In this document: piece after piece, positions 1 through 64,000 of the stretch | Numbering within the stretch: position 1 is the first letter of the stretch | Layout: the number at the start of each line of letters is the position of its first letter | NCBI GenBank assembly: GCA_026770705.1 | Contig: JANJGN010000188.1 | Coordinates: 496,001-560,000, forward strand | Direction of reading: 5' to 3' | Source: Isurus oxyrinchus | Taxonomy: Eukaryota | Length of the DNA stretch: 64,000 bases | The notes under the pieces: model-generated | Seen by the model: only the letters and a program-made list of their open reading frames with translations | Told to the model about the DNA's origin: nothing | The model's database searches: none | Position numbers and translations under genes: made by a program

Positions 1-204
1 TGCAACATTAACTTTTTGCTATTGGACTTTACTGATAAACACCAGGATACGACAGGGCAGTGTCAACATGTCCTGTTCCTTTCAGTATTCGTGAGCAAAC
101 GGTCGCTTATAATGCAGAACTTGAATACTGTGGAAAAAATACATCTTGTCGAATCTTTTCTTCTTGATCTCATGTAGACAATCACATGAATAACAATGTT
201 AGGG

Positions 205-920
205 AAAATTTTAGCAAATGCTGTCCGATCACAGAATCACATCTAATGTTGGACACTGTAATTTGAGTTCTGCAACCACGGTCTATTAGGGTACAGTCTG
301 CACCTTGCATGTTCCAACAGCAGAAGTGACATGCTGTTTGATACGATTCAATAGGTCTCCTATCAAACAGCATCTCCCTTCTCCTGTTCACAACGGGCAA
401 GGTACAGACGTACCCAACCAGCCCGTGTTTGCAAAACTCAAAACACAGTGTTCAAATTCGATGAGATTCTGCGATTGGACAACATTTGCTAAATATTCCT
501 CAGTGAGAAAAAAATGTGCTGAAAACCAATTTAAGACTGTGAGTTGGGTTCGCAGTGTGGCGCCTCTGTGTGCACAAGGAGCTACATATATCAATACCAG
601 AGCAGTGTTCTTTGCAGCCAGAAAGAACTTGTACACATAATGCTCCTGTTTCAGTGAAACAAAATAAGTAATAGCCATTCCTTCCTTCTTTCCTCGGTGC
701 AATGCCTTGGTGAATTGCAAGCTGCATTGTTTAAAATTTGAAAAAATGCAGTAGCCATCGACAGGTGCTTTCTCCATGACAACACCTCTATCAATCAGAG
801 TCCACTTGCCAGTGACTGAGCACTCTCTCATCCGATAATATAAAGTTGTTACTTCCCTGACTTTGCTAGTCTTGTGATTGTCATTTTCATTCTCGTTTTA
901 AGGCAAGGATCTTTGATAAC
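205..920 (+). mobile_element. Penelope-like element remnant (GIY-YIG C-terminal region) with an inverted 5' copy
   Basis: The + frame reads IKQHLPS..NGQGTD...NQFKTVSWVRSVAPL..GATYINT. The minus-strand copy reads TQITVSNIRCDSVIGQHLL. ATGCTGTTTGATA (331-343) and TATCAAACAGCAT (361-373) are exact inverted repeats. Confidence 0.7.
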
Positions 921-929
921 ATGCTTTTT

Positions 930-1535
930 TTCAGCATTAACCAATTTATGAACACATACAACAAAGACTGTCTGTCCCCCCACACCCTTCAGAGTTGTAC
1001 ACTTTTTTTTATAATGACCTTCGATTTTCTTCCTACAAAAATTAATCACTTCACATCATTTTGTATTAAACTTCATCTGCCTCTAGTCCGGCCATTCCAC
1101 CAACTGGTCGACGTCCCTTTGATGTTCTACACTATCCTCCACTCATTTCGGAATACCTCTAGGGTTTATATCTCTGCAAGGATTAACATTTTGTGCTATA
1201 CTCAAGGGTCTCGCTCATTAATGCATCTCGGGAAAGCACGTGTCTCAACACTGATCCCTGGGGAACTCCAGTTCAAAGGTACATCCAGCCCGAAAAGAAA
1301 TCTATTCAGGAAAACTTTCCATTTCCTTTCGCTCAGGGAGTTCCGTCTCCACCTTGTTACTGTTCCATTTCTTGCACGAGCTGCAAACTTGGTCACAAGT
1401 CTGTTGTGTTACATTGTGTCAAATGGTTTTTGGAAGACCATGAGACCATATCAAAAGTCGTGCCCTTATCAAACGTCTCTGTTAGCTCTTTGAAAGAATC
1501 TACAGCAATTTCGTGGAACAAGATTTTCCATTAAC
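930..1535 (-). mobile_element. CR1-type LINE reverse transcriptase fragment, decayed
   Basis: The + strand translation NTDPWGTP is the antisense shadow of the RT motif GVPQGSVL, and the minus-strand DFQRA.DV motif is present. Many stops and frameshifts. Confidence 0.75.
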
Positions 1536-1925
1536 GAATTCATACATGCTAAGTGAAACAAGAGATTACAGTCCCCGTTCACTATAAGACAATGTAAAAC
1601 AATGGAGGAGGATGGCTTGGTCAACGCCAAATGCTGACAGACCCAGCAGTGCCCACATCCCAGGAGTGAATAAATAAAGTCACTTGATCTTACGCGCTGA
1701 TAAAATAATGGAGCAGCGAAAATCATAGGGAGCAAATCGAATCTCACAATATGCCGACCAGCAGTCCCCCTTACCGGCGAGGTGGACTCCTAAATTTCCC
1801 GTGTATGTTCATCAAATGATCCCGCTGGAGAATTGTCAAAGCAAGGAGGAAATTCTCATTCTGTTACATAATCATTAAAATTGAGATATTCAACAGCTAT
1901 CAGACAGCAGGAAATACTGACTTAC

Positions 1926-1995
1926 CAGGAGTACCAATGGCTACAAGCGCAGGATAGTAAATATCCTTGATCTGTAGAATTATAGGCCGTTCCAT
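1926..1995 (-). CDS. First coding exon of a GPR139/GPR142-like class A GPCR (rest of the gene probably lies left of the window)
   Basis: ATG at 1995 gives MERPIILQIKDIYYPALVAIGTP plus 1 nt, followed by a canonical GTAAG donor (1925-1921). It matches the IYYP.L...G.P TM1 start typical of this family. Too short for the ORF track. Confidence 0.85.
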
Positions 1996-2289
1996 TCTTT
2001 AGAAGAATCTTCGCCTCCTGTCCTGTTTTGCAGTTCAATTTGGAATGTATCTGAGATCCTTAAGACATCCCTTTTATAGCACAATCCGTGCCCAGTTGAG
2101 AAAAGCAGCTTGCATAACATTTGATGTTAGTTCCAGTCCCTTAACAAACAAAAAGCGCTTCCGCTTCAGTGAATTCAGAACGGCAAAGGCAAAGTTGAGC
2201 ATTTCAGTCCACCAAAGGCCTGCCATTGAAATTGATCACCAGAATGAAATCCCAATGGAAATGTGCCTCAACGTATACATGATAATGTA

Positions 2290-3660
2290 GTGGATCAGCA
2301 TTTCAACGACTCAACAAAGGCTCTGGATCTAGATTAGAACCCTTTTAGATCTAGTAGTGTGCAATGAGGACGGTTTAATTAATAATCTTATAAAACGCGA
2401 TTTCTAAGGCAGACTGAAAATAATAAGGTAGAAGTTTAGATTTTGTTTTTGTAAATGACTTGTTATACGCTGGATCTCGGATGATGACTCTCAAAATAGC
2501 AAACAAATAGCTTTTGAATGCGAGCTGTCAAATGTAGGTTGGGTCACCATTGTTAAAGATATGATTGTGGACAAACAATGGTACTCATTAAAATAATTAT
2601 TGTACAATTTTAAACACGTATACATACATTTAAGTTGTATCAGCCCCAAGACAAAAGAAGAACAGCGCAGCTGTTACGAACAAGAGTGGTTAAATATACC
2701 ATAGTAAAAAAACCGCGGGAATGGAAAGCTTTTAGATTTCAGCCAAATAGGATCTACAATTTACAAGGAGTCAGTAAAGCGAATATGATACTACACCAAC
2801 TGCTAACTTTTAAAAAAAAGTTTGTAAACATTTCTATAAATTATGCAGATGAGAAAAAAATAATCGTGAGAGTAAACATTGACCCTTTGGACTCAGAGAA
2901 AGGTGGAATTATGATTGGGAATGGGGATTTGGCTCCAAAAGGATTCAGAATAAACCTGAAACCAAATATCAAGTGAATATATTGAACTTATGTAAATCTG
3001 TACCAGAAAAGAAACATTTCTAGAGACATTCTTGGGGCCAGGTTGCAAGCAATCTCCTAGACCTTTCCACTTACAACATGGAGTTTTACAGCAGAGGTAG
3101 CTGCAAAGATAGCAGATGTATTGGACTCGATCTTTCAGAATTACTTAGAATCCAGAACAGTTACCAAGGATTGGAAGGTAACGAACCCCGATAGTTAGGA
3201 AGGGAGCAAGAAAGAAAGCGGGGACCTATGAGCTTAACATCACTGCTGGGCAAAATGATATTTTCTATTCTTTTCGGGATGTGCTAATAGAACACTTGGA
3301 AAATCTCAATGTTATTCAATAACTCAACACAATTTGTGCAGGGGAAATTGATTACGGCAATCTTATCAGTGTCTTTGAGGATGTAACTGTGAGGAGGATA
3401 AAGGGAACACAATTGAATACGCTAAATTTGGATTTTCAGAAAGCATCCATTAAAGTATCCTTAGAGGTTCTTACGCAAACTTAGAAATTATGGGATTTGG
3501 CGTCAATACTGGCATGGAAAATGCATCCGTAAATGGACAGACAACAGAAAGTAGGAAGAAAAGTGACATTTTCACCTTGGCAGGCTATAATTAGTAGGGT
3601 GTAGGGCTCAGCTATGTACATTCTATAGTAATGGCTGAGATGATGGAACTGAATTCAAAG
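2290..3660 (+). mobile_element. CR1-type LINE ORF2, decayed (5' part, interrupted by a Gypsy LTR at 3661)
   Basis: Degenerate LDLVVCNE.GLIN, LDFQKA and W..V.S motifs. It ends just before the expected SKFADD motif. Confidence 0.8.
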
Positions 3661-3934
3661 TGTAGGGTCAGGCTGTTTCCCACAGCAAGAGTTCATGTGA
3701 GACTGGAAAAGACCACCATCACATTGTGATATAAAGAGTCACATAACATAAACCTGGGATAGGAAGGTTCGGACATCAGAAAGACATGAACTAGAGGCTC
3801 GTGTAGAAAACGGCATGAAGGTAGCTCTTAGTCTGGGCTATACTGGTGCTTATGTATATCAGCGTGTTACCAATAAACAGTGACTGCTCAACAGTTGAAC
3901 TTTCTTTGTAAGACCAATGGACAGAACCCTTACA
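3661..3934 (+). mobile_element. Gypsy-type 5' LTR
   Basis: TGTAGGGT...ACCCTTACA termini (TG..CA, imperfect inverted ends), internal AATAAA, and a PBS-like TGGTGAC at 3938. Homologous to the inverted copy at 5408-5750. Confidence 0.75.
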
Positions 3935-5187
3935 AATTGGTGACAAATAATGACCGAACCAAGAACTCAAGACAAGCTGGGGAAAGACCCCAAAATCTAA
4001 AAAACTAAAGGAACCATATCCTGACCTGACAAATTCACCAAACCTGAAGAGCACAGCTGGAGATCGCCTAAGAAGAAACCCCATTACAGAACTGGAGGCT
4101 CAAGGGCGGTAGAGAATTCCACTGTGTAGCTGAAGGACTCCAGCAGAGCACGTCGCAGACATTGTGAATCCCCATCCAATACAGAGTCAAATAATCTAGG
4201 CAGATCGCAAGGGTGAGCAAGCTAATAATATTTCAAAAATCGGTACAAAAGCCGAACGGGTATTTAAAATCTTGAGGGCATTAATCAGACAGTACAGTCT
4301 ACTTCCACAGTCACCGTGCCCAGCCAAAGTCCAGAGTCAGCGGCCTAGAACTGTTGAAATAAAAACGTTTGATGCCTCAGTGAAAGCCGGAAAACACCTT
4401 TGATCAATTGAATACTATACTCTCGGAAATTCGCGAGAAGACCCAAACGTTCGATTCAATACCTTGCTGCAAAGAAAATAGATCATTTTGAGGTTGGGTG
4501 CGACATCGCCACTGGAGCCCGCCAAAACCCAAAAGCGCGGGATGAAGTGAACTAAACGGTTACTGCAGAGCCATCTTTAAAAGTGCAACAGCAATTAAAT
4601 CAGAAAACCCTTCTGCTGAAAGAAAAACAGCCATGGATAATAAATCAGATCTGCCAGGTCGATCTTTGCTGACCCAAGGAGCAAATCAGGCACAGAATTG
4701 GTGGCATTGGCGGACATTTTTAAAAGATTTACGATAGCTTTAGGGTTAGATAAGGAGACACAGACTGAAGAACTGAAAACACTGTTATAATCAGAAGGTC
4801 CGATAACCGATGACGTCTTTGTGAGCCAAGGAATACATGAATCTCCGGGTAAATTTGAAGCTGTTCTGAAATCTTTCGATACCTATTTTAACTTAAGAAG
4901 GATTATAAATTTATCCTGAGGAAAGGTCAACAACAAGTCCAACAACCTGGAGAGCCCATTGGCCTCCTGGACCTCATGCTTCCGATAACGGCCCGCAATT
5001 CACTAGTGAAGACTTCACTCAGTTCACATCCATTACGGATTTCAACAACTTAACTGCTCCCCAAATTTCCCACAATCAAATGGTGAGGCGGAAAGAGGCG
5101 GCGCACCGTTAAACCTCCTTGTGAGATATAGAAAGTATCTCCCATAGACGCTTTGAACATTGAGATCAAACTTGCTTCAGTGCAACA
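3935..5187 (+). mobile_element. Gypsy internal region: leader, gag start and integrase core, with a large internal deletion
   Basis: Gag-like MDNKSDLP...NWWHW...RFTIALGLDK from 4633. Integrase core SDNGPQFTSEDF...SPNFPQSNGEAER from 4981. No protease or RT between them. Confidence 0.85.
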
Positions 5188-5189
5188 GG

Positions 5190-5400
5190 TAGGAGCAGAA
5201 CAATGTACCGCATGATCTTAGTAGAACTTATTTCTCCTAGTTTCTGTTACCAATCTGAAACTGTTTACGTTTTGGCATATTGTATTCCACCTGCCCTGTT
5301 CTTTCCCATACACTCAGCCCATCCATCTCTCAGCAAATTTTCTGCATTATCTCCAATACGCACTTTCCCGCCATTTTTCATCGTCAGTTAACTTGGATTC
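5190..5400 (-). mobile_element. CR1 RT fragment (continuation of the 2290-3660 LINE, inverted)
   Basis: The minus strand reads SKLTDD...GGKV...RDMDGLS.W.RT.QVEYN (degenerate SKFADDTK region). Confidence 0.7.
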
Positions 5401-5407
5401 CTGGTGT

Positions 5408-6480
5408 TGTAAGAGCTCTTTTCAGTAGGTGTTCAGACGCTTGCAATGTTGAACAATAACCGTTTGTTGGCAACACATAACTGAAACTGTGCATGTGTGT
5501 GTGTGTGTGCGCGTGTGTATGTGCGCTTACTTGCATGTGTGTGTGTTTCTGTGTGGTTCTGTACAAACTATAGCCCAGACTAAGAGCTCTCTCCACGCTG
5601 AAATCTACTCAGGTCTCCTGACCATGCCTGTCCCATGCTCTAACCTGTCTATCTTAGGCATACTGTCATGTCACTCTTTCTATCACGCTGTGAGCAGTAC
5701 TGCTTTCCAGCCTCACATTAACTCTTGCTATGCCAAACATACTCGCAGTACCTTTCTCTCCACACTTAACCCAACAGAATTGGAGTACAATATTTTTTAC
5801 AGCTGCACTTTCTCCTTGTTCAAGCCGATGACTTTATAGGTTCAGACAGTCAGGAGACCTGACAATTCTTCCAGATCCCATTCTGGTCACATCTGGAGTG
5901 TTATAAGCCCAGTTGTTTTGCGCCAGGTTTGTTGGTTTGGAGTTGAAAAATCAGAGTATCCTTTGTCTCTGGCACATTGTTTTATACATTCATGGGATGT
6001 GGCAGCCGTCTGCCTAGGCCAGTGTGTATTACCCATCACCAATTGCCCTTGATAAGGTGGTGCTGAGCTGCTTTATTGAACCGCATCAATTAATGTGATG
6101 CAGGTAAATCCACTTGATTGTACCTGATTAGTTTAAAAGTATGGTAGGAGGTTCTCCTCAATGGTTGAGGAGGAGAATCCTGTTCCGGCGCATTGTACCT
6201 TCTGGAGTATATAACAGTAATTATCTAGTTTCATCTTCTTCTCCCCAGGATATGATGCCCGGTCTTTCCGGGTTCCTGGTCCGAACCTTGTCATTTCTGC
6301 TTAATTGGAGCAGTATCTTGGTGCAGTATTTCATACTGTAGGCAGAACAGTGCATGTTCATAGGACGATTCTCGGTCCTGAACTTCCTTCTGGTCCCTGA
6401 CTTCCAGAATAACATAGAGATCCAACCTGCCAGGATTTCTGTCTCCTTACCTAAGGAAGGGCAGCTTTCCCTCACAGAAA
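5408..6480 (-). mobile_element. Gypsy 3' portion: integrase C-terminus, polypurine tract and 3' LTR
   Basis: The minus strand gives DKVR...TPEGTMRRNR and ends RSGRIVRSPDCLNL* (stop 5834-5836). PPT GGAGAGAAAGG at 5751-5761. LTR 5408-5750 shares TATAGCCCAGACTAAGAGCT with the reverse complement of 3823-3842 and has a (TG)n expansion. A short LINE-tail insertion sits at ~5975-6120. Confidence 0.8.
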
Positions 6481-7294
6481 GGACAATGCATCATCATTAG
6501 ACTGGTTCATGGGAGGAGATGATTTTGTGCAAAGAGGGACTGATTAAGCTAGCCCTGTACTCAGTTGACCGGCCTGCTTTGAAAACTTTATTTTCTGTAA
6601 GATTTAAATCTCAGGCCACTCCAGCTTAGAGAATTGCGGGAGATCCCAGAGTCAGGAGATGCGAAAAGAGCTCCATCATCTCAGTGCTGACCAGTAGCTC
6701 CATCTGCCAACTATATAACAGCAGCAGATTTAACAAAGACTATTCTAGCTTCCACTCCATCGACTGCTGGTAACGCACTTAGTGTCAGATAGCTCCTGAT
6801 TAAGAATTTACTGGCAGATCATAGACTCACAATAGCATAAGGTATCGGCAGGGGTGCTCCAGAGTCGCCTGAGTTATGGATGGTCGTGATATCTTCCTGT
6901 GATAACGCTGCAAATATAAGTTATTCAACAGCGGGCAGAGATGACAATAACCTCACAAACAACCCTTATTACAGCTCTGGTGTGGAAGTTGGGGGCATGA
7001 TTTATGTTTCTAACTATTCAAAAAGATACGATGACACTTCATCTATTGCCGCCATCTTATTCTTGCTCCAGGAGTTCTGTTTATTCATCTGCCAAAGTGA
7101 TTTTTACTGACATGACCCCAGAATTTTATCTGCTTTCATTTTATGAAGGAGCACAGTTTGATGTTGAACTGAATGAGTCACAGGCATCAACCAATATTCT
7201 CCGGGTTATCCGCTTCTCACTCCACAGGGCCAAGCCACTTCTAGCGTCACGGGTGAATGGATAAAATGAAAAGCAAACATCTCTGCATTAACCT

Positions 7295-7470
7295 CTGTCT
7301 CTTCTCCAGCTCTCTCTCCCTCGATATCCCTCTATCTCTCTCTTTCCATTTTTCTCCCTCTGGCTCTCTATGTGACTCTCCCTCTCAACACCCAACATCC
7401 TCGCGCCCCTACAACCCGTCTCTCTCTCTCTCACACACACACACAAACACACACACAAACACAAAGACAA
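7295..7470. repeat. CT-rich and (CA)n simple repeats
   Basis: Directly visible TC and CA dinucleotide runs. Confidence 0.9.
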
Positions 7471-7689
7471 ACTGATGCTAACACACTTTTTTCCCTATTC
7501 TGGCCCAAGCGAATTGAAATGAAATATTTTCAGAAAGCCGAAGTGACTGCCTTTAAAGAGATTGTTTGGGTCAAGTCCTGGTTCCTTGCCACGATTGGGA
7601 AAATATGGCCAGACAAAACCAAAGATTTTCGACGAGGAAATATGTATCAAGAAGAATAATAGAAGTAAAGGCTGTCAGATTGTTTGCTT

Positions 7690-8672
7690 TTTATTCCTCC
7701 ACGTGATAAGGGCTAGCTGGCTGGGCCAGCCTATATTGCCCAACCTAATTGTCAATGAGCAGTTGATTGTGTGCTCCCTTCATGATCCGTCGCACTTCCT
7801 GTGGTGTAGGTACACGCACAGTTCTGTTAGGGATGGAGCTGCAGGATTCTGACCACGTGACAGTCAAGGAAATGCAATATATTTCCGAGTCAGGATGGTG
7901 AGTGACTTGGACCGGAACGTCCAGGTGGAATTGTTTCCATTGGAGGTGCTTCCATTTATCTGCTGCCCTTCTCCTTCTAGATGGTAGTGGTCGTGGGTTT
8001 GGAAGTTGCTGCCTTCAGGAGCCTTGCTGAATCCTTGCAGTGCATCCTGTAGATGGTAGACACTGCTTATGTCATCCGTCAGTGGCGGAGGGAGTGAATG
8101 CGTGTGTGTGTTGTCTCTCAAGCAGGCTGCGTGGAACTGGACCGTGTCAAATTACTTGAGTGTTGTGGGATATGCACTCATCCAGTCAAGTGGGTATTGT
8201 CCCATCATACTTCTGACTTGTGCCTTGTAGATTACAGACAGGCTCTCAGGAGGCATGGAGTGAGTTACTCGTCTCTGGATCCACAGCCTCTGACCTGCTC
8301 TTGTAGGCACAGTATCTATATAGCTAGTCCAGTTCAGTTTCTGGTCAATGTTAACCCTATATTGTTGATTCTGGGGATTCACTGAAGTGCAGTCGGATGT
8401 CAAGGGGCGATGGTTAGATTATCTCTTGGTGGAGATTATCATCATCTGTCACTTATGTGCTGTAAATGTTACTTTCCATTTGTCAGCCCAAGCCTGGATA
8501 TTGTCCAGGTCTTGTTGCATTTGGCCATGGACTGCTTCAGTATCCGAGGAGTCAGGAATGGTGCTGAAAATTTTGCAATCATCAGCGAACATCTCCACTT
8601 CTGACCTTATGATGGACGGAAGATCATTGTTGAAACAACTGATGATGGTTTGGCCGAGCACATGACCCTGAG
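7690..8672 (-). mobile_element. CR1-group LINE 3' half (RT and tail)
   Basis: ORF 8449-8661 reads NDLPSIIRSEVEMFADDC...QQDLDNIQAWADKW. Downstream reads IDQKLNWTSYI and IYKAQVRSMM. Confidence 0.9.
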
Positions 8673-8674
8673 GA

Positions 8675-9620
8675 CACTACACCGCAAGTGAAAACCATGG
8701 AAAATAATAGAAAATTCATTGGGGAAGTGAAGAATAAATACAGGTAGAAAAGAGTGACTGGGAGAATAGTCTAGCAGTTTTTTTCTCTATGGATATAAAT
8801 AAAAAAGTTGTGAAAACAGGAACTGGTTTTAATTAAATGTTGATAATTCACAGGATTGGTTTAGGGGCAAGGTGATGAGGAAAATAAGTTTCGAAATTGT
8901 GGAGGGCATTGGGCTGCAAATTTCCAATCCTGCTTAGTTATAACGGATGATGCTAGAGGATTGTAGAATTACAATTATTATAGCATTGTTCACAAAATGT
9001 AACTAATTATTATTTTGTAAATCACACACGCACCAGTTTAACCTCAAGTGGTGGAAGAGCTTTTGGAAATGATATCAAGAGACAAAATGTATTACCACAT
9101 AGATAAGTGTGGATTCTTCAAGGAAAACATATCTCAATGTGTTATAAGCAGAATGCATTCAGTTAACTTGATTGTTTTGGGAAGAAGGCAGTCAGTGGAG
9201 CATGGGCACCAGGTCCGCTGAATGATAGGAAACAAAGAGCTGCGGTGATTTGCTATATAATGGGATTCTCCAGCCATCAGCAGTATAATCAATGCTGATT
9301 TTCTCTAACATAGGACGGAGGCGTCAACGTGGAGGGCATCATTTCATAATTTGTGGATGACACAAAACTCAGAAGTGTTGTGAAATTCAGAGGAGCATAA
9401 TCATAAACTTCCAGAGGACAGAGGTAGGCTGAAGAGACAGATGCCATGAAGTGAAATTTAATGCGGAGAAGAGTGAAGCTGTACATTATTTCAGGGAGAG
9501 CGAGGAAATGCGATATAATGTACACTAGTCAACGCTAAATGAGATACAGGAGCCGAGGGCGCTGGAGAAATGGCTGCACCAACCATTGAAGTTGAAAGGG
9601 CATGTCGGGACGTTAACTAA
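8675..9620 (+). mobile_element. Highly decayed CR1 LINE fragments
   Basis: Remnant GIIS*FVDDTKL (9335-9370) and neighbouring CR1 motifs. Confidence 0.65.
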
Positions 9621-11559
9621 ATTAGTGACCAGCGATTCAGCGTAAAATCAACTGGGTCCACCGACTCTGCGTTGGATTTTCAATTCACTCCGAGCATTCG
9701 GCGGAGTTGCAAGGAGAGGGAACTGGAAGATCTTTCTACCTGGATTTCAGTAAGAGATTTGTTGTGTTTATAGCAAATATGGTAACAACTAAACAGCACG
9801 AAAAATAATCCAACTACAGTCGTCATGTATGCGTTGATCTCAGGGACAGTCGGCTCGCAGCACCGCTTGACAGAAGAGAAGGCAACTCTTTGGAGAGTTC
9901 TCACTGCTTTCCGCTAGTATTTGCGCTGTGCTGAGTGTTCTTCATAAGAAGGGAAACCGAGTTAAATTTAATTCCAAAATGTTGTACGGCGAATGCGTTC
10001 GTAACTCAGTTCGTGAATTATGTGTCGCCGACAATTATCTGGGCTATGAAGTACATTTTGCAATAAAGGTTTTTTGTTCCATTCGGACGTGGTTTAAAGT
10101 AATTAGCAAGAAATTATTACCCTCTTGTACGACGCTTGTAAAGCACATAGAAGCAAATGATTTTAGTGCCTCCAGCTGAACAGTCGATGTAGAGACAGTC
10201 ATTAAGGATGTGGAGAGTACACAAGGAGCAGATCATTCAGGAATCCAGCGAGCAATCGGCGTTTTTTCTAGGTGGTGAGAAACCGGGGACCGTAGAGAAG
10301 CAAAAGGATTTCGATCTACAGATACAGAGCTCACTAATCGCCAATGCACATGCGCAAACAATCATTTTAAGATCTGAACTTCCAGGCTGTCATATCCGAG
10401 GTGCCACTCATTCCAATAGATTGTCTTAAATTTGCAGATCTATGTAACAGACGGAGTGACATACAAGCTAGAAGCGAGTTTTGTAATGGAATATTGCGAA
10501 TTGCATCCTAATATTTTGCTGTGAACATGATTTTGGGGCCGCAAATGCATTAGGAATTCTTTATCTGTGATGGTGCTGCATGATGGCGCAAATTGAAGCA
10601 GCTTCTCGCTATTTAATCTAACACTAGAGTATAACAAGATAGAAACCTCGATCAATCTACCCTTCATTCTTCTTTTCTCAAGATATTAGAAACAGATAGA
10701 AGCCCTGAAAACGAAACAAAGTTGCAGGGAACTTCGAGGGATTGACACGAGGTGAATGTCCCCTTCAGAGAACCAGCACAGAATGGACTGGAGGAACATA
10801 AGAAATATCAGGCAGTTTTATAATGTACTTCTACTTCTCTATAATTCACGAACTTACTGGGTGATCTGCTGCCTCAATTACACCATTCTGAGACTCGGGT
10901 ATCCGGCCTCCATTGACCATATTTCCCATAGCTGTCTAACTAGAGTCATTACAGCGTCTATTTTTTCCATTTCCTTCTTTGGATTTCATCCCCTACAACG
11001 CGTTTCCCTGACAGAAAGACCGGCAGCCTCCCTTTGGCTTGATTTCACAAATCTTCCAACTTGCATCAACTATTCGCTCCTAACCAGTGGCTTGTGTATC
11101 AGGATTGTTGTTATTCTGGTATGTGCATTAGACCTTCAAAGCTTTGAAGAGTGTGTTTATTTCAGGGAGCTATTAAGTTGCAGAAATTGTAGTGGGAAGC
11201 TCTAAAGTCACAGGAATGGTTTTCACGAGTGGGTAAATGATTTCTAATGGTGTTTGTTGTAGCAATGTGTAATATCATCCCCTTGAAATGAAGACAGCTC
11301 ATTCGGAGTAACGTTTTAATTGCGTGAATCACTAAGTGTAGGTTTCTAAATCGATCTGCAAGCCGGGGAGCATGATTAAAAAGATCCACCATGCGCCCCT
11401 CCCCATTCTTTCCTGCATAACGTGTGGTAACATAGACCAGTCAACCTCTTCCCTTGCTCTGCAAAACCCGTAATAAATCAAAGTGCTTCCTTAAGTAAAC
11501 ACCTCCAAAGGTAATATTGGTCCATTCGGGCTTCATAATATTGGCATAGAAACGAAAAT

Positions 11560-12010
11560 GCTTTTTTCGGGCTTTGTTATTTTGATGTAAACTTCATAAC
11601 ATCTGCCTCCATGTGATGTTTTGCTGGGTTTTACTGATTTAGTTTTATCACTTTCCTATCTTTATTCCTTCATGTTACTTTCGGACGGTTGCTATGCAGC
11701 CATTCACAGCCCCATGTGGCCATATCTTTTGTTTCTTTACCATGCCCATTACAACTATCTGTGGTTTTTGCATCAAGAACCCTTTTCCCTCCTGCCCTCC
11801 ACTCTCACAGATATTCGCTTTGTACATCCCGACCCTTCCACCTCTCCACATGATTAACATTTAATATATTTATATCTTTCTTCAACTCTGATGAAAAGTC
11901 ATCGACCTGAACAGTTCACTCTGTTGCCTCCACAGGTGTTCCCTGATCGGCTGAGTATCTCCAGGATGTTTTTGTTTAATATTTCCAGCAATCGCTCTGC
12001 TTTGCCTTAC
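11560..12010 (+). mobile_element. Penelope-derived terminal repeat with a degenerate hammerhead-like motif
   Basis: CTGATGAAAAGTCATCGACCTGAAC at 11888. Same family as the repeats at 19240-19580, 47150-47560 and 50610-51280. Confidence 0.55.
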
Positions 12011-12269
12011 TGTCTGAAAAGATGGTGGAATCATATTGAATCTAGATTCAAAGAGAAGTAATTTGCAGTGTGATGGAGGAACCTGGGTTGTGGAATATAA
12101 TTGACAGCTCCTTCCAAGAACAGGCACAGAGTAGATGGGCCGACAGGCCTCCTTCTGAACTGCAGGATTTGATAAATCAGGATTTTAATTTCTGCGTTGA
12201 CTGGGAGATTAGAAAATCGCTGAAGACGTGAAGACGATGATCAAATGGTTCCAGGTAAATGCCTGATGT

Positions 12270-12983
12270 TTTGTACCGAACAAGTAATACATGTAACAAG
12301 GTTCCATGCATAACACAGGTCTACAAATCACTACTATGGTAACTCCTAAAACCCTTAATTAATTTGGCTTCCACTTACAGCCCCGTTAAGGCATCAGTAA
12401 AAACCAGTATATTTAATCAGATCCCAGAAAGTCGACACAATACCCCGGGCAGAAGTATTCAAAGTGGCTTTCCCAACCGTCGGTCTGTGTAGACAGTAGG
12501 TTTGATGCACAAATATTGAAGGCTGTTTGCACTTCCAGCCGGTCATAGAATGCCTCACCCTAGCAAAATTCTCCTTTATAAATGTTTGTCCCTTTTAATG
12601 TAAGCCCCGTTGTTCCCATATGTCATTGGAACTTCACATTTCTCATAATATGAATCATTCCATGGTGCGAATATTATCAGGAACTAATGGGGAAAAAAAA
12701 AACAAGTCTACCTTCGGTGGCTATATGTAACAGGCTACGATCTCTTTGAAATTCAAGCTACCCTAACTGATTTAAAACTGCAAATTCTCCTCACGTCACA
12801 TTCTAAGAATTCAGCCACATTTTCACAATTTTCATTTCAAATCTGGCGTCTTTTGATGAGTCAAAGCCTCCAGACCAGCTGGCTCCTATTCAAGTTAATC
12901 TCATACACACACAGGAAAACTAATCAAACCGTATTATGAGCGACTTTTACAATAAATTATGAGAACTATTGTGCTTCCATGAC
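12270..12983 (-). mobile_element. Possible solo LTR
   Basis: Unique ~700 bp block that begins TGTCATGG on the minus strand, directly abutting an L2 3' tail at 12984. No second copy in the window. Confidence 0.3.
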
Positions 12984-13329
12984 ACCTGGAAATCTCTCCC
13001 TTAACCTCTCTCCTCCATTACCTCTCTCTTATTCTTTCAAATACTCGTTCAAATCTAACTATTTGAGCGGACAACTGCGCATTTCCCCAAATACCTCCTT
13101 GTGAAACGTGGTTTTAAATCTTGATATATAACGCTCCTTTCAAACGCCTTAGCAAGGGGAGGGGTGGGGGGCGAGGGTGCTATTTTGTGAAATGCAACAG
13201 ATACATTCAAGATTCTGCTGTGTTGTTCAGCTGAGTGGACTTCAACACTTAATTGTGTGGATCCGTTAAAAGTGATTTTTGATCTTTGTTCAGAGCTCGC
13301 AGTGTGGAAAATTGATGAAGGTCACTGCT

Positions 13330-13830
13330 GAATTTAGGATGACGAGAATTAGCTATAGCGGCAGATAGCACAGGCTATCCACGTTCATCATGCTGGACTT
13401 CCACCATCGATTTCCTAACGAATGATTGACACAGTTCCAGCATAACCTCCCTGCAAGTATGTTCTAAGCCTTGGCTTATAAACGAATGGATTCCACATGA
13501 CTTCTTAAACACCTTATCGTCCTGTCTTGTAACATTCAAGGATTTGTGGAGATTCACTCCAATGTCCTTCACTTCCTCTACACCTCCTAATATTCGATTA
13601 ATTAATTGTGTAATCCCTGCGACTTGTTTGAGCTGCATTACATCGCTCTCCTCCGCGTTCAATTCCATTTGGCATTTTTCTGTCCATCTAACCAGTCAAT
13701 TAACAACTTCCCGCTATCAAACCTCCTCACTATCAAACAAAGCCAACTTTCACATTGCTTGAAAAATCCCTGATGTTTCCCTTATATGGACGTCCAAATA
13801 ATTACGGTGTATCACGAAAAGCACGGCTGA
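13330..13830 (-). mobile_element. CR1 LINE RT C-terminal fragment
   Basis: ORF 13375-13668 reads ILGGVEEVKDIGVNLHKSL...FISQGLE..REVMLEL. Confidence 0.75.
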
Positions 13831-14969
13831 TCCTACATGGGTATTTTTTCCAGAAGAGAAATCTGATTGGTACAAATCCATCTCCCCAACACCATACAAG
13901 CTGATGTTTTCAGCATTCATGTCAGTGCTTGGGCGCTGTTTTAAATGTATGTTCACCATTCGCCAAACAGCCTGATAAACAACTCCTAGTGATGTTTGCA
14001 GCAAAACATTGAAGCTGATTTGAAAACTTTGCATTATAACTGTGCACCGTTGAATGGTGACACATAACTTCCTTGGCTTAGAAATCAATGCCACCCCTCT
14101 GTAATTCCAAACAATTTCGAACGCTTCGTTATGAAGGCAGCCAGAAGAGGGTAAAAGCGAGGCAAAACAAGAGTGAGCTCCCCCCACAAAGTTGTTCTGC
14201 GGCCTGTGAAGCAGCGCCTTCGTATGAATGTTAATCAGATGAATACATCAATCACAGCAGCAGTTGGCCTGTTTTTATCCCCTTTCCCAACTTGCTCTGA
14301 TCATCTCATGCAATCGATTGAGGGCCATGTGGAAATATATTTCAGGTCCCTGACATTGAAACTCCCCCGAATGATAGTACCAAATGTAAATTTCAACAGG
14401 CATTTGATAATTTCTCGTTGAAGCCCCCGTCGTGAGTTTGTCCCACTGTGAGCACCTTCCTTCTAATTCACCATGAAATCCATACGCTTCAATTCCAACA
14501 TCCTTGAGATATGATAACATTTCAACACTATTTTTACTTCAATTTTTGAAGTGCTTATACTTATTAAATTTAACATCCTTCCGAAGGTAATTGTGAATGT
14601 GCAACTTGCACTGGTCATGAGTGGCATGCCCACATCCCATGAAATAAATAGAAAATAGATTGCATAGATATCAGCCTATTGATGACGGGTGTTTTTGCAG
14701 CTTAAGGATTGTTTTTGACAGGTTATTTTGATTATTGAGAAGAAGGAGAACGTATCTGTTGTTGAACAGCTTTGTGAAGGTCACATCATTCAACAGCTCT
14801 GGGAAAACACATACAGTCACAGCTCGCTGGTAAGCTGATGTTTCAACTGGGCAAATACAAGAATTCCAGACTGCGTGCGATCAATGAGCAAGGAAGAGTG
14901 CTGAATTATCCACACAGTGCCAGGTCTATTTGAAAACCATATGATCATACTCGGACAATTGCGCCAGGT

Positions 14970-15043
14970 GGTTTGTTTGCTCAGATGGTTAGAGCGTTCC
15001 TCTAATGGCGCAAAGGTCACTGGCTTGAACCTCCTACTGAACA
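14970..15043 (+). pseudogene. tRNA-Ile(AAT) pseudogene
   Basis: 74 nt colinear with vertebrate tRNA-Ile-AAT (GCTCAGATGGTTAGAGCGT..CTAAT..AAGGTC). Stems and T-loop are mutated. Confidence 0.8.
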
Positions 15044-15624
15044 TTTTATTCCCCTTAGAACTAATTATGGCCCATACTGCATTCAGTTGGAATTGCTGTC
15101 GGGAGAGGGTTCTGAAAGGTTCTTCTGCAGCTTCACGGGATGTGTTTTATTTTTCCTTCCTTGCTAATTGGCATCTGGAAAATTTCTGCCTCTAGTTTTA
15201 ACGAATTCGTCCTCCTTTTACACTTCTGTGCAACAAATCTGTGGGATTTATGACAATGAAGCTTTGCTACTGTACAACGGAGCACTTGCTAACGCCTCTT
15301 TGTTCAGCAGGTCTGAGACAAACATTTCCTCGCAGCTCCCTGGTAATCTGAAGATTTGTCTCGCCAAACACCAGAATTCCAACCTGCACATGATCAATCA
15401 GGCAAGGAGAAATGTTGAATTCTCCACGCACTGCTATAGTGAATTTGAAAAGCATTTGATCAAACTAAGGAACGTGCAGCCTGGCAACCAGTTAGCTCCT
15501 AGGTAAAGGCAAAATACTGCGGATGCTGGGAATCTGAAACAAAAACAAAAATTGCTGGAAAAACCTCTGCAGATTCATACAGACTCGAATCGTTAATGCT
15601 GAGGTTCCAGCATTTTCTGTTTTT

Positions 15625-15700
15625 GACTGTTTAGCTTGGATTGGTAAAGAGTAATTCTAATATCATTAAAGATCGGGGGTTCAATCCAAGACATGGGAGA
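15625..15700 (+). pseudogene. Strongly decayed tRNA-Ile(AAT) remnant
   Basis: TTAGCT..TTGGT..CTAATA..TCG.GGGTTCAATCC, followed by the same 3' flank as the 14970 and 32293 copies. Confidence 0.55.
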
Positions 15701-16597
15701 TGTACGTCATGTATGTCCCTCGTTCAGTTGTAGTCCTTCTGCTATTACGATGTTAGAGGTTCAGTTTTAATTCCAATACTGTCACATCGGAAGTGAATTT
15801 TGAATCGGACTGTATTCTCCAGTGGCATCGCAGATTGTGTTTTTTCCTTTTCTTCCATACTTCTTGCCTCTGGAATATTACTGCCTCTTGTTCTGACAAA
15901 TCCGTCCTTCTTTTAACACTTCTGTGCCACAAATCTGTCAGAATCATGGATCAAATATTTTCTCCTGTACAGAGAAGCACTTGCAAAAGAGCAGAGATAT
16001 CACTGTATACTCTAATTGTGAAAAGTGCTTCCTGACTTTTCCCTTGGTTGGATTCTATCGCTGTGGATTAGTGGGAAAAATGTATCAGGATTCAACCGCT
16101 TTCTTACCGGCGGGAGAAGCAGTTTCTCGGTGTTTAACCTCACAATTCACTTTAGCAGGATAAGCTAGATCAGGACAACCTTCATCCTTTTACAATCAAG
16201 GGAATATAAAAGTTTAGAAGCCCTGACAAGGCGGGAAAATGTGCAGGAATCAGGGAAAACGCGAAGGATTGGCACTGGGTGAATATCTCTTTCCGAAAGC
16301 CAGCAGAATCGGGATGGGCCAAATGGCCTTCTCCTGTCATGTGCCCATTCTATGATGGTGTTGTATCGATCAGTATGTAGGAGATGAGTTTGAGGTCACT
16401 ATGGGATTCTTTCAACTGAGAATGTGGCACGAACCCAGGGTAAGGTTGCAATGAGGTTCGAAATGCATCAGCAGCTTTCACTATTATTCGTCCTTGAAAG
16501 TGAGCTTCGCTGGTAAGGTGTTCATTTATTTGTGGAGCCCTCTTCTCCAGCTAGTTGGTTACTTGCCCACCACCATTCACTAATGTATAGACGATGT

Positions 16598-16948
16598 GAC
16601 ATAGAAGCAGAAATTAGGCCATTCGGCCCATCGAGTCTACTCCGCCATTCAATCATGGCTGATAAGTTTCTCAACCATATTTGCCCATCTTCAACCCATA
16701 ACCGTTGATCCGCTTACCAATCAAGAACCTACCTCAGTCTTAAATACACTCAATGACCTGGCCTCCACAGCCTTCTGTGGCAATTAATTCCATAGATTCA
16801 CCACTCTCTGGCTAAAGAAGTTTCTCCTCATCTCTGTTCTAAACGGTCTTCCCTCTACTCTGAGGCTGTGCCCTCGGTTCCAAGTCTCTCCTACTAATGG
16901 AAACATCTTGCCCACGTCCGCTCTATCCAGGCCTTTCAGTATTCTGTA
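16598..16948 (-). mobile_element. Relatively young CR1 LINE 3' end
   Basis: Near reverse-complement match to 38700-39080. Confidence 0.85.
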
Positions 16949-17059
16949 GCGTGTATGTGGAAGCTCTGTACAGCTTAGATCTGATCATTTGGTTGTGGGA
17001 TCACGTCAAAAGCGATTGTGAGGACAGCGGGCAAACGTTTACACAGCACAAAAAACAAG

Positions 17060-17545
17060 AAGTATTATATTGGGAATGAGATAAACAAAATTTATTGAAG
17101 GCTGTAATTGCGACTTAACTAGGGCATCCCGTCTGGTCCTGGGCGCTGCTCTTTAGGAAGGATGGGAAGATTTGAAGTATGTTGGAAAGAGGGCAGAAAA
17201 GATTCACGAGAATGGTTCCTGGAATGAGGAACTTTGGTTATGATGTTAGATTGGGGAAGTTAGGACGGTTTTCCTGGGAGAAAAGAAGGCTGAGAGGAGA
17301 TTTGATAGAGAGATTAAAAATCACGAGAGGTCTGGTCAGAGCCGACAGGGAGAAAGTGTTCCCGTTCGTGAAACTGTCAAGATTGAAAGAATAGAGATTT
17401 TAAATAGTTGGTTAAAAAAAGCAAAAGTGACCAGAGGAAAATCTTTACTTTTTTTGCAAAAAATGATTAAGGTCTGGAATGCACTCCCTGATAGTGTGCT
17501 GGAGGCAGTTTCAAGCAAAGCATTATAAAGGGGATTAGATAGCGA
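17060..17545 (+). mobile_element. CR1 LINE 3' ORF2 fragment
   Basis: LERGQKRFTRMVPGMRNFGYDVRLGKLG.FSWEKRRLRGDLIE. Related copies at 20500-20920 (-), 32700-33145 (-) and 45750-46330 (+). Confidence 0.85.
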
Positions 17546-18504
17546 AGTGGCTTCAATTCCTTGTCTGTGACCCTGGGTCCTAGGTTCCAAGTCAGTGTAA
17601 ATAGTTTAAGGCTTACAATACCTGTTCAAAGTTACAAAAAATATGTATCTAATCCCTCATGAAATCATGAGTAAGGGCGTCAGTAAACGGACAGTCAGTG
17701 GATAAAACGTAGTGACTGAGCTGTAGTATAGTGTCGGGTATCGAAGGGGGCAAGGGCGGAGTTCAAGAGGCAAACAGTTCCAGAGGAAGAAAACTGAAAG
17801 GTTGGTGAGGAGGAATAGGGCAGAATGTGAATGGCGTTCACCATCTTTCAAGTTTTACTCAATGAAGGATCGAAAGGGAAAGTCATCTCTGTGCCAAGGA
17901 GCTGCTGATCAGTGCAGTGGCCAGAAAATAGAACTGGAAGTAGCACAGTCATGGTGTTTACTGAGGCAAAGGTAACGGGTTAAGTAGCGAAACAAAAGGT
18001 GGGGGATGAATGACAGGATCCTGTCAGAAAGCAAATTAAATGAAGGGAAAAAAATAAATTTAAAAAACGAACAAAATGGCGACAAAGATTGCAATGCATG
18101 TTAATCTGTCATTTTACGGTCAGTGTTTACAAGATCAACGTTAATGAATTCTGCGTCGATACTCATTACCAGAAGGAGCATAGCCAGTTTCTTTTGCTTT
18201 TAAAGTATCTTTTTTTCTGCAAACTATCTCGGATTCAAACCACTGATTTCACAGAAATTCTGATTCGGCCCAGTTGAGGTGAAAGAGCCAGTTTATGCGT
18301 TAACATGCATACGGAAATGTCGCCTGATTGTGTGGATGAAGGAGCCTCCCTGTCATGGTGCTCTCATATCCCGGGATCTCTGAAAAGAGCTCCTGTTCCT
18401 GACTCTGACTGCGGCTGTCACACGATCTTTATCTGCCTCTGTCTCCCACATATCAACCAATTTCAAATCTATTTCCAATGATTTCTTTGTTTAAACTGTA
18501 GCTA

Positions 18505-18583
18505 CTCCCCGTTGAGGAGATGAACCCCAATCTCACGTATGACAAGCGAGACCACTACGCTACAATGACTACACTGACGGAGA
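18505..18583 (-). pseudogene. Strongly decayed tRNA-Asp(GTC) remnant
   Basis: CTCCCCG..G.GGA..TGAACCCC..TCTC.CG..TGACA on the + strand, at the position homologous to the 26022 and 48814 copies. Confidence 0.6.
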
Positions 18584-21119
18584 ATTCGTAAATCTATTCG
18601 GACAGCGGTGCGGCTTACAGGCTTAGATCTTCCATGCATCTGACCTGCGTATACAAACTCGTTTACAGCGCAGCACAAGCAATGATCATTGAACTGTTAC
18701 AGTGGAAATTCTGTCTAACTGACCTAAAGGAGAATGATTACCGTCTTGTGTAAAACAATCTATAATATATAAAGACACAAAATGCCGTTGTGAACATGTC
18801 TGTGAGACAGAGATGGGGAGATAATGATAGAGAGGAGGAGAGCAAGAGTGAAAGAGAGAGACCCAGAAAATTGAAGGATTGAGAAAAAAGTCGCCTTTGG
18901 GAATCTTTTTAGTTGAATTTCTCCCGCGTGTGTTTTCGGAACAAAATCTCACTGAAATGGATCAAATTCATCTCCGAGCTTGGAGTTTCTGATTTGAGTG
19001 GTTTAAAAGTAACAATAATAAAAACAGAAAATGCTCAACAGGTCTGACAGCGTCTGTGGAGAAAGGAAGTGAGTTAACGTTTCAAATCGGCATGATTTCC
19101 TCAAATTGAGGAAGGTGGGAATTGAACAAAAATCAATTGCGTGGAAGACAGATACATTCCTCACGACACCACCAACGCTGATCAGAGAAAAATGTCAAGG
19201 CATTTAGCAAGGGCGTTAGCATTAAAAAAATAATACGGAATGTTGCTATACAGCCATTCACAATCTCATCTGGACACATTTTTTTTTTACGAGGACCATT
19301 AGAATTCTCTTCAGCTTTTGCACCATTAAAGGTTTTCCCTCCTCCATTCCAGCACAGCCCAACCAAACACCCTCACACACCTATTTTTGTTAATCCTGCG
19401 CCCTCCCGCTCTCCAATGGTATAGAACCAGTTATCTTTCTCCCTTTTGTTTTATTCTGATGAAAAGTCATTGAACTGAACAATTAACTCTGTCTTCACTG
19501 ATGCTCCATGACCTGCTGAGCATTTTGGGATTTTTTTTGGGAGGAGGGGGGTTTGTTTTTCACTTTTCCAGTATCAACACTATTTTCCTTTTCAATTTGA
19601 AAGATTTGCAAAAAAGGTGCGAACGGTATTTACATTCCTCGCTCTTGCTCCTTGCCAATGTGCCGATTTTCTTCCTCCACAAATCTGTTTATCTCTTGAA
19701 CTGCCTCCTAACGCTCTTCAATTCCTGAAACTAAACCACAGCTCAGTCCCGATGCTGAAGCCACTGACTGCCGCTGGAATGACTTCTCTCTTCCTGATTT
19801 GTGCAATGATTTGACACGTACATTCGATATGTTAAGGGAAAAAGATCAGTCAATCGCTGAGCCTATTCCTATTAGCTGGTTAGAGCGCTGTCAAAATGTT
19901 AAAACCAGAGATTTCAGCATGGAAATTAGGAAGTAATTCTACACATAAAATGTGCTAGAACTCCAGGGCTCCCTTCTGTACATGGAATCTATTGATTGAT
20001 CGATTGTTGTATTTTCAGTCTGAGACTTATCGAGTTTTGTTAAAAAGGGATATTAAGGAATATGAGGCAAAGGCGATCAGATGAAATTAGTCACCAATTA
20101 TATGCAACAGCATTCAACATATTCTAGGGACTAAATATCCTCATCAACAGCAAACTTCCAGGGAAACAACTCACCTCAGCCTTCTGGAAACAAAATTGAG
20201 TTCAACAAATTTAGATCACAACACTGCCCCATGTCAATTATTGTGCCAATTTTTTTTCTGGTTTGGTTTTATCACAGTTCTATCTTTTTCTTTTATGCTA
20301 CATTTAGACGGATGATAGGCTGCCATTCACAACCTCATCTGGACACATTTTCTAATTATTTGCTATCCACACGGAAATACATAAATGTTACAGCGCAGCA
20401 GAAGTACATTCAGCCCATCCTATCTGCACCATCTCTCCAAATGAGACAGCCCCTGTCTTCTCCCCTATCCTTGCACATTCCTCCTTTTGAGATAACAGGC
20501 TAAGTAAATATTTAATGTTTCAATTGAACCTGCCTCCACCAATCCCAGACAATGCATCGCAGACCTGAACCACATTCATCAAGAAGCATTTTTTTTCCCC
20601 TCATGTCACTTCATATCCTTTTAACAACTTGTTTCAACTTGTGTCGTCTCGATGTCGATCATTTCATGGGTGGAAACACTTGCTCTCTATGTACACTAGC
20701 CAAACCCCTCATGGATTTTAATACCTCTATCAAATCTGATCTCAATCTCCTCTCCTCCAAGAAAAAAAAACTTCTCCAATCTATCGTCATAAATGAAGTT
20801 TCTGATTTTGTGAATATTCTCTGCCCTGTTTCCAAAATCCTTCACATCGTCAAATTCTTCCTCAAGTGCAGCGCCCAGATCCAGATGGGATACACGAGCT
20901 GAGGCTGAACTCGTGCCTCATCCAAATCCCATTTATCTCATACCCATTACAACACTCTATGTGCCATGAAAAATGTTCTCTCCTGTCTTCGCAGGCAATA
21001 CCTTTCAAAGCGACCCCACAACCAATGGATCAGATCTAAGCTCTGCAGTCCTGCCACATCGAGTCATGAATGGTGTTGGACAATTAAACAACTAAGTGGA
21101 AGAGGAAGCTGCGTGATAA

Positions 21120-22260
21120 AATGAAGGCCTGTTCACACAGCATTCTAAATGCTTCCTCACTACTTGCACATGCCTTGCTTGGTTTGGGTGCATCAACATT
21201 TGGCGTTGTACTTGAAACCTTTAAGCTTCATTGAACTACGAAGATCACTTCACACTTATGCCCATCCTTAAGTAGCTCATTGATGCTAATTGTTTTCGTC
21301 TTGTCTATCAGTTCTTGCAGGAATGTTTATTTGAAATTAACAACTGAACCATTCTGCCGGTTATTCCTGTACCTGAAAAATCGTAGGTTGGACCACATTC
21401 TCTGCATCTGCTGATGAATTTGTCCATGGGTTCTCTCGGCTATTATGGAAATGAAGACTTGTTGATGATTATTACTGAAGTTTATCGTGATTCTGAACCG
21501 GTCTTCCAACTTAATCCATATCTTTGCGGCTCCTTTAGCTCTTCTGCTGTTAATCCTGACATTTTCAGCCTGCATGAACCTTTATTCACAATTGCTAGGC
21601 CAATTTGTATGGCTTACTTGTCTGGCACAGGCACACCTGAGTCAAGAAACCATAGTTCTGTTTCAATTTTTTTGAATTCGGGTGCTAGGACAGCTGCATC
21701 CAAATTCAATATGTGGAATTTTATGGCCATTTTGTCAAAGTCCCTTTGACCTTCCTTCTTCTGTAGTACCTGGAATGACTGTCACTGTGGCTGTCTTTGC
21801 TGACTTTTCCCAAGTTGTGCCAATATAATCACAGCCTTCTCCGGCCTGATTTTTATGCAGTTTATTTTATTTATTTTTTCATTTAATTGACTATCCCTCT
21901 TTCATAATCATTCTGGCCCACATTCTGGTAACTCGACTTTCCTGACTAAGCTAAATTGGTGCTGGTCCTCTTGAAACTCTCTCCCACTCCTAAGTGAACT
22001 GACATGCTATGCACTGTAATATAACCATGAGGGTTCCACCTGCTCCCCTGCTCTTTACTTTAATACTACCTGGCACTGTCTCACCAGCTTTCCTGGACAG
22101 TCAGCACGCTGCCTTCTCAATGCTCTCCGATCTGCGGCTTTCTAGCGGTCTGATCAAAGCATCAAGCCATTTAACACAACCTGATGCTGTTCACCAATCG
22201 TATCTCTGGTTAATGCTACCGCCAGGCTGTCTAACCACCGCTAAACACCATTTTCTGTTG
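21120..22260 (-). mobile_element. Gypsy 5' internal fragment (PBS, leader, gag)
   Basis: PBS-like TGGTGTTTAGCGGTGG at 22250. Gag-like KIWIKLEDRFRITINF and QELIDKTKTISINELLKDGHK. Duplicate at 33340-34420. Confidence 0.75.
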
Positions 22261-22343
22261 TCATAGTATGGAGGCACCAAACACTATTCAGATGTTGTGT
22301 AAATGCTTTGAGATATCTTGCCCCGTTCAGGAAGCCATCATCA

Positions 22344-22415
22344 AAGACGGTGGGAAAGTGATGAGCATAGCTGCCTTCCAATCAGTTGACATTGGTTCGG
22401 TTTCCATCCGTTATA
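22344..22415 (+). pseudogene. tRNA-Gly(TCC) pseudogene
   Basis: GGTGG...AGTGATGAGCATAGCTGCCTTCCAA.CAGTTGAC..GGTTCG matches tRNA-Gly-TCC. The acceptor stem is broken. Confidence 0.8.
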
Positions 22416-23505
22416 GCTTGCTTATATCATGCTTCTGAGCTCAGGATTCTCAAACAAAGAGTTGGTTTTGATCTTCTCCGATGAGATTTTGCTCCGAAAA
22501 TACACGCGGGTGTCATTCAAGCAAAGCAATTTCCAAGCTCCACTTACATGAGGGAGATCCCATTGAGGGATTTGAAAGTGAGGATGAAGATTTAGTAACT
22601 GAGGTATTGCCTGTTCAGGAGCTAGCTTGCTAGTCAGCAAACAGGGGAGTGCTGGTGCGATTTCATCTATTTAGATTAGGGACATGGAAATATTTATCCA
22701 GGGACAGAAGGCTTGAAAGCATCCCAGCTGTGCCTTGTTCTGCTCACAGGCAAGAGTGAAACTAAGTCAGGATTGCACGGCCCATTTCCCTTCTAGTGAG
22801 TCATGCTGCTGTCCCTCAAAGGCAAATTACAAAACCCATTTTCTTTTTACCTTAGAATAAGTAGGATTTCAGTCTGATTTTTCAGGATATGATTTACATT
22901 ACTTCAGATAAAACATAAATACACACGGAGCTGAGCACAGCATTTAAAGTTTCAGAGCAAATATTGAGATGGGAAAGAGATGAAATACTGAATGGATTAA
23001 TTTAAAAAAAAGAAGAAATGCTGAAAACATCGGCAGTTCTGACAGTTTCGGTTAGCGGGACTATTACTTAAACCTTCTATGGACCAGAAATATGAATCTA
23101 CCCTTCCTCTGTGGGATCTGATTGCAGCAACTTGTATTCTTATTTTAGATTCAGAGCATGAGCAGTATGTCTCTTTCTGAACAATGAAACAATCTGTGCT
23201 GGAATCGATATTCAAAAAAAGAATTGGGAAGCAGCAGAGGGAAACATTTTTAGAGAATCAGTAAATATTCCTGAATCCAAGTAGTTCTATCCCGGCTCCA
23301 CGCTTATATTCCGGGGAAACCTTCATTTTCAGCAATGAGGAACACGGCTGAATGACATTCTAAATGGAAGACAAGTGGAGATTGTAAATCTTTTTATCTG
23401 AATTGCATCTGCGTGTATTTTCCGTGCAAGATCTCACCGAAACTGATCAAATAAAGCTCCGAGTGTGGGGTTTCGATTTGAACGGTTTTAAAAAAATCAG
23501 CAAAC

Positions 23506-23578
23506 TGCGATGTCTGGGAACTGAATGAGACTCAGCTGCTTGGAAAAGCAAGGCCGCTCACCACGATACCACCATCGC
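23506..23578 (-). pseudogene. tRNA-Gly(TCC) pseudogene
   Basis: The minus strand reads GCGATGGTGGTATCGTGGTGAGC...TTCCAAGCAGCTGA...TTCCCAGACATCGCA. Confidence 0.8.
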
Positions 23579-23639
23579 TGAATTCGATACTTTCACAACA
23601 GCAAACTCTCCCAATGCGCTTGAGAAGAATGTAATCATT

Positions 23640-24200
23640 AAAAATATAGCTGACGCTCAGCCACGAAAGGAGAAAATTGGTGAGATGACAAAAGCGGTAG
23701 ATTTTGAGCAGATTTCTAAAGATGAGAAAGAGCTAGAGAAGTGGAGGGGTTTAGGGAGGGTGTCCCGAATTTTAGACTAGGACAGCTGAATGCAGGGTTG
23801 TCAATGACGTAGAGATTAAAACCCGGAACTTACAAGATAACACAAGAGCAGGAACCTGGAAGTTTTTTTGGGCTAGAGGAGGTTAAGGAGAAATTAAGGG
23901 GTGAAGTCAGGGAGAGATTTTAAAGTAAGAATGTGGGTTTTAACATTGAGACTTTGCCGGGGAAGGAGCCAGTGTCGGTCAACAAAGACGGGGGTGATTG
24001 GTGAACTGGACTTGATTCAGGTGAAGTTCCTGACAGCAGAATTTTGGATGAGCACAGGTATGTGTGGGGTGGAAGATGGGAGGCCAGAGGAACACTGGAA
24101 TAGTCAAGCCTAGAGTTAACAAAGGAATGAATGAGGGTTCCAGCAGCAGATGAGCTGAGGCAGGGTCGGGGTTGGCCAATGTTTAGTATGTGCAAGTACA
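23640..24200 (-). mobile_element. L2-type LINE 3' fragment
   Basis: TLIHSFVNSRLDYSS motif. Homologous copies at 35810-36370 and 59480-59910. Confidence 0.8.
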
Positions 24201-26021
24201 GTGTGTTCATCTGATAAACATGCTGTCAGTCTCTCTAATATCATGCAGTTTTATGAGAGATATTGGGCGTAAAATGGATACAGTGTCAGACATTATTGTT
24301 CAATATTAGGATTCTTACTGTATCTGTATCTCTGGAACATGATGTCTGTGCAGGATTTTTCACATTTGGCTGTAATCAGAAGCTGAACAAAATGTCCCAA
24401 TCTGTGGTCAAGGAATGAAACCCTTTAAAGCTGAAATTTGCCCCTTTAAGTAGCCAAATTGGGATCACTCCCTGCATGATATTCGCTGTCATGAACCATT
24501 CATGTCAATCTCTTCTGGCATGGGGTTCACTGAGACGGATGAAGAGTCAGTGAACAGAGCAGAGTGTCACACTTGTTCTGTTCCTGACTCTCCAGCTCCC
24601 GGTCTTTTATTGAGAACTCGGTCACCCAGAGAATGTGTTTTCCCCCGATTCACGTCTTTGAATACTGAGAGAGCTGACAGCTGTCGGTAACTCCAGTATC
24701 TAGATCCAGGTGAGGTCATTGTGGTTCCCTTTTAAAACAACACAATAACAAGCAAAGTTCATAGAAACTATCATGACTCAGATTCAGGAGGGGATCAGAC
24801 ACGGTGGCAATGTGCGCTCTCTACCTTCTGATTCAGGTTCCTGAACGTTACGGAAAAAGACATGATATCTGTTGCATTGTTGTTGTTGTGGTCGTATGGC
24901 CCAATAGATGAATCGTTTTACTTCCCTGTGTCTGCAAGATTATCAGAAGATTGTCGGTTGGAGTCCTGCAATTTGTCTTCTGGTGGTTTCACGCAGATAG
25001 TTTGCCATGTACAGGAGTTGCAGCACACTCTGTGTGTAGAATTCTTTTTATAATTCCCGCGGTAAAATATCTGGCTTTCATTGTTTTATGGTGGCACTGG
25101 GTCCTGGGATCCCAGTCAGCAGGAATAGGTTTGGGCTGATCTTAACTGTTCAACGTTTCAAAACAATGTATCGAATGCCTCCTGCAATCATGAGGAAAGA
25201 CCTCGGTAAAGGGAAAGTCAGTGGGTTAAATATAGGGACCGAGTTGTGTCGCGAATTGAAGAGGGCTAGGAGTGAGGTCAAGAGACAAGCAGAGTTACAG
25301 AGGAAGAAAACTGGAAGATTGGCCAGGAGGAAGAGAGAGGAATATGAGTGGCGTTTATCATCTTTCAAATTTTACTCAATGAAAGACCAAAACAGAAAAA
25401 TATCCTCTGTGCCAAGGAGCTGCTGATAGTGCAGAGACCCAAAAATAGAACTGGAATTAGGAGAATCATCGTGTTCACTGAGGGAGAGGCAATGGGATTA
25501 GAAAAAAAAAAGTTACGAGGGGGCCGGAGATGAAAAGGCAGGATCCTGAATAACTGCTGTTCGAAAGCAAAGTAAATAAAGAGAAAAAATACATTTTAAT
25601 AATTAACAAACTGGTGGCAGAGATTGGAATGTAAATTACACAGTCATTTTAGCCACTGTTTACAAGATGCAGTTTACTGTCGGATTATTTCTGATTCTGA
25701 CTCGTTATTCATTACTAAGTCGAGTGTCGCCGTTTCCTCTCGGTTTGAAAATACCTTCTTTCAGCAAGCTGTCCTGCTTTCAAGCTAAAAATTCACTGGT
25801 TTCACGGAAATTCCGATTTAGCCGAGTTACAATGAAATCGGTTTCGGACACTTACAGAACTGTCGGCTGACTGGTGGCGTGAAGGGCCGGTCCTCTCAAG
25901 GAACTCTAATATTCCGGGATCTCGGAAAACAGACGCGTTTCCTCAATCTCCCTGTCGTTGATACCAAAACTTTATCTGCACCGTCTCCTAGATATGAATT
26001 TTAAGAAATATTTCCAAGTCG

Positions 26022-26094
26022 CTCCTCGTCGGGGAATGTGAACCCCGGTCTTCCGCGTGACAGGCAGTGATACTGACCACTATACTAACGAGGA
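26022..26094 (-). pseudogene. tRNA-Asp(GTC), probably a pseudogene (best-preserved Asp copy)
   Basis: TCCTCGTTAGTATAGTGGTCAGTATCACTGCCTGTCACGCGGAAGACCGGGGTTCACATTCCCCGACGAGGAG. One extra base in the T-loop and a mismatch in the anticodon stem. Confidence 0.9.
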
Positions 26095-27044
26095 TATATT
26101 TCTTAATCAGGCTGTAGCGAGGCTTATGGCTAACTTTACTCAGTACCAGCTGAAAATGCTGAAGTGGCACAATGTGGGAATGGAGGGGTTGCGGGCTTCC
26201 TTCAGTTGTCTCATAGACGAGGATGACAGGATACCTTTTCTGATTGAACTCGCTGTTCTTCAATTGAAATCATGAATTTATGGCGCTTAATAACCCAGAA
26301 ATCCACAAACATGTTGAATAAAATAAATTGATTTGTCCTACGATCAGCACATTCATATCATGAAGGATTCCTCATTAGGAGAGATCCTAGATTTATCAAT
26401 GAGAAAATGTTGCCGCCAGTGAGATCTGAGGATACAATACTCACACCAAACTTCCAGGGAAGTTTCCAATATGGGGAATTGTCAGAGAATATGCGGCACA
26501 CGCCTGTGCATAATAACGCACACGACTGACGAAAACATGTAAATCCTGCACCTGCAGTTAAAGTCTAGGAGAGTTCGGAGACAATGAAAATTTCATCAAT
26601 TCAGGCTAAATGTTTTGTGGCAAATCCTGGCAAAATAACACTTCTTCTGACCCCAATTTGGGATTTTTTTTTTAAACGGATAAGGATTTATCTTTCCTGT
26701 TGAAACATTTCTCGACCAGGAACATAATGAGGGAAAAAATACCCAAATGTTAAAATGAAAGGTGAATATATTTATGTTCACTCTGCAGTGCCGGGGGAAT
26801 CCCCGAACCCCAGTCATTATTGTGTCCAGCCTCCTGCTGAGCCACCATCTTGCATTTGTTTATTATTAGCAGCTGTTTATTATTGATCCATCATAAAGAG
26901 CGAGTCAATGTGTGATCGTTGCGATTTCTCATTAAAATTCTCAACCTGGTGACAAGAATCATTCATTGGCATCGATCGACCTCAAAGCTTCTAGGTTGAA
27001 CTAGATAGGCCACTATATGCCTTACAGAGCGGCAGAGCAAGGTC

Positions 27045-27362
27045 TTTCTTCATTCTCTCAAATGTAACATCCCTGACAAAACCGGCATCGCCATCCCTTG
27101 ATAATGGTAAAGTGTGGACCACAATTCTGCAGGCCAGACTGGGCAAGGACTGCAGATTTCCATTCTAAAGTATATTTGTGGGCTTGATATTCGTTTTTGA
27201 AAATCTATGATAGTCTAATGTGGGTCAGCATTATTCAAATTAGGTTTATATCCCAGAATTTCTCAACCGATTTTAAATTCGATCAGTTGCCATAGTTGGA
27301 TTTGAACCCGTGTCCCCTGCGCATTAGCCTCTCTGGATTACTAATCTACTGACATGACCAGA
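27045..27362 (-). mobile_element. tRNA-derived SINE with LINE-like tail
   Basis: Minus-strand GGGTTCAAATCC B-box followed by a common interspersed body. Duplicate at 39505-39822. Confidence 0.7.
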
Positions 27363-27510
27363 GAAAGAGGCCAGTAAATTGGTATAGGTCCCGTTCCCTC
27401 TGATCCATTTCTTGTGAGTATATTCTTGGGAAAGACGAGATGACACCATATGTGAACTGTGAGTGTCACCTAAATAGACGTAATGGAAGGAGGATTCCAC
27501 AAGCACTCAC

Positions 27511-28210
27511 CCACTTTTCATCTTCTGAAATGCTGCCAATTTCCACTGTCATTGCTCTCCAAGGGACCAAAAATAACCCACATGAGCTGTAGCTTTCCAG
27601 GACTCATATCTTCAATGGAAAGAGAAAAAGCGCAGATTACTTTATCTTGCTTCCCAGAGGAATGCAAGGGCTATAAATTCATAAGTCGTGGAGAGAGAGG
27701 AGGGGCGGGGCCGTGTGAGGATGATCCATGCTCATTTCACTACATACAATTGCAGAGACTCTATTCACACAACTCTGTTTTCAGGTGCCTGAAACAATTC
27801 ATCATAATGTGCAGGGACCGGGCAATCACACACTGTAGTGTAAGCTGCTGATTTGTGGGGGCAGTGTGGAAAAGAGAATTCTTACCCAGCTTGTCACACA
27901 GAGGGCATGCTCGTACCTTGGCCCAGCTGTTCAATTAGGCCAGCGGTCTCTCGTTACCTAAACACAGGATACCATTCTCCACACTTGGGACTTCCATTTC
28001 AGTCTGTCACACTCGCTGTTTGACCATTGGCATGTATGGATCTGGGTAAAGTGGTGTTCGAGCGGGGATGCTCGACTGTGCATGTCCATTACACACCAAC
28101 GTCAGTTTAGCTGTTACCAAGTGAAGCACAGGAGAATATGGCTGTGAATGCAGCTGGTGAGGGGCTCTGTGTCTCATTGGCCTGATCTGGCTGTTTTCAT
28201 TCTGACTGGA
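27511..28210 (-). pseudogene. Partial copy 1 of the coiled-coil/BEN-like multi-exon gene (exons B-part, C, D)
   Basis: ENGIL...LNSWAKVRACPLCDKL|GTAAG (donor 27885-27881), then CTACAG|CDCPVPAHYDELFQAPENRVV. Exon D 27511-27609 ends in a GTGAGT donor. Confidence 0.6.
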
Positions 28211-28439
28211 GTCCAATTTCTAGCCTAGGATGCAACATGCAGGCTGGCTCAGCACAGGGCCAAGTGTTGCATTACTAGCGGTCTCAACATTTGGAGGAGG
28301 TTTCAAACTGCAATAGCCCTGTGCCCCATCTCCCTAAAGATCACATTCCAAAAAAAAAGCGGAGAATTCTCATAATATTGCTGCCCTTACATTCTGAAAG
28401 CTCAGATTAACGGGCCATTCATTACCCAGAAGATCCGTA

Positions 28440-30185
28440 AATAAATCAGGATAGTAGTTTTAAGCCATTTCCTCCCCCACCTCACTTCATTTTGTTTACA
28501 GAACAAGACAGCAAAGAGAGAGAGAGGGCGGAGTGAGAGACAGGCCGCAGTGAGACACAGGCGGTCAGACAAAGTATCTGTTCCAGAAAACATTGTAACG
28601 TCAAGTTTTACCGAGAAGATTCAATTGGAGAAGGAAAAGATGCGGTCTCATCTCTCACTGATATTTTACCAGAGAAAAAGTTTATATTAATCTCACACTC
28701 AGGGGCAGTGCCTGCGAGTGTTCCAACGTATCATATTTAACCCACTCTTCCTTTTTGTAATGTTTGCAGCTTAAGGGCTCAGGGTCACTGGGTATTGCTC
28801 CCTGTAACCAAGTGTCTCACTTCGATTAAATGAATCTAGGAGCCCCCTGTCAAATATTAACTATTGCACGGTCCCAGAAAAGTCATTTACTCCTTCGCTC
28901 CTCCCATATTTCTGCAGGTTTGCTTTGTTAAGATGGACTCGGGAACAGCAAATCCCTGCAGGGAATGATCCCAAATTAGGGTCTTTAAAGACACAAGGCC
29001 CCACTTTTCAATGAACTCTGACCTTTCCCCTATCTGCAGTTTTTTTTTTTGCTCAGAAACTGATCAAAGTGAATTGTATCAAAAATGTTGATTTTAGTTG
29101 CTGATTTATTGCAGAAATGCACGCATGAGGTATTTGGGCCCACCCCGAACGCAGCTTGTTCGTGAGTCAGAGGCTGACAGAGACAGAATCAATCCCACAC
29201 TCACGTATAGTCCCAGAGGCTGATATTTGCAGAATCAATCCAACACTGACAGATAGTACCAGAGACTGATATTTACAGAATCAGTCTGACACTCACAAAT
29301 AGTGCCAGAGACTGATATGCACCGAATCAACCCCACAATCACAGATAATGCCAGAGATATTTATCGAATCAATCCCACAATCAAAGGAAGAACCAGAGAC
29401 TGATATTTACAGAATCAATCTCACACTCACAAATAGTGCCAGAGGCTGATATTCACCGAATCAAATCCACACTTACAGAGAGTACCAGAGACTGTTATTT
29501 ATAGAATCATTCCCACAATCGCAGATAGTACCAGAGACAATATTTACAGAATTAATCTCACACTCACAAATAGTGCCAGAGCCTGATACTCACCGAATCA
29601 ACACCACAAATACAGATAGTGCCAAGGACTGATATTTACCGAATCAATTCCACAATCACAGATAGTAACCGAGACTGTTATTTATAGAATCAATTCCACA
29701 ATCACAGTTCATACGAAGGACTGTTATTTTTAGAATCAATCCATATTTACATGAATGGGAAAACATTGCAGGGTTGCGGCGAGTGGCAATGGAAGAATTG
29801 TCTCTTCAGAGGGCTAGCACAGATTGGACAGCCAGAAGACTCTCTTTCTCTGTTGTAACCATCCCATTATTTTGATGGAAAATACTGGAAGAGCTGAATA
29901 GCTCTGGCAATTTGGAAGTTTCGAAAGCGGGTCTGTTCGTTAAACCATCTATCAACCGGATATGTAAATCCCCACTTCCTGTCTCCACAGTTGCTGCTGG
30001 ACCTGCTGAGTGTTTCCAGCACCTTTTGTTAATATTTCGGATTCCCAGGGTGAGCAATATCTCACTTTTTGAACAATAAAACACGTCTTGCGCATGAATC
30101 CATATTCAAATAAGAAATTGTTGGCAGCAGAAAGAAAATATTCAGATCATCGGTGAAATTTACTAAATCCGAATAATTCTATCTA
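28440..30185 (+). repeat. Segmental duplication block, copies at ~55380-56700 and partly ~44310-44820
   Basis: Colinear matches, including the 46-bp minisatellite locus. Confidence 0.85.
29169..29743. repeat. 46-bp minisatellite, ~12.5 copies
   Basis: Consensus AGAGACTGATATTTACAGAATCAATCCCACACTCACAGATAGTACC, read unit by unit. Confidence 0.95.
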
Positions 30186-30845
30186 GTTTTCTGCGGGGTG
30201 GTGGCACTGATGAGTTGGAGTGTTGGATGTGGTTCTCAGTTCAAATATGTCGATTAATCTCTGATTTGGATAAAGTCTTACCCAGAGTAGCATTCACAGC
30301 GCAAGTACCAAGGCCAGTCCCCTGCATCTGACCCCCAAGTCTCTGACACTGAGCTCAAGGTAGGAGACATTGACAGCGAGTCCAGTATAACGTAAATCAG
30401 CCAATCAGAAATTGGAACTTCCGGGGAAATTTCAGCGCGCTCGCACATGCCAGGGCGTCCGCAGTCTTTGGTATGTACAACAGCAACTGAAATTCACTGC
30501 TGAGTACGTTGGAAGTCTTGGCGATTTAGCTGTTATTGAACTAGCGCTTCTCATTGCAGTACTTGCCATGAAAGGAACATAAGGCCAACGCACCGCTGTT
30601 GGAACATGTTAATGACTGTTTCCTATGAACCCAGAGTGGCAAATGTTCCGCCATAGCAAGAAACAATTATAAACCCTGTGGAAAGCCAGCAGGCATAAAA
30701 CGCATGATGCAAAGCGGGACAATGTTTTTTGATACATTTAAAAATAAACACGTTGTCTTTGCAGCAGAAAGGCCAACATTCCAAACTGGAACATTGTCTA
30801 CAATTGAACTATAGTCTGAACTGGAATAGTTGCTTTCATTTTGCA

Positions 30846-31478
30846 TTATTTTATCATGATGAGGATTATAGTCCAAGGAATTTTCAGTATCTTCTTCAGC
30901 TCTTCCCTGAATTTTGTTTGCGCAGCTGCATAAATAATCGTATTTCTGCAGGAACTCAAATACATGAGCATTTGTCCAGTTTGAGTGGCGATGTATGTAG
31001 GAGCTGGATAATCAGGTCGTACATGAATGGCCATACCACTGACTAACGACCAAACGACTGCTGCCAGCCACAATAATATCAAAGTGCCCGATATAGTGAA
31101 CAGTAAAATAATCGATTCCTGGATCACTCTTTTTCCGCTGCTGTGACCCCGCAGCTCCTTACCGGCTCGACTGGCAAGTAAAATCCGTCTGATTGTCAAC
31201 TAACTAAACCATAATATCAAAGTGAAAGGAATCCATGTCACTAAAATAATTTGTTGCCATATTAATATTACACCAAAAGGAAATGTATAAAAATCCAGAC
31301 TGGACCGGAAAACCCATTGAATATTGTCAATTGTTCGCTCAGGTTCAAATGTAAACCAATTTGGTATGTTCTGTAAAAGTGAGAGGACACAGACTGATGT
31401 TCGAACTGTAGCTGCAGTTCTCACTGTGCAATACCTTGTCTTAAACTTGTGGCTACATATACACACAACTCTGTCATT
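30846..31478 (-). pseudogene. GPR139/GPR142-like GPCR pseudogene (end of TM3 to C-terminus)
   Basis: DRVVCICSHKFKTRYCT, WIPFTLILWFS*LTIRRILLASR, SIILLFTISGTLILLW, LSSCRNTIIYAAAQTKFREEL. In-frame TAG at 31200-31202, shortened ICL3, TM1-3 missing. Confidence 0.9.
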
Positions 31479-32292
31479 CATCAGAGGGCAAACGCAAGGC
31501 AAAATAAGAGTGAGCTCCCCCCGCAATGTTGCCCTGTCGCCTGTGCAGTGGCGCTGCTGTATGACTGTTACTCAGATAAATACATCAATCACAACGGCAG
31601 TTAGCCTGTTATTTGCCGCTTTCCCAACTTGCTCTAAACGCCGAATGTAATTGATTGAGGGCCGGGCGGAAATATATTTCAGTTCCCTGCCCTTGCAACT
31701 CCCCCGAATTATTGTACCAAATTTAAATTTTAACAGGCACTGGGTAATTCCTCGTTGAAGCCCGCATCGTGAGTTTGCACGACCTTCCTTCTAATACGCC
31801 AAGAAAAGCCATACGCTTCAATGCAACACCCTTGAGATACAGCACCATTTAGACATTGCTTTTACTTCAATGTTTGCAGTGCTTATACTCAGAATTTATC
31901 ATCCTTCTGAAGGCAAATGTGAATGAGTAACTTGCACTGATCATGCGCAACATCCCCACATCCGAAATAAATGGAAGAGAAGAGATTGCCTGAGATGTCA
32001 GTCTTCTGATGACGAGCACTTGTGCAGCTTGAGGTTTGCTTTCGACAGGATATTTTCAACGTTGAGAAGAAGGAGAACGTATCTGTTGCTGAACAGCATT
32101 GTGAAGATCGTTTCATTCAGCAGCTCTGGGACAAACATATCCTTAGGTCTCTCTGGTAACCTGAAGCTTTGACTCTGCAAATACGAGAATTCCAGCCTCT
32201 GCGATCAGTCAACAAGGAAGAATGCTGAATTCTCCACTCACTGCCAGTTGAATTTGAAAACCATATGATCATACCAATCGGTTGGCAGCTGT

Positions 32293-32366
32293 GGGCTGTT
32301 AGCTCAGATGGTTAGAGCGTCATGCTAATAGCACCAAGGTCGCGGGTTCGATCCCCGTACTGACCA
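32293..32366 (+). pseudogene. tRNA-Ile(AAT), probably a pseudogene
   Basis: GGGCTGTTAGCTCAGATGGTTAGAGCGTCATGCTAATAGCACCAAGGTCGCGGGTTCGATCCCCGTACTGACCA. A and B boxes look intact, but the anticodon stem has two mismatches. Confidence 0.9.
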
Positions 32367-33339
32367 ATGCAGCACTACCTGTTCTTGAACAACAGTCACC
32401 CTCGCTGCGTCCGATTATAATTCAAAAGTTATCACATCGGACGAATACTACGATGTCGTTAATTTATAGTGTTGCCGGTTGTTTTTGGTTTTCTTTCCCA
32501 CTTCTTGAGTCTGGAAAATTCCTCCATCTTTTTCTGACAAATTCGTTATTCTTTTAGTATTTCTGTGCCACAGGTCTGTTGCTAACATGACAACAAAACT
32601 TTGCTACTGTACAGCAGCCCATAGTGTCTGCTCTAGCTCTCCATAAGAGACATCCGCTGCCTTCTCCCCCTAGCCCTTTACATTGTTCTTTTTGAGATAA
32701 TAGGCTACCTCATTTTTTAATGTTTCAATTGAACCTGCCGCCACCAATCTCAGGGAGTGCATCCCAGGCCGTAACCACTTTCAACGAGAAAAAAGTATTT
32801 TCCCTCATGTCATTTTAGATTCTTTTACCAATTAGTTTCAACCTGTGCCCTTTCTATTTAGATCCTTTCGCAGATGGGAACACGTCCTCCTTATGCACAC
32901 GGCCCAAACCCCTCATGATTTTCAATACCTCTATCATATCAGCTGCCAACCATCTCTTCTCCAATGAAAACAGCGCTAAAGTATCCAATCTATCTTCATA
33001 ACTGAAGTTGCTCATCCCAGAAACCATTCTTGTGATTCTTCTCCGCATTCTTTCCAACATCCTTAACATCTTCACATCCTTCCTCAAGTGCAGCGCCCGG
33101 AAAAAGACGGGATACACCAACTGAGGCTGAAATAGTGCCTCATACAAATCTCATTTGCCCTATTTCCATTACAACGCTCTTTGAGCCATGACAAATGTTG
33201 TCTGCTGCCCTCACAGGCAATCGCTTTCGACGCAACCCCACAACCAATGGAACAGGTCTAAGCTCTGAAGTTTTTCCACATCGAGTCATGAATGGTGATG
33301 GGTAATTAAACAACTAACTGGAAGGGGAAGCTGCGCGAA

Positions 33340-34420
33340 TAAATGAAGGCCTGTTCACACAGCATCCTAAATGCTTGCTTAACCAAGCCTTGCTTGGTTT
33401 GAGAGCAGCAACAGTCGGTGTTGCACTTGGAACCGTTAAGCTTCGTCGACCGGTGACGAACATTTCACGCTTATGTCCATCCTTAAGTAGCTCTTTTATG
33501 CTATTTATTGTGGGCATGTCTAGCAGGTCTTTCTGGGATGTTTTTATGTGATTAACAACTGAACAATTTTGCCGGCTATTTCTGCACTTGAAAAGTCATT
33601 GGATGGACGCCTTTCTCTGCATCGGCTGATGAAGTTGTCCATGGATTCTCAAAGTTGGTCAAAATTGTCCATATATTTGCGGATCCTTTAGTTCTTTTGC
33701 TGTTAATCCTGACATGTTCAGCCTGCATAGACCTTCATTCACAATTGCTAGGCGAATTTTAATGGCTTGCTTGTCTGGCTCAGTGGCACGTGAATCAAGA
33801 AACCGTAGCTCTGTTTAAACTTATTGAATTGGGGTTCTAGGTCATCTGCATCCTAATTCAATCTGGGGAATTTTGTGGACATTTTGACAAAGTCCCTTTG
33901 ACCTTCCTTCTTCTGTAGTACGTGGAGTGACTGTCACTGTGGCTGCTTTTGCTGTCTTTTCCAAAGCTGTGCCAATATAATTGCAGCCTTCTCTGGCCTG
34001 ATTTTTATGCGGTTTGCTTTATTGTTTTCTCTTTCTTTGACTCTCCCTCGCTCTATGTCAATCCGGTCCACGCCCTGGTCAGTCCCCTTTCTTGACTGAC
34101 CTAATCTGGTGCTGGTGCTGGTTCTTTTGACACCCTCTTCCGCTCACTGAACTGACAGGCCATGCATTGGAATAAGACAATGAGGGATCTCCCTGCTTCC
34201 CTGCGCTTCATTTGAACACTATCCGACTCTGCCTTACAGCCTTGTCTGTACAGTCAGCACGCTGCTTTCTCAACGCTCTCCGATCTGCGACTCTCTTTAG
34301 GTCTGATCAAAACGTCAAGAGTCACCTCATGCCATGTAACACAACCTAACCTGTTCACCAATCGTATATGTAGTTGATCTTATTGCCAGGCTGTCTAACC
34401 ATCGCTGACCACCATTTTGT
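33340..34420 (-). mobile_element. Gypsy 5' internal fragment (duplicate of 21120-22260)
   Basis: PTINSIKELLKDGHKRE, with PBS-like TGGTGGTCAGCGATGG. Confidence 0.75.
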
Positions 34421-34503
34421 GCTATTATAATGATTGATAATCGCCATTAAGATGTTGGATAAATGCTTTGAGACATTTTGCCCCGTGTAATTGTAAGTTA
34501 TCA

Positions 34504-34575
34504 GCGATGGTGGTACGATGGTGAGCAGAGCTACTTTCCACGCAATTGATCTGGTTTCTTTTCTCAGCAATCGCT
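34504..34575 (+). pseudogene. tRNA-Gly(TCC) pseudogene
   Basis: GCGATGGTGGTACGATGGTGAGCAGAGCTACTTTCCACGCAATTGA... The T-loop is destroyed. Confidence 0.8.
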
Positions 34576-35669
34576 GTTTGTGCATTTTAGATTTCTGAGT
34601 TCAAGAGCCCCAGGCAGGATTTGATCCTGAAGAGATGTGATTTTGCTTTGAAAATGCACGCGGCTGTAATTCAAGCACTGATTTCTCATCTCCATTTATA
34701 TAAGGGAGGAAAGACGTCATGGAGTGATTTGAAGTGAGGATCAGAATTTTATTATTTTAGGCATTGCGATGTGAGGAGCTAGTTTCCTAGGTCAGCAAAC
34801 ACGGTGGTGATTTGTGCGGATTCATATATTAGTATTAGGGACATACAAATATTTGTCCAGATGTAGAAAGCTCGAAGGCATCATAGCTGTGCCTTGTTCT
34901 GCTCACAGGCAGCAGTGAAACTAAGTCAGGATTGCACAGACCATTTCCCTTCGAGTTACTTATGTTGCTTTCCCTTAAAGGCAGATTACAGAACCCATAC
35001 ACATTTTACCCTAGAATAAGCAGGATTTCAGTCTAACTTATCAGCATATGATCTATTTTACTTCAGATAAAACATAAATACGCAAGGAATTGAAGACAGC
35101 ATTGAAAGTTTCAAAGGAAACATTGAGATAGGAAAGAGATGAAATATTGACATAATTAATCTCAAAAAAAGGAAAAATGCGGGAGAAACTCAGCTGCTCT
35201 GACAGTTTCAGTTAGAGGGTCAATTATTTAAACCTTCTGTAGAACTGAAATATTGAACTACCCTTCCTCTGTCGGAGCTGATTGCAGCACCTTCTATCCT
35301 TATTTCAGATTCCCAGCGTGAGCAACCTGTTGCCTTTTGAATAATCGAACAATCTCTGTGCGGGAATCAATATTCAAATAAAGAAATTGGAAGCATCAGC
35401 GGGAAACGATTCAGAGAATTAATGAATTTTACTGAATCCCAGTAAACCTATCCCAGCTCCACACTAAATTTCAGGGAAAACCTGCATTATCAGCAATGAG
35501 GAACAAGCCTGAGTTACATTATCAATGGAAGATAAGTGGAGGTTGTAAATCATTTTATTTCAATTACACCTACGTGTTCTTTCCGTGCAAGATATCTGAC
35601 CGAAACAGATCAAGTGCAGCTCCGATTGTGGGGTTTCTGATTTGAGAAGCATAAAAAAAATCAACAAAC

Positions 35670-35741
35670 TGCGATGTGGGGAAATTGAACCAGAGTTAGT
35701 TGCTTGGAAAGAAAGGTCACTTACCACTATCCTGCCATCGC
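35670..35741 (-). pseudogene. tRNA-Gly(TCC) pseudogene
   Basis: 72 nt, paralogous to 23506-23578, TCC anticodon retained. Confidence 0.75.
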
Positions 35742-38661
35742 TGAATTCGGTAAAATCACACCAGCAAACTGTCCCAAGGACTTAAGAAAAAAGTTATCAT
35801 TAACAATAAAGCTGACGCTCAGCCATGCAAGGAGACATTGGGTCAGGTGACAAAAGCTTTCACAAAGAGGTAGATTTTAAAGAGCGTCCTATGAATTAGA
35901 GAAGTGGAGGGGTTTAGAGAGGGAGTCCAGAATTTTACACCAGGTCAGCTGAGTGCACGGTTGTCAATGCTGTAGTGATTAAAACCCGGAATGTACAAGC
36001 TGGCAGAAAAGCAGAAATCTGCACGTTTTCTTGGGCTGGAGGAGGTTACAGAGAAAATGAGGGGGAAGTCATGGGGAGATTTAAAAGGAAGGATGAGGGT
36101 TTTAAAATTGAGGCAATTCCAGGCCAGGAGCCAGTGTCGGTCAACAATGACTGTGCTGATTGGTGAACTGGACTTGGTTCAGGTGAAGTACCAGGAAGCA
36201 GAATTTTCGATGAGCACAGTTATCTGTGGGGTGGAACATGTGATGCTGGCTAGGGGGACGCTGGAATAGTCAAGTCTAGAGTGAACAAAGATATGGAAGA
36301 GGGTTTCAGCAGCTGGTTAGCTGAGGCACGGTCAGATTTGACCGATGTTTAGGCTGTGCAAGTACAATGTGTTCAACTGATAACGTTCTCTCAGTCTGTC
36401 TAATGTCAATCAGTTTTATCAGGGATAATGGGAGTAAATTGGATCCAGCTTCAGGCTTTATTTTTCAATATTAAGGATGTAACTGTATCTATCTCTGGAT
36501 AATTTTGTCAGTGCGGGAGCTTTCACATTTCACTGTGATCAGAAGCTGAACAAAGTATCCCAGACTGAGAGAAAAGACTGAGACACTTTAAAGCTGACAA
36601 TTGCCCTTCAAGTGGCCCAGTTGGGATCATTTCCTGCAGGATTTTTGCTGTCCATGAACCATTAACATCAATAATTCCTGGCACTGGGTTCACTGTGAGG
36701 GATGAAGAGTCAGTGAGCAGAGTGGAGTGTCACAGTAGTTCCGTTCGTGACTCTCCCCATCCCGGTAGTTTAGTGAGGATCGGTCTATCTGGGAATGTCC
36801 CAAATTCCGCCTGATTACCATCCTTCAACCCTGAGACAACTGACAGCTGTCAGTTACTCCAGTATCGGGATCACGGGGAGTTCATTGTGGTTCCCTGTTT
36901 AAACAATGCAATAACAAACAAGGTTCATAGAAAATATCATAACTCAGATTCAGAAGTAGATGAGGACATGGGGGCAATGTGCGCAGTCGACCTTCTGTTT
37001 CAAGTTCCTTAACGATATGGAAAACTCAATGATATTTGTTGCATTGTTGCTATTTGGTCGTGTGGCCTACTAAATAATGCTTTCTACTTCCATATGTCGT
37101 GCAAGGTTATCAGAAGGTTTTTTGTTGGAATCATGTAATTTGTCTTATGATCGCTTCACGCAGATAAATTGCTGTGTACAGATTGTCTAGCACACCTTGT
37201 GTGTAGAAATTTTTTCTAATTCCCGTGGTAAACACTCTGGGTTTAGCTCTTTGACGGTGGCACTGGTTCCTAGATTCTCAGTCAGCGGAAATAGTTTTGG
37301 GCTGATCTTACCTGTTCAAAGTTACAATAAATGTAACTAATCCCTCCTTCTATCATCAGGAATGACCTCGGGAAAGGGAAAATCAGTTGGTTAAGTGCCG
37401 GGACTGAGTTGTGGCTTGGTGTCAGGGAGTGAAGAGGATTAGGAAGGAGCTTAAGAGACAAAGAGAGTTACAGAGGAAGAAAGCTGAAAGATTGGCGAGG
37501 AGGAAGAGAGAAGAATATGAATGGCGTTCATCATTTTTCAAATTTTCTTCCATGAAGCATCAAAAGAGAAAATAACCTCTGTGCCAAGGAGCTGCTGATA
37601 GTGCAGAGACCAGAAAATATAACTGGAATTAAGAGAATCATCGTGTTCACTGAGGGAGAGGCAATGGGATTAGAAAATAAAAGTTACGATGGGGCCGGAA
37701 ATGAAAGGCAGGATCCAGAAAGCTGCTGTCTGAACGCAAAGTAAATAAAGGGAACAAATAAACTTAACAAATGAACAAAATGGTGGCAGAGGTTATAATG
37801 TAAGTTATTCTGTCATGTTACAGTCACTGTTTACAAGATGCGCATTTACTCTCAAATTATTAATGAATTCTGCCGAATTAGTCATTACTAAATCGAGTGC
37901 AGCCGCTTCATCTAGTTTTTAATATATGGTATTTTAGCAAGCTTTCCTGGTTTCAAGCTACCAATTCACTGATTTCACTGAAATTTCGATTCAGCCCAGT
38001 TGAAATGAAAAGCCAGCATGGGTGCCGGGACACATACGGGACGTGGGCTAACTATTGATGTGAAGGGTCGTTCCTCTCAAGGAACAGTATTATTCCAGGA
38101 CTCTGAAAACAACCACAGTTCCTGAATCTCTCCCGTCACTGACTCCCAATCCTGTCGATGGTGCTATCTCATGAACTCCAAGAAGGTAACGCATTCGCTC
38201 ATTAAAATCACAAGCATGACTCTTTTACTGAAACATTTGGTCTCAGGCAGAGAGCTTAGTTCACCACCAACACCTCCTGGGAATTACATGCAATGCATTC
38301 ACTTGCTTAATAAATGCCTGGTTACTGGTTGATATATGCACACACCCTTGTCAGCCTCAATGGCCTTCAAGAGTAAAGGCTTCCTCCCATCTGGTTTAGA
38401 AGATGCGCCCCTGCAGTTTGAGTTCAGAAGGACATCACTAGTGAAGACTGCATGCACCAGGCGGCTTATAACCAGGATTCTCTTTTCTAAATATTTCAGA
38501 GTCTGCAATTTTTCTGGTGCTATAAAAAAAAATTGACGATGATGCAGTTCCACCTTCTCTTGCCCGCAGTTCTGAAAGCTAGGGACTTAATTTGAGACCC
38601 TGATAGTCCGATGGCTGCAAGTGGGTGTTGCTGCTACACCACGATGGGATGTGAAAACGTT

Positions 38662-39100
38662 TGAGGACTCCGGGTCTATACTCAATGGAGTTTAGAAGAA
38701 TAAGGGGGGGATTTGATTGGAACTTACAGGATACTCACAAACCTGGATAGAGTGGACGTGGGGAAGATGTTTCCATTAGTGGGAGAGACTAGGAACCGAT
38801 GGCACATCCTCAGAGTAAAGGGAAGACCTTTTTGAACAGAGTTGAGGGGAAACATCTTTAGCCAGAGAGTGTTGAATCTATGGAATCCATTGCCACAGAA
38901 GGCTATGGAGGCCAGGTCGTTGAATGTATTTAAGACTGAGATAGATAGGTTCTTGATTGGTAAGGTGATCAAAGGTTACTTGGAGAAGGGGGGGAAATGA
39001 GGTTGAGAAACTTATCAGCGATGATTGAATGGTGAAGCAGGCTCGATGAGCCGAATGGCCTAATTTCTGCTCGTATGTCTTATGGTCTTATGGTCTTATG
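38662..39100 (+). mobile_element. Young 5'-truncated CR1 LINE
   Basis: GLYSMEFRRIRGDLIGTY... with a 3' UTR ending in (TATGGTCT)n-like tail repeats. Confidence 0.9.
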
Positions 39101-41302
39101 AAAATAGACAATATGCTTTCATTTCATTTTCAATTGTAATTGTGTCATGCCTCCTTTCCCACTCCCATTATTTAATCCTGCCTCCAGGCGGTATCCTTTA
39201 TGAAAAAATGGATTCTCGAGGAACTTTGTAATTTCGGCATGCATTGATGGTTGATTGGCAGTTGCCCCCTGAGGTCTGCCATAATTCTGGTAAGAACTGC
39301 TGGTCTTTTTGCAAAAGATTTTAAAAAAATGTTTCAATGATGGACATCGTATCATCGTAAAGAACGAGTCAAAGCTTGATCGCTGTGATTTCTCATTTAA
39401 ATTCCCAGCGTGGTGACAAAAAACACTCATTAGCATCGATCAACCTCAAACGTCAAGGCTCAACTAGGCAGGCCACTATGTGCCTTAGAGTGCGGTAGAG
39501 CAAGGTTTTTCGTCATTCTCACCAATGTAACATCCCTGACAAGGTGGGCATCCTCATCCCTTGAGAATGGTTAAGAGGCAACCACATTTCTGCAGGCCAG
39601 ACTGGGTAAGGGCAGCAGATTTCCATCCCTAAAGGACATTTATGAATCTGATTTTTTTACATCAACCAATGATAGTCTAATGTGAGTCAGCATTATTTAA
39701 ATCAGATTTATATCCCAGAATTTCTCAACTGATTTGAAATTCGATCAGCTGCCATAGTTGGATTTGAACATGTGTCCCCTGAGTATTAACCTCCCTGGAT
39801 TACTAATCCAGTCACATGACCAATAAAAAAGGCCTGTCAATTGAGGTAAGCCCCATTCTCTCTAATCCATTGCTTGTGAGCAGATTCTTGGGAAAGTCGA
39901 GGGGGAGAACATGATGTGAACTCTCAGCATGACCTAAGTTCACATAATGGAGGGATAGTTCCACAAGCACTCACACACTTTTCATCTTCAGACCTGCTGT
40001 CAACTGCCATTGTCCATGCCCTCCAAGGGACCAAAAACGTCCCGCATGAGCTTTCAAGGTTTCATAGCTTCAATGGAAAGAGGAAACTCGCAGATACTTT
40101 ATCTTGCTCCCCAGAGGAATTCAAGGGCTATAAATTCAGAAGCCGTGGAGGGGGCGCAGGGGCGGGGGTTGCATGGGGATGATCCACATGCATTTCATTA
40201 CATTCAATGGCAGAATCTCTATCCGCACAACTCTGTTTTCAGGTGCCTCAAACTATTCATCATAATGTGCAGGGACCCGGCAATCACACACTGTAGAGGA
40301 AGCAGCTGATCAGCTTAGTGCAGCATGGAACAGAGAATTCTTTCCCAGCTTTGTGACACAGAATACATGCTCGTACGTTGGCATAGCTGTTCAACTGAGT
40401 GCACAGCCTATCGTACTCTGCACACAGGATACCATTCTTCTGTCTCACAGCTTTCCGTTCAGCCTGTTGCACTCGGTAGCAGAAATGTAGTATGCATGGA
40501 GGTGGATAAAGTGGTATTGGATCTGCAATGCTGGACAACGCATGTGCATTACCCACCCATGTAAATTCAGCTGTTACCAAAGGAAGGTCAGCAGAATGTG
40601 GCTGTGAATGCAGCTGGTGAGGGACTTTGTGTCTCATTGGCCTGATGTGGCTGTTTTGTTTCTGACTGTGGGCTAAACGTTGACTCTCAGCCTCCTGCTG
40701 CCTTTCCTCCTTCCCTCTGGCTAGCTCACTCGGCTCCTTTCCACTGTCACTCTACAGAGTGTCCGTTTTCACCAATGCTGAGCACTGCTCGGTGCCACAG
40801 TTGGAGGTTGACAGGTTCCTGGTGGTGGATGATTCCTCCTCGTACTCCACCTCCAGCCTGGCCATTGTGCCTGCAAAGAGCAGTCAGCTAGTCCCCAACC
40901 TATGCCCAGGTGAGGGAAACTGTTTTCGCTTTTTCTGTGGTGAGCAATCGCCATTGCCATGGAGTCAAGCGGCTGGAGGCTGCACACTGCCCTTGGTCTT
41001 CACTTTTTTCACCTTCTGTGTGCTCGCTCCTTCTGCACGGTCAGCAACAGCGTCCAGCTGCAGATCAACAGTGTGCTGGGCTCCTTCATTAACTCTGCAA
41101 ATGTAATATTTGAATGTCTCTGAAATCAGTCAATTCACAATAAATAGGATTGAATAAAAGTGTTCTTTGTTTATTGCAGCTAATATATCTGCCTCTGTAA
41201 CAGTGCAATGATCATTGCTTGTGCTGTGCTCTGCAGACAAGAACATAAGCCATTTACGTGAGTTCACTATTACACGTGGACTAGTTCATCCTGTGAGCAG
41301 AG

Positions 41303-41713
41303 ATGGCTTGTACCAAAGAGATAGCCTGGAAGTCCACCGGCGGCAAAGCGCCCAGGAAGCAGCTGGCCACCAAGGCAGCCCGGAAATGCGCCCCCTCCAC
41401 TGGCGGAGTGAAGAAACCTCATTGCTGCAGGTGTGTTTTCAGACGTGCTCCGAGAAATCAGCCGATGACAGAATTCCACCCAGTTGCTTATCCGCAAACT
41501 GTCCTTCCAGCACCTGGTGAGGGAAATTGCCCAGTGCTTCGAAACTATCCTGAGGATCAGTGTGCGGTAATTGGAACATTGCAGGAAGCCAGAGTGGCCG
41601 ACTTGGGTGGCCTGTTTGAGGATACCAACCTGTGTGCCACCCATGCCAAAAGAGTGACCGCAATGCCCAAAGACACCCAGCTGGCACGACGGCTCCTGGG
41701 GTAGTGTGCCTAA
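41303..41713 (+). pseudogene. H3F3: Histone H3.3-type intronless pseudogene
   Basis: 411 nt from ATG to the ancestral [34 protein letters not shown] (S31) and AVIG at 87-90. Frameshifts and stops. An A14 tract lies at 41940-41953. Confidence 0.92.
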
Positions 41714-44700
41714 ACTCTTTGCTTCATTACATTTCCTCCATACTATTTTGAAGTGACGTTTAAACATTTTCTGAAACATTATTGGACTGTTGGTTTAGCT
41801 TCTTGTGGAGGCTGGGCCTTTATTTTGTATTTTTGTTAGTTTTGAGTATTGAGCGTGAATCAGTGTGGAAGCAGCGAAACATTTTGTAAGCAGTCCTTCC
41901 AAACTCTTGGCTCAGGTTGCAAAATGAACATTAGTATGTAAAAAAAAAAAAAATGAATTGGTCGAGTTTGACCTATACATGCACGTCTAACAGGAAGTAT
42001 TTCAGAAACGATTGTGCAGAGTGATTTTTTGAACAGTTTTCTGGTTACTCTTACACTCTATGTTGTTTGCCATGACCCCAGGCCTATTCAATAACCTAGA
42101 TTTTCACTGTCAAAAGCGCTGATCTTCACTGCGGTCTTCTCTATGTTACAGTAGGAGAAAATAAAGAAGAAATCTTACCACTTATTATCAAAATTTCGCC
42201 AAGAAACTCCCTCCCCCCTTATATTTCACAGGGCCCGTCCCCCCTCCCTCCCTATCCTACTTGTCGCTCACGGCAGACAGCGGTTCAATCCTGGTCAGCA
42301 GCTCCACGTTCCAGAAAACCAGCCATAACTTTCGAGTCGTTACAGTGTCCATATGGTCGATAGGGATGGTGATAAGACTGGACAAACCCTGGTAGGAACC
42401 TGCTGAGGGACTGTTTAAGGTCAATGGTCAGAATGGCAGCAGTGGTCAGAAAAGACTGAAAATTAGTGGCGGGAAGCAAAAAGATCTGGGAACACGTTAT
42501 GACAAGGATTGATGACTACACCAATCTAGAGATTTATTTGAAATCTATTGGAATGCAAATGTTCCTAGAGCATTTCAACTGGGGGTAGTTATTAAACCTC
42601 AAGTGGACATTTTGTCCACTTCAAACTAAGTTGAAGAAAACCGCTCCTTGTATGCGGGGAAGGCACTGATAAAGAGTGGAAACTGAAACATTGTCTGAAT
42701 AAAGCACGAGCGGCAGATGAAGAGATTTCCGCGGTTCAGATAAACATATAACAAAGATCATCCCCTGTATGTGCTGGAGGTTTTGGAGATACCCTTGTGG
42801 TGAGGACTGCCTGCGGTCATTGTTTCTCTGCTCTACATCCAGAGAGCAGGGAGTGTAATTTCTCGCCGAAGATGCACCATGCCGACTGGCTCAGCACAGG
42901 GCCGACTGCTGCATAACTAGCGGCCTCATCATGTGGAGGAGGTTTCAAACTGCAGCAGCCATATGCCCCGTCTCCCTAAAGATCACATTCGGAGGATGAA
43001 GCGGAGATTTCTCTCAATGTCACAGCCCTATGCGGAAATATTTGATTAACTGGACATTTATTTCAAAGAATATGGGAAAAAAAATCATTGGATATGTTTC
43101 AATCCAGTTGTTCCCCTCTCTCACCCGCCTCCCCCACTAAAATGAACTCCAGGCTGGTCTGTTTCCCTCCACCCACCCTCTATCACCATGCCGTTCTGGC
43201 TCCCCCTCCCCAGTCTACATGCTCTCCTGACTCCCCCCTTACCCTTACCGAAGAACAAAATAATTGTTTGCATTCGCATCCCCTCTCTAGGGATCTACAT
43301 GGTTCCGGACTTGCCCTTCACCCACGCCAGATTTGAAAACATTTAGCCTCTCCCAGCTCGGGTCTAAGGCTCGAACCTCTCGCATTCTCGCTCGTGCTCA
43401 GTCCTGATCCACACGGACCTTCTTCAGTTACCGATCTCAAACAGAAAGGGGCACCCTGGGAGCGGCAGGTACTGGGGAGTGGCCTCTGGACCACACGAAG
43501 GGTTTTTAATGTGACCACTTCTGTGTGTCTGGGAGGAGCAGAGGCGAATCCTCTAATACTGACCATCCCAGGCAAAGGCTGCATTCCGACTTCCTGTCCC
43601 ACAGCAAGAGGGTTTAGATGATGTTTGGAGAACTAACAATGTGCGGGGTTGTGGGGTGAAGGCAGGTGAATTACATCAGGTGAAATATTCATGCTGTAAA
43701 ATCCTCTATAAATTGTGTTTCGTTCTGCTATCGCTTTCAAAAATTACCGGCGGGAATAACTCCTCGTTCACAACAATCTAAAAGTGACAAATGAAACTTG
43801 AACATGCAGCAAGGCTGTAAAGTAGGCACGACACAAATGTAAGTCGGAAAGTAAGTTGTGAAGAGGGCGTGAGACTCTCAATATGTTACGTGATTGGACA
43901 AAGACTTAGCAAATGGAATAGAATGTCGTAAAACGTCAGGTTGTCCATTTTGATTGGATGGACAAAAAAGAGGCACATAATCCAACTGGTGAGAGATTGC
44001 AGAGCTCTGAGATGCAAAGGAGACTGGGTATCCTACTGCATGAATCATTTTGTTTCCGTGCACTGCTAAACTCTCCAATACCATTGAAAATCGGACAGTC
44101 CAGAGTCCCATGGGAGATCCTTACTTTCTCCGAGACCAGGATGGGTGCTTTTGAAAAGTTCTCATTCGCTGAAAAAGCCTCAGTTTCGACTTAAACCTAT
44201 TTTATTGCTGCAGAGATCGCGCTCTCTCACCCATTCACTAATATGTTCTCTACTTTCCTACTGAAGTCATAAAATCAACTAAATATTTCCGTTTAATTCT
44301 CACTCAGAGGTGTGTAAGTATTAACTTTTGCACGGTCCCAGCAAACTCGCTAGCCCCTTCACTCTTCCCACGTTTCTGCTGGATTGTTTTGTGAAGATGT
44401 GCTCAAAAATAGCAAATGGCCTGTGGGGAATGAGCCCAAACTGTGCTTCCTAAAAGGACAAGTCCGATTTTTCATTGTTCTCTGACCTATTCCCTATCTC
44501 CAGTTCTTATGTTCAGATGCGGAACAAAGTGAGTTGCAGAAAATGTTCATTTCACTTGCTGATTTGCAGCGGAAAACCGCGCATGAGGTATTTAGTTCCA
44601 AACTGAACGCAGCTTATTCATGAGTCGGAGACTGATAGATACAGAATCAATCCCACACTCACAGCTAGTAACAGAGATTGATATTTACAGAATCAATCTA

Positions 44701-45039
44701 ACATCCATCCGTGGTGCCAAAGACTGATATTCGTGCGCAGGAATCGATATTCAAATAAAAAAATGGATGCAGCAGATGGAAAGTATTCAGAGAATCACTG
44801 AATGTGACAAATCTGAGTAATTCTATCCCGGCTCCACACTACAGCTCAGGGAAAGCCTTTATTATCATCAAGAAGGTATACATCTGAGTTACATTTTAAA
44901 TGGAAGATACGTGGAGGTGGGAAATAATTATATTTCTATTAAACCCGCCCGTGTGTTCGGAGCACAATCTCACCGAAATGGATCAATTTCAGCTTCAAGC
45001 TAGGGGTTTCTGGTTTGAGAGGTTTAACAACCAAGAAAC

Positions 45040-45111
45040 TGTGCTGGCTGGGAACAGAAACCGGATCAACTGCTTAGAAGGTAGCGACGCTCCCCACTAT
45101 AACACCATCGA
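45040..45111 (-). pseudogene. tRNA-Gly-derived pseudogene
   Basis: Paralogous to 23506 and 35670. The anticodon has mutated to TCT and the T-arm is degenerate. Confidence 0.75.
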
Positions 45112-46369
45112 TAAGTCCCAGCATTGATGCTTAACAATAAGTCACAAAATTCTTAAGAAGAGGGTTATAATTACAAGTGAAGCAAAAATGATGCTGAGCC
45201 ACAGAAGAACACATTAAATCAGACGACAAAAGCTTGCTCAAAGCAGAAGCTTTTAAATAATATCTTAAACATCAGAAGGAGCGGGAGAAGTGGCGTATTT
45301 TAGGGAGGGAATGCAGAATTTTAGACCAGGTCAGCATCAACTACAATTTATTTGATTAAATTCAGTTCCTCTGTTTCATGCCAACTGGAAACTGTCCTTG
45401 ACATGAATCTCTTGTGGTATCTGTCAATGTGTCAGAGAAGCGGATTGGGCCCCTATGGAACCCTTTCAACAGTGACTGCAATAGGACCCCTGGGTAGGGT
45501 TGCTGCAATTCCCGGAATACATTGACAGCTTTTTTTTTTATTATTGCTTCGTGGATGTGAAAACCGCTGGTAAGGCCATCATTTATTTATGCAGTTTCTT
45601 TCTCCTGTCAGTGTTTAATTGTCCACCACTATTCACAACTGGATGTGGAAGGCCTGCAGTGCTTTGGTCTGATCCGATGCTTATGGCGTCACTTCGAAAG
45701 TGATTGTCTCAGAGGGCAGAAGACAATGGTTTTCAGGGTACCAAAACCAAAGAGTGCTGTAATGGGAATAAGATAACCAAGATATGTAGAAGGCGCTGGT
45801 TCATCCTCAGCTGGTGTATCCCGCCCCGATCAGGGCGCTTCTCTTTTCGAAGTCAGTGAAAATGTGAAGGATGTTGGAAGGAGGGCAGAAAATGTTCATG
45901 AGAATGTTTTCTAGGATGAGGAGATTCAGTTGTGAGAAGTTAGGGCTGATTTCCTGGGAGAAAGGAAGGTTGAGAGCAGGTTTGTTAGAGGGATTGAAAA
46001 TCACGAAAGTTCTGGAGAAGTTGGATGGGAAGCAAATGTTCCAATCCGTAAAATGATCAAGTTCGAGCTAGCGCAGCTTTAAAGTAATTGTTTGAAATAG
46101 AACAAAAGTGACACGACGAAAAAAATATACTTTTGTTCTCGTGGAAAGTGGTTAAGTTCTGGAATGCACCGCCTGACAGTATGGTGAAGGTAGGTTCGAG
46201 GGAAGCAAAAAGAAGGGAGTTAGACTGTTTTCTCGAAATCAAAACCGTCCATAAAGGGAGAAAGTGGGGAATGTGACTAAGTGAATTGCTCATTCAGACA
46301 CGATGGGTCGAATGACCTTCTCCTGCGCTGTAACATTTCTGAGTTTCTGTGATTCTCTGAGTATAATAA

Positions 46370-47320
46370 GGAAAGAAAAGATGTGTCCAGATGAGGTTGT
46401 GAATGGCAGCACAGCAACCGCCCGAATGTAACATGGACAATAAAGATAAAAACGTGACAAACCAAACAGGCAAGAAGAAAAACAATACACGCTGGAAACA
46501 ACATAAAGGCAGATGCGTGGATCTAAATTAGTTGAACTCAATTTTGAGTCCAGAAGGCTGCAGTTGGAAGATGAGGTGTTCTCCTTCAAAGTTTGCTGTT
46601 GTTGACGCCATTTAGTCCCTAGCTCACGTTCAGTGACGTTGTGTCTGATTGGAGAAGAGCTGCATATGCTCGCCTTTGCCTCATATTCCCTCATACCCTC
46701 TATTAAAACTCTAGGAGTCTCAGATTGAAAATATAACAATCGATCAAGCATGAGTTTCTGCATACAGAGGGAGATCTGAGGTTTAAGCACACTTTCCGTG
46801 TAGAATTGTTTCACAATTTCCATTCTGGCTTTAGATTTTGACTGGCCCTTAGTCCCAGATTTCCAGGAAACGGAAATACATTCAGGCACTGATCTAATGT
46901 TGGCATCCAGAATTCCTGGATCAAATCAGTACATGCATCACGGGGGGATTTCGTTCCAGGGAAAGTCAGCGTCTTCCACGGGCTGAGCTGTGTTTTACAG
47001 TACGGAATTGAGGAGCATGAGGAGGGAGTTCAAGAGGCAAACGATGTTGCACAACAAGAAAGCTGAAAGATTGGCGATGAGCAAGAGCGAGGAATAAGAA
47101 TGGCGATTAGGATTTTTTTCCAAAATGCCTTCAGACAGAAAAGGAAAGCTGCAGAGAAACTGGAAATTGAAAGAAAAATAAACAGAACATTCTGGAAATA
47201 TTCAGCAGCTCATAGAGCATGTATGTAGACAAAAAGTGAACTGTTTAGGTCGATGGCTTCTCATCAAACTGGAAGAAAGAATGTAAATATAACAGTGTTT
47301 AAACCAGTGGTGTGCGGGAG
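46370..47320 (-). repeat. Inverted segmental copy of ~19400-20370
   Basis: 46940-47140 is the reverse complement of 19590-19800. The CHSQPHLDT translation appears on opposite strands (20231+ and 46277-). Confidence 0.75.
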
Positions 47321-48813
47321 TAGGTGGGATGTACATAAGAGAATGTCAATGAGGATGGAGGGCAGGGGGAATGGTTTCATGGTTACAAAAAATATGTAAT
47401 GGCTGTAGGAAAGAAAGCAAGACAATGTGTCTCCATATAAGGTTGTGAATGGACACTTAACAACAGTCCGAATGTAACATGAAAGAATAAAGAGAGAAAC
47501 TTGACCAAACAATGTTGAAGCAGGTGTTCTGATCTAAAATTGTTGAACTCAGTGTTCAGTCCAGAAGGCTCTATCCCACCCAATTGATTGACCAGGGGCA
47601 GTTCCTCGAGCTTTGCTCTTGTTGAGATCCGTTATTTGCTGGAACGTGTTCTGTTATTCTAAGATCCTGGTTGTTCGGTGACTACCTCCCTATGTTCATT
47701 TTTCTCTCATATTCCTTTAAAACCTCTGTTAAGAAAACTCTTTGAAACTCTGATCTATAATAAAGCAATGGGTTAAACATTAATTACCGTAATCAGAAGC
47801 TCCAGCGTCATTTGTGTGCAGAATTATTTTCTAATTCCCATGTTAAAATCTTTGGCTTTAATTCTTTGACTGTGACCTGGGTCCTTGATTCCCAGTCAGC
47901 GGAAGTAGTTTATCGGCCGATCTTATCCGTTCAACGCTACAATCGAAATTGACAAATCCCTCCTGCAAACAAGAGGAAGGATTTCGGTAAAGGGACAGTC
48001 AATGGGTTAAATGTAGGGGCTGAACTGTTGTTTAGTGTCGGGAATTGAAGAGAGTTAGGAGCGAGTTCATGAGACAGAGTTACAGAGGAAGAAAACTGAA
48101 AGATTGGCGAGGAGGAAGAGCGAGGGATATGAATGACGTTCAACATCTTTCAAATGTTGCTCAATGAAAGACCGAAAGAGAAATTAATCTCTGAGACAAG
48201 GAGCTGCTGATCCGTGCAGGGACCATAAAATCGAATCGAAATTTGTAGAATCATGGTTTTTACTGGGGGAGATGTAACGGGACAAGCAAAGAAATAAAAA
48301 TGGTGAATGATTGGGAGCATAATAAAAAGCTGCTGTCCGGAAACAAAAATAGGAGGGGAAAAGTAAATCTTTTAATCCGAAAAAATGGTGGCAGGGATTA
48401 AAATGTAAGTCACACTGTCATGTTACTGTTGCCCTTTTGAAGATGCACTTTTGCTATCAGATTATTAATGAATTCTGGCTCGTTACTCATTACTAAGTTC
48501 AGCATGGCCGGTTCCTCTCGGTTTCATAGTGTCTTGTTTCAGCAAGCTAATCTAGATTGAAGCTACCGATTCACCGATTTTCCGGATATTCCGATTCAAG
48601 CCAGTTTAGGTGAAAAAACAGTTTTTATGCTAAAACACACCCAGGAATGTCGTCCAACTATAGACACTCATTTTCCCACACTCTCACACAAGTCTGAAAA
48701 CAACCGCTGTTCCTTTACTGGCACGAAATGTCAACTTTATATCAACCATTTTCCAATTCTGAAGCCGATTCCAATTTTGTTTGCTTTCTTTGTGTTAATT
48801 TGTAATAAAATGC

Positions 48814-48885
48814 CTCCCCATCGGGGAGTCGAAACCCTGCCTCCCGCCTGACAGGCGGGGTTACTGACCAGTATAGTAACGAAGA
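48814..48885 (-). pseudogene. tRNA-Asp(GTC) pseudogene
   Basis: TCTTCGTTACTATACTGGTCAGTAACCCCGCCTGTCAGGCGGGAGGCAGGGTTTCGACTCCCCGATGGGGAG. The anticodon stem is intact, while the D arm and A box are mutated. Confidence 0.88.
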
Positions 48886-50609
48886 ATAAACAAAAATAAT
48901 TCGAAGTAAAGGAACCTGGGGTTAGCTGCATACTGTAATAAATGAAATTGAAGAGGTGGTCTAATGTGGGGCTTCAGGGTGTGCCTGCTTCCTTCAGTGA
49001 TCCCAGAGAGAAGGATAGCAGGATAACTTCTCTAAGTGAAGTCACGGTGTCTGAATTCCAATCTAGGTTTTATGAAACAAAAAAAAAACATGCTGGAAAA
49101 ACTCAGCGGCTCTGACAGTATCTGCAATGAGAAAGGCAGAGTTAACGTTTATAATTAATAGCGTCAAACGGACGTGAAACGTTAACTCTGCCTTTGTCTC
49201 CACAGATGCTGTCAGTGGTGTTGAGTTTATCCAGAATTTTTTTGTTTGTTTCAGATTTCCAGCATTCGCAATATTTTGCCTTTAGCCTGGACTTCATAAT
49301 GCTGAATAATCCACAGATTGACAAAATTATTGAACAATAGAAATTGAGTTGCCCTATGGTCAGTACAGTTATATCATGAAGAATTCCTTGTGAGTGTAGA
49401 GTCTCCATTTCTCAATGAGAACATGCGGCCGACAGTGAGACCAACGCATGTAATACTCACATCAGATTTCCAGGATAGTTGCCAATTTCTGCAATCGCCA
49501 CACTTCCGAATTTATTTATTAATTTTAATTTATTTATTTCAGGTGTTTTTTTTTGTCAAAGATTCCCCGCCACTTACTGATCTATAATAGGCAGGTTGAC
49601 TTCCTCCCCTTTTTTGAATATGGATGGAACATTTTCAATCTTCCAGTCCTCTGGCACCAATGGATGACTCTCTCTCTCTCTCTTTCTCACCACAGCACTA
49701 TCGCTACTTCCCCTTCTCCCAAGTATTTTCATAATTGCAGTTTACGGTTTTATATATACTTGATTGTCTTGATAACAAACGATAATTATTCTCGTTTGGG
49801 TGAGTCAGATATATGAGAACACACTCTACAATATGAATACGTTCAATAATTACTGATTATAATCATGTAGATGAATATTGCTTACAGTATTACAAATGTG
49901 ATTAATTCTGAGGTCGATATGTGTGGTGGGGGTACAGAAAACATTTGTATGGTGGGCTGTTGGTGAGCTCCAGTCCATTGTTTGTGGTAGAAACTGTTTG
50001 TTGGAATTTCAGTCTGGCTAGAATTGATTAGATGAGTAGATTACAAATGATTGATTCGATTAAGAATCCAATGTTTTGCAAGAGAGAGAAAGAGAGACAC
50101 GCTATCCAATTGGCATAAGGCCTGGTCTCTATGATCCACTGCTTGTGGGCATGTTCACGGGAAAGTCGAGGGTGAGGGCATGATGCAATCTCTCAGTGAG
50201 GACTGACTTCACATAATGGAGAGAGGGTCCTGCAAGTACTCACCAAATTTTCATCTTCATTCCTGCTGTCATTGATCTCAAAGAGAGCAACAATGCTCCT
50301 CATGAAATGCAGCTCTCCATGATTCACAGCTTCAATGGGGAGACGAAAATCACAGGTTACTTTCTCTGGCTACCGGAGGAATCCAAAGGTTGCAAATGCA
50401 GCAGGCATGAGATGAGGATGGATGGGGAGGTGGCGGGGATGATATACATATATTGCATGACATCCAATTGCAGAACCTGCACCAGGATTAGAGGTGGCCA
50501 ATTCTAAATTCTCACAACACCGGGTCAGGTGTCTCAGACAACATATCATAATATGCAGGGACACAACAACCACACACTGTGGTGTCGTGTCCTTGTCCAA
50601 AATGTTCAA

Positions 50610-51282
50610 TTTCAATAACACAGACCTCCCTGTCACTTGCCATTTTCAAACTCCACCCTGTTCCCTTGCCCACCTGTCTGTCCTTGGCTTGCTGCATTGT
50701 TGCAGCGAAGCTCAACGCAAACTGGAGGAACAGCACCTCATCTTCCGGCTAGGTACTTTGCAGCCTTCCAGACTGAATATTGAGTTCAAAAACTTTAGGT
50801 CTTGAGCTTCTTCATCCATCCCGACCCCCTTTCCGTTTCTTCCCCCTCCCGTTTGTTTTTTTTTCAATAATTTATATAGATTTTTCTTTTCTCACTTATT
50901 TCCGTTATTTTTAAATCCATACGTTTTATGCCCTTTTAATTTTATTTCACTCCATCCCCGCTAGAACTATTTGTACATTGCGTGTCCTGCCATGCAGTCC
51001 TAATTAGCACATTATTTTAGATAATATCACCAGCTTCAACTTCTCTTTGTTCTTTTTTCTGTGACATCTTTAGATTATCTGCTCCTATCACTGCTTGGTT
51101 GTCTCTACAACCACCACCACAACTTCTCTCCCACACCCCCACTTTAAACCAGCTTATATTTCACCCCTCTCCTATTTTTACTTAGTTCTGTTGATGGGTC
51201 ATGAGGACTTGAAACATCAACTTTGTTCTTCTCTGCCGATGCTGCCAGACCTGCTGAGTAGTTCCAGGTATTTCTGTCGTTG
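50610..51282 (+). mobile_element. Penelope-like element 3' fragment (GIY-YIG C-terminus and terminal repeat)
   Basis: DLPVTCHF..PPCS.AHLSVLGLLHCCSEAQRKLEEQHLIFRLGTLQPS.LNIEFKNFRS*. Confidence 0.85.
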
Positions 51283-51299
51283 TAGTCTAATCTCTTTTT

Positions 51300-54200
51300 C
51301 TCTGCACGCAGAACTCCATTCTCCTGCGTCAGCAATTCCATTTCACCCAGAATCTCTCGTAGGCCAGAGTGTGCTTGTCCACCGAAAACATCTGGGTGTA
51401 TCACCCCTGGTATTTAATGATATGGGTAAAGTGGTGTTGGACCTGTGATACTGGCCAGTCCATGTCCATTTCCCACCCATGTAGGTTCAGCTGCTGACAA
51501 ATGAAGCTCAGCCTGATGTGGCTGTGAACGCAGCTGCTGAGGGGCTCTGTGTCTTATTGGCTTCTTGTGTGACTGTTTTCATTCTGACTGGCGGAAAAAC
51601 GTTAACCCTCCTCCTCACGTTTCCTTGCCACCAACTCTCTGGATGGCTCACTTGGCACCTTTCAGCTGCCACTGTGTGGAATGTTCATTTTCACCAATGC
51701 TGACCGCTGATTGGTGCCACTGCTGGAGGTTGACACAATCCTGATGGGAGGTAGTTCCACCTCTCCCTCCTCATCCTCCAGCTGCCCACTATCCCTGGAC
51801 ACAGCAGCCAGCTAGCCTCCAAACTAGTCCCAGGTGAATGACAGTATTTGACTCTGTTGCCATGGTGAGCCACATCCATTGCCAAGTAGACAAGCGGTAG
51901 GAGGTTGCACACTGACCTTGGTCTTCACTTCATTCATCTACTGTGCGCTCGCTCAGCTGCACATCAACAGTGTGCTGGGCGATCTTGAGCTCTTTCCTTA
52001 ACTCTGCAAAAGTAACATTGGAATGTCTGAGAAATCAGCCAGTTCACGATGAATAGGATTAACGGGAAGGATTATTTGTTCATCACTTGTCACAGCTTTT
52101 CTTATGTGCCTCTGTAACAAAGCAATGATCATTGCTTGTGCTGCACTCCACAGACAAGAACATAAACCATGCATCCGAGTTCACAATTGCTGGCGGACAC
52201 GTCCATCCTTTGAGAGGAGATGGCTCGTACCAAACAGGTCGCCCGCAAATCCATCGGCGATAATGAGACCAGGAAGCAGCTGGATACTAAGGCAGCCAGG
52301 AAATGTGCCACCTCCACTGGCGAAGTGAAAAAAAAACCTCATCGCTACAGGCCAGTTACTGTCACGCTCCGAGAAATCCACTGATGCCAGAATTGCACAG
52401 AGTTGCTTATCCGCAAACTGTCCGTGCAGCGCCTGGTGAGGGAAATTGCCCAGGGCTTCGAAACTGACCTGAGGTTTCTGAAAGCTGCAATTGGAACTTT
52501 GCAGGAAGCCAGTGAGGCCTACTTGGTTGGCCTGTTTAAGGAGACCAACCTGTTGCATCCATGTCAAAAAAAGTTATGTAGCACCCAAAGACACCCAGCT
52601 GGCACGACGGATCCCGGGAGAACGTGCTTAAACGCTTTGCTTGATTATATTTTCTCCAGACGATTATGAAGTGACATTTAAACAATTTTTAAAGCATTAT
52701 TGGACTGTAATATTGGCTTCTTTTAGAGGCTGGGTCTTTATTTTATATCTTTGTTATTGTTGAGTATGACCATGTCTTATTGTGGAAGTAGCAAAATATT
52801 TTGCAAACCTTCCTTCGAACTCTTGGCTCAGTTTGAAAAATAAAGCACTTTTATCTTTAACAAATAATACAAGAAAATTGTCGAGTTTCACCTATACACG
52901 CACGTCCAAATGGACACATCAAAGAAACAATTGTGAACAGTTATTTTTTTAAACAGTTTTCTGGCCAGTCATACACTCTACGATGCTTGGCATGACCCGA
53001 AGCTTAGTTAATAATCTAGCTTTTCCCTTTCAAATACGCTCAACTTCAGTGCGGTCTTCCCTATGTTACAGTCAGAGAGAGTGAAGAACAAATCTTCCAA
53101 CCTAGTCTCAAAATTTTCCTTAAGTACTTCCCTCACCCCTTTTATTTGACTTCTTCCATCCCCTCTTCCTCTGGATCCTTCTGCTGCCTCATCGGAGACA
53201 GCAGCTCAATCCTGGTCAGCAGATCCGCGATGCAGCACATCAGACAGAACTTCCGGGTCACTACGGCTGGATCTGCCGGGGGTGCCGAGTGCTCGGCAGC
53301 AATAAGGTCACTTATGTCCAGATCGCTGATAGGGAAATGAATAATAGTGGACAAAGCCAGATTTTAGCTTGCTGAGGAAGTGAGAACGGTCAATGGTCAG
53401 AATGACAGCAATGGTCAGAAAAGACTGAAAATTAGTGGCGGGAAGCTAAAAGATATGGGAATACTTTATGACAAGAATTGGAGTGACTATACCTATTGAC
53501 ATGCAGGTGTTTCTAGACCATTTTCAAACGTGTGTAATTCTCAAACTTCAAGCGGGTGCAAACACTCTGTCCTCTTTAAACTAAGTTGAAGAAAACATAT
53601 CTCTATATCTGGGGATGGGACTGAGAAAGACTACAAACAAATAATGCTTCATTTAAACAAGAACAGCAGATGAAGAGACTGCCACAGTTGATATAAAAAC
53701 ATGAGCATCATTTTTTGGCGAAAAATCAGTGTAGATGTCTCAAGCCAGTTCCTGTCTCCTCTCACACGCCTCCCCCACTAAATACAAGTTCATACCGGTG
53801 TTGCTTCCCTCCTCCCACCCTCTAACACCATTCTGTCCTGGCTTCCCCTACCCATTCTCGGTGCTGGCCTTACTCCCCCCTACCCTTCCGTAATATCACA
53901 ATAATTGTTTGTATTCGCCACTCCTCCGTCTCTTGGGATCCACATCGTTCTGGCCTCGCACTTCACCCACAGCCAATTTAAAACTTTGTGGCCTCTCCCG
54001 GCTCGGGACTAAGGCTGCAATCTCTTGCATTCTCGGTCCCACTCACTGCTGATCCACATGGAGCTGCTTCAATTACCGATAACAAAGAGAGAAGGGGCAC
54101 CGACCAGCACAGAATGTGGAAATGCTCCTGGGAGCAGCAGGCTCTGGGGCAGTGGCCTCTGGACCACACAAAGGATTTTTAATGTTCACTCCTTTGTGTG

Positions 54201-54990
54201 GCTGGGAGGAGCAGAGGCCAATCCTATAATGCTGAATGTTCCAGGAACAGGCTGGATTTCCACTTCCTGTCCCGGATCAGGAGGGGATTAGACGATGGTT
54301 GGAAAACAAAGAATGAGCAGGGTTATGGGGAGAAGGTAGCAGAATGACACCAGGTGAAATGTTCATGTTTTAAAATTCTGTATAAATTGCTGTTCATTCT
54401 GCTATCGCTTTCAAACTTTACCGGGCGGGAATAACTCCCCGTTCACAACATGCTATAAGTGACAAATGAGTCTTGTACATTTGGAGAAGTGGGGAGCAAA
54501 GTGAGTATGATACAAATGTAGGCGTAAAATAAGGTGTGAAGGGGACGTAATGATATAGATAGGTTATGTGATTAGACAAACACCTGGCAAATGGGGTATA
54601 AAGTAGTAAAACGTGAGGTTGCCCATTTTGGCACGATGAACAAAAAAGAGGCACATAATCCAAACAGTGAGAGATGGCAGAACCATGAGATTCAGAGGCA
54701 TCTGGTTGTCCTAGTGCATGAATTATTTTTGTTTAGTTCTGCTGCAAAACTCTCCAATACCATTGAAATTCGAATGGTCCTGAGTCTCAGGCCAAATTCT
54801 TCCTTTCTCTGAGGCCAGAATGGTTGCTTTGCAAAAGGCCTCATTCTCTAAAAAAAAAGCCTCCGTTTCGAATTAAACATTTTTTTTTATTGATGCACCG
54901 ATCGCGCTGTCTCGCCCATTCGCTGACATGTTCTCTACCTTTCTTTTGAAATCTTAAAATCAGCTCAATCTTTCCGTTTAATTCTCACTT
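51300..54990 (+). repeat. Segmental duplication block, direct copy of ~40400-44305
   Basis: Colinear, including the H3 pseudogene and its flanks. Confidence 0.9.
52220..52631 (+). pseudogene. H3F3: Histone H3.3-type intronless pseudogene, second copy
   Basis: [11 protein letters not shown]..., [45 protein letters not shown], and GERA*. The AAIG signature is present. AATAAA at 52839 precedes a decayed A-rich tail. Confidence 0.92.
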
Positions 54991-56945
54991 CGAAGCTGAG
55001 TAAGGCAGCAGGGTGATCTGTGACAGGGAAATCATTTTGTTTTACGCAAGAGAGACTCAGAAATCATGCGATGAGAGCGGACTCAGAAACAGAGGAGAAT
55101 TATTCTAACCCGCCAGCCCCTTTCACCCACTCTTTCTGACACAATGTTGAAGTCTGCACATTCACAGGACAAATTGTTCCCAGATTGACAGATCCCATGA
55201 TAGGCTTACCCCTCCACACGGCCTGTTCTGTGGATTCTCAGGGGTTAGCTGTAGTTGCCCAGCTCTGCTCACAGTGCCTGTTCTCCAGGTTCAGGGCTGA
55301 AACTAATCGCACCTCTGTTTGGATTATCACAGACCGAATTTTATGTTATTAAATTGTTCACAAGCAGAGATATATTTGATTAACATGAAAAAAAAAACAA
55401 ATTGTATGTTCTGGCCATCCCTTAAGCTTATCCCACTTTGTTTTGCAGTACAAGTGATAAAGGAGAGAGGGCGGAGTGATAGACAGAAACACGGTAAGTT
55501 CAGGCAGTGAGACACAGACGGTCAAACAAAGTAACTGTTCCAGGAAACATTGTGCAGTCTAGTTTAACATAGAAAGCTTCAACTGGAGAGGTAGAAGATT
55601 TAGTCTCATCTGTCACTTATACTGTACCAGAGACAAAGACAGTATTAATCTCACACTCGAGGTAGTGCCAGCGAGTGAACGAAAGTCGTATTTTTAACAC
55701 TCGCTTCCATGCTGAAATCTCTGCCGTCTTGCATGTCAGGGTCGCTAGGTATTGCTCTCAGTAACCGAGTGTTTCCCTCCGGCTAAATGAATCTGGGAGT
55801 CCCACTGTCAGATATTAACTATTGCTCGAACCCAGCAAACTTATTAACTCCGTCACTCATCCCATATTTCTGCAGGTATGCTCTGTGAAGATGAGCTGGT
55901 GAACAGCAAATCCCTGAAGGGAATAATGCCAAATTGAGGTTCTTAAATGGACAATCCCCCAATTTTCATTGTTCTCTGACCTTTTCCATATCTCTAGTTC
56001 TTTTGTTTAGGTATTGGTCAATGTGAATTATAAAATATGTTGATTTTAGTTACTGATTTAATGCGGAAATCCACACATGAGGTATTTAGTCCCAAATCAA
56101 ACGCCAATTGCTTGTGAGTCAGAGACTGCTGAATACAGAATCAATCCCACACTCACGGATAGTGACAGAGATTGATATTGATAGAATCAATCCCACAATC
56201 ATAGACAATACCAGAGACTGATATTTATAGGATCAATTCCAAAATGGCAGATAGTACGAGAGACTGTTATTGATAGAATCAATCTGCACTTACATGAATA
56301 GTAAAACGTTGCAGGGTTATGGGGAGTGGCAGGGCGTGAATTGTTCCTTTAGAGGACCAGAATAGATTGGACAGCCGAATAACCCCTTTCTTTCATGTAG
56401 CCATTCTATGATTCTAATGGAAAATTCTTGAAGAACTGAGTAGCTCTGGTAGTTTTGAAGCTTCGATAGCGAGTCTATTTATTAAAACTTCTGTCAACCA
56501 CACGTCCTGTCTGCACAGATGCTGCCGGACCTGCTGAGTGTGTCCAGCATCTTCTGTTATTATTTCAGAATACCAGAGTGGGCAGTGTCTCACTTTTTGT
56601 ACAATAAAACAATCTCTGTGCTGGAATCGATATTCAAATAAGAAATGGGAAGCGGCAGAGTGAAAAGAGAATCGGTGAATTTTACTAAATCCAAATAATT
56701 CTGTCCTGGCTACAGCTCGGGGAAAACCTTCATTATCAGCAACAAAGAACAAATCTGAGTTACGTTTTAAATGGAAGATAACTAGAGATTGGAAATAATT
56801 TTCTTTGCATTAAACACGGCCGTGTTTTCAGAGAAAAATCTCACTGTAGCTAATCAAACCCAGCACTGAGCTTGAGATTTCAATTTGATAGGTTTTGAAA
56901 CCAAGTAACTGCGATGGCTGGGAATTAAACCCGAAACCAAGTCAC

Positions 56946-57017
56946 TGCGATGGCTGAGAACTAAACCCGAGTCAATTGCTTGGTAACCAGCTACACTCAC
57001 CACGATAACACATTTGC
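56946..57017 (-). pseudogene. tRNA-Gly(TCC)-derived pseudogene with a 36-bp tandem duplication of its 3' end
   Basis: Paralogous to 45040. GAAACCAAGT.ACTGCGATGGCTG.GAA.TAAACCC is repeated at 56897 and 56933. Confidence 0.75.
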
Positions 57018-57284
57018 TTTGCACCACAATGCAACTAAAGCAAAATGCCTCCAGTTTCTTCACAAGCACGTTATCATTATAAGTAAAAGAAAGTTGATGT
57101 TGAACCACAGAAGGAAATATTCGATCAGATGGCAAAAGCTTGGTGAAAGACAAAGCTTTTAAATAACATCTTATAGAGCAGAGGGTGCTAGTGAAGTGGA
57201 GATATTTAGGGAGGAGAAGGAGAGTTTTGGACCAGGTCAGCTGAAAGCATCGTTGTCAATGCTGTCGAGATTAAAATCCGATCA

Positions 57285-58140
57285 CTAGTTGCCCTTGACA
57301 AGGTGGTGGTGAGCTGCCTTGTTCATTCCACGTGGCGCAGGTACACCCACAGAGCGCTTAGATGTGGGGTGGAGGGATTTTGTAGGGTGTTCATCCAGGG
57401 GCAGTGAAAGAATGGTGAAATATTTCCAAGTCAAAATGATGTGAGGGTTGGAGGGGTACTTCCAAGTAGCGGTGATCCCGTGCAAATGCTGCTTCTGTGC
57501 TTCGAGGTGGTAGCTTTCATGTGTTTGGAACTTGCTTTCCAAGGAGCCTTGGTGAGATCCTAAAGTGCATCTTCTGGATGATGGACACTGCTGGTACTGT
57601 ACGCTAATGTTGGCAGGATGTTGGGTGGATGGGGTGCCAACCCAAGTGTGCTACCTTGCCCTTGATCATCTGAAGCCTCTGGAGGGTCGTTGTGGCATTC
57701 ATCAAGGCCAGGAGAGTATTGCATCACAATATTGACTTGTGCCATATAGATGGTGGCCAGCCTTTGGGGATTCATCAGATGAGTTAATCACCTCAGGGTT
57801 CCTCACCTCTGACCTGCTCTGGCAGCCACTGCATTTATATGTCTAGCCCAGTTCAGTTTCTGGTCAATACTATCCCAGGATTTTGATAGTGAGGGATTCA
57901 GTAATGACAATGCCATTGGACTCAATGAGCAAGGTCTAGATTCTCTGTTGTTAGAGATGGTCATTGTCTGACGCTTGTGTAGCAGGAATGCAACTTGCCA
58001 CTTGTCAACCCAAGCCTGGATATTGTCCAGGTGTTGATGCATTTGGACGTGGAATACTTCAGTATGTGAGGATTCTCGACTGTGCTTATCATTGTGTCAT
58101 CATCATTGAACATCGCACTTCTGACATTATGATGGACAGA
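57285..58140 (-). mobile_element. CR1-group LINE 3' half (same family as 7690-8672)
   Basis: SIIMSEV, MHQHLDNIQAWVDKWQVAF and IDQKLNWARHINAVAARAGQR. Confidence 0.9.
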
Positions 58141-58149
58141 AATAGTGGT

Positions 58150-58890
58150 AGCTCTGCAGTGTCAGAGTGGTAGAATGAAGGATAACTGCACTGCCGAGCA
58201 TCAGGAATGAAGGAGCACTTCAATCTCAAAGCTTCAGTGCTTACAATGCGTTGCACTGTCAGACGGTTTGGGCTGAGAGAATGTTGCACAAATAGAGGGT
58301 CAGGATTGATTGAGTGCTGCACTGTAATAGGGTCAGGACTGAGGGAGAGCTGTACTGTCGGAAGATGAGGTCTGAGGCTGTTGCATTATCAGAGTCGAAA
58401 GAATGAAGGAGCGTTGTTCAGTCAGTGGGTGAGCACGCAGAGAGCGCTGCACTGTCAGACGGTCAGGACTGATAGGCACTGCACTGTCAGAGGGTCAGGA
58501 ATGATTGAGCACTGCACTGTCAGAGGGTCAGGACATATCGAGTGCTGCACTGTCAGAGGGTCAGGACTGATGGAGTGCTGCACTGTCAGAGGGTAAGGGA
58601 TAAGGGAGCAAAATGCTTTCAGATGTTCAAAACAGAGGGAGAGCAGCACTCTCATTGGGTCAGAAATGAGGGACCGCTGCGCTTTCAAAGCATCAGGAAA
58701 ACTGAAGCGCCGCACAGTCAGTGGGTCAGGAATGAGAGAGTGCTTTTCTGTCAGAGTTTCGGGAACGATGGAGAACCGCACAGTCAGAGGGTCAGGAATG
58801 AGGGAGCGCTTCACTGTCTGTGTTTTGGGAATGAGGGAGATGCGCATAGTCAGTGGGTAAGGACTGTGAGGGCTGCACTGTCAGAGGGGA
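58150..58890. repeat. 33-bp minisatellite, ~22 degenerate copies
   Basis: Consensus GCTGCACTGTCAGAGGGTCAGGA(A/C)TGAGGGAGC, which explains the periodic CTVRGSG and PDPLTVQ ORFs. Confidence 0.93.
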
Positions 58891-60208
58891 GCTGAGCCCT
58901 GGACTAAGCTCTCAAACCGACCCTGTTCGACTCTGTTATAATCCCATTCCGAATTGGAACACTGCCAGCATTTTTTGGTAATAAGAGGATTAGCCAGTGG
59001 ACATTTCAGAAACTAGATTCAGACAGAGAGAGAGTGAGACAGAGAGAGAGAAGTTGCGAGGGAGAGAGAAGTGCCTAAATTGAGCAATTGGAAGGAAGTA
59101 GAAAGCTTTGCTGAAGTGCAAGTAGACTATGTCAAATGCGTTGCTCTCATCTACAGACCTCAACAGGAGGGATACTCGCAGAGAGTGAGCCAATGGAAGG
59201 ACATCCTTACATGGTCAATTGATAGCGGAACTGTTCTGTTGAAGCGGATGGGCACGGAACTAGACTTTGCTGTAAGGAATTTGAAACTTTCGGTGACAGA
59301 ATCACGGCTCCCCTACCAATGCGGCAGAGAGTATTCTCTCGATTCATCCTTGTGATGAAATATGTGCTTTCAAAGCTTGCTTTATTTTTTGAGGCAGATC
59401 CAAATTGAAAATGGAAACAAGTGAAGGAAATTAACCCTCCCAGTTTCTAAGGAGGCAAAAGCTCAATCTGAAATGATCCCGGAAAATTACCTAATGTTCT
59501 GTACCAGCCAGTTTATGGACATAACAAGGCTGCATTTTTCCAGCTGTGGTGACCGAAATGTTGAATATTTGTTGGGCTGGAGGACGTTCCAGAGAAAGGG
59601 AGGGGCGAGGTCATCGAGTGAATTGAATGTAAGGATGAAAATTCTAAAGTTGAAGTACTGACATGCCAGGAGCCAGTGTTGGTCAGCAAACACCGTGTGA
59701 TTGGAGAACTGAACTTTCTTCAGGTGAAGTTTCGGGCAGCAGAATTTTTGATGAGCACAGGAATATGTAGGGTGGAAAATGGGAGACCGGCCAGGGAAAC
59801 CCTGGAATAGCCAAGCCTAGAATGAACAAAGAGGTAGATGAGGGATTCAGCAGCAGATGAGCTGAGGGAGGGTCGGAGTTGGACAATGTTTCAGATCTGG
59901 AATAACAGTGCATTAAGCGGATAACATTCTGTCATCTTATCCAATATCATATAGTTTAGTCAAGGATATTGGGGGTGAAATGCAGACAGTGGCAGCCATT
60001 ATTGTCTAATGTATCTTTGAAAAATGACTCTATCCAATTTAGTTCTGTTGGAGAGTCATATTCTACTCAAAGCATGAACTCTGTTTTTTCTTTCCACAGA
60101 TACGGTCAGAAGAGTTTGCAGCATTTTCTGGTTTTCAGCAGAATCAGCAGTGTTTTTTTTTTTAAAATATTACTTTCAATTTTGTGGCTCTTTTAATTAT
60201 AGCAAATC

Positions 60209-60282
60209 TTGCCCCTTTCCGGAATTGAACTTCCGTCTTCGGTGTGATAGGCGGGGAATACTAACTACTCTACCATCGAGGA
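60209..60282 (-). pseudogene. Decayed tRNA-Asp-derived remnant
   Basis: The minus strand reads TCCTCGATGGTAGAGTAGTTAGTATTCCCCGCCTATCACACCGAAGACGGAAGTTCAATTCCGG... Confidence 0.7.
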
Positions 60283-61399
60283 CGACCTTGACGCTGTGAC
60301 CCGTATGATTGTGGTATAATTCAATTTCTATAATTCAACAAATCTGTCAATATGTTCTTTAATATGCATCATAAATTCCAGAAAACACTTTCAGTCCCCT
60401 TAGAGAGTAAATCCGTCTAGTAAATTCCTGGTAGGATTGGGCTACCCTCTCATTTCCATACGGATCATTTACTGCCTGAAGTGAAATCTCCGTTTGGTAT
60501 TTCCAACATTCCTCATTGATTTAATGATCAATTTCCTTATTTATTACGCTTGTCACCGGGGTTCATTTTCCTGATGAGCAACAATTTCAATCAAATTAAA
60601 AAAATAGACTACATTGAAATGGATGTGGAGTTTAGAATTGGAAATTGTTTGACATGTGGGAGACAGTGAGTACAGATAAAGATTATCAGTCAGGAACAGC
60701 AGTTTTGTTTCCGAGATCCTTGGTGCTGTGTGCATTGCACATTTGTTGCTAATGGTTGAATAAAAAACAAGTACAAACAGGGAATGGTTCACTATCAAAA
60801 TCCAGAGTGACACTGTGTACTTAGGTCGCAGTCAGCGATGGTCGTGGAGTGGTGTGCTTGGCTGTTTCCCCAGCAGTTAACCTGCATTCGCTTCCCGCTC
60901 ATCGCAATCTTTCACCTTCAAAGCCGTCAGCAGTTGTTGGGCATGTAAGAGTTATACAACGCAGAAACAGGCCCTTTGTGTCTTTGCAGGCCATTAAGAA
61001 CCGATCAATTTTAATCCCATGTTCTAGCACATGGCACGGTAAATTAAACCGGTGTGCTATGGCGTTTCAAGTGTTCATCTTAATTTCACTTCACTTTCAA
61101 AGGTACACGGGCGTATTTCAAATAAAAATACGTTCCAGCTTTATTTAAATTTTTACTCACCTTTGAACCTCATTGGTTTATAACTATGATTTTCCGTGAA
61201 ATCGGAATGGAATTACTGGGTTTAAAACAAAATGCTGGGAAAACTAAGCAGCTTTGGCAGCTTCTGTGGAGAAAAAAACAAACACAGTTAAAGTTTCGAG
61301 CCCAGTATGACTCTTCTTCGGACCCAGGGAGAGATAGAAATGTGATGGGCTTTATGCTGTTGACTAAAGTGGAGAGGAGCAGGTGGTGCAGAATAGATA

Positions 61400-63200
61400 T
61401 GGTTTCGATTGTCTGTTAAGGCACTTCCAGGTTGCCCAGTTGCAATTATTTCCTGGGGGTGGGTGGGGATCGGGGGGGAGAGGGGGTGGTGGGGTGGGTG
61501 GGGGGAGGGTGGTTGGGTGGAGGGGTGTTGTGGGTTATTGAGGGAAGCATTCATCTGGTAAAATTTCCATCGCTGGGAGTTGTTTCAGACTGGCGAGCTG
61601 GTCTTTCCACAAGGTGATGCGGGCTTCCGATGGGGTTGATTGTAATGTTTATGAAGCTATTCCTTGACTTCAGGTGGCTGGGTGTAGGTGTATGACCATG
61701 TAGAGTATGCTTCTCATCTGATATTTAACGCAGTCGCTCTTTCTTGCTGGCCACCATTCTTCTTATATCATGGGGAGGGATACTCGCCAGGATTTATGGG
61801 CTGTTGGGGTTTGTCTTTTTTAAAAAAACCTGTGATAAGTTGGCAGCTTGCATTCAGAACGGGATCCAACTTCTTAACATGAGTAGATCTTTCCCATAGA
61901 GGCCAGGTTCATTCGGCAGTGGAATAACAAAGAGCAAGTGCCCTTACTTTTGCCTTTGTCTTTTTGATATGGTTCTTGAAGGTGTGGCATCTGTCAAGGG
62001 TTACTCCTAAGTAGATAGGGTGCTCACAATGCTTCAGTGTTGCTCCACACCAGGTTACTTTAAGCTGGCGTTTGGCTTCATGGTTCCAGAAGTGGAATGC
62101 ACAAACTTGCATTTTTGATGGGTTTACACGGAGGTAGTTTTCTTCATAGTAGGATGTCATTCCTTTCAAGGCCTCAGAAAGCGTTTTCTCCATGGTGTTA
62201 AAATCAGTGCTTTGGGCAGGTACACATAAGTCATTAACATATATAAAACGACGTGTGGCACCGTCTATAGGTTGGTCATTCGAGAAGATGTTGTAGAGCA
62301 GTGGTGCAAACACACGTCCCTGAAGAAGACCACCCTTCTGAATACATCACCTGCTGCGCTTCCCACTCAGTTCAATATAGAACGGGCCATTCTGATGCAT
62401 GCTTTCTAATAGCTCTGTTAAGTGAATATCTTTTTGTCATCAAAAGGATCTTGCAGAAGAGCCGTCTATGTTTCACTGTATTGTATGCTGCTGACAGCAT
62501 CTGTTACCATCCCTTGCTCAAAACCATCTTCGATATGTTGTGTAAGGTTGAGCAGTTGGCTTGTTGTTGATTGGCCGAGGCAGAAACCTGTTTGCTCTGG
62601 AATGATCTTCCCATCTGCAGGTGGTGCTATCCTATTGAGTATCAGGCATTAAAATAGCTTATTGGTTTGGCAAAGCAGTGAAATAGACCGAAAACCGTTA
62701 AGATCTGAGGTATCATTTCCGGCCTTTAATATTGCTATTAGATGTGCCTTCTGCCAAATAATAGGCAGCTTGTGAATTGCCAGACAGTAGCTGAACAATT
62801 GTTGGAACGATTTATTTGCTTGCTGTCCAAAATGCTTTATCTGCTCCTTTCCTATGTTGTCAGGACCAATTGCTTTCCTGTGTTTTAGACTAGATATACC
62901 AGTTCCCAGCTCTTCCATGGTGAATGGTCCAGTGAGGCCAGGTTCATCACTGTACATCTTCCTATCTAATTGTGCTTTTGATTGTTTCTTGTCGATTTTT
63001 CTATATAGGAGCAATTGGCTTGCAACTTGGTTAGCAGACAAATTTGGATGTTGGGCAGCTTTCTTGGGATCGCTTCCAAGATTGTGTATGACAGACCATG
63101 CCTTCATGGTATTTTTTGTATGACCTGTTGTCTCTATCAAGGTGTCCTAAGTGTTTTTGACGCTCTTGAGAGATACTTAACAATACCCTCTCAACGGTAG
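61400..63200 (-). mobile_element. Vingi/Ingi-like (I-group) LINE RT region, decayed
   Basis: KAIGPDNI, WQKAHLIAILK, FRSISLLCQTNKLF, LSAAYNTV, FAPLLYNIFSNDQP, FIYVND (mutated YADD), NPSKMQVCAFH and YLGVTLDR. Confidence 0.8.
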
Positions 63201-63209
63201 ATATTGTTT

Positions 63210-64000
63210 ACTCTGAGGAGGGGTCAGATTCAAACATTGAAACAGACTCTCAGTAGAGGAACAGGGGGACACAGTAATCGACATCAGTGAGGAGGGCTGT
63301 GAAATTTTCTATGAAATTAACAAATAGAGAGAGGAGGTATTAGGTGGTTCGCGGGATTTAGAAATGGAGCAATGAACAATAAGGGTGAAATTTATCTCCC
63401 GCTGTTGAGGGAGACAATGGAAGTTAAATCAGGGGCTCTGGGAATAATTTGCAAATCCTCATTCGTCACAGGTGAGATATCAGAGAACTGGAGGGATGTC
63501 AACGGTGTCCCATTATTTAAAAGAAACATGAGGACAGCACCGATCAGCAGACAGACTAAGCTAGGTGGTGGGTCATTACCATGAAGGATTTTTAGCGACA
63601 TAATAAATCAGCATTTGGACGGACAAGGGCTAATCACCGGGATGGTCAGCATGGTTTTATTAAGGTAAAGTCGTCTTTGAAATACATGATCGAATTTTCT
63701 GAAGAGGTTACCAGGGGTGTTGATCAGTGTAATGCATTTTATGCGTTCTACATGGGCTTTTGTAAGGCTTTTGAAAGATCCTTCATGGCCGACCCGTCAA
63801 TAAAATAAATACACATGGGATCCAAGGCAAAGTGTCAACGCTGGATCCTAAATTAGCTGAGAGACAGGAAGCAGCATGTGATGATAAAGGGATGTTTATA
63901 TGACTGTTAGCCTGTTTCCAGTGGGGTTACGCAGGGCTCGGTGCTGGTGACTTTACTGCTTAGGATGTGCATATATGATTTGGAATTTAATGTAGGGGGG
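63210..64000 (+). mobile_element. CR1 LINE ORF2 fragment
   Basis: ISENWRDVNGVPLFK, QHGFIK, YMGFCKAF and VSSGVTQGSVL. Confidence 0.85.

Follow-up and report, generated by a model that had tools for sequence, protein, structure and literature searches.

A predicted BEN-domain gene head-to-head with a CACTA-type transposase in transposon relics of the shark Isurus oxyrinchus

Three damaged copies of a spliced gene, combining a coiled coil with a predicted BEN domain, lie in the window studied here (64,000 nt of Isurus oxyrinchus contig JANJGN010000188.1, to which all positions below refer). In dispersed relics elsewhere in the genome, CCCTAC inverted ends enclose the same gene together with a CACTA-type transposase in head-to-head orientation. 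We therefore regard the exons as very probably what is left, in broken form, of an animal CACTA/EnSpm transposon's second gene, whose product was likely a helper that bound the element's ends, and the window copies as likely passengers of a tRNA-gene repeat. The locus in the window is dead DNA, and no working protein is predicted from its copies at present.

Broken copies in the window

Copy 2 (38128–43029, minus strand) aligns with dispersed copy C10 at 62–67% identity from 43029 to 38136. Profiles of the terminal ends and of the transposase gave no match in the window or in 33 loci of the surrounding cluster; as copy 2 has neither, we read it as an internal fragment of a CACTA/EnSpm element carrying the accessory gene, not as an element. 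Window positions 43080–44745 match dispersed loci only through common repeats and were left out of the element for that reason.

Much of the gene model proposed in the first-pass annotation has held. Exon A (42179–42355, minus strand) does end in EFLGEILIIS G/GTAAG at 42179, with a phase-1 donor at 42178, and has a paralogue at 53100–53259. It is presumably coding, judging from alignment and translations, and its 5' boundary is approximate; in copy 2 it carries a stop and a frameshift, and a deletion has taken the likely start codon, which can be seen in dispersed copy C10:161 Mb. Exon B (41094 to 40345, minus strand) encodes a low-complexity linker followed by a predicted short coiled coil, its C-terminal part being the expected short heptad stretch plus xPLxD. 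Frameshifts, three stops and a dead donor (GA) disable it here, and dispersed copy C11 retains open pieces of 138 and 99 codons; no Pfam family matched this exon.

The model needed revision further downstream. The CDCPVP stretch (40223–40290, minus strand), thought to open exon C, is probably intron, since a TGA lies 21 codons on in 9 of 10 aligned copies, both dispersed ones among them, and dN/dS in this frame is 1.8 on 21 codons. A phase-compatible acceptor at 40067 opens instead an exon C' (39975–40067, minus strand, phase 1 to phase 0), which ends at the phase-0 donor already recognized at 39975. Exon C' is out of frame with four stops in copy 2, and its open form in C11 is 95 nt long. Nor are the cysteines of the supposed CxxC..CxC motif conserved: of the two dispersed copies having the motif, one shows D and the other N in place of the second Cys of CPLC, and 2/8 cluster copies have Y there.

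Exon D (38346–38571, minus strand) is the phase-0 open exon of 226 nt seen previously; it ends in phase 1 and would supply the BEN domain's N-terminal two thirds. The last exon, E, from 38177 onward, had been overlooked and carries the predicted C-terminal BEN helix. Copy 2 keeps its beginning (38128–38177, minus strand), with a mutated acceptor and a stop at codon 4, and the deletion that cut it also took the downstream tRNA-Asp. Exons A, B and C' would share one reading frame with D and E, giving a product of about 500 aa; no database protein matched exons A–C', and no Pfam family matched exon A.

Two later insertions interrupt copy 2. A processed histone H3 pseudogene with a poly(A) tail (41270–41955, plus strand; Pfam Histone, E 5.5e-10), overlooked earlier on the strand opposite to the gene, occupies intron 1; from its residues, we take it to be of the H3.3 type. 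It is missing from L028, L045, L046 and C10, and was inserted once the element was already in place. The intron preceding exon D holds a young interspersed repeat (38725–39088, 86% to 16589–16948) that is a gap in most other cluster copies.

Three copies can be counted for the 5' exons only; the window's single BEN exon is in copy 2. Copy 1 (26285–28485, minus strand) has the end of exon B (27886–28058), exon C' (27511–27609) and a tail of exon E (26838–26884), exon D having been deleted. Copy 3 (50107–53702, minus strand) has the exon A paralogue given above, exon B (about 51300–52003), exon C' (50244–50329) and an H3 pseudogene (about 52181–52669, plus strand), and no BEN exons.

Dispersed relics with a transposase and inverted ends

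The suggestion that the gene might be transposon-borne is borne out by physical linkage: looking beyond the window for inverted repeats or a linked transposase turned up both. On four chromosome-scale contigs, five dispersed relics tie the exons to a head-to-head transposase, to CCCTAC inverted ends, or to both. C23 has a left end, transposase, exons A, D and E and a right end; C3 has both ends, a whole transposase and exon E; in C11, a left end is followed by the 3' half of the transposase abutting exons B–E; C10:161 Mb joins the transposase to exons A and B; and C7 has both ends, part of exon B and exon D. No intact autonomous element was found: in none of the relics are all five exons present along with the transposase, and the open frames in the nine transposase matches do not exceed 185 aa. 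A 165-aa open piece matched Transposase_21 (E 1.6e-5), short of the Pfam cut-off at 24.7 vs 28.6 bits. The translations display a C(2)C motif and DxxH; the H(3-4)H motif described in PMC12730594 is not evident in them.

Both termini share the consensus CCCTACCAGAAAA, and the ends start with CCCTACC. Among nine short copies with two ends, 5 are flanked by 2-bp target duplications (p ~3e-4, with a chance rate of 8% per copy) and none by 3-bp duplications; no duplication is visible at C23 or C3. Inside the ends, the subterminal repeat TGACATCA recurs four times in the left and three times in the right consensus, and CATTTG seven and six times, counts that 0/300 shuffles matched. A search for ends starting with CACTA returned 5 matches vs 2 in controls, and three new places examined there were unrelated; the true start is CCCTAC.

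TnpA binds the subterminal repeats of the maize element En/Spm. By analogy, we lean towards a model where the product of the shark gene would oligomerise through its coiled coil and bind the CA(T/A)TTG-rich subterminal repeats, and where the bound product would bring the ends together or control the shared promoter, much as TnpA does. A candidate binding site for the helper lies in the element's own ends. CA(T/A)TTG resembles the Insv/BEND6 site among those given in PMC11514455. We count this against our explanation, together with the lack of the NACC site, CATG, in the left-end consensus.

Selection, decay and multiplication with tRNA genes

The dispersed BEN exons were once under purifying selection, like the transposase. 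Across five dispersed copies, dN/dS is 0.55 (2 x lnL gain of ~12 over 1.0), compared with 1.29 and 1.33 in shifted frames and 0.85–0.98 in intron; for seven copies of the transposase it is 0.59, with 1.05 and 1.36 in shifted frames. Exons A–C' gave no selection signal, on few codons taken mostly from cluster copies.

The clustered copies evolve neutrally and are broken, without ends or transposase. The BEN exon has at least 142 matches genome-wide (150 of 202 candidates scored), far beyond chance, and at least 139 matches are clustered as end-less fragments within a tRNA-gene repeat unit. Such numbers could speak for a functional, lineage-expanded shark family of coiled-coil and BEN proteins in a tRNA cluster, comparable to the zinc-finger/DUF4806 genes of zebrafish chromosome 4; according to bioRxiv 2023.12.06.570431, the zebrafish tRNA-rich region keeps DUF4806/BEN genes. 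Exon D retains its 226-nt length in most cluster copies, the D+E frame is stop-free in 12/34, and a protein annotation exists for a basking-shark relative. Against this, dN/dS over 34 cluster copies is 0.90, at lnL 0.4 from neutral and inside the intron range of 0.73–1.20. None of the 33 copies examined, from at least 139 clustered matches, is intact: 13 retain the full set of exons, each with a break in C' or D, and 17 lack exon A entirely. The copies have a dead exon-E acceptor in common (intact in 1/34). The basking-shark model begins within the element's intron, and its matching Isurus locus, C15 (82–87%), is frameshifted. XP_078415413.1 is probably a gene prediction made on a relic also present in the Isurus genome. 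A functional family was already disfavoured, and we think it very improbable. The first-pass view of a lineage-expanded gene family finds no support, in that the expanded copies are end-less, broken, neutrally evolving fragments inside the tRNA repeat; no intact relative was found in the Isurus oxyrinchus genome.

We favor instead the reading of the window copies as passengers. A tRNA lies ~1 kb downstream in 17/33 cluster copies, and the window itself holds, from the repeat unit, a tRNA-Asp(GTC) gene (26021–26094, minus strand; ARAGORN and Rfam) and a tRNA-Asp(GTC) gene or pseudogene (48812–48886, minus strand; ARAGORN only), and from the repeat region a tRNA-Ile(AAT) gene (32292–32367, plus strand; ARAGORN and Rfam). 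One already damaged copy may have adjoined a tRNA-Asp gene, and segmental duplication of the unit would then have produced at least 139 copies. As the tRNA-gene repeat multiplied more than a hundredfold, it likely took one dead copy with it. We rejected targeted insertion at tRNA genes, because no tRNA lies near the dispersed copies C7, C10 and C11 and no cluster fragment has an end at a tRNA. For annotation, the case is cautionary: the shark tRNA cluster holds more than 100 BEN-like 'genes', all of them passengers that evolve neutrally.

The BEN domain and its relation to known systems

Exons D and E are assigned to a BEN domain, closest to that of NACC, by sequence comparison. The relative from the basking shark Cetorhinus maximus (XP_078415413.1, our P0001) matches NACC1 BEN on its own with E 3.3e-8, and the family profile A2 does so with E 5e-12, the next matches having E above 1. 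Exon D of the window is 50% identical to this protein, which joins exon D to exon E in the predicted phase, so the splice boundary is kept in a homolog. The window exon 38346–38571 alone gave no BEN match and no PDB match. The full domain of P0001 misses the Pfam BEN (PF10523) gathering cut-off (13.4 vs 23.2 bits), and half-domains score 12.9–14.5 bits. The BEN fold comprises five helices with a middle loop (PMC10789644), and our structure models, of low confidence (pLDDT 48 and 61), have helices at the expected places; two fold searches with them returned no significant match and listed no BEN structure. Among 30 ESM Atlas neighbours, 19 are clusters with BEN in 15–33% of members. The missed Pfam cut-offs and the low-confidence folds might suit an origin of the exons as chance open frames in decayed repeats, an idea to which we attach practically no weight. 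It is refuted for exons D and E by the NACC1 match (E 3e-8 to 5e-12), the independently annotated protein with the same splice, a conserved intron and frame-specific selection. The domain is predicted to bind DNA.

That intron, of phase 1 and placed after AxK/R, is common to the element and 11/15 host BEN domains found (8/8 split host exons and 3/3 NACC loci), and absent from all four domains of a one-exon BEND3-like gene. The names of host BEN genes, such as BEND5-like, are used here as labels. Kinship with BEND5/6, as first supposed, finds no backing: the best host match is NACC at 33 bits, with the next at 22 and a BEND5-like half-domain at −0.9 bits, and the exon-A profile did not match the BEND5-like first exon, a weak test. 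A tree of 23 BEN half-domains did not join the element with NACC (low support) and settled no sister group. A search for the C-terminal halves of the other host BEN genes did not retrieve them. A profile of the exon-D alignment, run against 1.84 billion representatives, found a single real relative besides two low-complexity matches, and word-index protein searches gave no longer relatives, which is weak evidence.

The best host match and the shared intron before the last BEN exon would also be expected if a host NACC-like gene had been captured as cargo, in the manner of Pack-CACTA, with no role in transposition. We judge such capture improbable. Where the element has one exon, NACC has two additional introns, and NACC does not have the element's exon-D acceptor; no BTB-like part was seen in the element's gene, and the tree, at low support, leaves the two apart. 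The BEN exons and the transposase also have like dN/dS across dispersed copies. With a second gene proper to the transposon as our preferred reading, it is tempting to speculate, tentatively and with more doubt than confidence, that BEN domains are the TnpA-equivalent end-binders of animal CACTA/EnSpm elements and that vertebrate BEN factors, NACC first, are domesticated descendants. The shared intron would be a fossil of that origin, and the shark family NACC's nearest mobile relative. A mobile BEN gene near NACC in sequence and intron position makes the origin of vertebrate BEN factors testable by phylogeny. Our literature searches found no description of this BEN gene in a transposon.

NACC1 and NACC2 BEN (PDB 8yzs, 7bv9) are the best whole-domain match, including EKxEL and CTNARR. 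NACC differs as a single-copy BTB and BEN host gene and in its site, CATG (PMC11514455), which is absent from the element's left-end consensus. XP_078415413.1, an uncharacterized protein of 142 aa, belongs to the family of the window element, with exons D and E joined, and differs in having BEN exons only, preceded by a 30-aa start that corresponds to intron in the element.

Among mobile elements, the closest parallels are the animal CACTA 'TRC' elements: SmTRC1 of Schistosoma and the TRCs of Tribolium and Aedes. According to PMC1636069, these likewise have terminal inverted repeats starting with CCC (CCCTA in Tribolium), a 2-bp target duplication, a Transposase_21 domain and a second product without the transposase domain. 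Their second products are alternatively spliced from a single unit and had no known match, whereas the shark element has a separate second gene on the opposite strand that would encode a BEN domain, and its family is dead and in a shark genome. In a vertebrate genome, the family offers BEN as a candidate identity for the helper protein of animal CACTA elements. Maize En/Spm, with its TnpD transposase and TnpA, has the same two-protein design and repeat-rich ends, and differs in its CACTA ends, its 3-bp duplication and the splicing of TnpA from the same transcript as TnpD. TnpA binds DNA and regulates the element's promoter, as stated in the portion of PMC1636069 at hand, and the likeness we propose between it and the BEN gene is one of role only, with no sequence comparison.

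Exon structure and BEN homology

The minus-strand structure in the window is real but dead: it derives from the interior of an animal CACTA/EnSpm transposon that carried a BEN accessory gene. Alignment of the window copy with other copies resolves five minus-strand exons: exon A ends at 42179 in phase 1, followed by exon B (41094-40345, phase 1 to 1), exon C' (40067-39975, phase 1 to 0), exon D (38571-38346, phase 0 to 1) and, from 38177, exon E, which the exon list of the first-pass annotation lacked. The motifs of that annotation lie at the positions it gave, and its three gene copies are present, with copies 1 and 3 partial and exon D in copy 2 only. Its exon C starting CDCPVP is probably intron, with a TGA after this stretch in 9/10 aligned copies. 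We reject the proposed CxxC..CxC metal motif because of this stop and because D or N replaces the second Cys of CPLC in two of the dispersed copies, the relics scattered elsewhere in the genome.

Against Pfam, window exon D alone matches DUF4806 weakly (E 0.17) and exon D of paralogues matches BEN weakly (E 0.04-0.14); DUF4806 has been termed a BEN subtype (bioRxiv 2023.12.06.570431). The predicted BEN domain scores below the Pfam cut-off, and its structure models were low in confidence and gave no significant fold match. The family profile matches NACC1 BEN structure sequences at E 5e-12. A profile of 13 exon-D copies, searched against 1.84 billion proteins, found one real relative, XP_078415413.1 of the basking shark, in which exons D and E are joined as predicted. 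This protein matches the sequences of NACC1 BEN structures (E 3e-8), and neither it nor the family profile hit anything else at E <1 in that search. ESM Atlas neighbours are consistent with BEN identity. The D/E intron matches the position and phase of 8/8 split BEN exons of the host genome and of its 3/3 NACC loci, and NACC scores highest among 15 host half-domains. Four host domains, which we label BEND3-like, are unsplit; host BEN names other than NACC are tentative. Together these comparisons demonstrate BEN homology.

The three NACC-type genes (L099 on contig C8, L100 on C16, L101 on C29) share identical BEN-domain intron positions. Additional host BEN exons, two without a name, lie at L093, L094 and L098 (C18:10.5-10.6 Mb), L095 (C23:4.79 Mb) and L096 (C10:79.5 Mb). 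The C15 locus (L075, C15:35492574-35493276) is 82-87% identical to XP_078415413.1, including its first 30 residues, and is frameshifted in Isurus oxyrinchus, which suggests that this insertion predates the split of the two sharks. BEN genes also occur in viruses (PMC5704228).

Linkage to a CACTA-type transposon and past selection

At least 142 exon-D matches were found in the genome, three of them dispersed (C7, C10 and C11); a later search added C15 and C23. On C11 the gene adjoins part of a CACTA-type transposase, encoded on the opposite strand. Used as a query, this fragment gave nine matches at seven loci, all degenerate; a 165-aa transposase piece matches Transposase_21 at E 1.6e-5. Gene exons are joined to transposase or element ends at five loci (C23, C3, C11, C10:161 Mb and C7), establishing the link that had been offered as "possibly transposon-borne". 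Also on C11, from L050:3923 onward, is a 319-codon open frame unrelated to the CACTA element, its motifs resembling those of a Harbinger-type transposase.

A left-end search gave 321 candidates over many chromosomes, 40 of them scored. Both ends were present in 9 of the 24 new loci taken, 1.0-1.7 kb apart and beginning CCCTACC, with a 2-bp target duplication in 5/9 and a 3-bp one in 0/9. DNA directly downstream of exon E recurs in several of these loci. Non-autonomous derivatives of the element, 1.0-1.7 kb long, are abundant and spread over many chromosomes (L113-L135); they have CCCTAC ends and show 2-bp duplications.

After masking of stop codons and of codons with gaps, D+E of five dispersed copies (91 codons) gave dN/dS 0.55 (lnL -1128.7 vs -1134.9 at 1.0), compared with 1.29 and 1.33 in shifted frames and 0.85-0.98 in the intron. 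The transposase (7 copies, 165 codons) gave 0.59, with shifted frames at 1.05 and 1.36. Selection thus acted in the past, and the pattern fits a BEN gene maintained while the element was active.

Decay and probable amplification within a tRNA repeat unit

The window, from a 5 Gb genome, is made up of diverged segmental repeats of 65-80% mutual identity. A tRNA-Asp gene lies at 26021-26094, a second tRNA-Asp gene or pseudogene at 48812-48886 and a tRNA-Ile gene at 32292-32367; large tRNA clusters have been reported in sharks and rays (bioRxiv 2025.06.08.657570). Each repeat unit carries at the same site a 46-bp tandem array of variable copy number (29183-29742, 44628-44731, 56137-56284). Elsewhere in the window are two palindromic repeats of ~285 and 180 bp (210-493, 49073-49253), a degenerate 33-bp satellite (58296-58886), LINE reverse-transcriptase fragments (61909-63146, minus strand; RVT_1 E 6e-5) and a minus-strand 117-aa open frame (30849-31199) with a weak 7tm_1 match (E 0.023), perhaps a receptor-gene fragment.

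At least 139 of the at least 142 exon-D matches are non-dispersed: nine at C20:79-81 Mb, one on C17 and 129 on small contigs. The C17 locus (L025/L052, 88.41 Mb) places repeat unit and gene fragment on another large contig, adjoining tRNA-Gly and tRNA-Ile calls. We fetched 33 of these clustered matches. In all 33 the unit DNA flanking the gene fragment matches that of the window, and in 17 a tRNA is called ~1 kb beyond the BEN exon; none of the 33 contains element ends or transposase. Thirteen keep all five exons and 13 retain D+E only, while A and the beginning of B are missing from four and most of E from three. Among the five-exon copies, C' is out of frame with stops in 12/13 and the thirteenth has a frameshift in D. 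The exon-E acceptor is intact in 1/34 cluster copies vs C10, C15, C23 and C3 among dispersed copies. The 34 cluster copies gave dN/dS 0.90, indistinguishable from 1 (intron controls 0.73-1.20).

Against reading them as decayed passengers count a stop-free D+E in 12/34, a common frame-restoring pair of 1-nt indels at the start of D, and a stop-free C' in three copies. The lesions demonstrate present decay, and one damaged copy near a tRNA-Asp gene was probably amplified with its repeat unit. Intron 1 also holds, opposite in strand to the gene, a processed histone H3 pseudogene (41270-41955 and ~52181-52669, plus strand) that has a poly(A) tail and may be flanked by a 14-bp target duplication. 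Lacking from three cluster copies and C10, and amplified together with part of the cluster, it is a marker for dating cluster duplications.

Proposed function and known systems

Repeats of TGACATCA and CATTTG are plentiful in the element ends, where CA(T/A)TTG recurs. Known sites are CAATTG for Insv and BEND6 and CATG for NACC (PMC11514455). The likeness of CA(T/A)TTG to CAATTG is only a hint of a putative binding site, because NACC's CATG is absent from the left-end consensus. The product would be a protein of ~500 aa, dimerizing via its coiled coil.

Among the papers listed by our literature searches, none pairs a BEN domain with EnSpm or another DNA transposon; the pairing may be catalogued in Repbase or in the main BEN surveys. 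The shark element resembles the animal CACTA 'TRC' elements, whose marks are likewise CCC ends, 2-bp duplications and Transposase_21 (PMC1636069). Maize TnpA provides the model for its accessory protein: by analogy, the BEN protein may bind the subterminal repeats either to bridge the ends or to control a promoter shared by both genes.
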